Assembly: GCA_977030845.1 (NCBI GenBank)
Contig: OZ365113.1
Location: 31,372,001 to 31,436,000 of the forward strand
DNA: 64,000 nt
Reading direction: 5' to 3'
DNA from: Fimbriosthenelais zetlandica
Lineage: Eukaryota
In this document: positions 1 through 64,000 of the stretch, one piece after another
Numbering within the stretch: the stretch's first letter is position 1
Layout: every line of letters begins with the position of its first letter
Notes under the pieces: model-generated
Databases searched by the model: none
What the model was told of the DNA's origin: nothing
What the model saw: only the letters and a program-made list of their open reading frames with translations
Translations under genes and position numbers: made by a program

Positions 1-3000
1 CTCTGCTAACAATTAGTCCTATTTTACTTTACTGGACAAACATTTGTTCTGGGGTTTGTAAGATTTAAATCCCACACAAGCGGCGCAAAATGACCAAGTA
101 GTATAGAAAATAGGGAGCATTGAACTCCTGACACGTCAGAAGTATATTTAATGAAAGGATGAGAAGTAAAGGTGGATAAGAAGATGAATTGAATTTCAAG
201 TTTTATCTTGTCTCTCCCGGGGCTTTCATTTCATGACAGGTGTAGTGAGGAATAGGAGATCTCCTTATTACCTCATACTGCACGGCCCCACCAGGGAGAG
301 CCACCATTTTACACCACTTCCGCCTGTACTTCCGGTTTTACCACCACTGATCCGGAAGTCTACAATGGAAGCCATCTCAAGTGACAAAATCGGACGGATT
401 TTGTTGCCCTTTTAAAAACTTTGGCTCTTGTTAATTCCACTTTCCAATTAGCAGGGGATTCTCTCACATAGAGACCTCAAATGTATCTGAAGCATTAACG
501 TGAAACCTGTGGTATCAAGTGGGAACCAATCCACGCTTTCTTTTGTTTCACATGCATCCCCTTACCAAAAGATTTGATTTATTCTCTAGTTCTAACATTG
601 GCATAGAAATTGGCATCGAGAGCATATAATTACTATGGTAGCATTTCGATCGCTTTCTAACAAGTTATACGTCCTATCGTTTCAAATGGGATGTGCAGTG
701 GCAGTGCTCCAATAGCTGTTTCTACCATAGAGCCTCTCTGTCAGTGTATATGGATGCCTCAGCACGCTAGAGCCTAGTCTAAATATTGGTGTGCCAGGCC
801 ATTTACTGGAGCCTCAATCGAACCATCACTCCAATAACTAACAAATTACCCAGCAAAGATAGCAGAGGCAGGGGCCGAGGTCGAGAGGTATAGGCTAGCC
901 CTCCTCACTGACGAATACAACCCAGCCCAGACGAACCGTCCGCCAATTCATTCTCTGTCGAGCAGTGATCCCCGTTTTGCTAATTTTCGCCTGCTTTTTG
1001 TGTTCATCCATGCTTTCTCTAGGGGAGTCAGTGTGAGCAGGACCGAGCAGAACGATCACCCTGCATGCACCAGACGCCGGATTACGATCTGCTGATCCCG
1101 ACCCCTTAGTGCGCATGTGCAGCGAATATTGGGCGATAATTAGGCGGTCGCCGAGGCTGTGGGGGTTAATTTAGGTCATAACCGCCAGGGCAAGTCCGGT
1201 AGACACCCGCTTTGGGAGGGGAAGAGAGGGTGGGGGCCCGGGGTGTTATCGGAAATCGATGTCCCTTGCCCGATAACTTCCGGTTTTAGGTAATGTGTGA
1301 TGAACATAGCTAAAGGCTTGGGTTGGGGTCAGAACATGTAAAGGATAAGCATTGGATATGGGAAGGAATAGCAGGCAGGGGTGGGTGGAAAGGCAGTACA
1401 CCGAGGCCCAACACACAGATCAGTCATCCTGGTGAATAGATACTAAAGACAGATCATGAGGCTTCGGGGTTTTGATCATGATTTATTCACTCAGTGCCTG
1501 GTGTACCTTGCCTATCTTTCTTACAGGAAGAGAGAGTGTATAGAGGGTTCCAACGTTTAAGGTAAAAATCTAGTCGCGTGGAGAATAGGTTGGAAAAAGG
1601 CCCCGCCGGATTGGAAATCGATAGAAGTGTTCCAGCCCTGCCACTGAATAGCCAGCCATCCACAGAGGATAGTGTTTGAAAGCAAATCATTAAATTTGGA
1701 TTGGAATAGGGTAATTAACCGTGTACTAATTATAGCAGTCATGCTGTGAAAGACGTATCCACGCAGAGATATCGACAGAAAAAAATCAAAATACCAGTAT
1801 TTATACTGTGAAATGATGACGATTTCCGTCCATATTTTAATTCCTGATTTAGACAGGTTCAGAGATTTGATTTTGGTGCAAGAGCTCAAATGTTAGAACT
1901 GAATTTGTGCCAAAAACTGATGTTTTGGGGGCTCAGGCTATGAAGAGATTCAAGTGCACCTAATCTTTTCTGCAGTGAACAAAGAAAGCACAAATGAACG
2001 CAATGAGTCCTAAAGTTCATTTATAGAGCTTTGACTCCTATAATGCACCGCCTCAAAAGTATTATTTTTTCAACATATTACCCTGTGTCTCTGCCCTGGG
2101 ACTCGTCTCGTACCTATACGTGGGTGGAACAGAAGCGCATGTCGTTGTCTAGCCACTAAAGAAGCAAACATTTCTCTTGAAATCCAATCCCTGATAAAAG
2201 AGCAGAGTTTGGAAGGAAAAAATACCCCTTCCCTATATACATACGTGTCATGTAAGATAATTGGATTTTAGAGTGGAAAAATTCCAGATCCACCCATGCA
2301 CCGTTAAAAAGTGCTATTCATTAACTGGAACATAACTAAGGCATATACATGGCAATTATTTATAGTAGAGTCAAAGACGTTGGGAAAAAATGATGCCAGT
2401 GCTCATAAGATGGGAAAGTTTGAGACTTGCTTCTCATTCTTTTAGTACTGTATACTTGTCATGCCGAGCTTGTTTTGTTAGAGGTTTGCAACTGGAGACG
2501 ATTCCATGGTGGTATGAATGATACATGACGGTTGAGGGGTATACGGTGTTCAACAGGCAATGTGGCATCATCTGCTTAATTCTAGGAGTTTGTTCCATTT
2601 TCCCCAATACTGACTTCTTCAGACTTATTTTCTTACAGTAAAGGTGCATTAAAATACTTGAAAAATTCATGTAAGCCTTTTAGAAGATAAGGGCCAATTA
2701 CTGTTTAATGTTTAAACCTAGGAGAGAGGGTGTTGGAAGGGTTAGTCACGTAGACAGGTGATGGCGCTTTCGGGCACGGCTTAATGAATCTGATGTAATT
2801 TGAGGTTGGGTGGAGGTGCCAAAAACTGTCATTGTGTGGGAACCTTGACATAATTAAACAGAGGATATTCACTTCTCCCCTACCATCTAGCATACCGTGT
2901 GGAGATGTATAAAGCACCCCACACCCTACATACCAAATGGAAAAGAGAGCAAGGCCGCATTAAACTATCATTTAACACTTACTCATTACGCAAATAATGC

Positions 3001-6000
3001 CTTCTCCATTCATCTTCTGTATTAGCCTTCGCTAAATTAACACTGCCATATACAATTTAGTTTGTCATCCATTTACAAACTATACATATATTCAGTACAA
3101 TTCCCTATGCATTGGAATCAAATTAAGAAGAAACTAGGTGCCATAAATGCATGCAGTTGCCCTGATTGGGGAAGATTTCACCATGCTCTAGCCCCATCCC
3201 ATTGTATGAACCGGCTCTGTCATATTTACCAATGGAAATGTTTCTAGCCGTGAGATCATTGGAAAACACCTAGTCAGGGCCTTGGCCTTAATAGAAAGCA
3301 TCCACTTGGTGGCCATTTTACCATTGGAGAGCACCAAGAGGCGCAGAGATCTAATATTTAACTAGGAACGCTACGACTCCTTTACGGACTATATTTGGAT
3401 GATCTCAATTGTAGAGCTAAAGCTTTCAAACACGTTCTCATTATTTGCACAACATGTCCATTCACCCTGCACATTTATAGCATCTTGCTTCGACACGCAT
3501 GGTTGGACAAGGATTTTCCTTAAAGACCAGTGCTAAGCATATTCATACAGACCTTCTGCATACCCGAGCTGACTTGCAAAATAATAAATCTTCTGCATAC
3601 GATATGCAAAGCAAATCATGCATTCTAATTAACAGCAAAAAGTCCACCCATTATAAGGGTGCATGTAGTGTACAATGTGGTCTAGAAATCTTTCTTCAGT
3701 GGCTTTCATACATATACAAAATCCATCTATAACTTTATTTGCTCTTAGGACAATACATGCCATATTAATCTGATATGGGGATATTAAGATTCTGCGCAGT
3801 CTGTTATATTAACTTGCAAATGGTGCAGGCGGATGCCAGGCTTCGATTTCTAGAAGGATTAAAATCTGATATGATTTCTTCTCCCGCCATCAGATATATA
3901 TTATTCAGGTTTTAACCTCACATATGGGAAAAGTAAGAGTCTGAAGATATAGTCAGGTATATGACCTGATATTGGGGATGACTCTTAGGAGTCACATACC
4001 GTGTGATGATCCTATTCCAAAATGCTGATTTAGCCCTTTATAATTGAAATGCAGAGCTGACATGCACGACCCTGTGTGTACTTATGCATGTATTCTATTG
4101 TCGGCCAACTCCTTGAGATTCCATCCAAGCAATGGTGTACGGTCCATGCACTTATTTTATCTGACACGGGCTCCCTCCCATTATTGTATGATAAACATTC
4201 TATATGGGGATTACGCCACATACAAGACATCCTCTATATATATGTAATAGTGGTGCCCATAAGCTTGTATGTGATTCGGACCAAGTTGAGAAGTTAAGTG
4301 GGAGGTGAATGGTAATATATTGCATCCAAGTGTGGGAAAATGTAATATAAGGGACGTTCGCCTAAATTGCTTTTGGTAATTACAATGTGTCTTTTCTATG
4401 ACCAAAAAAATACCTAAGGAAGTAAATGACCTGTTTTTGAAATTACTAACAGGAGGTGGTTTCCTTCGCCCACGTTTTGGAAATTAGAACGGTTAACACG
4501 AGGAAAGAGGGCCAGACTTATAATTGCACAATATATATGTGATATATAATATAATGGAGCATACTAATGCATTCATTCACGAAAAAGCCTGGGGCTGTAA
4601 TTATCAAAGTTAGATGAGAGAGCGAGTTTGAATCATCATTTGTTGTTATTACTCAATTGTCCCTACAGACATATGGTATTTATCTCCATTAAAAACAAAT
4701 GTTTCATTATCTCCATTGCCTCAGCGATCATTTATCCTTCAATGATGGCTAAACAATAATGAAGTTCATTTAGCTGGGTACATGTATATACATGATTTGC
4801 TGCCTAGAAAGTTTTAAGTGCAATGGTAACGTATTATACGACCAAGAGTTATGATAATATATACAGTGATGTTTTGTTCAGGTGTGCTTATGGGTGAGGC
4901 TAGACTCGAGTCCCCTCAGAGAAGTAAGACAATACATAATTAGTGTAAAACAATAGGTAATTACTTTCCCCCTGATGGCCAAAACAATGCCTATGGGCCA
5001 ATTAGGATCACGATATTTAATTAGGGCGAGCGCATGATCCAATGCAGTATAGAGAAGGACATGTCACTCAGATGAAGTTTTTACCTGCTTGCTGGAAAGA
5101 ACTGGCAGACTTGTATATATTTTGCTACAGTTCCTGATGGTATATAATAAGATATTATAACCTATTATAAGTATTAAATCCCTCTTTCCCACTTTTGGCC
5201 ATTGAGGAAAATGACACTTGCTAGAAATAAAAAATAAACAGACATTGCTTATTTCCCTATATATATTTGCATTTTATTACAAGAAAAAATCAGTGTCTTG
5301 TTTTGCCACTTATTTTGCCTTCTAATGTGCTCCAGAAAATTACCAGTGACTGCGCCATACTTTAACATCTGGCCATTAAACATGGAATAAGATTACTTAT
5401 CATTTCACTGGCGTCGAGACAAAAAATGTAATGAAATGATTGAAGAGTGTCTTATTGTAACCCGGATTCTATTAACAACCCAGAATAATACCTTCATCCG
5501 ATGGGATTAATTTTTCCCCTCCTGATGATATTGCCAATTTATCCTGTTGTGAAGATGGAAGAGATCCTTAAGAAAGCCAAGTAATGAATTTTAAAGGAGG
5601 AGAAGCGATACTCTGACATTCATTACCACCGGCCCACTCGCACCATGGGCAAATGATCCCTCCCTATTGAAGGCTGGTCGCCCCGAGTTGTATGATAATT
5701 GATATAAACATTAAATACCCGAGGTAATTAAGCTCCCCTAATGGTTCCTTCTCACGCTCCTAACACAATGGAGTCAAAGCGTAACCATATACGTGGATCT
5801 TAGTCGCATTCACACGCTCTTATGGGAACAGGGTGCTTAGAACCAATTAACTCGCCTCGATGACAATCCAAGATGACGATTACCTCGCAGGGATTCGGAA
5901 AAAAATCCATGGGGAATAATAGGGATATGGTGCTGCTAAAACATAGATACAGGGATATCTGGCTGAAGGTGCATATATACAATCATATGCCATGGCATAC

Positions 6001-9000
6001 ATGCGGTGGATTTGTAGGGAACCGATTACCATTAGATTATTATACTAAGATATGTAAAGGCTCTTCTCTGTTAAAAAAGAAAATGTCTTTACAAACACAT
6101 CCATATGTGGACTGGCTGCCCCCCCCCCCCCCCCCCCCATCGTGAGTAACTATTTTAGTTGGATGAGCACAGAGCTGGATCTATATGAAGAGCAGCTCGC
6201 TAATTGCCTTTAAAGGCAGTGAGAATTGCTGGCTGGATGATATGTAGCCTGTGGAAATGAGTGGCAATGGGTTAATGTATAGGCGAGGGGGGCTGTAGTG
6301 GCCAGGTGGAGTAATTAAGACATTGGCAGGCAGATGAGGTATGGGAGGCTAGGCTACCTTAGCGGGCTGCTTGATTGGGATCAAGAGCTCCCAATAACCT
6401 CCCGCAGGATGTTTGTTTCGCGGGGTGTGAGGCGCCAGGCGCGACAGAAATGAGGCGATCACCCATTGTTTGTCCTTTCCCCCAATGCTTTTAACTCCCG
6501 CTCTCATTGTCCATAAACCGACAATTCAACCCTGGATTGTTCCTCTGTATTTTTCAACCCCTCCCTCCCTCCCAGTCCACGGCTCAATATTTCATATGGT
6601 GGCGAGTTATGGTAGCTGGAAATTAATGCCAATTAAAAAAGTGTTTTTCGGAAGTGTTTTTCTGATGAAAGTGGAAGAGTTAATGGCCCCGGCCGGCTGT
6701 TTGTCGAGCTTCATTACGCACGCGTCATATGCAAATGAGCGGAGCGCACCCGGTGCTCGTAACGATCAAAATGTAACATGTATATTAATTAAACTCATTA
6801 ACTTAATGTCCTTGCATCATCAGTCATGGTGATCTATTGGCTCATTACAGGACCTGCCATGGCAACTAGTTTGCTCATGATCGCTTTTGGCGATGAAGAT
6901 TAGTGAAAAATCCACAGCCATGAATCAGATAGGATGAAATCACAAGCTATGTGCCACGACATCAAATACCGATTGTGATCTCACTGCAACATCCTGGAGA
7001 ATCTCTCATTTAGCTGGAGAAAAACCAGTATGTTTGCTTTTTACAAGGCGCTCCCCGACAGCTCGCCAAGCAAAGCAAATATTCACACGGCACGTAAAAT
7101 ATATATAATCAGTAATTTGAGGAATAAAGCCCAAACTTTTCAAACTGTTCTCCCATAATTCATTCCCTTTCAGCAAATTATGTCATTCGTGGAAAATTCC
7201 CGTTTGAGCAATAACTTTTTTATTCTTGATATTCAAATTAATCAGAATATCTGATCTGTTGAATATACTAGAAAGGTGAAAGAAATTCATCATTCTCAAA
7301 TGAAAGGTCAACAGTTGGAAAATATTTATGAGACAATTGAAATTAGTCTGATCAGTTGCAAAGAGGATATAAAAAAGTATCATTTATATTCTTCTCTAGT
7401 TTTCATCTAGTAATGAGTATACTTTTTATTCCTTTGCTGCAACTGTTGCATTTCAAATAGGTCCTGTAGGATTTACACGGGGGTCCTGTAATTTACAATA
7501 GAGTTGAAATCAACTTTTCATTTTATCCATAGTTCTAGGCAAACAACTGGGAACCAAGCTGAAGGCATTGAAAGTTTCAAGAAGGCCCTCTTGGCCGATT
7601 TTTTTTCTTTCTCCACACACTCCCCAACGAAGCATATAAGAAGCCAGATGCGAACACAAATTTCTCTCTATGACTTGTTTTTTCTGCCCCTTGTTTTGCC
7701 TGTCTGTGGCTTGTTAAGAAAGGTTTAAAAGGCACCAGCGTTTAGCCTCTAGTGTTCTGGCCTATGTCTGAGCTATAGAATGGGGTGCACGATTTGATCA
7801 TTGTTGCTCCGTGAGAGTGGGAGAAAGAGAGAGAGTATAGGGAGAGGTGAGAGGGGCAAGTGATGGCATCCCAGTTGCTCATTAACATAGACCCCCGACT
7901 CATCTCTCCACCCTCTTACCCCCTGGCCCTGCCTGACCTACTTCTTGCACTCTCTCAACCCATGGAAACTTCACACAACAACACCAGACCCTTTTTCACT
8001 GTTCTATATCCGAATTAGGCTATAATGGAAAAAAACCTAGTCTTGTTTCACTTTCATGAATGAAGACATCTCATATGCTATTATGATACTTTAGAATGCC
8101 ATATGAGTTATATTTAGCAGCTGTATTTCACTTTCCATTGTATAAGTTCCCATTGAAGGATTTATTACAATGTAATAGTGTGGAACATCATCAGTTCTAA
8201 AACTAGTTCATGGTTGATTTCCATGTATTTTAATGTATAAACAGAGGTTGAGGATAGGAATCTGTGGTATAGATTGGTATTGAGGGTGTTTAGTCAGTAT
8301 CTGGTATATAATGTTTAGTTATCTTGAGGCGCCATCTGTAGCAGCATCACGTTGGTGCCTTATGGTTCCTGTAATCAGCACCCAGTCGACTCCAGACGTG
8401 GTAAGAGGTGATTAGAAACACGACTTCTCCACCCTACCATTTCACTACTAAATCACCCTTCCAAACTCCAATCTCCAACTATCATAACAAAAGCTATATC
8501 TCCACCCCACAAGAGCTGCTCTCGCGACTGTCCCCGTGGCACATCTTCATCGGAATCGTTCCATCCATGTGTGTTGCATCAAGGAATTGTTGTGAGCTGC
8601 TCAATATAGTTGGGGAAAGTTGAGTTATTTTATGCCTTTTCTCTGAGAGCGAGTGAAACTGGGTTAACCCTTCTGGAGTTGCTTCAACAGAGGGAGGTGC
8701 TCGGAGGCCCCCTGGAGCAGAAGGCGAGTCAGTTGATGCACTCAGCACATTCAGTGGTATATACGAGTAATCACCGCATCCAGCATTATATATACATCTC
8801 CCCTCTCTATACTATAGTCCACCTTTTTCCACAATTAACCCCGAGCCATTTTTTATCCCTGGCTTCCATGGAATATTGCACCTATACATTACAATCCCCG
8901 CAGAATCTTTAACTCCGAGGACATGGGGGTTATGAGTTTAAACCTGTTTAATGTCCACGGTATGTTACTTATTACCCTAGTGTGTGGTCAAGGGGAGGTC

Positions 9001-11819
9001 AGTGCAGATAAGATATGCCACCGGTCAGTTTTCTAACTGCCGCAGTCCAAGCCACTGACAGCTCCAGCCTTTCATAGCCAGGGTGCAGGCATTTTATTTG
9101 AAAAGGACCATTTGGAGTTGAACGCAGCCATTCATTCCACCGCCAGCTGCTTTGCCTATTCGCTCTGTTTTTGCGCGGCCTTTTATATTGTTTCGGCTGC
9201 TCGCCTGGTGTTTTTGTGTTGCATAAAAGACATGATTTGTATGCGGCTGGATTTGTTTTCCCCTCGTGGTTTTTTGAGGGTCAGTGGTAGGGAATGCGAT
9301 CCAATGACCCGTTAGAGGTTGATCCAAATCACAAGGATACTTTACTGGTGGAGAGAGACAGGGACAGGCTGGTGGTAAAGATAATGGATGTGACATACCG
9401 TTTGTAAGTACCATACATCAAACTATTGTTTGTAAACTATTTCACACTGCGGGGAAATTAAATTCACCTTATCCACCCTTTGGATACATTCAGTTGATTA
9501 TTTGAATCCATGGGCTCTGCCTCTGAGATATGTGTTCCATTGACCATCAAATTCACATGGAAATTTTCACTCTCAGACTGTAGAGAAAATAGGTCATTAA
9601 TTAGTCATATTTCACTGATGAAATATGATTTTAATTAGTCGGTATTGAGTTGGACAGGACAGGAAAATCCCATTAAAAGGTGGTTCGGACCGAGTAGTAA
9701 TTCCAGCATTAGAGGAATTTTATTAGTTCTTGCAAGCACTACTAAACAATGTAGTCTGTCTGTGTAGGAGCCAGGCCTCGTTTATTCCATGGTGTACAAA
9801 ATCTTGCCTGTTGAATTATTCACGGTATCACGGTAGCGAATAGCCTCCATAGGCGCAAACTAGTTGGATTAAAGGACTTGTACGCCTGGCATAATGAAAA
9901 GTTAATACAGGGATCGGAGGCAGTGTTTTCCACCATCTCACCCTCCCCATACATGATCCAGCCAAACTGTTGTTGGAAGCTGGCAAAGGGGCAGTGCATG
10001 TCAAACCCTTATCAACCCTCGTCCCAGAGGGGCCATGATAGGGAGTTGGATCCCTAGGGTTTCAAAAACACCCAGTTTTCCAGAGGCCAAGGAACTAAAT
10101 TAGTTTCACCTTTGCTCAATGGAAGATTTATTTTTTTATAAATCTTTTTAATATGATTAGATCAAACCTATGGAAATGATCGAATGTATATTCTTTTGAT
10201 GGATTTTCATTCAAACTAATTAAAGGCATTAGGAAACTGGCATTGTTTTTGGAAGATCCATGGAAACATGAACGACTGATATTGTTTACCCTATACAGAT
10301 CGTACCTGTCAGATCGCCCAGTCAGCCCCTACTCCCCTACCCCCCTCTCCCTCACTCACCCCCCCCCCCCCACCCCCCTCCTCCACCCCATCCGCAGCAT
10401 GAGGTTGGATTTTTTCCAGTAGCTGTTTACCCGGCTTGGCCTGGAGCCAGTGGAGGAGGGAGGTTAACAGTTCCCCTGTCTACACTCCCCACCAGTTTGA
10501 GTGCCAGAATCCAGTAATGTTTTGTAATGTGCATCCACTGGTATAAAAATGGGTCAAAGGAGACGTCGGTAGAGAAGAATCAATTGTGTGTGAGCCTCCT
10601 AGGTATTGTTCTAACTGGGCAAACAGCTGCTTCTTGACCCTACTTCCAAGCAAACCTACTTCTCCTCAAAGATGACAACCCAAATATTGCTTGTTTAAAT
10701 GATATTCATTCAGTCTTTGCCCTGGCATTCAGATGGTATCTGTTGAAGTCAATTTCCGATTTATTGATACCAATGAATTTAACTTACTTAGGTACAAGCC
10801 TGGTTTAGCCAATAGACCTCATTAAATTTGCAATTAATATCGACCAGATTGTCTTCCGCTTAAACTGGAATCTCCATTCAAAGCAGATATGGTCAAGAAC
10901 CTCATGAAATAACGTTGAAAGGTAGAGAAAATTGCCATCGGGACTCTGGAGATCTATGACTGGCCAATGTAAATGAACGATTATACTATCACAATTCACA
11001 ATCATTAGCGGGTGCTCCATACATTACAGGGCCATCCATGCAAGAAACGAGTTTGGGTTCATTTAAGATTATCCCATAAATTAGCGTAGAACAGAGGAGC
11101 GCGGGGGACGCGGGCTGAGATGTGTGATTCAGTGCTTACCCCTCCATTAGAGCCCCTGTCAAACAGCGCCCGGATTTTAGGGCCAACAACTTGACATCTC
11201 GTGCCCTCAATGCCCCACATGTTTTGACTGGGAGAGAGTAACAACGGGGCAAATAACAAAATCCCTGGGAAAATAGGAAAGGCCAAAGCCATTTTCCGCT
11301 GGCGAGGTTAAGTAATAACTCTGTGGACTTCACCAAGTCGTGCATGTGTGGTGCATTATAAATGCAAACATGCATCAAGGCATTCATGTTTGCTGCATCA
11401 CTTCCACAGGTATGTACATTTTGAACTGACTGCCTCTGTTGGGTATATGTTATATTGCACCTGAATACTATGCTCACCACTTGAATAATGTTTTAGTTTT
11501 GACAAGGAAGGTTATTTTTTTAATATATCACACTTCCTTTTTGAACCTTTGCCAGCGCCTTGACCGCACTGCTATAACCTATAGTGAGACCTCTGCCACT
11601 ATCGTTCAGTGCTTTGACATTGGCATCGGTTGACGGCAACTTACGGGTACAAACTGGTAAAAAAAAACGTGTATATATAAGGGCTCGCGTACGGAGCGCT
11701 CGCCGAGTCCCACCGAGCATATGTTACAGACAAACCAGCTGTCCCCTTTTCACAGTCATACTGCACCGTTTATCACAAAAACTGCGACCAGCGAGGCGCC
11801 CGCCAGAGTCGCTGATGGT

Positions 11820-11879
11820 TGACCTCAAGGGTCAGGGGCCAAAGGGCATAGGTCAAAGGTGAAAGGTCAATATGGGTCA
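11820..11879 (+). promoter_or_regulatory. Homotypic nuclear-receptor half-site array (six RGGTCA-like sites at a 7-bp period, plus two more)
   Basis: TGACCT caa GGGTCA g GGGCCA a AGGGCA t AGGTCA a AGGTGA a AGGTCA atat GGGTCA. Confidence 0.55.
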
Positions 11880-12609
11880 AAAGAAAAAAAATAGAGAGAT
11901 ATACAGGTATGCGATGAGGGATCGAGGGAGCATATGGGCCATAATATAATAGATATCATATAATGGAATGGTAAAATAATGTGTCGAGAATTGTTGAAAT
12001 TCCATTGGTTTAATAATAGGCCTATTCATTGCTCGATGAAATGAAAACCACCAAATGAAAATACACAGGGAAAAGCATGTTAAGTCAAAATATTATACAT
12101 GATTTCTAGGTCCCTAGGACTTGCTTATTCACCGTTGGTGATTACCATTCTGACAATTCCTAGGGACGGAGATACATTCCCCACAAATTGATAACATGTT
12201 ACCGGGGAGTGATATTAGCATACCTACACAGACTGAACCTATATAAGCTGAAGTAGATCACATTGCAAATGATACAGAAATACATTAACTTCCCACTGTT
12301 GTGTATCAGTGAGGTATAGAGAGATGTGGGGGGTCCTCGGTGGGGGACTGAGCGTCCTGTGATGATGGATATATCCTACATATCTACCCCGGTCATCACC
12401 TCTGATCCCTATATACACCCTTACTACCTCCATCTACCATTCACTCCTAACTTGTGTCATATTTAATTTTCTCATCCCATATCAGAACCCTGATATGAAG
12501 AGGCATAATATATTTCATTCATTATGATGAAATATTTTCTGTCCTTCCACATACCCATATCTTTCATCCATGTACATTGGCTACTCCCATAGTCTTGCCC
12601 AGCTGCAGG

Positions 12610-12755
12610 CCAATACAGACAGTTGCTCACTTATAAATTCAACTCATTCACACTGTTCACTCACTCGGGCTCACTCATTCAGTGCCTCCAGACAAGTCTT
12701 GGTAGAGTTGGTCGGTTTGTCTTTTCCATTAGTGAGACGGTTCTATAGGGTGAGT
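12610..12755 (+). promoter_or_regulatory. Candidate distal promoter and non-coding first exon
   Basis: CCAAT at 12610, TATAAA at 12632, TCACTC/TCAGT initiator-like motifs at about 12658-12683, then AGG|GTGAGT consensus donor at 12749/12750. Confidence 0.4.
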
Positions 12756-15700
12756 GTATGGTGTAGGTTGGTGGGGTGTCTGTGGAGAAATAAGCAGCCA
12801 AACCAAACAGTTATTGTGCTGTCCTGCTAATGCTGGGATCCAGTCTCCCCTGATCCTACTGATCTGATGTTACATGTGTGAATAAAGACAGGGGTGCTAA
12901 GCCAGTAGATAGCAAACAGGTTCTATCACCAACCCCCAACCCCCAACCCACCCTCTCAACCCAACCCAAATTCACCACACCCAAAGTACTGATCACTACT
13001 TGTAATCAGAGAATCGTTTTTCTATTTCATAACTTCGAAAATTATTTTTTTTAAGTTTCATATTCCTCCTATAAAAATGCCATATCAGCATATTTTCTCT
13101 ATAATGTTGTTACCGTATGAAAAATCAATAGATTTTCACCCATATATTTGATCGTTTATATGCCTGTGGCCACTCACTTAAAGATGACTGGGAAACTTAA
13201 GCAAGTGATCCTCAGAGTCCTTAATAAGAAGCCACCGGGAGAAACCTCACCTGTCCCTTTATTGCCTTCGAAATTAAAGCAATATACTTGATGATTAAAA
13301 TCTTAATGAACATTTCCTTAATCAGTCTGATTACGAGCAGACTGGAGAAGGCAATCACCTTGATGGCTTTGTCCTTGAAACAGTGCTCGAAATGTTAATG
13401 AAAAATCCAATCATTTTTTGAGAGAAGGGGTGCTTGTCCCAAATTCAATACTGAGGAGACACCTGATCTCTCACGTGTGTAAAGGCCAGAGCCTGGGCGT
13501 TAATTACACACCTGTCGACGAGAGAACCTCTATCTCTGCCGCGGGAAAGGTGCGGCTCCGATTTCAGAAAGGCCTAGGAAAACACACTAGTGAAATGCAC
13601 CTTAAACTTTTTACCCAACACAGATGAGCAGGGGAGAATTAGGTATCCTCTACTGAAACACAAGCTTTACGGCTCTACTGGGTCAGAAGGACTTGGTGAA
13701 ATGGAAATATTGGAATTATAGTTCCATATTCGCAGGGGATTATGAAGTGGTATTTTATTGTTTAACTATATAGGAAAACCTGAATTTAATATCTGCAAGT
13801 ATTAATGGGATTGGGCGGAATTACTTAAATGACATCAAAGCATTTGCTAAGGCAGCATTACTTTCTCCGATAATTATGCCCATAAATTTGTGAATAAATC
13901 TGATTAAATATCTCTTGGGTGATGCCAAAATGTTTCATTACTTCTGAAATTGGAATTTGATTTCAGTGAGCATATTTGAATGAGTTGCCTGTTTGGATTT
14001 TTAACGTTTTTCTTAATCGCCCACAACGGATTTTCACAGTCCAGTAGTCGGGCGAAATTAAAACAAGTTGGAGATAAGGTTAATTCTGAGGGAGAGCTCC
14101 TTTCTTAACAAGTGTTTTCATTTCTGGACGGTTTGGTCCCCGGCCTCACTTCACGGGTCAGTGAGTGTCATTGTTCTGAGCGGGGGGTAAAATTAAGGCG
14201 GGTTAAAACCCTTTCAGTCCCGTCCCCTCCGAGCTTCCTTCTATCAAAAGCTATCATTAATTCGTAGGACAAAACATAAATTAGCCCCACCTATTCTCTT
14301 CACAACACTGGCATTCCCTGAAATAACTGACAAGCTGGGAATTTTTTCATCTTCTTTCGAAATTCGGCCATGTTGGATATAAAAGAGTTTAATTTAGCAA
14401 CCGGTCAAGTTACTTCTTTAGACCTGCCCGAGTTCAATCCATATAATGAATATGTAATATGAATGTAAATTCTGCCTTGAGGTTTTTTGAGAGTGAGTTT
14501 TACTCTTGTTCACACACGTTCTTTATGGGGGGATGTATTTGTATGGGGAGGTCAGGGTGAATGATGTTTTACCCGCTCAATCTGGATGCATAGGTATTTT
14601 TGTGTGCAGTGTCAACTTCATTTTCTGCAGTGATTGTATGATCTTGAAGGGCAAGTTGAACCTGGTATAAGAGGGGTTAGGGACCTGACTGAGAGAGTTC
14701 CTGCACTGCCACCTGAAGAAGAATAAAAAAAGCCTTCAACTGACGTGGGACAATGTCAATATTGGGGCATTTCCAGCTCGACTGGATGTCAGTCTAGAGT
14801 TGACACAGCAGAATAATTGGGACACTGCAAGGTCCACCCCTCCCTCAATGCAAGCAAATACCCGAGTCTGAAATTATGGTCGGGCCAAAGCAAAAGCCAT
14901 GGCAACATAGGTCAGCAGAGAGAGGGAATGGGAGAGGAAGAGGAGGGAATGGTGAGACTTTTGTGTACCTTGTATGTTTTGTAATATCTTCCGAGTCTGC
15001 GAAGAGGACTCCCAACCAGAGCCGCATGTGCCATGGTCAAATAAAAGCTTTTGAAAATCACTGCGTGACAGGAGTGCCTAATGGGAGGGAAGGGAATTCA
15101 TCCGCGGGAGAATAACAAAATATGAGTGATATTAAACTGGTTTCTTTACGTGACGTCACTCGTGCTATAGCAACTATATGGAGGGGGAGATTATTTCGCC
15201 GGCGAAAGGATACATACTTCCGTTCGTGCCTGCGACTTATGTCGCCCGCGTTTTTCCACCAATGCAGAAAGCGCATATAAAGTGCAAACATTGAGAGCTA
15301 TTCTCTTAAAACCTGGGCCTGACTTTAAAGTGCTATTTTATTGAACATCCGAGCCATTAGCAAGAAAAAGAGCGGTGGAGTACTTAGCGCAGGGGACGGG
15401 TCTGCTTACTCTCCAAGCTGGACAAACACAGTCTGTCATACATATCACACTCTAAAGACAATTTCCTGTGGCTTAGCCTGGCTTCATTTGCTGCGGGATG
15501 AAAGTAGTTCCCCCGGCTTTTTTAATGAGAGAACTCTTTGATTTCTCCCCGCGCCAAATAGCTCCCCCTCCCCCACCTCACCGCCCCACTCAGTGAGAGA
15601 CAAATCAATCACAGAATCAGGAATTCCCATTCATCATTTCGTATAGGAACTCAATCTTTAACATAGTTATTCATGTTTTAAATTCACTCAACATTTCATT

Positions 15701-18700
15701 GTCTCTTATACTCCCTCCCCTCCCTCAGTTATTCTCCACATCTGTTTATAATATATTTCTAAACTGAACTCTTATGTCAAGTCTGGATACATATTTTGCA
15801 TGTGCAGACAGAACATGGCGTCCATCGACATGTAAATTGAGTGTAAAATCCAGCTTGAAAATGGTGCTAAAACAGACTTTAATATAGAAAGGAATGAGAA
15901 AACCGATCTGTACTCGGGGTGCTATGATTACTATTGATTTTTCCCTGGCTGAGGGGTCAGGGCAGAGGAGGAATGGGGGTGGGGAATTCCAACAGATTGT
16001 GCACCATGTTGTTTCTTTTGTCGATTACCAAATAGGTGGAAATGTAGGCTCTTGACCACAATTACTGCTGTAATTAAAAAAAAGTGGGGGGTTCCATCTC
16101 CCCTCAGATAGGGTCGGAGAGACATGAGTATTGGGGGAAGGATATAGAGAGGGGAAGAGCAAGGGCAGCTATAAGACAATGGCCGAGCAGACAGCTCCCG
16201 CTGCCGACAAAGATGGATCACTCTCAGATTCCCGCGCGCTCTCAGACGCGGTCATAGAGAAAATGTCATCTGCAAAACACTGGGTGAAAGAAACCCTACA
16301 CACGACTCATTGGTGGGCGTGTGAGGGAGAGATGTGTATTCATGCATCGGGGTGAATATCCACTTCATCAATTTGAGTAAATCAGAGTCGATTAAAATAC
16401 CCAAACATATCTCAATAATTCTGTCATTATCTCCACATCTTACCATCAAAGAATCATCAAAGCTTATTTTAGAAATATTTTTCTTTTTTTTTGCTCACCA
16501 TTATTATCCACACATGGAGGCATGAGGTCATCCTATGCTAATGTACATGACTGCTTGTTTGCTATTTTTCACCTTGTTTTCGCCAAATGCCTAAAAGTCT
16601 ACATGTGTAAATGAAGACTTCAAAGGCTTCATCCCCTGCATATATACCTGCCTGCACGCCAGTCCCCAGTCACGTCATCACTGGCCGTCCGATAAGTACC
16701 GGCATTATAGACGAGGTTCATATATACATGTACATGCCTGAAACCGCCCTGTGTTCCCAGATCCCTCTCCCTATATTATACTTACCATGGTCGACCATGG
16801 TCGCTCCATATACTGACTCCATGCCATGTTTTTAATACAGGTGCACATTGGCTTCTCACCATGATAAGCGTGCCTGTCATAAGTTCTGCATTTTATGTGC
16901 TTATCTCATACTTTGATCGGGACAGGTGGCAGCTTTGCATTTAAATTGAATTCCATGGGTCTATAGAAGCGTATTTCTTTGAAACTGGGTTTCATTTAAT
17001 GAATGATATCACATTCAGAAGTGTTAACTCCTGGCATAAATAGATTTTGGGCGATTCTTTAAAATGGAAGCAGTGCATTTATTTTCCATTCCTCCAGTGG
17101 TCGTGACTCAGTAAAAAGGATAGGAGATAGCTTTAAGGATAATGGATCATCACTTGGCCTACCTCCTGTGTGTTCACCTGGAGGTGGCGAGGCCTTCCCT
17201 CTCCTCCAACAGGCCGCGATCTGGCAGTGGTAGGCTGCAGCCATACATTATTCAGGGTGTGAATTTAAAAGACTGCCTCTAATCCATGTAGGCCGGTGTT
17301 TGACTGGTAGAGCCCCCCTCCTCTTCCCTTCTCCACCCGATACCAGACAAGGCAGCCATCGAGAATGCATGCCCCTCCTTATCCCCCCCACCCCCACCCC
17401 CCCCCCCCCCACCCCCAAGCCCACCCTCCACAACCTAGGTGTCACTCTATAAACCTTGCCAGCTCACATTGAATTATGTAATTTACCGATACTTTCTTGG
17501 AGATAAATTTATGCATAATTTACATTATAAAGTAATGACCAAGAATCGAGTGTTATCACATGGAAAAAAATAATAAATCTCTTTTACAAAAAGAGTTTTA
17601 TCGATTATATGATGATAATTATGTACTTACAGTTAATGAAATTAAGTTGCACCTTTTCATAGCATGATCAGGGTAATATAATGAAGCTGGTGGTCCGCAG
17701 TGCTCTGTCTCAGACTGTAGTGCTTATGGGTCGTGAGGATCAAGGAGCGCTGAGGTTGGTGGAGGAAAATTAGGTTCACTGATGTCCTCCAGTCACCCGT
17801 GTTTATATGGGTTAAAAGGTTTTCACAACACATGCCCTGAGTAATCTGAAAAAAAGATAAATTTAATTAGCATCAAGCTCCTCGTGCAGCTGAGGAGGAG
17901 AAAAGTTCATAAAGGCCTATTTTGGAAGAATAAGGCAAAGCAAATTGACAGGCTGTGGCATCTTTTTTTTGTTCAGTGAATTTTTTATTCTGCCAGGAAA
18001 AGCATCTGCGTCGAAGTTTAAAAAGAACGGTTCTTGTACATTAAAGAACTCGGAATAGATTCTATATATGTTGCAAATTGATTTGGCATGTCTTCTTAAA
18101 AAAAAAGGGGGGGGGGGAAATCCAGCATGCATTAGGCAAAATGGCCGACATTAATATGTAAACCAATTCAATATACATGTATATGTCAGTGACCGAGTTC
18201 TTTCCCATGACTCGCTCTATATATGGAATGACATCCTTTCCAGGCCAACACCTGGAGAAGGGATGAGGTGCTCCCCTTTCCGTTATATGTTTATGTGCCA
18301 GGAAGCGGGCGGGAAGGCCAAGCAAACAATTAGTCCCACATCAAAGGCGGTAGGCACAAAGAAAGGGTCACTCGAATCGGATCGGTACAAAACTGATCGT
18401 AAAGCAGACCGCCCTGACCCCTCAACACATCCCTAACACGCAACACTCCATTAACTGCTACAGTTACCATAGATACCCAGCCTTTGTTATGAATAATTCG
18501 GTGCATTCATAACCCGATCTCTTACGTGTATTACATTGAAATACACAGATAACTTAAGGCGTTATTGGCATCTTATGACCGATGGAAAATGCATCACCAA
18601 ATACGAATTAGATATAGGTATAATGTATTCCATATATTTCCAAAATTTTTATTACCTTTTACTTTATCCCAGATTGTAATATATGTCTTTGTCCTCGCGT

Positions 18701-19102
18701 GACACCCTTAAAATCTATATTTAGTCCAGGTCATTGAACTAACATTTAACCTTCATCTGTCACCAGAATGGTGGACTAATATTCTCTGAAACTGTTTGCA
18801 CTGCATTTTGTGTAAATATTCCCCAACACCAGGTGTAAAGGTGCGTTAAAAGAGGAAGGAAAATTATCTGGTGGTTCATGTTATAAGAGATAGATATGAT
18901 TCACACATATTAGGTACAATATCGTAACAATATTGGTCTGTGAATAGGCCCTAAAGATGAAATTCACATTACGCGGGCGTGTATTCATGCGCTCCGTTTC
19001 ATTAGTAGAGGTAGGATGCCAATATTGCTACGCCAATTATGTCGCCGAATAACAATGGGGTCCCAATTCGCCCTAGGACGAGTGCAGAACTCTTCCTCCT
19101 GC

Positions 19103-19219
19103 GCGCATGCTCACCGGAAGATAATGCCCAAAGCGAGGCTTTGGAGGGTCACATGGCCCAAGTCAGCCAATCAGCATCGTTTTTTCATTAATACCTAACA
19201 ATGGCTGGGGAGTGTGAGT
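19103..19219 (+). promoter_or_regulatory. Candidate proximal promoter (NRF1-like GCGCATGC, ETS CCGGAAG, NF-Y AGCCAATCAG) followed by a GTGAGT donor
   Basis: Motifs at 19103, 19114 and 19165, donor at 19214; about 1.8 kb upstream of the 21045 acceptor. Confidence 0.35.
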
Positions 19220-21045
19220 GTGGGTTCGGGTTAGGTTTGTGTCACGACACGTTGGAATCGTTCAAGCAATAACGTGATGTAGTCTGCTTTGAAACAAACA
19301 AAAAAACGTGCCAAATAGGAGATGTACGAGACCGAAACTGCCTTCCTTGGGCAGGCGAGAGCTGTATGAAAAGCTGTCCTCGCCGAGTCAATGTGAGGTG
19401 GGGAAGGATCCATCGCCGTCTGCCATATTCAATCAGCCATCCCCATGACCTCTGACAGACATTATTTCGATAGCACCGAGGAAATATCTGATAAAACTAA
19501 AATAATGAAGCCCAGGCCGGGCAGCGTGATGAGCTCCCGCCTGTGGCCACTGACTGGCTTTGAACACCCACCATGTCGGCTACTCAAGCTGCGTAATTTG
19601 TGGCTCATGGACCATACAAAAAGATGAGTTAATTTCACTCTGATGAAAGATACAAAATTGATTCTTTCTCCACCATATTTTTTCACTTTTAGCTGTGGGA
19701 AATATCTATATTACTATAGGTCTAATAATCGCATAAAAATTGGATGGACACATTCGAGTCTCATAATGCAGTGGAGGGTTAGGAGGAGTTGGAGATGGTT
19801 ATCTTTCTCCAGCTAGATATGTGCGTTGATTACTTTGTCCAATCACTGTAGTGAGTCTTCTCTGTGAACGTGATGCCTGCCCATGGGGAGTGCAGGAGGC
19901 CACCCTGGGACACGCCAAGTGGCATGAGCACCTCACGCACCACTCATTATGCCCAACTAGGCCAATGACAATCTTCTGCAATGTGATTAGTTGCGGCCAC
20001 CAACCCTGGCAATGTGTTGAATACCTGCATTTTACCACCTTTGTTTTACCTGTCCGCCATCTTCCATTCATCCATTATGTACCATACAATATCAATACAA
20101 TACGTTCATAAACAAAGCCTGCCAACAGCAGTCCTCCTCCAGCAACAGCAGCCAAGCCAAGCAAATAGTTTTCTTTTGACTATCATCATACACTAATTGT
20201 TTCACTTTTTTACTAATCAACCTCTGAAGGGGAAGATTTTTACTCCACTGGATGGCATTACCAATTATGTGGATTAAATTGAGCCTGCCATTTGTGAAGG
20301 AGTGGCAATGAGACTATTGCCTCGTCAGATTGCCAGAGGGGGGTAACAATGGCGGTGGAGCGGGGTTTTTTCTTGTTTGTCAAAGTGGAGGGATCGAAGA
20401 ATTAACGGTGTTCATTAAAAAAAAGAAAGAGCATGTCGTGATTCACTGGCGGGCCTGAATGGCGTTCAGAGGCAGTATCCTGTAACGTGTTCGCCAGCTT
20501 TGTTAAAGTGGTGGCGGCAGCATTTAATAGTTAAATGGCAGGCTACTGATTTGTTTTGTGATGTCTCTGTCTTGACAGTCATTAGGCCTGCTTGGGCTGG
20601 TGCTGCTGCCATGTTTGCACAACGTTAATTGGTAGAGGAGAGGCTGTTGCAGGCTCTGCTGTGACTCAGGATATAACCAAGTGAATGTAGCCCTCTGCAA
20701 TTGAATCATTCAAATACACTTTTGTGAGACTTATGTAAATTAGTGGCACTTTCGCTTGTGTCAATTTCTTTTGCCTTCTATAATTCACTGGTTCATATAT
20801 GTAACTGGTACAGTGGAACTTGTTCATACAAGAACTCGAGAAAAATCTTTTCAAATGAAGAACTTGCAATTTCCTGAATATAATGCATGTTTAGCTGATT
20901 CTGAAAGGTCTTTTGTAGAAAATCATTGCGTGCTTGAAGGGTTTATGCAATGATCCAATGTGCTCGTTCACTAGTGCATTTGTATTAAACTATGCCTAAG
21001 TCTTGGAGAGATGATTAAAAATGCCTTCCTTTTGTATCTTTGCAG

Positions 21046-21099
21046 ATTTAAAGATGCCCTTCTGACACGAGTGCTCCAGACGAGCGACTTCCTCTTGCC
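21046..21099 (+). other. 5' UTR part of the first coding exon, containing a minimal uORF (ATG CCC TTC TGA, 21054-21065)
   Basis: Strong acceptor at 21045, in-frame stop at 21049-21051, uORF read directly from the sequence. Confidence 0.75.
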
Positions 21100-24000
21100 A
21101 TGGAGGTAGCTCCATCACCACCCGTCATCCCTGAGTCTCTGAAGAAGATGGCGGAGTCTCTTTCAGGAGAGCCATCCTCCACTTCATTGACTCCCTCTGA
21201 CCCAGACGGCTGCAATAACAACAATAACAACGGTATAGGTACCCTGGGCTTGTTGGATAAAGCTGGGGCTACTGCTCTCCATGCACCTCCAAGCACAGAG
21301 GACCTAGCCACGCCCCCTCCCCCTACACTTCAGAATTCACCTCCTCCAGCCTCTCTACAAAATCATATCAACGGTACGCAGGAGGAGGAAGATGAGGATG
21401 AAGCTGATGATAGGGTGAACACACCACCAAACGTGCTTAATACTCATAGTACAGGGTCTGATACAGTGAACACACCACCTCAGATTATCATGGACACCGA
21501 TGACAGTCCATTGTTAGGAACGCCATCGTCATCGTCACATAATTTCAAAAGTGATGATAACCTAGGTACCTTACAAACTCAACAAAGTGGGGCGAACAGC
21601 CCGGCCTCATTGACCTCAGGTAGTGTATCACAACCTCTCACTCCAGGTAGCAGTTCTGTGAACAGGTCTCCCTCACAGAACAGCGCCAACCTGGAGCGGT
21701 CAGGCCCGAGGTCTGAGGAGGGAATCCAGTGTGGTGAATGTACCAAGGAGTTCAGTACCATGCAACAATACATGGGCCATAGCTGCTCCACTTCAGCTGC
21801 TGAGGTGCCACCTACAACCACCACCACCACAGCCAGCAAAACAGACACTGACATGACGACGAAAGAAGAGAATGAAGATTTGCTCAGTGAAGGGGAGAGT
21901 TTTGATGGGAAGATTGTCTATAATCCTGACGGCTCTGCTTATATAATTGAGGGAGAGTCGGACCTCAGTGACTCAGACTCTTTGATAGACTTGCCCCAAG
22001 TGGAGGGCAGTATAGTTGATCAACGAGGCAAAGTCAACACCTCAACTGTCCAGACTTTTCCTCAAATTGCAAATGCATTCTACATCCAAAGAAATCCTGC
22101 TGCCTTCTATAACACTTTTTACATGTTTCCACCTGAGAACAGGCCTCGTGTTGAGGCTCCAATCATGCACAGCTATCGTGTGTATGATCTTAGGTCAGCA
22201 AAAACCAAAGATAACAGAAGTATGCCTAACAACCAGGATGAGGAAAATGCCAGTATGGCCAGTTCGAAAGAGACCACTGAGGACGAGTGCAAACCACCTA
22301 AACTGAGAAAGATGGGATTTGGCCCCGGCCAGGAGGTGATGACGGTCCCAACAAAACCTATCCTTATGTGCTTCATCTGCAAACTCTCATTCGGATATGC
22401 CAAGTCTTTCGTTGCACATGCCATAGGTGAGCATGGGATGTCACTAAATGATAAAGAAAGAGAGATCATGTCTCTTAAGAATGCGTCTGCCATAATTCAA
22501 GGTGTTGGGAAAGACAAGGAGCCCCTGATGTCATTTCTAGAACCGAACTCTCCGCCCCAAGCGGGCCCGCTCAATGAGGACAGGTCAGGTGCTCAACCTT
22601 TCTTTCCACAAAATGTTTTTGCTAACAGTACGAGTAGTAATGTAGCTACAAGTACCACTAGTGTATCCCATGTATACCCCACTGCCAATAGTACCTCGAA
22701 GACAGAGCCCACTAGCAGTAATAACAGTTCATTCAAGTCATCTAATGACCTTGGATGTGATCCCTCAGTGGGCACTGCTCAAGATAATGTCTCGGAGATT
22801 GTTCTACAACAAGGTGCTAGTAATGCTGCTGATGTGCCATCTTTGTCAGAAATTGACAGCAACAAATGTAAACAGCAGCTTAAACTGCCAGATAGCAGCT
22901 ATCTGGTGAAATCTAAAGACAGTAACAGTGTGTGCAGCAGTCAGGATGGTGGAGATGCTCAAGGTGATCTTGACTCAGGTGCTATGGAGAAAAATAATCA
23001 CGAACACATGTCAAGGAGAAATGGTTCACCAAACACTGATCAGTACAGAGAGGCACTATCAAGAGTAGCTCCAAGTCCTCAGAGACCAGTTGGAAGTCCT
23101 GGACGAGCTACTCCTGGTATGGCGAGTAGTCCTAGAGCTACAACTCCCATGTCATCGGCAGCAATTACATCCGCTGCACAAGTACCAATACAGCAAGTTA
23201 TGTCCCAGAGATTACCATCCCCTAACTCCATGCCTGGTATGATTGTGAGAGGATGTGCGGATCATCCCAATGGCAATCCCGAAAACGATTGTGCCCAGTG
23301 TGATGTAGTTCTCCGGTCTCGCTCTCTTGGTGGCCATATGACCATGATGCACTCGCGGAACTCCTGCAAGACCCTCAAGTGTCCCAAGTGCAATTGGCAC
23401 TACAAGTACCAGGAGACTCTCGAGATCCACATGAAAGAGAAACATCCAGAGACAGACGCACAATGCATATACTGTATCGCAGGTCAGCCCCATCCACGGT
23501 TGGCTAGGGGTGAGGTTTACACCTGTGGATACAAGCCATATCGTTGTGATGTCTGCAACTACTCCACCACCACCAAAGGTAACCTTAGCATTCACATGCA
23601 GTCTGACAAGCACATCAACAACATCCAGGAGCTGCAGAATGGCAATGCTGAGATGAAGATGGCCCCGCAAGCACAAGGGGTGCAGCAGTCCCCTTTGCCG
23701 CAACATCCGCAACATCCGCAGCATCCGCAGCCCCAGATCCCCCAAAGTCCACTTTCACAAAGTCAGCAGGACATTCTGAAAAAGAACAAGCCCAAACCTA
23801 CCTGGCGCTGTGATGTTTGTAATTATGAGACCAATGTGGCCCGCAATCTGCGGATCCACATGACGAGCGAGAAGCACACGCACAACATGATGGTTCTGCA
23901 GCAAAATGTGAAACACATGCAGCGGGACATGCAGTTCCAGTTGGGTCAGATGGCTGTGATGGGCCATGACCCGACCATGCTGGGTATGACCTCCCCGCTC

Positions 24001-24820
24001 GCCCCTGGACTACCTCCATTTGGCTTGGAACAGGCCATGTTCATGCCGCCCATCCCTGGCATCGTGGAGATGCCCATGGACCTCACTAAAGAAAACAACT
24101 TCCCAAATACCTCAGCATTACCACTTGATCTGAAAGCAGCCGCTGCTGTCACGGCTGTTGCCACCAGTACAGAACCCTCCAAGATATTTCAGTGTTCCAT
24201 CTGTAATGTCTTCTCCTCAAACTCCTTAGAAGGTTTACACCAGCATATGCAGCTCGACAGGACAAAGGCTGTCAATAATGACAGTATTGCTGTCATGAAC
24301 GGCACATACCTGTGCAATCTTTGCACATACAAGACCAACCTCAAGGCTAACTTCCAGTTGCACTGCAAGACGGACAAGCATCTGCAGCGCCTTCAGCTCA
24401 TCAACCACATTCGGGAAGGAGGCGCCCAGAATGAATGGCGCCTTAAGTACATGAACATGTCCAACCCTGTCCAGGTGAAGTGCAACGCCTGTGACTATTA
24501 CACTAACAGCATACACAAGTTACAGCTTCACATGGCCAATACACGGCACGAGGCCAATGCTAAGCTCTTCAGACATCTCCAAAACTCTGAATCCAAGGTG
24601 TCTTCTGAGAAAAAGTACTACCACTGCGCTCTTTGTAATTTCTCGACCAAAGCCAAACTCAACCTCATCCAACATGTCCGTTCGATGAAACACATGCGGA
24701 ATGAGAGCATGAGACTCCTGCAACTCAAGGAACAGGGAAAGGAAGCTGAATACGACCTCGAAGAGATCTTCTGTGTCAAGGAATATTCTGATGCGGATGC
24801 CATCAACTTCGATGAAACTG
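21100..24820 (+). CDS. zfh2: First coding exon of a zinc finger homeobox protein of the zfh2/ZFHX3(ATBF1)/ZFHX4 family; homeodomains lie beyond the window
   Basis: The ORF carries family-diagnostic motifs: FDGKIVYNPDGSAYII, PIMHSYRVY, KPILMCFICKLSFG, LGGHMTMMHSRNSCKTLKCPKCNWHYKYQETLEIHMKEKHP, HPRLARGEVYTCGYKPYRCDVCNYSTTTKGNLSIHMQSDKH, WRCDVCNYETNVARNLRIHMTSEKH, YKTNLKANFQLHCKTDKH and KLNLIQHVRSMKH. Acceptor cttccttttgtatctttgcag ends at 21045 and is followed by an in-frame TAA, so ATG 21100 is the start. Donor ACTG|gtaagt at 24820/24821 is phase 1; the last ~19 codons of the listed ORF are intronic. Confidence 0.96.
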
Positions 24821-27800
24821 GTAAGTACAGCTTTTCCAAGATACAATGTTATACCAACTTTGTTTTCAACATTCTCTAATACATTGTTTTCTGGTTATTT
24901 AAAAAAAGTTTTAAAATAACTACTTGAAGCAACCAGGATGACGACAATTGAATGAAAAGACCGGAAGCAAGAGCTTCTGAAGGTTAATATTTACTTTGTC
25001 CGACTTCAGTTTTGCACTAAGGACAATTTATCATTATTCATAACTGCATTGAGCTCCAGGGAAATGTCTGAGTAACTTTCCTTTATATGACAAAGGACGG
25101 AGCCTGCCGGACGCATACTGCAGACACCACCGGTGGGTTTCATTAAACCCCGATGGAGACTATAAGAAATTCAATCTTAGTCCCTTCTAAAAAGTAATTT
25201 CAAGCCTCTTGAGATGATGGCAATTGTCAAGACTAACGGATGTAATTAGTGAGAGCCTGGAGAAGCCCGACAGGAGGGGCTCTTCACCTGGAGGAGGAAG
25301 TCTCCAGGTGAGGCTGGCCACTTCCGCTCCACACCTGAGCTCAGTCTCACTCTCACCCAGCTCGGGGATTGCTGGAGAAGAGACTGGAGAGTGAGAAGAC
25401 AAAGACTTAATGCATGCAAGTATGATGCACCTCCCTCAGTGAAGTTCCACGTCCTATGTGGATTAAATCACTTTCAGATATATGTCTTCTCTATCCACAA
25501 GACAAAACCCACTGTTAATTCAAAAGGGACACATGTATGATTCATGAATCCAACAAAGTTGAAAGTTGTTTTTTCCATTGTGTTGACTTTTGAATTAAGT
25601 GTTGGGATTATAACTTATTGATGGGATTTCCCATGTTTCCCAGAAAGGTTCTCTGTTTTAACATGGTTCCAATTAATACTAGGATGTGTAGGAAGGAACT
25701 CTTGCCCATTCCCACAGTGGATAGTCACTGTAATTAGAATCAGAAAAGTAAATGGATTTGTCCCGAAGGGAGGTTGGTCTACTGCATCAGCCCTCTGGAA
25801 TTCCTGTCAGTATTTTTTGGGGGGGCTGTACCAGAAAATGGAACCGACACACGATTAGATTACTCATATCGTGGGAAAAGGTCCAAACAAAAAAAAGATT
25901 ACAATGCCACTGTACGATGGAACTAATTATCTGTTGGCTGGTAAATGAAAAATAAACCACAACTATGTAGGCTTTCATATCATAAATGAGGCAATTGTCT
26001 TCATATTGAAATTAAAATTAAATTTAGTGCTTATCGAGCAAGGTATCATTTTTTTCAGCCTCGCCTCCACATATCAGACTTTAAGGCGTATCGGTGTCGA
26101 TAATAAGATTGCCTTCAGATCCTAATGTAAACAGTCAGATCTTTTTAAACATGAATGAATCCGTGTAGTGGCGCCAAGTCGGAGGTTCGGGGGATGTACA
26201 TAATGAAGGGAAATACATCCTGGCCAGCGTCAGAAATCCCGTGGGCGGATTATGTTATTCCTCTGTGGAGGGGACTATTTCCCATGATCATACAGCGGTG
26301 TTGCTTCTGACATCTTCTGCTAGTTTTGGCAAGGCAGTCCCACCAGAAAGCACCACTACCAAAACCACCAGCCATGTCCCACAGCTATTTGGCACTACGC
26401 TTTCCTAAATACCCATCCCCAGGGCTACCTTCACTATTTTCACCAAGGCAATCTTCATATTTACTTAATTTCCGTTCACTACCTTCCCCCCCCCCCCCCC
26501 ACCGTACTCCACTCCCCCTACATAGCCTTGTTCACAATGATATCTCGCCCATGGCTGGATACCTTGAAAAAGAGGACAATTCTATTTCAATTAAAATTAT
26601 TTTTTGAAAAATCAATTAGCATGGGTTTATTAGTGAGTGGTAAGGGGGGCTGTTGTCTGTAGTCTGAATGAAGTGATTGGGAGTGAACAAGGTTTGCACT
26701 TGAGGGAAGGTTAATGGCATGTGAGAGACGAGGACTAAATTTGGCCACAGGCTGTAAAGCTAATGGTAGAGTCTCTGTACTCTTTTGTAGCTAGCTTGTA
26801 CCTGCCATTGGCCAGAGGTGAAAAAATTGTCAACAGTCAAGGCTGACACTTGCTCTACATTTCCTGCCTGCCAAAATGTGTATATATGAGAAGGAACTGG
26901 ACAGAAAAAAGACGAAAGCCACTAAAAGGTTATGTGGTTATATATATTCCCAATTAGTTTTTACACGTGTGGGTTTTATTGAACACGAAGCTCCCTGTAT
27001 TGCTTCATTAGTTTTCCTCAGTTGAACACATTCTCAGTGTGCTTTTTTTATTTCCGGTTTGCAGGTAATGGGAAATGGAGAAATCCATAGTGAAAACCGG
27101 AATCTAATTAAATACCATTTCCCCCCTGAGTCTATTAACTCATCAGGAGCAATGGGTACGATAAGCAAAATGCAGAGACAGATTCAATGAGGCCTGTATT
27201 TGGACCCCTCCCCCAGCTACCAGCCAACCCAGGTGGGAGGGCCGGCCCTTCATACCCGCTATTGTTAATCCAAACTCTAACTTACGTTGTCATGGTTACG
27301 TCAGCTAATGACAATGGAGTGGATGATAATTCCAGGTATTTCCTCCTCCTTTCTGGCTACCCGACCAGCCAGCTTTAATTCAATTGCAATTTTCGTACGG
27401 GTAATAGTCCTTAATTTCCTACGTCTTGGAGGCAGGGGGGGGGGGGTCATTTTGTCTCATGCCCGCGTTAGCTTATAGTTGATGAGGCCGGGCTTCATTG
27501 AGAAAATTAATAAAAACTAATTTTAGAAAGGAAATTGATATCGATAGTAAGGATCATTTTACAGTATTACATTAATCGTAGGACCTGGAAGGAACTCTTT
27601 AATTTACGAAGCCATGATGAGCTAAATAAATCGATGTTCCAAAAATATAGGGCATCCGATGCCGTGAAAGTGTGTTGAACGAGGTATTAAAATTAATATA
27701 TTGTGGCCGAATAATACCTGCACTGAAACTTGCACAGCTTTCAGTTACACTTTTTCCAATATAATGCCATGCCACATTGTAACCGATTTAATCAAAAATT

Positions 27801-30800
27801 TCATATGAATATCGATGACTTGCATCATATTTTAACTCACAACTGAGTAACATGATGAAAATTTTAATATACTGAAATGCCATAAGAAAAACATTCCTCT
27901 AAAGCCCTGAGGTGTTTTTTGGGGGATGTGTGTGTGTTACCTGTGCATAGGTCACCAGCATGGAGTCAACTCGTGAGGAAACACCTGGGGTAACAAGGTC
28001 CTGCCCCCAGGCAAATAACCCATCCCCTCACTATAGCCCTTATTCACTGTCTGTCTTTGATGGACCGATAGCATCTGGCAGCCACTGCCCTCAATGGTTC
28101 GCCCAGGTAACTCGGTCTCTCTATCAACCAAATTAATTCCCATCTTACGTCATATGTGTCCAAGCAGTGTTAATTCTGTCGGATAATGACAATATTTGGT
28201 CACTCAAGTGGGCGGGGCAGTCATAAGTTGGGGACAGCTTGCCGGGGTAACCGACGCTATCGATGGCTCATTTACCTTGTCACGGTCTGGATGGGGAGAT
28301 CGTCCAACTATTGTCCACTAATTTTGACGTCCATCTTTGATAGCTGTACCTTCAATGACTTCACATTTGTGACCACCGTTCAGACATCGAGTATTAGGAA
28401 GATGCAATATGTTATGTGTAGGAAAGGAAGACAGACAATAGGCAATAGATAGTTCTGATTGTACCCAATCAGAACTAACTTTATTCTCAGCCTCAGACAC
28501 ATTGTCTGCTGATTAGGATCGCCCCTCTCCCTCCTGCCCGGCCATAATTTGAGATCTTAGAGATTTATGCTCTGTCTATGAGCTTTATCATTTCCAATAT
28601 GCTTCAAATAGGCCCCTGTAGGAATTTCTCCCCGAGGGTTACTATTAAGTAGCTATTGGTTTTAAATTAGTGGCATATTTCTGCCACCCCTTGGTCTCTC
28701 GGCTTGAAGCAAATGATGTGTATATCACAAAATTTGCTGGCAGGAGAAAATCTCTTTCAGTTTACCCGAGCTTTGCTTGCCACCCTGCACGACCATCTTC
28801 ATTTGTTTTGTCCCTCCATGCAATGTTCAACACTGCATCCAAACCACTGTTTTAATCCGCCTGCGAAAATTAGCTACGCCCAATCGCCCGCTGGCCCTCG
28901 TAAAAGTGACATGGGAGGGGAATATATTCGTCCTGGTGTAAGTAAGACTAATCCGGGTCGGATTTAGACTGGGCAAGGAGCGAGTTCAGCCAGTGGGAGC
29001 AATACCGGATTTCAGCCTGACCCGTTCAGATTAGCCACACGTTCGATACGGCCGTTTTCTTGGTGAGAATACGGAGATATGACGGGGAATAAAAGCGGGC
29101 TGGCTTGGGTGGCCATTTACATGCAGGGGTTGACATGGCAGGACTGAGGTGCATGTAGAAGAGAGAGGCAGCGCTCGTTAGTGCGGCGGATTAATCTCCA
29201 TGTTTATACTTGCCACCAAGCAATGCTGGATTGTTTGCCCGCCAAGAAGGCCTCCACCTCTCTCTGCTGACGTCCATTCAATCCCTCCCTTCCTTACCCA
29301 CTGTTTGGTGGACCTTCGAACTGACCAGAACATAATATTTCCTATTTTTTGCCCTCTGCGTTTAACATTGGTGACGGCAGGTGCTGTCATTTCCGCGTAG
29401 GAATGCGGTGTCAGAGGCCGCAGAGCCTGAAAGATGACACTGCATAAAAGCAGCTGATGATTTGTCGGCTATCATATTGCAGACATGCTTTCAAGTTTGA
29501 TTTTTCACATTATTGCCGCTGTTGTGGGGCGCACAAACAAGAGTGTAGGCGAGCTGAGGCCATCATTAAAGCGCCGAGGCAGCTCCCGTGAGCGAGGCAG
29601 TATTTACTTGGCGACCTTACTCTTTGTGACGACAGCCCTCTCCTATGTTTGGAGAGACTTCATCATGTGGAAATAGATGGGCCAAGAAACAAACACGATG
29701 CATTAGTAAAAGGAAACTCCAGCCGCCTCGCAAACAGAATATCAATATAGGGGGCGAGCATGGCCTCACCCCCCGCCTTTCACATAGATGACCCCTGATC
29801 TGAGGCAGGCTCTTCGCCTCACTTGGTCTATTCTCTCTGACGCTTTAACTTTGTCACACCTTGAACACAGTCTAAGACAAATTTCACAGGCCAGCGCACA
29901 AGAACAAGAACCCCGGCCTGCTATACGATCGCGGGGTATTATCTTAAGCCTAGCCGGGTTGGCGGGGTAGCCACTTCAGCCGGCATACCAGGCCAGGGCT
30001 TTGTTTTCCTTGTCTTAGCCCTGACATTATTTCACCTGAAACCATTTTGAAAACGCCAGTAGGGGCGCCCTCCATTCTGTCGGTTTGACTGCACTCTAAA
30101 GCTATTGTAATTAGTTTGAGTATTACAGGGTGAATCAGGGGGGCAAAGTGGGGGGTGAACCGACCTCCACCTCTATAGAAAAGGATCAGAATGGAGCTCA
30201 TTCCTCGAGACAGCAGGCCCCGATTGAAGTGTCATGAAATCCAGCCAGAACTTGGTGTTGTTACCCCGACAAAACTGTCTCGCTTAAACAGCTGGTTTTA
30301 TTTTGGCCATTGAATTGAGAAAACCTTCAAAGGTTTTCAATTGTGACCCATCACACTTGAAATATAAAGCTGAAATGCATTCAGTAACATTTTGAATCGA
30401 CAGTGTCACTATGCCATGTAGTTGTCGGTCGGTCATGGAAGTTTTACTTTATACCTTGCCATTGGGCCTTGAAATTGCTGCTAACAGTTGAGGTTGTAGT
30501 ATAAACCAAGTCATAAAAACAGGTCTAAAAGCTGGTTGTTGCCTCAGCACTGCCCCCGCGTGGACGCTCGGCTAACTACTGATCCGCCCTGTCAGGCCCC
30601 CAGCTTTAGATTGTTATGTCCTCAATATGGCCGGCCTTGGCTAAGTCTACACAGCCTCCTCCTGCAGGCAAGGACCCTCGTGGAAGGGGCTCTATATGAA
30701 TTCATGAGATAGTGAAGGGCCTGTCCTCCTTCCGCAGAGATAACCGCTCCGGGCAAGCCACTGAGAGGTCTCTTTTCGGATCAATACTGCCAAAGCCAGG

Positions 30801-33800
30801 CTTGGCACCGGGCACGGTTCAGACTCGGGAGGTTATGTCTGAATAATTACCCGAAGGAATGGCACACATGCATGTTAAGTCCTTCAACTTGAATGGAGAT
30901 GCCTTGATTTTTAGGCAAAAGATTCCCATCGAAGCATAAAGTGTGGGACACTCCTTGAATTCAGAGCGTCTCCACCTTTCTATATACTACTGGCATGAAA
31001 AATGGCTTCCAATATGGCTTCGCAGAATACAGCAAGCTGGTCATTGGAAAATTGTCAGCATCTTTCTTGAAAAAACCAATCTACTTTATAATGAGCCTTT
31101 TGGAAAATAGACCCAAACATTTATTTGCAGTAATGTGTTTTAGAACGCCTGAGAGAATAGAGAAGCCATATCCTGGCTTCATTCGGAGATCAGGAGGAGC
31201 AGGAAGGGAAGGAATCCCGATAAATGGATTGAGGGCGAGTGAAGGCGAGTGGTCAACTGTATCATAACCTCCGGGCTAATGCTGGCTGCAGGCTGTGGTG
31301 TGATTGTGTGTACCAGTGTGGCATGCGGATCTCTAATTTGGATCCTCAGATCCGGCTGCTTGCTCTGATATTGAGTCACAGTGCTACTGACCCAGCCCCC
31401 GCCACATGCACCCGTCATTAGGTCCAGCAAAAATTAACCATATTATCCTAGGATGGCCGGAATCTTAACTCAACCAACGGTCACTCCAGGGTTATGGATG
31501 CGTTCGGAAGCATCCTAATTTTGTGCGGTGATCGAATGGATCTGCCTGCTTAAATCCTATCTTTCGCTGATGAAAGAAAAGCGCCAATGTAGAATAATCT
31601 TGCAGTGAGAATAACTGCACCTTTACTGGATTTGTCGCATTAATAAAGGGTCCATTTTATGAGATACATTTTTATAGTTATTCACATTCATGCAGATGTT
31701 TCCGAACACGTCCCTTGCCCGGAGGGAAGAAGTGTGATGAGCTTCATCGAGCCCATATAGCTGAGGGTTATATTTAGCCCAGCATTTGATATCCACTCAT
31801 CTCGGTATTTCTTTTTCTTCCTTCATTAGGCTGAACCCACCAATAAAGAAAATATTACAAGCAAATACACAAAAGGTCGCTTCTAAACAACGAACACCTA
31901 ATAAATCAGAAAAGGTTCAATGGAAACTTTTTCTTTTAATTGAATGGGCGCATTCCATTGACGGGAGCCATAATTTGCCCCAGTACTACCACCCCGAGCA
32001 CAAAAATGCCGATGGAATATTATCAGCCAAGCAATTGCAGGGAAGAGAACTCATCGGGTGCCGTGAGATAAAATTAACTGGGGAAAGATTTAATTGAAAG
32101 TTTTCCTCTCCCGGTGATGGATGTCCCCATCGCATGACTCTCCTTCCCTTATTCCTCCAATAGGTGGCAGGACCATCGCCAGGCGATCAAAATTAACCTC
32201 GTTCTCGGTCTGCCTGACCTTGACCTTGCGTTGCCATGGTGACAAGATGTCTGAAGAAAAGTAGTTTTTTTGCTGGTGATTATTTCTTTTGTGTCTGTAC
32301 TTATCTTGGTGTCGTGCAGGTGGTGTTTTTCATTAAGAAGTTTCCCATGAACAAGTATAGTTACTTTGGAGGTGGTTATTTTGAGACGGTTGATTAAAGT
32401 GTTTGGTAGTGCAGACAGAATGTACATACATTATCCTCTCAATAGGAACAAACTTTCTACAATTCTTCTCTGTTCATTTCAAGTCCAATAAAAGTTGATT
32501 GTAGACAATCAACATCTTGTAGGTCTTCTCTGTCTGAAGACTCATATATATGAACAGATTTTAAATGGACATATAAACAAATAATGGTCGGGTCTGGCTA
32601 GTATTTCGTCCATTTAATTAATTGCCATACCAGTGGCTTCTTTTCATTGCTTAGAGAGAGTGTAGGTTGCTTCGTGACACCCCGTGTCCTTGTCACACGT
32701 TGGTGACCTGTCTCTACTGTGGATGTTACCACAGAAGCCCTCCTATGGCTTCCATCCTCCTCCTCTTCTCTTCTCATAGTTGGAGCAGCTCACCCTTCCA
32801 CTCATTGGCTTCCCGCCCTCGGGTCAGGCTTGAAAGGGAAGCCGAGGCGGTAGCGTAATCAACCTCTTTCACCCGGCAATTTTTTGTCTCTTTCTTCCTC
32901 AGCCGGCCGCTCGGTGGGGATAGCAAATTTGCATTGCTCATTTGCAGAGTTGGACGGTGGGCAGTGGGCGGGTGGGTAGGGGAGGTCAGTGGCTTCTCTG
33001 GGAGGGTGCTAATTAAGGGGGTGGAGACTGGAGAGAATGACCAGTATGAGGCCGCCGTTATGAACCAGTTCCTCCACGGTTTGCCCTGGAGTGATAGGGG
33101 TGACACTGGCTTCATTAACAAGTCACTGGAGGGAGGAGAGTATGAGATACTGTGGCTGCTTTACAGGGGAAAGATCTAAGGAAAATGAGACCGTTGAGAG
33201 AAATTGACACCTAACCGAATCAACCATTTTTTTTAATTGAAATCTGGAGAAATAAATGTATGGTTTGGTGTTAACATATTTTTTGTTCATCTAACCATCA
33301 CGTTTTCCCTCTCACGAGACACGACTATGTGCTATGTTGTAGTCTGATTTAGAATTCTCCCCATTCTTGTAGGCCTACATGTAGGGATTGTGAGGGGAAC
33401 TTGACCCAGTTGCGCCCTCTATCCTTTATGAAACGCAACATACAGGGACCCTGCGGACCCAGCCCTAGGTTCACGATCACATTCAAATGATGTGAAATTT
33501 CATGCGTTGTTAATCAAGAACGAAACAAGCTGGAAATCACTGTTTCCCACATGTTCTATGGCGCCATTGGTCTGCCGTTTCTTACTATATTGGCCAAATG
33601 ATTTCTGATGAGCACACACATAGTAATCGATTAATCCAATGGAGTTAGACTAATCTCTGTATATACAGTAACTGAGTATAAGATACTAGGCCTATATTGT
33701 GTATATGACTGCTTTACATCTAGCCCTCCACACATTGGCATGAGCTGAGAAGAACAGTCTGAATTCAATGACAAGAGAATCTATAGTATAGAGTGTATGT

Positions 33801-36800
33801 CTATAGCAGATGACAGAGTATAGTGTGTGCACTTATCCATGAGACTATAAAAGTGGGGAACCAAATGACGACTAGGCTGGGACTCGCTATGTGTCTTGAG
33901 ATCGGATGTCTATACGCCAAAGACCAATATGTACCTAACCTAATTCGGGTAATTTTAGTGGAAGGAATTCGGCCCAGGCTAGGCCCAACGTCTGCCATAC
34001 GTAATGAGTTTTTCTCTACTATATGTCAGTTGCCTGACTGGAATTTTGTCAGGTTCTTATTGTTGACTATATCAACAGAAAGTAAATAATGCAGATTTTT
34101 GGAGACACTCCTCTGTTCTTCATTTTCTTGCACAGATTTGACTTGAAACTGGAAATCGCTTGTGAAGCAGATAAAAAGTTGGTAAAAATTTAACTGTCAG
34201 TTTCTTTGATCTGTGGTACAGGTCTGTGATTGATTGCTTGAATACGTCGAGCACAATTAGAGGGTGACATTGAAATTAGCACAAACCTGTCTCAGTATAT
34301 TACAAAGGAGAGTAAGGGGGCGAGGGTAGAGACTGAGAGAGACACACTTGGGCCGAGCGTTTCTTGTATTCAAACACTTTCAACTTTCATTGATTCCCAA
34401 AATTAAACCAGCAAGTTGTCGCGGTGGCCGGCAATGGAACCTATTGAAAGGAAGAACAAGGGCGAACTGTTAGCACTTGGGATTCTAGATTGTGATGGAA
34501 ACGCCTCGAGTGAAAAGTAGCCAGTGTGGTAGCGTACACCATTCTAAGCTTTTATTGAGGAGGATGGGGAGGGCGAGTGGACTGACTTATAGAGAAAAGG
34601 GGGAGGTCCGAGGGGCAACACCCCTCCCTGAAAACTAGGTGCTAACATAATCAGATGCTTTCAACGCTGTTTGATGGTGAGCTTATTGGATTGACCGACA
34701 CGCTTGGAACCTTGAAGTCAAAACCCAAAGCGCCACCAAGCAAGAGCCTCCCCCTCTTTTTGCAGTCTAATTTACTTTGCAGACCAAGGCGCGGCAGGGG
34801 GAGGTTAGTGAAAGCTCGGCTTTAATTTGATCGCTTCTAAAGCTGGAAGGAGGACGTAAGGCCTCAAGTTTTTAGCCACTTTAAGCCCATCATCAAACCC
34901 TACACTCGCCTTATATTTCCGACCATTTCATTTGAAATCCGTCTTGGATTCCAATCCTACGGAAAAACTATACAGACTGATTCAAATGACAAGCTGTAGG
35001 ATATCCATTTAAATCATCCTCATTATTTCAGCAAAATATATCAATATGAGACATCATTATAGCTTGGTATGACTTACAACTATAAAGGATGTGTGTAATT
35101 TGGGGCTTGGTTTTTCATTTCTTCTTGGAATCAGTTGTCATCGTTGAGAGGGAGATACCTTAAGTTTTTGATATGACTGTTGTATACAGCCTGGATATCT
35201 CCGTGTTGCCTGACCTCAGTATGAAGGGATGAAGAAGGAAGGTTGGCATGTTGAATAAATAGACAAAGATGATAAACAAGACCTTCATTATGAAAACAAT
35301 ACTTGGCCCAGTGTTTAAATTGAGGATATATCACACTGTGCCCACCATCCATCTAATGTAAATGATTTATACTTCAGGGACATTAGACATACCGGCTCTG
35401 CTTTAATATACATGGATTAACCCATGAACCTTTGGGAGCTTAGTATATTCGTATATACCTCTCCAATCTAAGAAATAACTTCCATTTTTGACTGCAATGA
35501 CTCAGTACTGGTTGTGAATTCACTGAGCTTGATCCTTTGGATTAACTGATAGCTGAGACGACCTTGGGGGATATTCAAAACTTATCATTTCAACCAACTG
35601 TGCTTTCTTGCAACCGGAAGTAAAGTTTAATCAAGTGACATTGGACGAGGAAACTGTAGGTAGGACAAAAATCACTGCTCATTTTCATTCTGATGTTTAT
35701 TTACACTTTTACATCTGAACATGCTGAACATGGCTTGTACTCAGTTTTATTTTTTTCCATCTGAGGAATCTGAAATCCCTTGAATATATGAGTAGTTGTA
35801 ATAGGATAAGACCTGAAAATTTGAACTGTGGATGTGAAATTGAATGTCCGGGGAATAATAATTATCGTCTATAAAATAAACCTGTGGTTTGCTATTGAAG
35901 TGGCATAGAATGAGAGAGAGGAACTGTCAATATTCCGGGTGTACACCTGTTCCTCCCTGTGCCTCACCTGTCACAAAACCCACCCATATTGTACCTGTCC
36001 ATGCATACCTTCCCTTAGAAGTTCCCCCCTAAGACAAAGCTTTTACCATTGTCTGCGGCAGTGGGGGCCACATACTGACATATCACTCCAATCATACACT
36101 TTCCCCCACACCCAAGTGTCACAAGTTGACCGCGCTCTCACACCCTGACCTTCACCTCTGACCCTGCAGTCGCCGAAAAGGTCAACTCTGTACCCCCCAA
36201 GGGGCGCCCAGGGTAGCCATTACAAACGATTTCGGACAAAATAATATTGCCGGCGGGTCTCAAGGATGATATGTGGGGGAGAGAGGTTGGCGGGGAATTA
36301 TGGCAGATTTCGTGCATTTCTCAATGGTTGGGGATTGACATCAAAGGGAAGTTGGCGGACACATGGTAATTAAATTTCCATGGCAACCAAGTATTATCAT
36401 ATCTTATCGTTACTTTCCAACACTTCCACTGGGGGCTGTTAATAATCAATTTACTCCCTTTGTCAGTTATATTCTGAGGGTGAACTTTATCATGGAAAGG
36501 TATGTAGCATGGTACCAATTATGAGGTAGTACGGAAAAGCTTTTGAAGAATTGAAGCCACTTTGGCCTTAAGCTCATTCATATGATGTAGTGTGTGGAGA
36601 AATTCCCCCGTTTAGTTGTGTTAATGGGTGGTAATAACCACATACATGTCTAGGCAAGTTCTGTCGTTTTCTTCTTTCTTTAACCAATATTCATTAAACG
36701 GTAAATGAATATATATGGATAAATCATGGTTCTTAACGGTCAGTTAAAGGTATAGAGTAATGGGTGGAATGTACTCTATATATAATATGAAGATAGTGTA

Positions 36801-39800
36801 CTATCGGTGACTCCATCTTGTCTTGTTTGTCTGAAGCTAAGTCACTTAGCCTTCATGCAAGCTTGTCTTGACCAGGGATCACCGATTGTCCGACCTTCTT
36901 TCCTGATCTCACCCCCACCCCCAACTATTGACCACTGGTAAAAGCCCATTGTTCCGGCGGTTATAAATAACCTGGTCATTTTGAGATTGTCGTTAATGTT
37001 TTATGTTAGACTTCCTATGGACAGACCCAAAGGCATGTATGCAAATGTCCCGATCAGCAGGACTTAGACGTCAAATGTCTTATTAGCTGGGATTTGCTTT
37101 TGTATTTGAGTTTAATGAGTAGTAGGCTTATATGAAGTTATACAAGAGAAAGCACCAAGGCCCTGAGCTTTTCTATTCAAAATAGAAGAATGGAGAAAGA
37201 CTAAAGCGGAGCCCCACTGTGTGCTGGTCCCCCGCAGGCCTTATCAAAGGTGAATAATTGGGAGGTATATAGGGGTAGTGGTCAGAGTTTTGAGTTCCAC
37301 CATTCAGAGGCCCTGCCATTCCAGCAAAGGCCAAAACAAAAACACTTGCTTGGCGGTCACATAATCTTTGCTCATTTGTATTGGCACATAGTCTTAATCT
37401 TTTGGCACTGAGCAGCTTGTTCATTCGGGGCTGGACCTGCAATTAATTTTCTCGTCTCTCGTTCCTTCTCATTAATATACATTGTACATTGTGAAGGTTC
37501 TATGCTATGGCTCGGTATTTGTGTACCTCCCTCTCTCACCGCTACACTTCCACCAGGGGGTTTTCTTTCTAATTGCTTTTAGTCCCTGCCTGGTAACAAT
37601 GCGCCTCACACAATATTCACCAGCCTAATTTGGACCACAAGAAATGAAAGGGTTGCAATGTGCAGGCACGAAGAGCAATTAGGCCAGGCGAGTTCCTGCT
37701 AGAGCTACCTATTGGTAAGTTCATTTTGCTGAGGGAAAATCACACTAAACCGAAATGGCATTGGAAAATAAGCAATTTTTTTAATCAGAGAAGTAGATGA
37801 GTGTTAGAACGTTAGTCGTTAATCATTGTTTAGGAGGAAGCATTAGGGTATATGGGCAGATGAGGTCTTTTCTTAAGGAGGGTGAGAGGAGGAAGACGAA
37901 GGCCTTGATGTGCTAATAGTATTAATCAACCAACAGCTCTGAGTGGCACATATTGGTGGAGAAAGGCGCCACTATTGGTCACAAAGACGGGCTCCCGGGA
38001 GATGTGAGAATTAAGTGAGGATGGTGGTGGGAAGGCTAGGTCCTCTCCCCTCGGTATTGCCTAATGTGGTTGGGACTTATTTGCGTTTTGAAATAGGCCA
38101 GAAACAAAGAGAGGAGGGAAGTTATTAGGGGATTGCACTCGGGGACACCCAGAAATGACGGTGGGTGAACACCCCGTCTCCCCACCGCTGCTAAGCTCTG
38201 TTAATTCCCACTAATTGATATGTGCCTGTGTCAAAGACAGCCAGGCAAGAAAAAAGTGCCGCAGCAAAAGAAAGTGACGGGAGGGGATTAAACGATGCAG
38301 GGAGAATTATCGCGTCATTTGGTCTTTTCTTTTCATTAATTCACGCCTTGGGATTCCAGGCAGAAAAAAAGAGGCTTCCACGAAGTGGCTGAGTGCTGGG
38401 AAAGAAAGAGGCGCAAGACAAAAAGATGTTCACGCAGGGTAAAATCCCTCCGCGCTGAAATGAGGGCCCTATGGCAGCGTGGCTGCTGTGCTGCCGCAAT
38501 CCTATTTATTCACCCGCCAGCCGTCGTCGGGGAAAAACAACGGAAAAATGATGTGTGAGCCAGATAAACTGGGGCTGAAGAGGAGCTTTTCAGGCGAGCC
38601 TTCCGTATGCTTCATTAGCTCACAGCCAAGCCCACTGGTGAATACCTCCCGATCACCAGCGCCCGCCTTCTCTCGTGGACCTATTTAACGTTGAACATTT
38701 AAAGATGCGGTCGGTCGGGCGTCCTAAAAATTGATTTGCGGCCGGGGGAGAGTGCATTTTTTGATCATGGGTAGGTGGTGTGATGGCGTGATAGCAGCGG
38801 ACATGGGCACGCCCCGTCCCTACAGTCCCTTATCACTGTCCCGAGGGGCACACCGGAAGGAGCCCGACCTCGTCTGAGCATGCCCACCGACCCACAAGGT
38901 CACCACTTGGGGGAGCCAAGATGGCGGCCTGCCCTCTACAATTTGTAGCATTCTGATACAGGCCAGCGGTGCAGAAAACTAATTATCCACCCCCTAGACG
39001 ACTCAGCGGATGTTCGGCCCTTGCTAGCGTCAAAATGTCATATCTCAATTATGAATTTGACCCCGTAACCCCGCCAACATATGATATGCAGTTGCAGTCG
39101 GTGGAATCGATCGCCTGTCACATGGTGTCACGTGGACAAGGCCCTGACGTAAATTGATTATGCCGTTTCTTGGGCCGCGCTTTGGCCCGTCGTGGGGATT
39201 AGCGACATAACGGCGATGTGCAGATAAAGCGGTGAGTGGAGGGAGAGGTGACAGCGGCTCTCCCTCCTTCGCCCCCACTTCCATAGGATCAAGCTGACAT
39301 TAGACCCTGTCCATGGCCCCCACAAGACCTGGCAGAGCAGGGCTAAGTCTGCTTCTGCTGCTGCCTCCAGCAGCACCAGCAACAGCAGCCCGAGCAGGAG
39401 AGGCAGGTCACAAACAACAGCTATACACCCACAAAACATGAATATGTAATCATGAAAGCCCAGCTAGGCTTTAGCTGTGAGCAGACGAAAAAAAAAAAAC
39501 ATGGATAGGCTTTTCCCGCCAAAATCCCAGGTTAGTCCACCCACATGACCCTCCTGGAAATTGGACAAAATGTGCATGTCCTATATATAAGGGATTTCTT
39601 AATTCCATGAAAAGCTTTTGGGTGATTGTTCTGTTCAAGGAAAGATAGAACAAAAAGATAGAACTTAGATTAGATCTGAGATGCCAATAAAATTAAGGCA
39701 AATGAGAGGGAAGGGGAGTCGGGGTGAGAGAACTACATCTGTGTTCAGGGCAAAAGCGAGTACAGCCACACAAACGTGGTTCTGATTATTTGCTGTTCAA

Positions 39801-40698
39801 ACAACATGGCGGACTAGGGGGAACGTGGCAAAATCCATTGCCGTCATTAACATTGGGGGTCCACATGAATATGATGATTCATATGGCTTCTGTATGACCT
39901 TGCCTTTCGATATCATCCCCACTGCTTGGTGGGGTAGGGGGGAGAAGTAGGGGGTCGCCTCTCTCTCTCTCTTTCTTCCCCACAAGAGATAGGTCAGTAC
40001 CCATTCGGAGGCTGAGTCACACTGGCGAGTTGGACCAGTAATAATTGCCTCTTGATCCCGTTCGAATGGGATTCATTTGATGTGATCTAAGCCCTGACCA
40101 AGGCAAGATCAGCCACACGACACAATCGGTCCAAGAGTGGGACGAGGGACAGAAGGGGGAAGGCGGAGTTAGAAGGGGGCTATTTTTAATGCCTTGCCCG
40201 GGTCAGATCCGGGCGAAACAAAGAAGAGCGTTGGTATTCAAAGAGACACAATGGTTGATATTGTTGATGAAAATCCACAGGCTTAAATTCCCATGAGGGC
40301 CGGGGAAAATGGACGCCAGCGGTGGCCATTGTTAGAGAGGAAAACCCCGAATGATGGATTTTTTTTCTCTTCTTTTGTTTTTTCATTTCATCGCCTCCGT
40401 GATCAAGGTCAAAATCATTTCCGAAGGAGAAACAGAAACTCTCACAGCCAGTTAAGTGCAGAAAGAAGTGGGTGATTTTCTCAATCCGGATAATTTTCTT
40501 ATTGGGCCTAAATAAACTGAGGGGGGTAAATCAAGCCCACTTCTCCCGCTCCTCCTGAGCCGGGTAAATTGAGTGTTTGCATGGTCATATCTTGGCCTGC
40601 ATATTTCAGCCCCCCTTTTAAGACAGATCCCCGCTCATTTGCGTCAAGTTGATTGACACAAAACAGCAGGGCTAAGAGCGAGCTGCTCGCTGGAATCG

Positions 40699-40770
40699 AG
40701 GTCACGTCACGTGCTATTGGTAACGGAATCGAGGCTGGGTCAACGCTGAGGTCAAGGTCACCGGAGGTCA
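40699..40770 (+). promoter_or_regulatory. Second nuclear-receptor half-site cluster
   Basis: AGGTCA at 40699, 40749, 40755 and 40765, GGGTCA at 40737; includes TCAAGGTCA. Confidence 0.45.
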
Positions 40771-43700
40771 TAGATGGACGCTAGGGAGGAGTAGGGGATC
40801 AGATGGGGGTTTCTGAGGAAGGCTTGAGCAAGAATTCTAATGTTATAGTTATAGGATCTTAGTATGATTCCATAACATTGGAAGACAATGAAGGGCTCTG
40901 ATAGTTGGAAGGAACCCCGCTGGAGGGCGTTGTTGTGGTAGTTGGTATTCTTGGAATGGAATTAAGACGGCAGCCTGTCACTAACCTCGATCTGAGGTTT
41001 AAAAGGCGATAGGAGATCCCCCAGGCGGGGGATCCTGAAAGTAATTTTCACAATCAGACATGATATCAGCGGGAGTCATGATTAGGTCTTGATATTGTCC
41101 AGGACAGATCAAGTTATGGGTCATTGTTTTGGACCCAGAAGTATACGTTCCTTTATAGACTTTACCTCCCTTTGTGTCCTATGGTCTGATATGTTTGAGG
41201 ATTTACTCAGTCAGTATAGAAATGGGATTTGAGGCCACAAGATGGTATTTTCATTAGAACCTGATCTAGCGCCATGTTGATGCAGGGAAAGACCCATGTG
41301 TTAACACTGGGACGGGGAGGAGAGGAGGGTGTGATTAAAAACAGTAGCTCCTCCGTAACAGGATCTACAGAGAGTGAAATGTATTGGGTGTCACGTAGGT
41401 GGAACATTTATTGCAGAAATATTTAAGTGTCTTTGTTTAAGTATGGAAATTGAACAGTTACATATACACATAGGCCCTATCTATGCTTCTCCATAGTCCA
41501 TGGTATCCAATGCCCAGATTCTCATGTACTTTATTGAAATATTGTAGCAGAATTCTAAAGAAATACCTCAAAATGGTCATCTTCATTAACTTAGACTTAG
41601 ATAACCCTGGTTTAGCAGTAAAGTCCTGAGCCCTGCTGTGAGATAGTCGCAGGCGAGCAGCTCGGCGTGGTCTGCCTCTATACTGCTCGCCCTACCAAGC
41701 CTGGCCTGACAGCTCTGTCCGGGCTGTGGGTGAGCGCTGGAAATGAATCCGTTAATTAATGTGTCCAGCCTTCCTGTAGACAATACATGGAGGAAATGAG
41801 CTGGCCAGTGCAAGGGGGGACTGCAAGGGACAGCGCCTGGCCCCATAGACTCGTCTAATGACCGATAAGGGGAGAGGGGGGCTTTCTATCCACTATACAC
41901 ACTTGTTGGCGCCCACCCACCCAGTACATTCACGCACGTTCACTGAGAATCAAGATGCCACACACGTTAAAATGAAACACCTGTTGGCATCCTTTCCTCC
42001 AAAAAGAAACCCTCCCTATAAAGAAAAGAAAATTTCTCACAAATTCTCCCACTATAGAAATTGATGGTGATACATTGAGAGTTCCATCTTTGGATGTGAT
42101 TTTCTTGGCCAAGTATGAATCACTTAATAGGTGAGATAGGGAATCCTTTGTCTTAACGATGACTCTCTCCTATCTACTTGCACTCACAGACACCTCATAC
42201 AAGCCCCACTACTGGCCCCGCGTTAATCCATTTTGCCTGTGAATCTTGAGCCGCCTATAAGCAGTGTAGGCCTTAATGAGTGGTAGCCTAGTGGACGCCG
42301 CCGGCGTTCTCTCCCTTAATCCATCATCCCTAATCTCTCGCCATTATGACATAATCCTGTTGACTGCCTCGCCCATCTCCACTCGCCACCAATTACTCGT
42401 GACAACAACAGCTTTTTTCTCTCTCTCCCTCGCCCAATCTCTCCCTCTCTCTAGGTTTTCTTTTTATTGCGCTACAGGCGCGGTTTTGTATCGTGCATGG
42501 CGCGCGATCGTTTGTCGCCTTGCTAAGTGGTTCCATAGATAACGCTTCATCGCTTGGCATGCGACACATTGTTGGCTGGCAGATAGCATATTCCCGTGTG
42601 TCATGTTTTTTATACCCAACTGAGAGACGCACTCTCAACAAACGCACTATGCACTGATCAGATAGTGTGAGTAGTTAGCTTCATTTGATGAAATCTCAGA
42701 AATATGAAACTGTATAATAATTAATAATATTCTGAAATGTGCCGCGGCTAATTGGGCTTTATGGGAATTATCCCGGGGGGAATTCACTAGATTTTCTACT
42801 TTCTGAACTAGCTACATTAGAAGCCATCCACCCTCCACCGACTCCCTATGTCCAGCCCTGGCTGGCTTTCTAAGTTTCTCAGATCCCTTACAATTAGTGC
42901 ATATAAATTGCCAGTCCGTCCACCCACTCCGAATCGAAGCTGATATAAACATCATTAGACAATGGCCAATGCAATGTCCTCTCCCTGCTAATTGACAGTA
43001 GATGAGCAGCTCAAAGCATCTCGGGGGATATTGCTCGTGAGCAGATGAAAAGGAGCGGCTCGCCATCAGAGAATGGGCCTGTAATTAGTGGAGTGAGACT
43101 TCTAAGACATAGGTCTGAGTAGCTGCTCTATGGAAAACATGTGCAGGTGAAGGAGGCTGTGGATTGGACTGAAAGAGGGGGAAATGGCATTTTAAGCTTT
43201 ATCCCCGATATGGGACAGCTATCTGGTTGTGAATGGGCTATTATAAATGGGAATGGAATATCCTTTTGAATGCAGACTGTATTCATAGTTAGGTGACCAA
43301 AAAGGGATGATATATCCAAAGAAGTAAAGAAAATATATGAAAAATAATAATTATGTAAAAATGGAACCCTGTGATAATGAGTTGGATTCAAAGGCTGACC
43401 TAGCACCGGACGTAGCGGTTCTAAATGTGAAACTTGTACATTGAGAACCTCTACCCTTTTCCCTCATTTTTCTTCTAATTCATTCATTGCTTGAGCGGAG
43501 TGTAATGATAGACTCTACTGGTGGAGAAATTTCCATTTCCACCTTGATATTTTTCCAATTAAAGCGATGGCCCCGGGAGGGAGTCTGGTCGGGAGTGTGA
43601 CAGTTGAATTCTCTCCCCACCCAGCCTTATCGCTGCCTCATAATGTACATATTGGTTTCTCATTAGACGGACCTGGTATCTGGAGTACATTATCGGTGCT

Positions 43701-45542
43701 ATCTGAACCGTGTGATGCACCATATCCCTCCATGTGAAAGGTACTGATATCGTGACCCTGGTCACTGTCACCACCTAACCGGTTACATTCGACTTCCTTC
43801 TACTTCCTCCCCAAAATTTATATTTCATTAAAAAATAATTGATATATTAGGTCCAATTTCAGGGTCTATTAATGTTATTGACGGCCCCATATTGGTATGG
43901 GAAAAGGAAAATACTAAATGCTTCTAATTCAATGCACTGTCTCTGGGATGGCATTTGCAATATCATATATACTGGAGACCAGGAAAGTACAGGTTGTTGA
44001 CCTTATGTTGGTTTCCGAACAAGACCGTTTGGGACGCTGGTGTAGGGTTCATTGGAAGATTGACCAGCAGGGCCGTGACATTGACGTGTCATATTAGTAG
44101 CCAGGCTTGACCTGTGTATAGTAATCTGATACTCCCGACCCTCCCTCTCTACCCAAACATGACCTCACTCCTTTTAACTGCCACCACAATTCTGGCAGCA
44201 TTTACAACTTTTCAAATAATATATGTCCCATCCCCCCACGCGCTCTAAATACTATGCCGCATTTAGAAATTGAAATGAAATGCATTAAAAGTAGGACAGT
44301 GAACAATGGCAATTAAATCACATTCCATTATACCCGGGAACATTCGTGACTGGACAGAGTCCAGATTTCTCTGAGAGAATGTCCAGTTTTAATTGAAATG
44401 TTTCGGCGGAATGGAGACAGACTCTCTCTATATATAAATAGCCCATGCGCTCTTTCTTTGGCTCTAAATTCCTGCAGTACTCTCCAGGGCTTGACCTATT
44501 AGAGGGTATGTTCAAACTGACCATATGACCCCCATGGGAGGCTGGAGGAATGGTGGAGGAGTGAGTGGGTGAGTGGGGTTTAGTGGTCTCCACATGTGTG
44601 CTCTATGGGAAACTGGGTCTGTGGGAGAAGAACCTCCCGACCCTCGTACATTACCCTCCTCCACCTCCCTCACTGATGTATCGATGATGTATTGGAATTT
44701 AAAGACGGGCTTTTGTAGAGGCGCGAATGAACAGTTGGTTTTACTTATAGGCGTAAGAGAGTGGCTTCAAAGGGCTGAGGAACGGTGCGCAAAGTGCAGA
44801 ACCATTTGTCATTCTAGTTTTGGGTGTGTGGAAAAAAACTTGTGTTCTATTCTCAACTCATATGTTAAATACAATTAAAGTTCATGAATTAATTAGTAAT
44901 TAATTAAAATCTTAAAATTATATTTTTCTGGGGTTTCTATTAGAGCCACTCATTAAGGCATGAAGGGGTGACTTAGGGGTCGTGCAAAAGGCCAGTACAT
45001 GTGGATGGCGGTTGGTAGAGGCTATAAAATAAATGTAAGTCCAGGTCTCTATGGCTTGTAGCTGAAGTGGTCCGAGAAGTGACCGTTAGCAGCTGGGACT
45101 TGTTTAGTGTGATCTATGTCCAGTGTCCATCACTTAACTGGACATGGTCAGTTGATTGGTAGCACTCATCTAGCCATGTTACCATTGTCCATGCCTTGGC
45201 TTCACCTTTACCCCTATACACGCCCAATATTGAAAATGATCAGCACTGAAGCTTAAAGCTCGAGGTTGAAACTGATTTGCTGATAACTGAATATTTCTCT
45301 GCTCCGCGCTCTAAGAACGGAGCCGGTGTTTCATTAAGTTTGGCAAGTGAGCTCCAAGTGTCATTATTTGCCCCCAGTGTTAACACAAATTTGCTAAAAG
45401 AGACTTGGGCAAGTCAAGGACTAAGTCCAGACGGGTCATAACTGCCGGACCCCAGACACTGAGGGGCAGTAAAATGGTGATGAATGGGACAGAAGACTGC
45501 CGCCCGCTACCTCCGTCTTCCACCCAGGCAAAGTGGGACACG

Positions 45543-45597
45543 AGGGGGGAGAGGGGGCCGGGGGTAGAGGGGGGAGGCCGGGGGAGTGGGGTAAAGG
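45543..45597 (+). other. Dense G-tract cluster, potential G-quadruplex
   Basis: Six runs of four or more G separated by 2-5 nt. Confidence 0.55.
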
Positions 45598-46793
45598 AAT
45601 AGCCGAGGCCATGAGAGGATCGTGGCGGTCATTGTAGGTCAACTAGACGAGGTTTTTACTCTGATCCTAATTCACAGAGGACCGTAAAGACTTTGATTCT
45701 ACTAATGGGCTGGTTAGTCCTGCTCCCGGTTTATACCTTCTCAAATATACCCTGGATGAAGGAATTGGTGAAGTTATTTTGTATAAATAAATATAGTGCA
45801 TTTATTGTCCCATTTGAAAAAAGATTTTTTTTAAATCCTAGATGTAGCCAAAGATTCTGTTATAAGTTCTGTTATATGTCAACTAATTGTGTACTTACAT
45901 GTGTGTTATGTACAATGTAATGGGAAGTAAAATTATGAGTAGAATGAATAGTTACATGCAGTTGGTCCGTGTAATACACAGTAAATAGGATGTCTATGTT
46001 GACGTTGATGTAGATATATACAATGCTGCCCTTCATTATGACTGGCTCACATTAACTAATGCACTTCCTCATCAATGTTGTTTCAAATGGGGAGAGGAAG
46101 ACATCCTCTGGAGGCCAGCACTTCATCATATGATGCCATCATTTAAACATGAGCGTTTTTGTGTTAGTTAGCGGCGCTGCTGATGTGTCCAGGCACTGGA
46201 TGGTCAATCATTTATACATGGGGTACAAAGAGGTCTGATTGTATAACTGACCATTATTAGTTGAAGGTCCAGTGTAGGCCCTCTATAGGGGGCAGGCATT
46301 GTCGGGTGAGACAGGAGGAAACATGGCTTCTTCCTTGTCTCGCTGTGTGAAGGGATTGAGATGAAGGGGGGAGAGAATGGATGAAGTGAAGACAGTTCAT
46401 CCAGGCTTCCACTACACCTGTTGGGATTAAAGATTCATTGGAAGCATTGTGTAGGGTGGTCTCTATATTGAAGGCGGTAACAACACCCCATAGTGCCTGC
46501 CGCTCTCTCCCTCCATCACCAATACACAGCCAACACACACCTACATGCACACACGCAAGAACACATGATTACACACTCATGGTCACACAATTCCTCATGA
46601 GCCTCCATATTATGGTCTACTAATTCAGACAATGAACATAAGGCATACAAGATTATCAAGTGACTTCTTATTCCGAGCCACTTTATGATTATTTAAAATG
46701 GCTAAATTTTAAGAATAAAATTAAATTATCAATACCATGTCCAGATATTACCGGTCATTGTGAGGGTCCGAGTGGAAATTACAAATCTTTTAA

Positions 46794-47345
46794 TTCTGAT
46801 ACCCCCAACCCTACGGGCAGCCGGTTGGCTCTTTCTGGGATGGGACGGAATTAATTCTATCTTGTTATGGGTAGCCTTGTTGGCCGATTGGTAATTGCAA
46901 ATCATTAAGTTCTGATACCCCCAATCCTACGGGCAGCCGGTTGGCTCCTACTGGGATGGAGTGGTTGATGTTAACATCTTTTTACTCCAGGTAGCTTGTT
47001 AGTCGATTGATAGTTATATACTAACCAGTTAATCTTGATACCCCCAACCCCATGGGCAGCCGGTTGGCTCCTACTGGGATGGAGTGGTTGCAGATGGTCC
47101 AACGTCTAATAGGTGTAGCCTGTTGGCTCACATGGATGAATTATTCTTATAATACATACCTATAAAGGCTACCCATACAAAACTAGATACACACATCGAT
47201 TTTGTTACATATCGTCGGTTGATGTATATTACTTGACTTAGATACCCTATCCCAAATCCTATGGGTAGCCGGTTGGCTCCTACTGGGAATGATTGCAGAA
47301 AATCCAACGACTAACAGGAAGTATAGCCTGTTGGCTCACATGGGT
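46794..47345 (+). repeat. Four tandem monomers (core GATACCCCCAAYCCYAYGGGYAGCCGGTTGGCTCCTACTGGGA; spacing 116, 123 and 209 nt), each with one or two AGCC-KGTT-GGCT hairpins
   Basis: AGCCGGTTGGCT at 46819, 46935, 47058 and 47267; AGCCTGTTGGCT at 47117 and 47325; degenerate copies at 46873 and 46993. Confidence 0.9.
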
Positions 47346-47941
47346 GGATGGCATATGGATTCATGGATTTACGTACAATATTAATGGAGCTCTTCATATA
47401 AAAGCAATGGCAAAACCGAACCAGGAGTAACAAGTGTAACGTAAGATTTTAAACATCTCAACTAACTGGCTCCAATTTAAAGACCCAAACAAAAGGAGTA
47501 AGAGTGGACGTCATGACGAGAAGACCTCAAACTGTATGCAAAACTTACATTACTTTCTATTTCTTGATTTATAAGATTTTCACAACACTATCTAGATCTA
47601 TTGACTCATAGAAGTATAGGCACGGGACTTGGTATGTATATATATATATATATACTATTATTATTAACCCGAGTTAAGTTTAAAACACATGCCTATAAAG
47701 GATAACCACAAAAAGAGTAGGTATATACATCGACCTCCAGGATGCTGAATGACTATTTTATAACAATTTATCAACCACTGACTCTAATGCCATATCGTCG
47801 GTTGACGTATAGCATTCAACAAATATGATCACATCTAATATAGACCCGTACAGAATAGACATGATCATTGATCCTTATCATTTTCACTATTATTGAATAA
47901 ACCATCACACTAATGCCGTGTCGTCGGTTGACGCATAGCAT
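47209..47941 (+). repeat. Three dispersed copies of a second hairpin motif, RTRTCGTC-GGTT-GAYGYAT
   Basis: Copies at 47209-47227, 47787-47815 and 47913-47941, read directly. Confidence 0.85.
47637..47665. repeat. (TA)n followed by (TAT)n microsatellite
   Basis: tatatatatatatatatactattattatt. Confidence 0.85.
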
Positions 47942-48222
47942 ATTACCCAGTCATTAATTCACCTGGCTAGTTGTGGGAACTCAATCACCCCTCTCCAGCC
48001 ATAGTGAAGTGGGACCCCACCCCTTAGACAATCCCTGATAACCCTGAGACATGGGGGCAAATCTGAAACTGGTTTCTATGTATTTTCACCAGTTTCAGCC
48101 ACTGCCCTTATATCCAACTTGCCACGAATCACCCATGCACCTTTTGGTCATCACTAGCCATCACTGTTCATACGCATCATCTATATCACCCTCAACCTTA
48201 ATTTACAAACAAGTTTTATACC

Positions 48223-51132
48223 ATGAAACACACATCCATCATGGCCTCTCTAGACATCCTCAATCAGACATATAATGGCAGAGGCGTCCATATTGCCCAT
48301 ATGAATATCCGCAGCTTATTCCCCAAAATAGACTCACTTCGCCAACTTGTTGAGGATAGTAAACTATCCATACTGACAATAAGTGAGACCTGGCTAAATA
48401 GCAATCTAGATAATAAATTAATTTCATTGAAAGATTTTACTCCATATAGGCTTGACAGATCATGGAATGAAGTCAATGCTTCCACTATTAAGAAAGGAGG
48501 TGGCCTCTGTACTTACATTAAAGCTCATTTTGATTCCAATAGTTTTAAATACAAGCATTTAAATAAAAGCTGTCAAGACATAGAAATCCAATGGGTTTCT
48601 TTTGAGCCTAAGCACCAAAAATCAATAATCATAGCGAACATCTACCGGCCTCCCAAAGGCAATATTAATAATTTTAACGAATACCTACATGACTGCTTAT
48701 CAAATGAAATCTGCAAAAATAAACAAATTATAGTACTTGGCGATTTTAACTTAGACTTTCTGTCCCACAGTAACTCGCAGATAAAAGAAACCAAAAATAA
48801 CCTACTGAAATTTGGCTTAAAGCAGCTGATAAAAGAACCTACTAGATACTCTCCAACTAAAAACTCACTACTAGATCCAATTTTTACAAACATTAATGAT
48901 ATATCAAACAGCGGAGTTGTCCACCCAGGACTGAGCGACCATGAACTACCATTTATCACTAAAAAAAAGCATCCCCTAATTAAGAATAATATTACCTTTA
49001 AAGGTAGACCATACAAAAACCTTGATTTAAACCTGCTAAAAAACGAACTTCTAGGGGAAGACTGGACCTTGCTATTTAACTCTAATGACCCTGAAACAAT
49101 CTGGAATATAATTGTTAATAAAATAACAAAAGTACTAGACAAATATTGCCCAATAAAAGAATATAAGATAAGTAAATGTAAAGAAGAATGGATTAGTGCA
49201 GATTTAATAAACGAAATCAACCGTAAAAATAAAGCACTAATAAAAGCTAAACGCACACGCACTACAGAAAATTGGATTATAGCCAGAAACCTCCGAAATA
49301 GCTGCATTAAACATATCCGCCATGCTAGAGCCCACTTCATTAAAGAACAGTTACATATACATAAGAATGATCCAAAGAAATTCTGGGCAAGCATAGCTTC
49401 CCTTATACCAACAAAAAAACAAAAAAGTGCAACGAACAATATAAACCTAATTGACCATACATGCAGCGACAGTCCAATTAGCTCTGATAGAACAGCCACG
49501 TATATTAACAATTTCTTTGCTAACATTGGACCCGAACTGGCCAAATGTTTCAAAGCTACCTGGTCATATTACGGACAAACAAATGATCAAATTCTACCGA
49601 TCTTAGAAACTAATAACACTGAAATAGGCGAATTAATATCTAAAATCGACACTAACAAATCATCTGGTATGGATTACATGTCCTCAAACATTCTGAAACA
49701 GAGCTTCTCTGTCATCATACCACAGCTTACCCATATGTACAACTCATCTTTCACTAAATGTACTTATCCCGATTCTTGGAAATTATCAACCATAGTCCCA
49801 TTACCCAAGGATGGGGATCCAACTGAAGTGTCTAACTACCGTCCAATAGCCCTTCTACCACTACCGGGGAAGATAGCCGAAAAAATAGTTCATAACCGTA
49901 TATATAACTTTTTTGAAAATAATGAAATCCTATCTAAATACCAAGGTGGTTTTAGAAAAAATCATTCAACTGTTAGCACAATAGCTGAACTTACAAATAA
50001 AATTTATATGGGGATGGATAATGGGAAACTTACAATGGCTGTGTTCATTGACTTGAAGAAAGCATTTGACACGGTGGACCATCATATATTATTAGAAAAA
50101 ATGTTCAAACTAGGGATCAGGGGTCCACCATGTCAATGGCTAGCAAGTTATTTGGAAAAGAGGACTCAAAGAACAGTTGCCAATGGCCAACTATCAACCA
50201 TAGCCCAAAGCACCTGCGGAGTGCCTCAAGGAAGCGTCCTAGGTCCACTATTCTTTCTAGCTTTTATTAATGATGCCCCTAACTGCATAACCCCAGCTAA
50301 TACACTTCTCTATGCGGATGACACTGTAATCTATAACCAGGGTGATAACCTGGTGGACATGTCCACCAGAATGCAAAATACATTAACACAATATTCCTCA
50401 TGGTGCACCCAAAACAAATTAACTATCAACACAAAAAAAACTAAGTACATGTTATTTGCCACCAAACAAAAGCTTAAAAACTCCCTTCACCCAACAATCA
50501 CACTGAATGAATCACCTTTAGAGCTAGTTAAATCATACAAATATTTAGGCATGAATCTTGACCCCCAATTATCCTTTACACCCCACCTCAACTCCCTAAT
50601 TCAAAAAGTTAGCCACAAAGCATACCAACTTTCCAAAATTCGCCCATTCATTGATAGCACCACCTCAAGCCTCATCTATAAATCAACCATACTCAGCTAC
50701 TTAGATTATGCTGATATAATTTACCATAAAGGACCTAAATCTCACACCAATAAATTACAGCGCATCCAAAACCATTGCTTAAGAACATGTCACTACCAAT
50801 ACCCTCCCCCATCCACCAACAATTTGCACAATATATACCAAGTTGGCTACCTTGAAGATAGACGGGAATCACATATACTTAACTTCTTTCATAAACAAAA
50901 ACATCTTCATCCAACCACTCAACAAACCTCTACTGTCACTCGCTCACAAGATACCACAACATATTCACTACCCAGACATCACACTGAAAAAGCTAAACAA
51001 AACCTAATGTACCACGGGAAAAAACTCTGGAATGAACAATCAGCAGAAATCCGAAATATAGAACAATATTCATGCTTTAAAGCTCAATCCAAAAGAAAAA
51101 TGTTAAATAAAATCCCACAACATAGAGGATAA
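48223..51132 (+). CDS. LINE ORF2-type protein (969 aa): apurinic-like endonuclease plus reverse transcriptase
   Basis: APE motifs: HMNIRSL, ISETWL, YRLDR..KKGGG, NIYRPP, LGDFN, QLIKEPTR, SDH. RT motifs: NYRPIALLP, QGGFRKNHST, VFIDLKKAFDTVDH, GVPQGSVLGP, YADDT, KYLG. The C-terminal LDYADIIY..LQRIQN is typical of CR1/L2-group elements. Confidence 0.96.
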   Translation: MKHTSIMASLDILNQTYNGRGVHIAHMNIRSLFPKIDSLRQLVEDSKLSILTISETWLNSNLDNKLISLKDFTPYRLDRSWNEVNASTIKKGGGLCTYIKAHFDSNSFKYKHLNKSCQDIEIQWVSFEPKHQKSIIIANIYRPPKGNINNFNEYLHDCLSNEICKNKQIIVLGDFNLDFLSHSNSQIKETKNNLLKFGLKQLIKEPTRYSPTKNSLLDPIFTNINDISNSGVVHPGLSDHELPFITKKKHPLIKNNITFKGRPYKNLDLNLLKNELLGEDWTLLFNSNDPETIWNIIVNKITKVLDKYCPIKEYKISKCKEEWISADLINEINRKNKALIKAKRTRTTENWIIARNLRNSCIKHIRHARAHFIKEQLHIHKNDPKKFWASIASLIPTKKQKSATNNINLIDHTCSDSPISSDRTATYINNFFANIGPELAKCFKATWSYYGQTNDQILPILETNNTEIGELISKIDTNKSSGMDYMSSNILKQSFSVIIPQLTHMYNSSFTKCTYPDSWKLSTIVPLPKDGDPTEVSNYRPIALLPLPGKIAEKIVHNRIYNFFENNEILSKYQGGFRKNHSTVSTIAELTNKIYMGMDNGKLTMAVFIDLKKAFDTVDHHILLEKMFKLGIRGPPCQWLASYLEKRTQRTVANGQLSTIAQSTCGVPQGSVLGPLFFLAFINDAPNCITPANTLLYADDTVIYNQGDNLVDMSTRMQNTLTQYSSWCTQNKLTINTKKTKYMLFATKQKLKNSLHPTITLNESPLELVKSYKYLGMNLDPQLSFTPHLNSLIQKVSHKAYQLSKIRPFIDSTTSSLIYKSTILSYLDYADIIYHKGPKSHTNKLQRIQNHCLRTCHYQYPPPSTNNLHNIYQVGYLEDRRESHILNFFHKQKHLHPTTQQTSTVTRSQDTTTYSLPRHHTEKAKQNLMYHGKKLWNEQSAEIRNIEQYSCFKAQSKRKMLNKIPQHRG

Positions 51133-51440
51133 ATCATATCCTTTTCCCCCCTTTTCTTGTTAATTTATACGAACTGCCTTCGAAACTGTTATTGTCATTT
51201 TTTCATTTACCATCAGACTCATCCCATATCATTTCAACCATACCAACCATTGTATATGTTTGAATGAAAGAAAACAATGTACTACTTTAAATCACTCACT
51301 CTTTTCTATGTTTCCCAACTGTTCTCTCCAATTCTAACCGCTAACACTCTTATTTCCTTCTCATTTTCTACCTCTATGTCTTTTCCACTTTATAATGATT
51401 CAAATGATAAAATGCCTGTGTGATTTTTTTTTTTCTCTAA

Positions 51441-51490
51441 GCTGTAGCGATGAAAACCTACTATTATTGTAGAGAACTGCAGCCTAATCC

Positions 51491-51519
<29 letters not shown>
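51441..51519 (+). terminator. LINE 3' terminal stem-loop, AATAAA and poly(A) tail
   Basis: GCTGTAG (51441-47) pairs with CTGCAGC (51477-83) and encloses CTAC-TATTATT-GTAG. AATAAA is at 51492-97 and A25 at 51495-51519. Confidence 0.75.
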
Positions 51520-51521
<2 letters not shown>

Positions 51522-54500
51522 GTTTATGCATTGGCATGGGGTTCATTTTTATTTCTAAAAGAAAGTGTTTAGATAACACAGAGTCACATTTAATTACGCA
51601 GAAAACACCATTAGAAAAAATACCACCATATGGAACCACACGTTAATGTGTAATTTAAAGAAAAAGTCGTATGGGTTTCATTTTTGCTGTGGGGGAAATT
51701 TTCTTTAATCATGGTATCTGGTGTGTGTCAGGGGCAGCCTGGGAAGTGACCACTTTTTGCCCGCCATGTTTTTACCATGGCAACCAGTGGGTAATTGGAT
51801 AGGGGAAGGCATGGCCGTGTCATGATTAGGGCGTTTTCTCCGCAGCTTTACATAAACCATCTGTATTCTGTAATGGGCTGCAGTGATTCAACTCGATGAA
51901 AATCAGAGAGAGAGAAAAGTGTAAAAACTGATTGGTAAGGAAAGTGTGGGTGTGTGGGAGGAGGGAATGTTAAGTTGGGACCTCCTAGTTCTATGATGAA
52001 AATTCCTAATATGATTTGGAAATATGGTGAGGTAACTAAAAAAAATATCGTAGAAAATTCAAGTGGGTGTTGGTCAGGATTTTTTCCCGAAAATTTTTCC
52101 CAGTTCGTTTCCTTTCAAATTATAGATCAATATAGGTTGGAAAAAAATTCTTGTTGTCCTGAAATGTTGGGGGGAGGTGACAGATGGATATTATCTTTAG
52201 TTGTCCTAAGTAATGTAAAGGTGCACCCTTCACTGTGGGGTGTAATCCGAGCCTAAATATATGCTAAATCATTGCATACCTTGATTCATCTAATGGAAAT
52301 GTTTTATTTGAGAACACACAGGCATCTCACGTTAGAAACTTAGCCATCCATCTTTGTCAGATTTGTGGACTTGGATATATATGTAGATTGAGAGAAGGGG
52401 AAGGAGGGGGATGAAAAAATCTATATCTAGCAGAAGCAATTAGGTATTCCGACCCCCACTGTGGTTTGTATAGGCTGTTGTGATGTTCAAGGCACAGAGA
52501 CAGTGGAGGGGGGAGGAGGCTTGCATCAGGGCCTATCAAGAGCTCTACTATTCAGATTTCTTGAGGCGTGAAAATTAGGCCTGATTTGAATGTGAATAGG
52601 CAGAGGCCAATCAGTGTTGTGTCCCAGGTGGGGTGTAAAAAATCGCCAAGGTGCACCGGGACGGGGAGTGGAAGTGGGTAAGATGGGTGGGGGAGATGTG
52701 CTGCTGGGGGGTGGGGGTTAGGGTAGTGTTTCAAGGTGATTGGTAGAAGAAAGGGTGGAGGGAAGGGGTTGTATAGACATAACCCCTTTCAGTTTTACCC
52801 CCTCCCCTCACCTTCCTGTATTCAGTCATCATGGCCCCAAGTGTCATGGACCTATTATTGGAGACGCAGGATGAATCTGTTTTTGTCCGGGGGTAAATTA
52901 AGGGGACAAACAGGTCTGCTTGTTCACCCGTGTACTGCCTGCATTGACCTGCCGTGTAAGCTACCAATGTCTGATGATATCAAACAAATCCTCACCCACG
53001 GTTAGGTCGCACCCATTCATATATATACTCAATGAGGTGAGCCCATCATCATGTACCAGAGACGTGAGAGATGGCTGCTTAGCAGGGAAGGCTTAACGAC
53101 CGCATTTGCTCATTTTTCTTCAGAAATTGATTAGAGGGTGATTTCCCCCCAACTAAGCTGTCTCTCTCCCTTTTCTCTCTTCTCTCTTCTGGTCATACAC
53201 ACATACTCGCACGCCAGCACACACAAGGAGTTACTGGCCCGAGTCTAAAATGGCGTGTCAGCTTCGATTGTACGCTCCAACGCTCCCTTGTCCGACACCC
53301 CCAACTCTCAACTTGACCCTATTCAGAGGCAAAAAGTAGCGATTGGGTCCCTGCAATTAACACCCTCAAACCCCCCGGGGCAGGCCCTACATAATGGCCC
53401 CTAATATCGGCAGGGGGAGGGCTGGAGCCATTGACGCCGTTTGCGTAATTTTGTGGAATTCTGTCCAAACTTGTAGGCTTGTTGCCTCAAGGGGGTGGGA
53501 CGCCTTGATATGGGTGATATGAGATAGACTAGTGAGCTGCCCTCCCCCCCCCCCCCCCCATCTTCCCCTCCCCCTCTTTCATTCCCCCGTTTTCCACTTA
53601 AGGCACCCCCTTTCCCTAACACAAACCCACCCCCACCCATACCCTTCAAACGGCCCCCTGTCCCATGGGCTGCTATGAGCAACAAGTCTTGTGGCTAATA
53701 ACAAGTTGCTTTCTTGTATACCACTGAAGACTTGACCTGTTGAATTAAATCCCTCCGTACCTGAGAGTACAAGGGGGAGCTTAAGTGGTGCATAAAGGGG
53801 GTGAGGGATTGAAGCGGTGATTGAACGAGTGGCTTCATTTGCATGTAAATGAATGCTAAGTGAAAATTCCCCACAGTTCTTTATACTGTTTATCCTATAT
53901 GCATATGTTGATCCTAACTTTTATATTATGGACTCACAATATTGAATTCCCGGGATGCATTGAAAGGTATCGGGTGAATATATTTTCTGTGAATCTAATG
54001 AGAATCGGCTGCCATTTTGGGCCTGTTTAATTCAAGGTTAAACCAGTGGTGATTAGCAGACCGGTTGATAGGTGTTAAGGGTCAGAAGAGTCCGTTTCAT
54101 CGCCTGAGTTTAATACTTGCATAGAACCTGAGCTTTTCTCTTGGTATTAGTCACACCTTCTTACTCCTATTCACACAAGAACTCTTGTTTCCATCTATAT
54201 AAGCCCTGGCCTTCTGATCAGACCTGAAACACAGCTATACAGGGGTGCGATTATTCAACACTCACTGGGCTATTCTTCCCCCTGTTCACTCCCCATTGGG
54301 AAATGGGTTTATAGGTTCAAATTGCTTAATGGGAACTGGGTTTATAGGGACAAAATTCCTTAGGATTAATGTGTTAACTAACCAGACCATTATTTCATCC
54401 ACACTGTGTTTGACCCAGGTTTCATAATGAATGGAAATCGTGTGGTTTAATTTTTTTGTGAGAAAAATCCCACTCCCAATGTTTTCTTTTCATGCGAAGA

Positions 54501-54524
54501 TTTCAATGTAAACTGATGAGTAGA

Positions 54525-54723
54525 CCAATAGAGGGAGTGTACCAATAGACCAACTATTACTTGTACCTCCTCCACCTCCACCTCCTCCTCCTCTCAGCCG
54601 CCCAGTCTAAAGAAAGTCGAGAGTTTGACCTAAATCGTGATGATGACTCAAATGACGAAACATACCCGGTATTCATTTAACTTCAACTCGGTCAGTGTTG
54701 AGTGAACGGCCGCAGCGGTAAGA
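54525..54723 (+). promoter_or_regulatory. Candidate intronic promoter with a short non-coding first exon
   Basis: Two ACCAATAG boxes (CCAAT at 54525 and 54542), a CCT-rich tract, about 120 nt with stops in all three frames, and a strong GCG|GTAAGA donor at 54717/54718. Confidence 0.35.
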
Positions 54724-55121
54724 CTGTGAGAGGAGGAGGAATCTGTACCCCCAACAACTGGGCCGTCTACTTACTAGTGAATGTACAGTTAGGAGGAAAC
54801 AGAGGAGAAACAAGGAGAACTTAGACTTGCTTTGTGCTTTGGAAAAGTACCGAGTACTTAAAAATTATCACCGAGTCAGCTGTGGCCCAGTTGGTACTGG
54901 GGAAAGAGAAGGGGAAGGAAGGACGAGAGGGAGACAGGAGTGGATATAGATACGATCACACTTTTCCCCCTTTATCCCTGTGGTATCCCTGTGGGTTATC
55001 CCTCCACCAGCCTCCCCCTCTGTCTCTCTTCACCGCCAGTCTTCCAGACCGTCTGGTCGGAATTAAAACCAAGCGGCCCAGTTTCTCAAGGATGGAGGGA
55101 TTAGTGAAGTGACTTCTTGAC

Positions 55122-55980
55122 ACAGACACACACACAGTCAGTCAGTCGGGTCTCTGGCCCCCCTCTCTCCCCCCACCACCTCCACTACTACCACCACCAC
55201 CCTCTGCCTCACTCCACCTCTCATCCTGGGCGGAGGAGAGAATGACACATGGCTTGGAATTAAGTTACCACATCACCATCATTTAACACACACATAGCGT
55301 GTGTAGAGGACTATACTCACTATTATTCATCGTTAGGTGTGTGTGTGGGTGAGTGAGATCAGACCACCATTATATACACACACACACTCACTCAGACGCC
55401 CGTTAGTTAATAACGGGTATTGAGGCGGGATCTGGACACACAGAGATGGATGTACACAAGGTGCAGTCCTACCATTCAAAACTCCTGGCCCCATTCTCCC
55501 TCTTCTTTACCTCGTAACGGGACTGTGGGCCACTGACTCCACACCGAGTGCTAACCCATAAACTAGTTGATGGAGAGAGCGTGGGGACTGGAGAGACAGT
55601 GAAAAGAAGTGGAGACGGGGTAACAGGGAAACTGTACTACCTCCCGAGTTTGAAGTTTAATCTCCGCAGATTTAGCCTCCCCCGAACTCTCACTCTCTAG
55701 GCGGGAAAGCATCTGCGCCACCACCACCTCCAACACCACCACCACCACCATACTGGAGGTTTCAAATGGGAGTACTATATTGATGATCGTGCAAGCACAC
55801 CCGGGTTAGGCTCCAACCATCGCAATACACATCAACAACACTAGAGAGAAGGCCGGGTCATTCTACACACAGCACTCACTCACTCACCTACGCACACATC
55901 ACACACACACACTCCACACAGCGCTCACTCACCTGGGCAAGTATTGTCAATCACCCACACACTACACTACTCACATATAC
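55122..55980. repeat. Low-complexity region with (CA)n, (CACT)n, (CAGT)n and (CAC)n tracts
   Basis: Examples: acacacacacagtcagtcagtc, tacacacacacactcactc, caccaccaccaccacc, cactcactcactcac. Confidence 0.6.
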
Positions 55981-57662
55981 ACAACACTGGAGTTTATTAT
56001 CAGCTATACCTTAACTACTATCACAGAGAATACAGCAATCATGGATCGAAGGTGAGATCTCTCTTCTTTACGTGTACAGTATGGATACAGCATCTGTCAG
56101 TGCGCTTATCAGTGGGTTATCTCTATCTCTAAACAGAGGGAGGATAGAGAGAGATAGCATGAAGCTATATACAGAGTGTGTGACCTCGTGCTCTCGGATC
56201 CTGACTAGTGTCTGGCTCTAGGCTCTTTAGTTATCTTCTAGGAGTACATGTAGGGAGTCACTATATAGAATTTCCCATTATTTCCAGGCTTTTTTCATTC
56301 TCATTCCACATGGTATTGACACCCATTCCTTCTGGCTTAATCGCCTGCCCAGCCCATTAAGCAGGGTGGAGGTGTATTGCTGCTAGCCCCCCTAGCCCTC
56401 TATATTAATGGGGGTTGTACCTTTGAGGGGCTAGCCCACCAGGACCCGGCGACAAGCAAATTGAGCCTTGATTGACCAACAAACACTACAGCCACCTGGT
56501 GTCAAACGGGATTATTAACATGTGCACATGCGTGAAATGTTCCATTACAGGAGAGCGACACATATTTGGCCCTATTTGTAAATTGCCAAAAACACCTTGT
56601 ATTTCCTTCTAACACCCAGGCCTCGCATCCAGTGCTTCCTATGAATATTCATATCTGATATTGGCAAACACAATCTGGATCCGCGAGGTCAAGGGGAATC
56701 TAGGAATAGTTGGCCTTACTATTAAAGTGTCGTCTCTAATAAGATATTGATTGAAGTGGTCTATTTCAATATCTTGCCACCATTTTAGTCATTAACTATT
56801 CAAGTCCACGTCGCACCTACCTGTCTACACCTTTCTAAATATATACTTTTCTATACTAATGATGTTGTCCCTACTGCTCTCTGTCTGGGAAGACTAGTGT
56901 TGTAAGCTTTATAACAAGATGGATGAGGTTTCTATGAATTACTTTACCCTATCTCTCCAAGTCTTAAATATTTCGCAGTAGTACCAATTGTCATATCATT
57001 GTAAAAAGCATTGTCCCCTTAAAACACACTGATTGCAAAAAAATATTCATTTTTAGAGTATCTTCATTCCGGATTCAGTGTATTGAATTGTGGTTATAAA
57101 TAGAAATGGCCTTTACATAAATACTTCATGCCTCAGTGGGATTGGCCTTTCATGATTCAGGTTTTCATAGTTAGGTATCAACATTTATGCAGAAAGATAT
57201 TTAATGGAGTTAGACAGGCGTACATGTTGCTCAGAAACCATTATTTAAACAAATCTTCTTCCAGGATATGGCGTTTACTATGGTAACCAAATGGCAAATC
57301 CCAGTCCTGGATTGTGTAACTGGATATCTATATCTCAACCATTCAGTAGTTCACCAGATAAGATATTTACATAACAAGAGAAACAGTTATCAGTCCATAG
57401 TGGCTACTGCTCCCCAGCTTCATCTGTAGTGAAACCATTAAAACATTTTCGCGGTGGAGCTATAGCTTGAAATCACCCATCACCCAGTTGACTTCCCACC
57501 ATGTTCTTACTGCCTTGTTTGGAGATTGGGGCCAAAAGTTGGTAGGGGGTAAACTCAGGTCGGCGTCCACCCCCTAATGAGTCAGTACCCTATAGGTCTG
57601 TCATTTAAAGACCCAGTACATTCTGCCAACCAAGTGAGCAGACTGACTTATCAACTGAGAAA

Positions 57663-58491
57663 ATGTCCACTGATTCAAATCCAGAAACAGTAAGGATGCT
57701 ACAGAGAACCTCAAGTGTCTGCATTACAACTAGTGAAAAGATGATGGTGCTGCGACTGATGGAATTCCTCAAAAAAAAGAATCCTAAAATCACCATAGAA
57801 AACCTTGTGAGAATGACCTCAAAGGCAACTGGAATGTCAGCTCTTTCAATATGGAAGATACGAATGGAAATGCAGGAAGATTCCAGCTCAGTATGCTCAT
57901 CCAGTATCAAGAAGACAAGTGAAGTTAAATTGAAAACAAATAGTGCTAAATATCATGATTCCAACGGATCTGTGAGAACAAATTCACTGCCAGATACTCC
58001 GAAGATATTTCAGAGACCCCCTGGTACGAGCATAACCAGTAATGAAAAGATATTGGTGCTACACTTAATAAATTTCTTCAGGGAAAAGAACCCCAGAACT
58101 ACAATAGAAAATCTGGTCAAAATGACTTCTAAGGCTACTGGTATATCAGTAACTTCTATATGGAGGATACGAAAGGAAAAACAGCAAGCGGGTAATGTGA
58201 AAGCAACTTGTGAAAGTAAACCTAATGGGGAGAAATTGAAAGTGATAAGTGATAAATACGAATGCATCAAACATGTAATAAGACACTTTCTGGGTGAATG
58301 TTTGAGAAAAGATGAAAGACCCAGCCTTAGGAGAATACACAAGCATGTTCAACAACAGAGCCAAACTGAAAAAGTGGCTTCCATTGGTTTGGAAGTTCTT
58401 CGTCGTCTCTTACTGGATATGGGCATTCGTTATAGGAGGGATGGCGTTATTATCGAGGGAGAGAACCTAGCAGAGAATGCGAAACATTCCT
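57663..58491 (+). CDS. Transposase-derived DNA-binding protein or exon (IS630-Tc1-mariner-like N-terminus): two tandem HTH modules plus a winged-helix-like module, no DDE domain
   Basis: Two ungapped 65-aa repeats (36/65 identical) of the form EK..VL.L..F....NP..TIENLV.MTSKATG.S..SIW.IR.E, followed by IRHFL...RKDERPSLRRI...VLRRLLLDMGIRYRR..VIIE. This matches my recollection of invertebrate Tc1-like transposase N-termini. The ORF stops at 58497-58499, but a GTGAGT donor starts at 58492. Family assignment is by pattern recognition, not a database search. Confidence 0.7.
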
Positions 58492-59756
58492 GTGAGTAGG
58501 ACGCATGTAACAGCATGGTTTTACAAGGATTCAATATTATCCCTGATTAGTAATGGAGATCCACACCTAGTATTAAGTGCATTATTTTACCCATACCGTT
58601 TGAGTTCAATGTATGTCCATCCTTCGAGATGGCCAACATTATAACGAACTCCATACCATGGAATGTCATATTAATGTCAAGGCTAAGATGCTGTACAGAT
58701 GTTTTCATGTTTTTCCATCCCCAAATATGGAATTTTAACCTTGTTTGGGATAGAAGCCATCTGAGCTTAATGTGGCAGTTATCCCTTGGGGATGCCTGAT
58801 TAAGCAACTAGCCCCCCTTCCCCCTCCCAACTCACAAACCCAGCAGGGATTGTTTGTGCCTTAAGAGTTCCCTCTCCAACCCATCCCCCATGCACCCACC
58901 AAGGCTGAGCCTTATGAAAAGATAAATAGCCAATAACCAAGTGCAATTATCGGCTCGATTGTAATTATCTTGATTGCTATGCATTGTTTCCTAGTGATCT
59001 ATAATACACCTGTTTTGACTTGTCATCTATGGGAGCCGGTTTTATGATGGATGTATCAGGCCTATGTAGGCTATCAATGGGAGCTTTGTTCTTCTTGTTT
59101 GCTATTAATTGGGGCTATAACCTCCAGCTCATTTGCTTATGATTAGGTTATTGGATTAACATATAACAACCCCTTAAAGTGGGTCCATCCATTCTCTACT
59201 ATAGCCTTGCTTATAAACAAGTGCCATGGAGCGTTTGTTTTCCATGTGTCACCATATGGAGTATTACATATATGCAATTAACTGTTAAAATGTGCCATTC
59301 GAGTATATTTATTTAACCCTAGGGGTTTTACCTCGTCGCATTTCAGCCAATATTTCCACGTATAGATTTGAGGGATGAACATATTTGGGATAAGTGTCCA
59401 TGGGATGTTTGTTTGCATTAATTGGACCTTCCCACAGATTCCCACGCCTACCAGTTTCAATACACCCAAACGGGTCAAATCCTGAGTAAGGAACCAACCA
59501 CCCCACCCCCCAGTACCACCCCCTACTTTCTACAGGATCGATCCATCGAACTATCAATATTTATTGAGAATAAGTGGACCAATCATCTCCCAACCCGTGG
59601 CTCGTATTTAATCACTATAGATTTGGTTCGTCCGTTTATTGAACCCCCGTGCCAGGCTACCCTGTGGTTAATTCCATATCACTAGAGCCTCAATACCTTG
59701 ATATAATCACAGAAAATGCCTAATACCCACCACCCCGGCCTGATCACAGGGCATGA

Positions 59757-59803
59757 ATGACAGTTCCAGGTGGAACTGTCAGAAATGACAGTTCCACTGT
59801 CAT
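59757..59803. repeat. Multi-arm inverted repeat built from TGACAGTTCCA
   Basis: TGACAGTTCCA gg TGGAACTGTCA gaaa TGACAGTTCCA CTGTCAT. Confidence 0.85.
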
Positions 59804-60340
59804 ACCTGGCTAGGGACGGCAGGGTGGGCTAGTCAGGCAGGATGGGTCACCCAGTGTAGCTATACTCTCTACCAGCTCCCTTCCCTAAATCCATACCATA
59901 CCGAGCCAATGGAGTGAACGTTAGTTGGTAAAGTGTATAGGTAGAGATGGATAGGAATCAAGGGTTTGTTGTATACCAACATTCCATGCACTACATTATT
60001 CAGTAGGCTAATATGGATTATATTTCTTATGAAACATGCCCCAGGTAGACCTATTTATGGATCTGACTTCATCGATACCGACACCCCACCTATCTCGAAC
60101 CATTCACTCCTCACAGTTCGACAACTATCACCCATCCTCGGCCTAACATGGCTGACCTGGTAGGGACCCGTTCTAAAGGCCTACACACCATAGGCAATGT
60201 ACCTATATTATTATTGCCCAGTCTCTAATGTGTGGCGCCATTGTTTGGTCCCGATCATTGCCGCTCCACCTTCACATTTGTTTTGACACACCTCCCGCTC
60301 ACCCGCGTAATCATTGAGCGCTAGGAGGGGGTAAAATTGA

Positions 60341-60510
60341 CATCCCTTCTCCCTTCCATCTCTCTCGATCGCTCGCTCCCCATCTCCCTCTGTCCCCTAT
60401 CTCTCTCACACTCCCTCCCATTTCTCTCGCTCCCTCCCATTTCTCTCTCCTCTCCCATCTCTGAGTCTCGCTCTCTCTCTCTCTCTCCCTCCCCTCTCTC
60501 TCTCACACTC
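60341..60510. repeat. Degenerate (CT)n polypyrimidine microsatellite
   Basis: About 170 nt consisting almost entirely of C and T. Confidence 0.85.
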
Positions 60511-62607
60511 CTCCCATTGCCAATATCGATTGCAAAGGGCGAGTATCGTTTGCATTGACAAAATTCACCATTATTATTTGATGGCCTCTAATGAAATGCA
60601 TCTAACGGGGCGGATGTAGCGGGCGGCCACGCGTTAATTCTGCCGCCAGGTGTCCTACTGTCAGATGCTATAACATGTCATAGTGGAGATCTATATTCTT
60701 TATTTCCCCAATATTTCATTTAAATATAACCAACAAGTTAGGAATAGATAACAGGATTGGCGAGGCACATTGGGATGGCTGCAGCATTCCAATTGAACGT
60801 TGCAGTCATTGATAAGGAGTTATACATGTAATATCAGGGGATGGATAGGATGGATATTATTAAAGTGGAGGGAGGCAGTGATGGTTGGAGTGTATCTGAT
60901 AAACTTATCTTAATCCATTATGATCAGTTTATAACCTGGATATATCTGTGAAGATTATTAGGAGATGGTGCATATTGTTATCTATTACCTAGCTTGGTCA
61001 CCACAACCCTGATAGGTTCTATTATCAACCAGTGGATCATTCCTAAAGTCCTAAACACCATTGACAAGCCAAGGTTTTCAACGTTTTTTAGTTACATGTA
61101 TTTAAACTGATTCTATACATATCTGATATGTCCGCCTTCATCAAATTTAATAGTTACAGCCAGGAAGTTCATATTTTATACAATATATATTTTTTTAAAT
61201 CCACATCCTCATTTATACAGTTTATAGCTGATAAAAAATATACGATCAATCTACTTCAGTGAATGTCATGACTTTTGCCATTTGGAGGTTAGGGAAATAG
61301 TGTATTTGTAGGCGGTTTGTGGGATGTGTGCATTGTGAAGGTTTACTGGGTCAGTTTGGACTCGGACATCTGTGCTGTCAGGATCCAATAGAGAGGATCA
61401 AGGGCAGCTGGTGTTGGAGATCAAAAAGGGATCCAAGTACTCCATGTGTACCATTTCTACCGCAGCTTACCATATAGAGAACAGCCTGGCCAGACGTAAT
61501 AGTCTACAGCCGGAAACCATTTGTTGCAATATATATGGCCTCACTCATTGATATTAATATCAGTTATTTTTGTCTTGTGTCAATACACAGATCATTGATA
61601 CATTAAAAATATATTAAGAACCTGGATATTTATTACATATATTTGAATTAATTATTTTCCATGGAGAATCATAGATCCTGTCAAAGGATGTTATCTCTCA
61701 GACTATGTTTTCTTCTTAGAGGTCTAGATCCTGCCTACCAATATACACATATTTATACAGTATGTATTCAGAATACATGTAAGCATGTAATATGACATAC
61801 ATAGGGTGTGGATACAGTCAGATACCTGTAGCTACCACCTACCACTGCTTCCCATCACACTATTATATGGCCCTGGCCATTGTCCCCAGTCCGACTGCAT
61901 GTAGCCTTAATTCTGTTTTGTTCAATCGCAATTAGACCCCCGCTCCGTCTATACATATTATGTTATATAGCCATGGGAAAGGTACATAAACGCGGGGCCT
62001 AATTGGACATTTGTTTGTTTATTTTTTCATAGGGGCAACCCTATTGAATACTGGGTAAATTTATGACCTTCTCCGCATACAGTGAATAGTTGTTACTGAA
62101 CTCAACCATTAGGGGGTCTGTCTGTGCAAGCTGGACAAAAAGAGAAACATAATTACATTGGATCCCTGTCGGATGCCTTTCTCAACAAACGATTTTGGTT
62201 ATGTCAGTTTTGATACGACCCGCCGCCCTATAATTCATTAGAGAGAGGGCGATTGTTTGAATTCTATAGATGAACAAGGGAGTGTTTTTACAAAGCATCC
62301 CTTGTGATGAATTACCACAAATAACCATTGATCTGTTTGTATTTATGATGTAATATATCATGAACATACCTTAAACCTGTTGCTGATATGCTATTTTTCA
62401 TAACGACTAGCCATCGCATCTGGCTCCATTTGACCTTTTCATTGTTACCATACCCTCGCTCTGCTACCATCAGTTTTTTTCTTGATCAATTATGTCATCT
62501 CTTGTCAGAAATGACCATTATTTTCCAATCATTTTCATTATTTTCCTTCCCTGGTTGATTTGAACATTTGATTTATTCCTTTGCCCCTTTTGTTTGTGCT
62601 TTTGTAG

Positions 62608-62706
62608 ATGGGGAGTCGGAGGTCCCAGATGGGATGGCCGAAGGGGATGCTAAACCACAGTTGGATCCGGCACTGCACGATGCCCTACTCCAACAGGCCT
62701 CAGCAG
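62608..62706 (+). CDS. zfh2: Probable next ZFHX coding exon, 99 nt, phase 1/1: (D)GESEVPDGMAEGDAKPQLDPALHDALLQQASA(G)
   Basis: Long pyrimidine tract plus TAG acceptor at 62607 and CAG|gtaaaa donor at 62706/62707. The length is a multiple of 3 and the frame is open when joined to the phase-1 donor at 24820. It encodes an acidic linker, similar in position to the short exon that follows the HVRSMKH finger in vertebrate ZFHX3 (from memory). Confidence 0.7.
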
Positions 62707-62758
62707 GTAAAAAGATATCAAATACTGAACACAAAATAAGTTAATAACCTTAAAATAC

Positions 62759-62850
62759 TCACTCACTCTCTGACTCAGTCACTCACTCATTCAGCACTCA
62801 TCTACCTACATTCACTCACACAATCATCTACTCTCGTATTCATACTCCAT
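62759..62850 (+). promoter_or_regulatory. YCAY cluster just downstream of the 99-nt exon (candidate NOVA/Pasilla splicing enhancer)
   Basis: Eleven YCAY tetramers in about 92 nt, starting about 50 nt after the donor. Confidence 0.4.
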
Positions 62851-64000
62851 TGCATTAATATTAAGCATTTCTGATATAAACTTGCACCCTTTCTAACAGA
62901 ACACTAATACAGCACTTTTTGATTGAGTAAATGTTTGTCATACAGTAATAATTGTTCGTATAATGTACAATACTCTATCCAGTAATCAGGATTGATTATA
63001 AAATGTCTGCTTATCAACACATAGGCCTACTAGTTATAAACCAATGACTCGCACCACAGATATAGCCTGCCCCTGCAATACCACACGCTTCCCACTTAGT
63101 CGCACTCCTACGCTTACATTTCCCTGTTATTTTCCGCTAGTATCCATAGCAATCGTAACACTCATATATGCTTAATGGTGTATATTATGTTATTCTATTC
63201 ATTTCGTTCTTCATTCTGCTTATATTCATGCATTTTAATTGCCTAGTATTTAACCTATTTTTTCCTGTCAAATAATCAGTTTCATGGATGATATCTATGA
63301 AAGGGCACACATTTTTTGTTAGATTTATTTAATTTTAGTCATTTAATATGGATGTAAACTCTATCTGGGGGATTTAAGCTGCTCGCTTCCCTATCGTTCC
63401 CATCTAGTTTCATTGGGGTCTCTCCTTCAATAATGTATTGAGAATGCCATAAGATCACAGCATGAGAGGTAGAGGCATAGCTATAATTGAAGTGGCTTCA
63501 TCTCCTCTATATAGTGGCTTAGATCATCACAATCAGACCAATGGTGATCGCCGGGCCTTGGATCACTTTTAATTTAGCCTCCAGGTTTTGGATCACAAAG
63601 GCCTGTAGTACGACTGAGGCTGATCGGGTTATACACTGGAAGGAGAGGGAGAAGGAGCTTTGCCAGCTCCTCCTGGGTGTCTCCTAACCCCATAATTACT
63701 ACTCCCACCTCCAGGGTGGAGAGACAATATAACCCCTTCAGCCGCCCCCCCCCCCCCTCCTCCCACCCCAGCCCCCAGTGTATAGGGGGCTCGACATTGG
63801 GGGTAATCCCCACTTGTGTCGTTAGCGCCATAGGTAGAGTTTTTCATCATTTCCCAGGCTTTTTTCTAAGTCTTAAGTGAAAAAGCAGGCCTGGGAATAT
63901 ATCTTAATTGCTCTACTGGGATATGTACATAGGTCATTATTGTCTGGTATTTTTGTATTAGTCGCCGATCACTGAGCAATCAATTGGAAAGATAAATGAA

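What the first reader, a model, noticed from the sequence alone, without database searches (positions are those of the whole stretch)
46815..47941. Array of bulged GGUU/UGUU-tetraloop hairpins with covariation in place of LINE ORF1
Seen: nine intact hairpins (46819, 46935, 47058, 47117, 47213, 47267, 47325, 47796, 47922) and two decayed ones. All share one geometry: 3-bp lower stem, single 5' pyrimidine bulge, 4-bp upper stem, GGTT loop (7 copies) or TGTT loop (2 copies). Two unrelated upper stems are used (AGCC/GGCT and CGTC/GAYG). The lower stem varies while pairing is kept: GGG/CCT, GTG/CAC, ATA/TAT and GTG/CAT, the last a compensatory A-T to G-C swap; only 47325 has a mismatch. Several pairs are G-U, which would be A-C on the other strand, favouring an RNA fold on the LINE sense strand. 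Inference: a multivalent protein-binding array, MS2-operator-like in layout, for RNP assembly, localisation or translational control in an element lacking ORF1. I do not recognise it as a described motif.
Basis: partly seen in the sequence, partly recalled or inferred. Interest (0 to 1): 0.8.

Follow-up and report, generated by a model that had tools for sequence, protein, structure and literature searches.

The report
Repeated bulged hairpins upstream of LINE
Just upstream of an intact jumping-gene (LINE) enzyme gene that lacks its usual companion genes lies a short, decayed tandem repeat whose best-kept parts are small hairpins of one shape and one loop. The pattern is real and looks constrained, but no second copy could be found, so it is not shown that the repeat belongs to the LINE or does anything.

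Summary
Nine 19-nt hairpins of identical geometry (3 bp, a 5' pyrimidine bulge, 4 bp, a GGTT or TGTT loop) sit at the stated places, all on the + strand and nowhere else in the window.

They are not nine independent events. They belong to three repeat classes:
- A1, four copies, and A2, two copies plus two decayed. Both lie in 116-135-bp tandem monomers and are homologous to each other.
- B, three copies, with no sequence similarity to A.

New here: A1 and two B copies share a longer ~32-nt architecture, with an outer 5-bp helix and an internal loop, on unrelated stem sequences. In the monomers the hairpin is far better conserved than the rest (17/19 against 28/99 invariant columns).

The strand and RNA argument is weak. 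G.U against A.C is about 5:3, and the minus strand folds about as well. The A2 hairpins compete with a more stable alternative fold.

The downstream ORF is an intact APE+RT LINE ORF2 with a poly(A) tail. All seven relatives examined carry ORF1-NADAR upstream. This copy has none.

Whether the array lies inside the LINE is unresolved. I found no TSD, no other copy, no reads and no orthologous empty site. Base composition hints at a boundary near 46500.

Best reading, at about 40%: a monomer-type LINE 5' leader whose conserved core is a protein-binding hairpin.

The parts
46500..46767 (+). G-poor, A/C-rich stretch with LINE-body-like composition immediately upstream of the array. It is the candidate 5' boundary of the inserted unit.
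   Evidence: G fraction is 0.127 here, against 0.24-0.27 in the flanks and 0.11-0.16 in the LINE body. Markov log-odds switch from -9 to -19 to +6.5 at 46500. This is suggestive only, because the flank and LINE distributions overlap.
46768..47137 (+). Three head-to-tail A monomers: M1 46768-46883, M2 46884-47006, M3 47007-47137. They are about 78% identical to each other.
   Evidence: Direct-repeat families D1, D2 and D4, self-BLAST and the monomer alignment.
47138..47232 (+). Unit C/B inserted between M3 and M4. It is repeated at 47671-47815 and carries B hairpin 47209-47227. It also holds an inverted copy of part of M1.
   Evidence: Families D5 and D3 and inverted repeat I1. BLAST hits 47147-47199 with 47680-47733, and 47208-47228 with 47791-47811.
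47233..47350 (+). A monomer M4, carrying both an A1 and an A2 hairpin.
46809..46840 (+). A1 extended hairpin, copy 1 (core 46815-46833). The other copies are at 46925-46956, 47048-47079 and 47257-47288.
Evidence: One search gives the core. One search shows 26/32 invariant columns here against 19/86 elsewhere.
47113..47131 (+). A2 hairpin with a TGTT loop. The second copy is at 47321-47339 and has one A.C mismatch. Decayed homologues lie at 46869-46888 and 46989-47007.
   Evidence: A2 is homologous to A1 (0/500 shuffles). In local folding the more stable alternative, CUAAYAGG pairing with CCUGUUGG, wins.
47786..47816 (+). B extended hairpin (core 47792-47810). The second full copy is at 47912-47942 (core 47918-47936). 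A third copy at 47209-47227 has the core only.
Evidence: B has no significant sequence similarity to A.
47351..48222 (+). Non-tandem 'tether' between the array and the ORF2 ATG. It contains two B hairpins and 40 upstream ATGs counted from 46500.
48063..48098 (+). Perfect 11-bp inverted repeat with a 14-nt loop, ending about 125 nt upstream of the ORF2 ATG.
   Evidence: Read from the sequence. Local fold is -15.6 kcal/mol. The only Rfam match is a sub-threshold chance hit.
48223..51132 (+). Intact 969-aa LINE ORF2, with an apurinic-type endonuclease domain and a reverse transcriptase domain.
   Evidence: ORF list. Pfam RVT_1 at 2.4e-39, plus Exo_endo_phos_2 and Exo_endo_phos. Human L1 ORF2p structures match at E of about 1e-19 to 1e-20. 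The best database relatives are only 40-44% identical.
51133..51519 (+). 3' UTR (51133-51490) and a poly(A) tail of about 29 A (51491-51519). There is no GGTT-type hairpin here.

Best explanation
The region 46768-47941 is a degenerate tandem-repeat leader. It has four A monomers of 116-135 bp plus three copies of a second unit.

The conserved cores of the repeats are imperfect hairpins of about 32 nt, all of one architecture:
- an outer 5-bp helix;
- a small internal loop with a 5' C;
- a 3-bp helix;
- a single bulged pyrimidine;
- a 4-bp helix closed by C-G;
- a GGUU tetraloop.

I read the region as the 5' part of the same roughly 5-kb inserted unit as the intact ORF2, about 46500-51519. On that reading it is a monomer-plus-tether leader, like the mouse or rat L1 5' UTR in layout, in a LINE copy that has lost the ORF1-NADAR and second-ORF module of its clade.

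The hairpins would be repeated docking sites on the sense RNA for one structure- and loop-specific protein, either ORF2p or a host RNA-binding protein.

**Shown:** the hairpins, their repeat-class structure, their preferential conservation, the shared architecture on unrelated stems, the intact ORF2, and the absence of ORF1.

**Inferred:** that the array is inside the LINE, that it is transcribed on the + strand, that the fold forms in RNA, and that a protein binds it.
For: - Geometry and exclusivity. The covariance model finds only the nine hairpins, and the next best hit scores 10 bits.
- The same structure is recovered de novo by RNAalifold, with 4 of 7 pairs doubly changed.
- The architecture extends to about 12 bp in A1 (4 copies) and B (2 copies) on unrelated stem sequences.
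- The background rate of that architecture with any loop is about 8-14 per 64-kb strand. With a KGTT loop, my arithmetic gives roughly 0.002-0.005 expected in this 1.5 kb.
- The hairpin is the conserved island of the monomers: 17/19 against 28/99 invariant columns, Fisher 7e-7. It is also the conserved island of the B copies.
- Variable positions inside A1 fall in unpaired positions (3), are G-C to G.U changes (2), or sit at the helix end (1).
- A1 folds well as RNA (-16 to -21.5 kcal/mol). As DNA it folds no better than shuffles (-6 kcal/mol, z +0.4), because it leans on G.U pairs.
- LINE-like composition begins at about 46500, upstream of the array.
- B hairpins occur both inside the array (47209) and 300-430 nt from the ORF2 ATG. 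This ties the array to the ORF2-proximal region.
- A missing TSD is not informative. Two 99.8%-identical 6.05-kb relatives also show none.
- Precedents from the literature: monomer-plus-tether L1 5' UTRs (PMC5381506); an ORF1-less active LINE, ZfL2-2 (PMC2666801); LINE ORF2p binding a small stem-loop generically by its stem and specifically by its loop (PMC4176376).
Against: - There is only one copy, so no population of elements exists on which to test covariation or co-occurrence.
- No TSD or empty site defines the boundaries.
- All seven relatives examined have ORF1-NADAR, and none has this motif. A 5'-truncated ORF2 lying next to unrelated DNA is therefore a live alternative.
- The putative 1.7-kb leader holds 40 ATGs, against 27 expected. 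That is hostile to scanning.
- Two A2 copies have decayed, and the two intact ones are out-competed by another fold.
- Individual hairpins have modest z-scores, -1 to -2.2.
- The minus strand folds about as well, and B 47792 folds better on the minus strand.
- The G.U to A.C tally is about 5:3.
- The significance estimates are post hoc.
Confidence: 0.4

Rival explanations
1. The array is not part of the LINE. A 5'-truncated copy, cut within the 450-820-nt spacer that relatives have upstream of ORF2, landed next to a pre-existing local tandem repeat or another non-autonomous element. That element's units are imperfect palindromes, as in dyad-symmetric satellite or TE-internal repeats. Any hairpin function would then belong to that other element.
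For: - Every relative examined has ORF1-NADAR, often with a second ORF of about 215 aa, and a non-coding spacer before ORF2.
- No ORF1 trace is found here.
- Monomers are only about 78% identical to each other, while ORF2 and the A-tail look young.
- The array itself has flank-like composition.
- No motif occurs in the ORF or the 3' UTR.
- No TSD encloses the array.
Against: - LINE-like composition resumes upstream of the array at 46500-46767.
- B units link the array to the last 300-430 nt before the ATG. The junction would therefore have to fall in 47942-48222.
- The array does not continue beyond the poly(A) tail.
- Neither the array nor the flanks recur elsewhere in the 64 kb.
Confidence: 0.33
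2. A DNA-level reading. The monomers are promoter or enhancer repeats of the LINE, and what is conserved is a protein-binding DNA site at the apex, CNGTTG. The flanking complementarity was produced and kept by a mutational process, namely replication template switching in quasi-palindromes, not by selection on an RNA fold.
For: - Only the apex C-KGTT-G, plus one G-C pair, is invariant across all nine.
- Conservation in the A monomers extends beyond the 19-nt hairpin.
- Both strands fold about equally.
- Mouse and rat L1 monomers are promoters (PMC5381506).
- Template switching can create and maintain hairpins, including apparent compensatory changes (PMC8794818 / 10.1101/2021.04.15.439925).
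Against: - Two sequence-unrelated arm sets keep the same bulge and internal-loop positions over about 12 bp. An apex-only DNA site does not need this, and template switching tends to make perfect palindromes rather than bulged ones.
- The A1 hairpin is poor as DNA.
- The CNGTTG match to any transcription-factor consensus is my recollection only and is not specific.
Confidence: 0.2
3. Chance. These are short hairpins picked out by eye in a repeat, with no meaning beyond tandem duplication.
For: - Only three repeat classes exist.
- Hairpin z-scores are modest.
Against: - The expected number of hairpins of this geometry with a KGTT loop is about 0.05 per 1.5 kb for the core. For the extended form it is about 0.002-0.005.
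- The hairpin is preferentially conserved.
- B copies share little beyond the hairpin.
Confidence: 0.03

Closest known systems
Mouse and rat L1 5' UTR: a tandem monomer array joined to the coding region by a non-repeated tether (PMC5381506)
   Same: Head-to-tail monomers lie upstream of the LINE coding region, followed by a non-tandem stretch. All are in the sense orientation.
   Different: - Monomers here are 116-135 bp, only about 78% alike, and few in number.
- They precede ORF2 directly, with no ORF1.
- Their conserved core is a bulged hairpin, not a CpG-rich promoter block.
- Promoter activity and membership in the element are untested.
3'-tail stem-loop of stringent-type L2-clade LINEs (UnaL2, ZfL2-1, ZfL2-2), bound by the ORF2p linker region (PMC4176376)
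   Same: A small stem-loop in a LINE in which the stem may vary and the loop is specific. That matches the pattern here: variable stems and a constant GGUU loop.
   Different: - Those are single hairpins in the 3' tail that start reverse transcription.
- Here there are 6-9 hairpins on the 5' side.
- This element ends in poly(A), and no such hairpin is in its 3' UTR.
ZfL2-2, a retrotransposition-competent LINE without ORF1p (PMC2666801)
   Same: A LINE with ORF2 only.
   Different: - It belongs to a different clade.
- I know of no repeated 5' hairpins described for it.
- The nearest relatives of the present ORF2 do have ORF1.
MS2 and PP7 coat-protein operator hairpins and the iron-responsive element. 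This comparison of layout rests on my own knowledge, not on a test.
   Same: A single 5' bulged nucleotide sits a fixed distance below a small loop of defined sequence. Recognition is by shape plus a few bases.
   Different: - The bulge here is a pyrimidine 4 bp below a tetraloop.
- MS2 and PP7 use a bulged A with different spacing and loops.
- The IRE has a C bulge 5 bp below a CAGUGN hexaloop.
- No Rfam family matches.

Membership tests
L1-type monomeric 5' UTR | Tandem head-to-tail monomers upstream of the coding region, followed by a non-repeated tether | tested here: met
   Four A monomers lie at 46768-47350, then 872 nt of non-tandem sequence run to the ATG.
L1-type monomeric 5' UTR | Monomers lie inside the element and are shared by other copies of the family, usually in variable number | tested here: inconclusive
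   - No TSD was found.
- There is no other copy in the window.
- No copy was found in public data.
- Composition hints at a boundary near 46500.
L1-type monomeric 5' UTR | Monomers carry promoter activity | not testable with these tools
   This needs reporter assays or CAGE. No sequencing run was listed.
Stringent-type LINE 3'-tail stem-loop | The stem-loop is located in the 3' tail next to the terminal repeats | tested here: not met
   All hairpins are 280-1400 nt upstream of ORF2. The covariance model finds none in the ORF, the 3' UTR or elsewhere. The element ends in A29.
Stringent-type LINE 3'-tail stem-loop | Stem sequence is free and loop sequence is fixed | tested here: met
   The loop plus its closing pair, C-KGUU-G, is invariant. 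The stems are AGCC/GGCT or CGTC/GAYG, and the lower and outer helices are unrelated.
Stringent-type LINE 3'-tail stem-loop | The stem-loop is bound by the cognate ORF2p | not testable with these tools
   This needs a binding assay.
Any curated RNA family (Rfam 15, including hammerhead, HDV-like, IRE, SRP, tRNA-like) | A score at or above the family's gathering threshold | tested here: not met
   No hit overlaps the hairpins even at E up to 10. ARAGORN finds no tRNA.
ORF1-NADAR LINE clade (the relatives of this ORF2) | ORF1 with a coiled coil and a NADAR domain, often followed by a second ORF of about 215 aa, upstream of ORF2 | tested here: not met
   - It is present in all seven relatives examined.
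- tblastn of those ORFs against the window finds nothing.
- There is no + strand ORF above 74 aa in 46500-48222.
ORF1-NADAR LINE clade (the relatives of this ORF2) | An APE+RT ORF2 of about 950-970 aa, a 3' UTR of about 350 nt, and a poly(A) tail | tested here: met
   The relatives L010 and L011 are shown.

The most novel reading that the evidence does not exclude
A LINE lineage has dispensed with its RNA-coating ORF1-NADAR protein. In its place it carries, in its 5' leader, an array of at least six structurally identical bulged C-GGUU-G hairpins. These act as multivalent docking sites for ORF2p or a host RNA-binding protein. The array would be an RNA-encoded substitute for ORF1p in ribonucleoprotein assembly, cis-preference or ORF2 translation.
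Probability: 0.12. Interest if true: 0.75.

Novelty: new variant of a known kind. Interest (0 to 1): 0.4.

Why it matters
If the array proves to be part of an active ORF1-less LINE, it would be a compact natural example of a retrotransposon using repeated RNA hairpins where its relatives use a protein. It would also offer a testable handle on how ORF2-only LINEs assemble on, or translate from, their own RNA. The hairpin would be a new small protein-binding RNA module with a bulged pyrimidine and a GGUU tetraloop. If the array is merely an adjacent repeat, the finding reduces to a palindromic minisatellite next to a truncated LINE, which is ordinary.

Tried and rejected
**Searches for other copies: none found**
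- Exact monomer-core pattern in metagenome contigs and viral contigs: 0 matches.
- ORF2 against metagenome contigs: only 28-34% identical relatives.
- Protein searches with the whole ORF2 and with its N-terminal 250 aa: best hit 44-48% identical.
- Sequencing runs for the array and for ORF2: none was listed. Read laying was therefore never usable.
- Self-BLAST of the array, the LINE and the flanks within the window: nothing.
- Notes of this scan, by words and by sequence: nothing on this motif.

**Orthologous empty site: blank**
- Flank ORFs were searched in both protein libraries without result.

**TSD search**
- Exact and mismatch-tolerant searches gave only chance-level matches, at 45184 and 46211.

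**Known-family readings rejected**
- Hammerhead, retrozyme, HDV-like, IRE, SRP/Alu-like, tRNA or SINE: rejected by Rfam and ARAGORN.
- Covariance-model hits in relative L013 turned out to be T-arms of tRNA-derived SINE-like repeats, not this motif.

**Homology and strand**
- Homology of B to A: rejected as unproven, because alignment scores are no better than shuffles.
- A strand call from G.U pairs: rejected as underpowered, at about 5:3.

**Technical**
- A partition-function fold of 1.5 kb timed out. It was replaced by local folds.

Full report
**1. Observation**

- AGCCKGTTGGCT occurs six times and TCGTCGGTTGAYG three times. All are on the + strand between 46819 and 47933, and none occurs elsewhere in 64 kb.
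- A scan for the stated geometry finds eight fully paired instances (G.U allowed) plus 47321 with one A.C. The geometry is 3 bp, one 5' bulged base, 4 bp, a 4-nt loop.
- The remaining ~125 kb of strand holds four unrelated KGTT hairpins of this geometry.
- RNAalifold predicts the same structure without being told it.
- 98.4% of cells pair, against 33-54% for slid partners. Four of seven pairs show double changes.
- A covariance model built from the nine finds only those nine. The next best score in the window is 10 bits, and nothing lies in the LINE ORF or 3' UTR.

**2. Not nine independent events**

Repeat analysis resolves the region as follows.
- Three head-to-tail A monomers lie at 46768-47137.
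- A 95-nt C/B unit lies at 47138-47232.
- A fourth A monomer lies at 47233-47350.
- A non-tandem stretch follows, in which the C/B unit recurs at 47671-47815 and its hairpin part again at 47892-47941.

Each A monomer carries an A1 hairpin (GGTT loop; four intact) and an A2 hairpin (TGTT loop). A2 is intact in M3 and M4 and decayed in M1 and M2. A1 and A2 are homologous (0/500 shuffles reach their alignment score). B is not detectably similar to A beyond the apex. So there are three lineages, and the A/B differences cannot be counted as substitutions in a common ancestor.

**3.

- In local folds, A1 (four copies) and B (two copies) extend to about 32 nt. The layers are an outer 5-bp helix, a 1x1 or 1x2 internal loop with a 5' C, the 3-bp helix, the bulged pyrimidine, the 4-bp helix and GGUU. 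The outer helices are UCCUA/UGGGA in A1 and AAUGC/GCAUU in B.
- That architecture with any loop occurs about 8-14 times per 64-kb strand. With the same loop, the expectation in this 1.5 kb is about 0.002-0.005. This estimate is my arithmetic and is post hoc.
- Within the monomers, 17 of 19 hairpin columns are invariant, against 28 of 99 elsewhere (Fisher 7e-7). For the extended form the figures are 26/32 against 19/86.
- The six variable columns inside A1 split as three unpaired, two G-C to G.U changes, and one at the end of the helix.
- The B copies share little besides the hairpin.

This supports constraint on a structure. A bare DNA word would not explain it.

**4. Weak points**

- The A2 hairpins lose to a more stable alternative pairing, and half of them have decayed.
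- B 47209 lacks the outer helix, and a bulge-free register is slightly more stable for two B copies.
- Single-hairpin z-scores are -1 to -2.2.
- The minus strand folds about as well, and for B 47792 it folds better.
- One point favours RNA: A1 is stable as RNA but no better than shuffles as DNA.
- As far as I recall, C-GGUU-G is not among the specially stable tetraloops. This is my own knowledge and was not tested.

**5. The LINE**

- ORF 48223-51132 encodes 969 aa with endonuclease and RT domains and a distant match to human L1 ORF2p.
- It is followed by a 358-nt 3' UTR and A29.
- The closest database proteins are 40-44% identical.
- Seven relatives' loci all carry, upstream of ORF2, an ORF1 with a coiled coil and a NADAR domain. 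Most also have a second ORF of about 215 aa. A non-coding spacer of 450-820 nt follows.
- Two 99.8%-identical copies define a 6.05-kb element with a ~140-nt 5' UTR, a poly(A) tail and no obvious TSD.
- Notes of this scan say that NADAR-ORF1 LINEs are common in this genome too.
- The window copy has none of this. tblastn finds nothing and there is no sizeable ORF.
- None of the relatives has the GGTT motif. One relative, L002, has its own small hairpin repeated twice in its spacer. That is an anecdotal parallel.

**6. Is the array part of the LINE?**

This is unresolved.

For:
- A G-poor, A/C-rich composition like the LINE body starts at about 46500, upstream of the array.
- B units occur both within the array and 300-430 nt from the ATG.

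Against:
- The array itself is flank-like in composition.
- The monomers are only about 78% alike.
- The 1.7-kb leader has 40 ATGs.
- Random 5' truncation within the clade's spacer would also give an intact ORF2 without ORF1.

I found no TSD, though relatives lack one too. No other copy, reads or orthologous site could be obtained.

**7. Verdict**

The feature is real and non-random, and it appears to be under structural constraint. It matches no curated RNA family. I found no description of such a 5' hairpin array in the literature searches.

| Reading | Weight |
|---|---|
| Monomer-type LINE leader whose core is a protein-binding RNA hairpin | ~0.4 |
| Unrelated palindromic repeat beside a truncated LINE | ~0.33 |
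| DNA-level promoter repeats with mutationally maintained palindromes (PMC8794818) | ~0.2 |
| Chance | ~0.03 |

Precedents for the parts of the preferred reading exist:
- monomeric L1 5' UTRs (PMC5381506);
- the ORF1-less ZfL2-2 (PMC2666801);
- ORF2p recognition of a small stem-loop by its loop (PMC4176376).

The step that would decide between these readings is a search of this species' own assembly.

Noticed in passing
window 48063-48098: A perfect 11-bp inverted repeat (CTGAAACTGGT ... ACCAGTTTCAG) with a 14-nt loop, ending about 125 nt upstream of the ORF2 start. It is the most stable local hairpin in the ORF2-proximal region, at -15.6 kcal/mol.
   Followed up: partly
window 46856-46878 with 47165-47187, and 46997-47011 with 47302-47316: Segments of the A monomers recur in inverted orientation within the array (83-87% complementary, about 290 nt apart). 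The global fold therefore pairs monomers with each other. These could be rearrangement scars or long-range pairing.
   Followed up: no
L001, L002, L003, L010, L011, L012, L013 (ENA ERZ25767047) and the P0018 locus (ERZ26222911): The relatives of this ORF2 have a three-ORF layout: ORF1 with a coiled coil and a NADAR domain, a conserved ORF of about 212-217 aa with no Pfam match, then ORF2. In L001-L003 the gene caller also lists a 55-73-aa ORF ending 8 nt inside ORF2.
   Followed up: partly
L002 3106-3129, 3593-3616 and (inverted) 3767-3782: A relative LINE carries a 24-nt hairpin-forming island (stem UGUC/GACA, loop YGGY) twice in the spacer upstream of ORF2, with dissimilar flanks. Its core occurs once more in inverted orientation.
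   Followed up: partly
L013 8440-8530, 8850-9040 and 9480-10293: tRNA-derived SINE-like units, partly in a 152-nt tandem array, lie downstream of a relative LINE. They gave the only sub-threshold covariance-model hits, through their T-arms.
   Followed up: yes
window 48642-49553 (- strand): A 303-codon open frame with a TTG start runs antisense to the LINE ORF2. It is probably a composition artefact and was not examined.
   Followed up: no
window 45520-45600: A G-rich tract (runs of G5-G6; TRF period 8) lies about 1 kb upstream of the array, in a GC-rich block.
   Followed up: no
window 47671-47941: The CpG observed/expected ratio is about 1.06 in the stretch holding the two full B hairpins, against 0.2-0.7 in the surrounding segments.
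   Followed up: no

Follow-up and report, generated by a model that had tools for sequence, protein, structure and literature searches.

Does the long intron of a ZFHX gene contain a transposase-derived exon captured by its host, as an earlier note on this DNA proposed, or a transposase remnant that has simply come to lie there? We examined this question in a 64-kb stretch of Fimbriosthenelais zetlandica DNA (64,000 nt, hereafter the window), the relevant features of which are collected in Table 1.

Table 1. Coordinates of the ZFHX exons, the intronic ORF, its domains and the neighboring signals in the window
Feature	Position	Strand	Basis or detail
Large N-terminal coding exon of ZFHX (1240 codons + 1 base)	21100..24820	+	G/GTAAGT donor, phase 1
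Segment without counterpart at ≥88% in collinear relative A contigs	57555..58756	.	aligned islands on either side, at 57522-57554 and 58757-58808
In-frame TAA, 19 codons 5′ of ATG, bounding the open frame	57606..57608	+	
278-codon ORF: Sailor/DD82E-type transposase DNA-binding region without catalytic domain	57663..58499	+	homology searches and structure model
HTH1 unit a (residues 17-73), extra lineage-specific copy	57711..57881	+	52.7 bits, 1e-16; three-helix bundle, pLDDT ~90
HTH1 unit b (residues 118-177)	58014..58193	+	74.2 bits, 2e-23; pLDDT 94-98
Second (winged) HTH (residues 189-263)	58227..58451	+	family alignments; helices and two short strands in model
GTGAGT donor-like hexamer, phase 1, 5 nt 5′ of TAG	58492..58497	+	sequence only
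Following ZFHX coding exon, phase 1 in and phase 1 out	62608..62706	+	AG at 62606-62607 before, GT at 62707 after

Judging from the C2H2 fingers encoded by the flanking exon, the host gene is ZFHX, with its homeodomains lying beyond the window. Specifically, the 1240 codons of the exon-1 ORF (21100-24819; donor cut between 24820 and 24821) matched the Pfam family PF24056 (zf-C2H2_ZFHX3) at 3.2e-16, showing that ZFHX3-type C2H2 fingers are present. A protein search recovered a 92% identical protein from a relative, and matches to the exon-1 protein bore names such as AT-binding transcription factor 1 and zinc finger homeobox protein 4. The end of the exon-1 product (...INFDETG) is kept in relatives. 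The next coding exon is 95% identical in the DNA of one relative (relative A), and a spliced transcript contig from another (relative B) matched 62606-62708 with unrelated sequence on both flanks, indicating that both exon boundaries are used. What precedes the exon in this transcript is not the conserved end of exon 1 but a different exon, so the gene has alternative upstream exons; the one seen here was not found within the window. A search among proteins for the contig of relative A, using the 61-aa open frame that surrounds the 62608-62706 exon, returned no candidate. The intron between the two ZFHX exons spans ~37.8 kb and carries the transposase-derived ORF in sense orientation. The same intron also contains a LINE, whose open frame is longer than that of the ORF.

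The sequence features on which the capture proposal was built are all in place. The sense-strand ORF of 278 codons ends in a TAG at 58497-58499, and the probability of so many open codons at the local composition is ~2e-7, which rules out a chance ORF; no other open frame in the intron, the LINE aside, is as long. Splicing at the GTGAGT would end the exon with 58491, where codon 277 begins. The predicted phase is therefore 1, agreeing with that of the ZFHX acceptor at 62608, as claimed, and with that of the exon-1 donor. The hexamer stands at the linker between the DNA-binding and catalytic domains, placing the stop two codons into the putative intron. While GTRAGT occurs 11 times in the 37.8-kb intron, this is the only copy between 57000 and 63000, and just three decent acceptors, 62608 among them, lie downstream of the ORF. 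The CTAAT motif (57574-78), the AG dinucleotides ending at 57595 and 57610 and the in-frame TAA at 57606 are likewise present upstream. Exon starts at 57596, 57611 and 57617, i.e., every candidate acceptor, would be out of frame with ZFHX exon 1, and the TAA also blocks the first of them; a cassette exon is thereby rejected, as the earlier note had argued. Other signals expected of a transcription unit are sparse. The ATG has an A at −3, and CpG observed/expected is 0.2-0.3 upstream of the ORF, with no CpG-rich or other promoter signal there. The ORF itself (0.44) does not stand out by this ratio: exon 1 has 0.42 and the intron 0.40-0.55. Neither AATAAA nor ATTAAA occurs within 2 kb 3′ of the stop, so that the end of a simple stand-alone transcript is not obvious.

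By homology, the ORF encodes the N-terminal DNA-binding region of a Sailor (DD82E)-type transposase, a member of the IS630/Tc1/mariner superfamily. A phmmer search of 1.8 billion representatives gave 55 matches, in which ORF residues ~110-261 align to protein N-termini; for 54 proteins, beetle sequences (e.g., Callosobruchus) among them, the E-values ranged from 4.6e-12 to 1e-3. Matches at E 1e-8 to 1e-12 showed ~30% identity over residues ~110-270. The top match, P0001, was discarded as a tandem-repeat artefact. Four homologues (P0009, P0012, P0019 and P0031) carry a DDE_3 domain, and in P0009 and P0012 the second D is separated from the E of NP(I/M)E by 82 residues. Such D-82-E spacing is the signature of Sailor, a group with reported members in Annelida, Mollusca and Arthropoda among other invertebrates (PMC8533490), and it fits the guess of a DD82E element made from the sequence at the outset. 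The predicted Tc1/IS630 N-terminal HTH identity is borne out by this homology to the N-termini of DDE_3 proteins; Pfam itself gave nothing above threshold for the ORF (HTH_Tnp_Tc3_2, E 0.033), and its Atlas neighbors are IS630/Tc1-type HTH families. When 58 homologues were compared with the 64-kb window by tblastn, the ORF was the only place matched (best 9e-20). A word-indexed protein search and an exact-protein look-up with the ORF gave no match, a profile search of PDB sequences found nothing, and no protein >34% identical was present among ~15 billion, a collection that includes Logan contigs of a relative, on which small ORFs had been called. DNA-binding-only relatives are annotated as genes in two Diabrotica species, and others occur as DNA-binding domains with Q/P-rich tails. 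Sailor derivatives of this kind thus seem to recur across several animal lineages, which is of modest interest.

The AF2 model of the ORF consists of three helical HTH domains folded with high pLDDT in the order HTH1-HTH1′-HTH2, the last of which closes with ...LLLDMGIRYRR, a motif common to the family. The HTH1 scores in Table 1 were obtained by hmmsearch, using an HTH1 profile of the family from which the ORF had been left out. No tandem duplication of HTH1 was seen among the homologues (0 of 58). The two units differ by a dS of 1.2-1.4 and a dN of 0.27-0.35 (dN/dS ~0.24), and the duplication is therefore far older than the split from relative A. This ratio suggests that both copies have been kept under purifying selection since they arose, a signal that may date from the transposon phase. 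A duplicated HTH1 that is unique to this lineage and under purifying selection is a further modest point of interest.

Nothing of the catalytic half or of the element's ends could be found. Homology stops at residue ~270: VIIEGENLAE there corresponds in the alignment to ILVEKxDI, the linker that precedes the catalytic domain in the family. The sequence 3′ of the ORF is dense in stops. tblastn with the 58 homologues detected no DDE remnant across the 64-kb window, full-length DDE_3 homologues gave nothing at E<0.02 outside the ORF, and the (+) strand from 58500 to 62600 contained no relevant match to them; an apparent extension of P0004 past the stop codon proved to be alignment noise. The best inverted match between the flanks was 21, against 20 on average and 30 at most in shuffled sequence, and a repeat search likewise found no terminal inverted repeats (TIRs). 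The TATA sites at 57591 and 58640 do not enclose any TIRs, and the ORF flanks hold no target-site duplication (TATA or TA) accompanied by TIRs. Shuffled controls, repeat search and tblastn thus agree with the original report of neither TIR nor DDE remnant, and the element is immobile because it has no TIRs and no nuclease.

Next, we considered the orthologous site. Contigs of relatives were aligned to the window at ≥88% likeness. Single contigs of relative A (X1 and X2), ~95% identical in the ZFHX exons, are collinear with the window at 57522-57554 and then from 58757 through 62713. These flanking islands represent the orthologous host intron and so limit the element to ≤1.2 kb. Nothing aligned over the ORF at ≥88% in relative A, a result that covers both absence and divergence below this level. 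Under constraint (omega ~0.24, dS ~0.17), the ORF is expected to be ~93% identical there. From these alignments, a close relative appears either to lack the ORF or to carry it without constraint. An RNA-run search with the ORF returned no run, and one with the ZFHX exon across all run types gave relatives alone. None of the four runs aligned, which comprise relative A DNA, one relative B transcript contig and a metatranscriptome, covers the ORF at ≥88%.

We consider the ORF to be a lineage-specific, immobile and probably young transposase fragment in the ZFHX intron, a reading to which we assign a probability of about 0.5. Under this reading, a Sailor-type bipartite HTH region with a tandemly doubled HTH1, cut off at the linker before the DDE domain, would have arrived, probably recently, in the intron following the zinc-finger exon. 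It would remain open owing to its youth rather than to any need of ZFHX. The GTGAGT at its end may be the first-exon donor of the source transposase gene or a coincidence, and the phase match with ZFHX would be a 1-in-3 event, given a real donor. If transcribed, the fragment would yield a 278-aa triple-HTH DNA-binding protein by read-through to the TAG, or it might splice onward. Several observations weigh against a young fragment. We estimate that a neutral ORF of 834 nt stays open only to roughly ≤2% divergence, and the loss already of TIRs, target-site duplication and catalytic half is odd for a young canonical insertion. The chance of a strong donor ≤10 nt from the stop, at the end of the homology and in the phase of ZFHX, is ~1e-3 before allowing for post hoc selection. 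The missing poly(A) signal counts on the same side. As things stand, the locus is a well-characterized example of a common kind of object, in which the DNA-binding part is all that remains of a DNA transposon within a long intron.

Another reading, which we consider unlikely, is that the ORF is a stand-alone nested gene encoding a domesticated 278-aa triple-HTH protein with its own promoter, unrelated to ZFHX splicing. An intact frame with three confidently modeled domains, purifying selection on both HTH1 copies since duplication, the A at −3 and the annotated DNA-binding-only relatives, including the Diabrotica genes and the proteins with Q/P-rich tails, speak for such a gene. However, it is undetectable at the orthologous site of relative A at ≥88%, it has no close homologue in the protein collections, no canonical poly(A) signal follows within 2 kb, and the selection signal may stem from the transposon phase.

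Less probable still, in our view, is the alternative first coding exon of ZFHX, in which transcription would start at an intronic promoter upstream of 57663 and 58491 would be spliced to 62608. Three transposase HTH domains would then take the place of the ~1240-aa zinc-finger N-terminus, in front of the remaining ZFHX sequence. The shared phase 1 of donor and acceptor, a sole GTRAGT within 6 kb that falls in the last codons of the ORF, an acceptor that is one of only three decent candidates and the lack of a canonical poly(A) signal after the stop all point in this direction, as do the relative B transcript, with its different exon upstream of 62608, and an ORF that is intact though the rest of the element is lost. 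Against this, no 58491/62608 junction appears in the relatives' reads and contigs, none of which covers the ORF; no promoter signal, CpG-rich or other, is seen upstream; and the ORF goes unseen at ≥88% in relative A, where the ZFHX exon is 95% identical. The polarity is also unusual. In 8 of 9 documented host-transposase captures, the acceptor lies 5′ of the transposase ORF and host domains are N-terminal (10.1101/2020.05.07.082677), whereas all acceptors 5′ of this ORF are out of frame. Such an exon would have to be very young or lineage-restricted, with a transposase-first arrangement. On the DNA evidence, we regard transposase capture by ZFHX as a possibility and not a finding, because there is no promoter signal, no ORF match in relative A at ≥88% and no orthologue or paralogue above 34% identity in the protein collections. 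Were the junction real, it would represent an invertebrate transposase capture at or near its birth, in a deeply conserved developmental transcription factor, and of a rare polarity in which the transposase DNA-binding domains are N-terminal.

It is very doubtful that the ORF is the first exon of a multi-exon transposase gene, belonging to a larger and possibly complete element with its other exons elsewhere or too diverged: a donor exactly at the domain linker, followed by a stop two codons into the putative intron, would suit such a gene, but tblastn with DDE_3 homologues finds nothing else at E<0.02 in the window, the DDE_3-bearing homologues are contiguous ORFs, and the orthologous islands leave ≤1.2 kb for the element.

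The ORF can be compared with three kinds of known systems. Like Sailor (DD82E), it has HTH1b and HTH2 units homologous to the N-terminal DNA-binding region of D-82-E DDE_3 transposases; unlike Sailor, it has no catalytic domain, TIRs or TATA target duplication, carries an extra tandem HTH1 and is only ~30% identical to any known member. With the SETMAR, PGBD3-CSB and KRABINER fusions it shares a sense-oriented transposase DNA-binding domain within a host transcription-factor intron and a frame-keeping splice site. In contrast to most of the known fusions, the transposase part here would be N-terminal via a donor and would require its own promoter. Finally, the DNA-binding domains of Tc3, Mos1 and SETMAR and the PAX paired domain are, like the ORF product, built of helical sub-domains joined by a linker. 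The best Foldseek fold matches are the DNA-binding regions of PAX, SETMAR, MuA/TnsB and DUX4, all of them weak (E≥0.017, TM≤0.33 over the model) because of flexible linkers, and the ORF product differs from the paired-type bipartite HTH in having three sub-domains rather than two.

A sense-strand open reading frame (ORF) of 278 codons lies within a ZFHX intron, as the earlier note had claimed, downstream of the large N-terminal ZFHX exon, which matches the Pfam family zf-C2H2_ZFHX3 (3e-16). Because the probability of 278 open codons is ~2e-7 and the neighbouring intron is rich in stops, this is not a chance open frame. Phase 1 is common to the ORF's GTGAGT site, the ZFHX exon-1 donor, and the acceptor of the downstream ZFHX exon; the coordinates and phases proposed for the site and this acceptor were borne out, and the in-frame stop and AG dinucleotides reported upstream of the ORF are both present. 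A cassette-type join to exon 1 was rejected, as exon starts at 57596, 57611, and 57617 would each leave ZFHX exon 1 out of frame with the ORF, leaving a first coding exon, as previously proposed, as the sole frame-compatible reading. The same intron also hosts an intact LINE ORF2 with endonuclease and reverse transcriptase (RVT_1, 2e-39). Low-complexity tracts draw most contigs aligned from all runs and give spurious 60–90-aa ORFs on both strands.

Features of the ZFHX locus and islands aligned to organism A, a close relative
Feature	Position	Strand	Details
ZFHX large N-terminal coding exon (exon 1)	21100–24819		1240 codons from ORF start; donor G/GTAAGT at 24820/24821
LINE ORF2	48223–51132	+	969 aa; sense orientation
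In-frame TAA	57606		upstream of ORF
ORF	57663–58499	+	278 codons; in ~37.8-kb intron between two ZFHX exons
GTGAGT donor-like site	starts 58492		last exonic base 58491, first base of codon 277 (phase 1)
Downstream ZFHX exon	62608–62706		99 nt
CT-rich and CACT-type tracts	60335–60511, 62757–62793
Organism A islands	57522–57554, 58757–58808, 58912–59026, 59132–59165, 59540–59625, 60541–60608, 61417–61449, 61970–62012, 62600–62713

Pfam, from which a Tc1/IS630 N-terminal HTH had been expected, returned nothing significant for the ORF, and a word-indexed protein search gave no match. Run exhaustively against 1.8 billion cluster representatives, phmmer matched 55 proteins, the named ones from beetles, of which P0001 was set aside as a tandem-repeat artefact. 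In all other matches, the proteins' own N-termini pair with ORF residues ~110–261 at ~30% identity, and a DDE_3 domain follows the matched region in P0009, P0012, P0019, and P0031. The first two have 82 residues from the second catalytic D to the E of an LNP(M/I)E motif, which supports the earlier guess of a Sailor-like family, since this spacing is characteristic of the Sailor/DD82E superfamily, which is known from invertebrate groups that include annelids, molluscs, and arthropods and is associated with TATA target duplications (PMC8533490). Other homologues (P0003, P0004, P0007, and P0008/P0056) keep only the DNA-binding region, three of them running on into Q/P/N-rich low-complexity tails, and two Diabrotica species have an annotated DNA-binding-only form of 271–273 aa. 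Such proteins may reflect separate domestications of one DNA-binding module within arthropods.

Homology runs as far as ORF residue ~270 and stops just before the family's catalytic core, VIIEGENLAE there pairing with the family linker ILVEKxDI. Searches of the 64-kb window by tblastn with all 58 homologues gave no credible match besides the ORF, and no inverted repeats above shuffled controls flank it, in agreement with the reported lack of a DDE remnant or TIR. A first-HTH family profile constructed without the ORF matches it twice, at residues 17–73 (52.7 bits) and 118–177 (74.2 bits), and each of the 58 homologues once. Because these two units are separated by a dS of 1.2–1.4 and a dN of 0.27–0.35 (omega ~0.24), the duplication is old, with both copies kept by purifying selection. 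An AlphaFold2 model using the family alignment (mean pLDDT 79) predicts three HTH-type helical domains (23–75, 126–176, and 189–263) with disordered linkers between them; its best Foldseek matches, all weak, were DNA-binding regions of TnsB/MuA transposases, DUX4, PAX paired domains, and SETMAR. The ORF is a transposase-derived, triple-HTH, catalytically stripped frame with frame-compatible splice signals, and its sequence marks it as a DNA-binding-only, immobile derivative.

A search for RNA runs with the ORF returned none. Four runs of relatives, picked via the ZFHX exon, were aligned to 57200–62800 at a threshold of ≥88%. From organism A, the individual DNA contigs X1 (8.3 kb) and X2 (19.5 kb) aligned as collinear islands of 88–95% identity, with nothing at ≥88% over the ORF-holding segment (57555–58756) and no contig matching the ORF at this threshold anywhere in the two assemblies of this relative. 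Organism A is ~95% identical in exon 1 (0.19 share of 31-mers) and in the downstream exon. Constrained at omega ~0.24, the ORF would be ~93% identical there and should have aligned; since it did not, either organism A would lack it or its rate of evolution there would be at least that of intron. Among ZFHX exon-1 proteins, P0060 is the closest (92% identity), and Capitella gave the next-best named match, which makes the host probably an annelid or a near relative of annelids. P0060 comes from L001, a second relative's Logan DNA contig that had ORFs down to 41 aa called and is 90% identical to the window in the ZFHX exon and 71–84% in its flanks. The protein collection searched includes relatives' contigs, and its lack of any protein >34% identical to the ORF argues against an intact orthologue. 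Separately, the short intronic islands in 58757–62012 are 88–93% identical to organism A and 18288–30274, around exon 1, is 71–84% identical to L001 over most of its length, a pattern that fits conserved non-coding elements at a developmental-regulator locus.

We favour an inert or young fragment, with a probability of about 0.5. The first-HTH duplication (dS >1) would long predate the divergence from organism A, where the ORF is unseen, so the long phase of selection most probably took place away from this site, in the lineage of a transposon or gene, and the copy at ZFHX would be a lineage-specific, probably young arrival whose ORF could be intact without local selection. The GTGAGT could then be the source gene's own donor, with a 1-in-3 chance of matching the ZFHX phase, or could have arisen by a coincidence with a probability of ~1e-3. 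However, TIRs, a target duplication, and the catalytic half would be expected in a young insertion and none was seen; there is only a 10-nt direct repeat, CCTTGTTTGG (57513–57522 and 58739–58748; chance probability ~0.06 for these flanks), which brackets the ORF-bearing segment at positions that differ from the organism A alignment break points (57554 and 58757).

A stand-alone gene nested in the intron is clearly less probable than such a fragment. CpG o/e upstream of the ORF is 0.2–0.3, so there is no CpG-island promoter, and neither AATAAA nor ATTAAA was found within 2 kb past the ORF stop. Fusion to ZFHX is unlikely: of the transposase capture proposed earlier, the ORF's identity, its loss of catalysis, and frame compatibility stand, but for capture itself the comparative evidence leans against. 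A 667-nt transcript contig from another relative, organism B, matches only 62606–62708 with unrelated sequence on both sides; it is thus a spliced transcript and confirms both boundaries of the downstream exon. Its upstream exon, searched for in the window and not found, ends ...CCATGGAGCGAAG (...PGEIQQPWSE in the ZFHX frame) and matches neither the ORF end nor the exon-1 end (...INFDETG, kept across relatives as ...(I/V)xF(D/E)(D/E)xG); in a relative, the downstream exon can thus be joined to a different upstream exon, though this is not the ORF. The clade may therefore have a further or alternative ZFHX exon upstream. A larger spliced element is the least probable account. GTRAGT occurs 11 times in the intron and once in 57000–63000, and pyrimidine-rich acceptors 3′ of the ORF's donor are few (59536, 62033, and 62608).

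The ORF would be notable if transcripts of its own species carried the 58491/62608 junction, and is otherwise of modest interest; our literature search on ZFHX with transposase domestication found nothing relevant. At least 94 transposase captures are described in tetrapods, typically with an acceptor just 5′ of the transposase ORF, host domains N-terminal, and cross-species purifying selection (10.1101/2020.05.07.082677). In comparison, the proposed ZFHX fusion would have the opposite polarity, and what the ORF shares with such captures is frame compatibility only.
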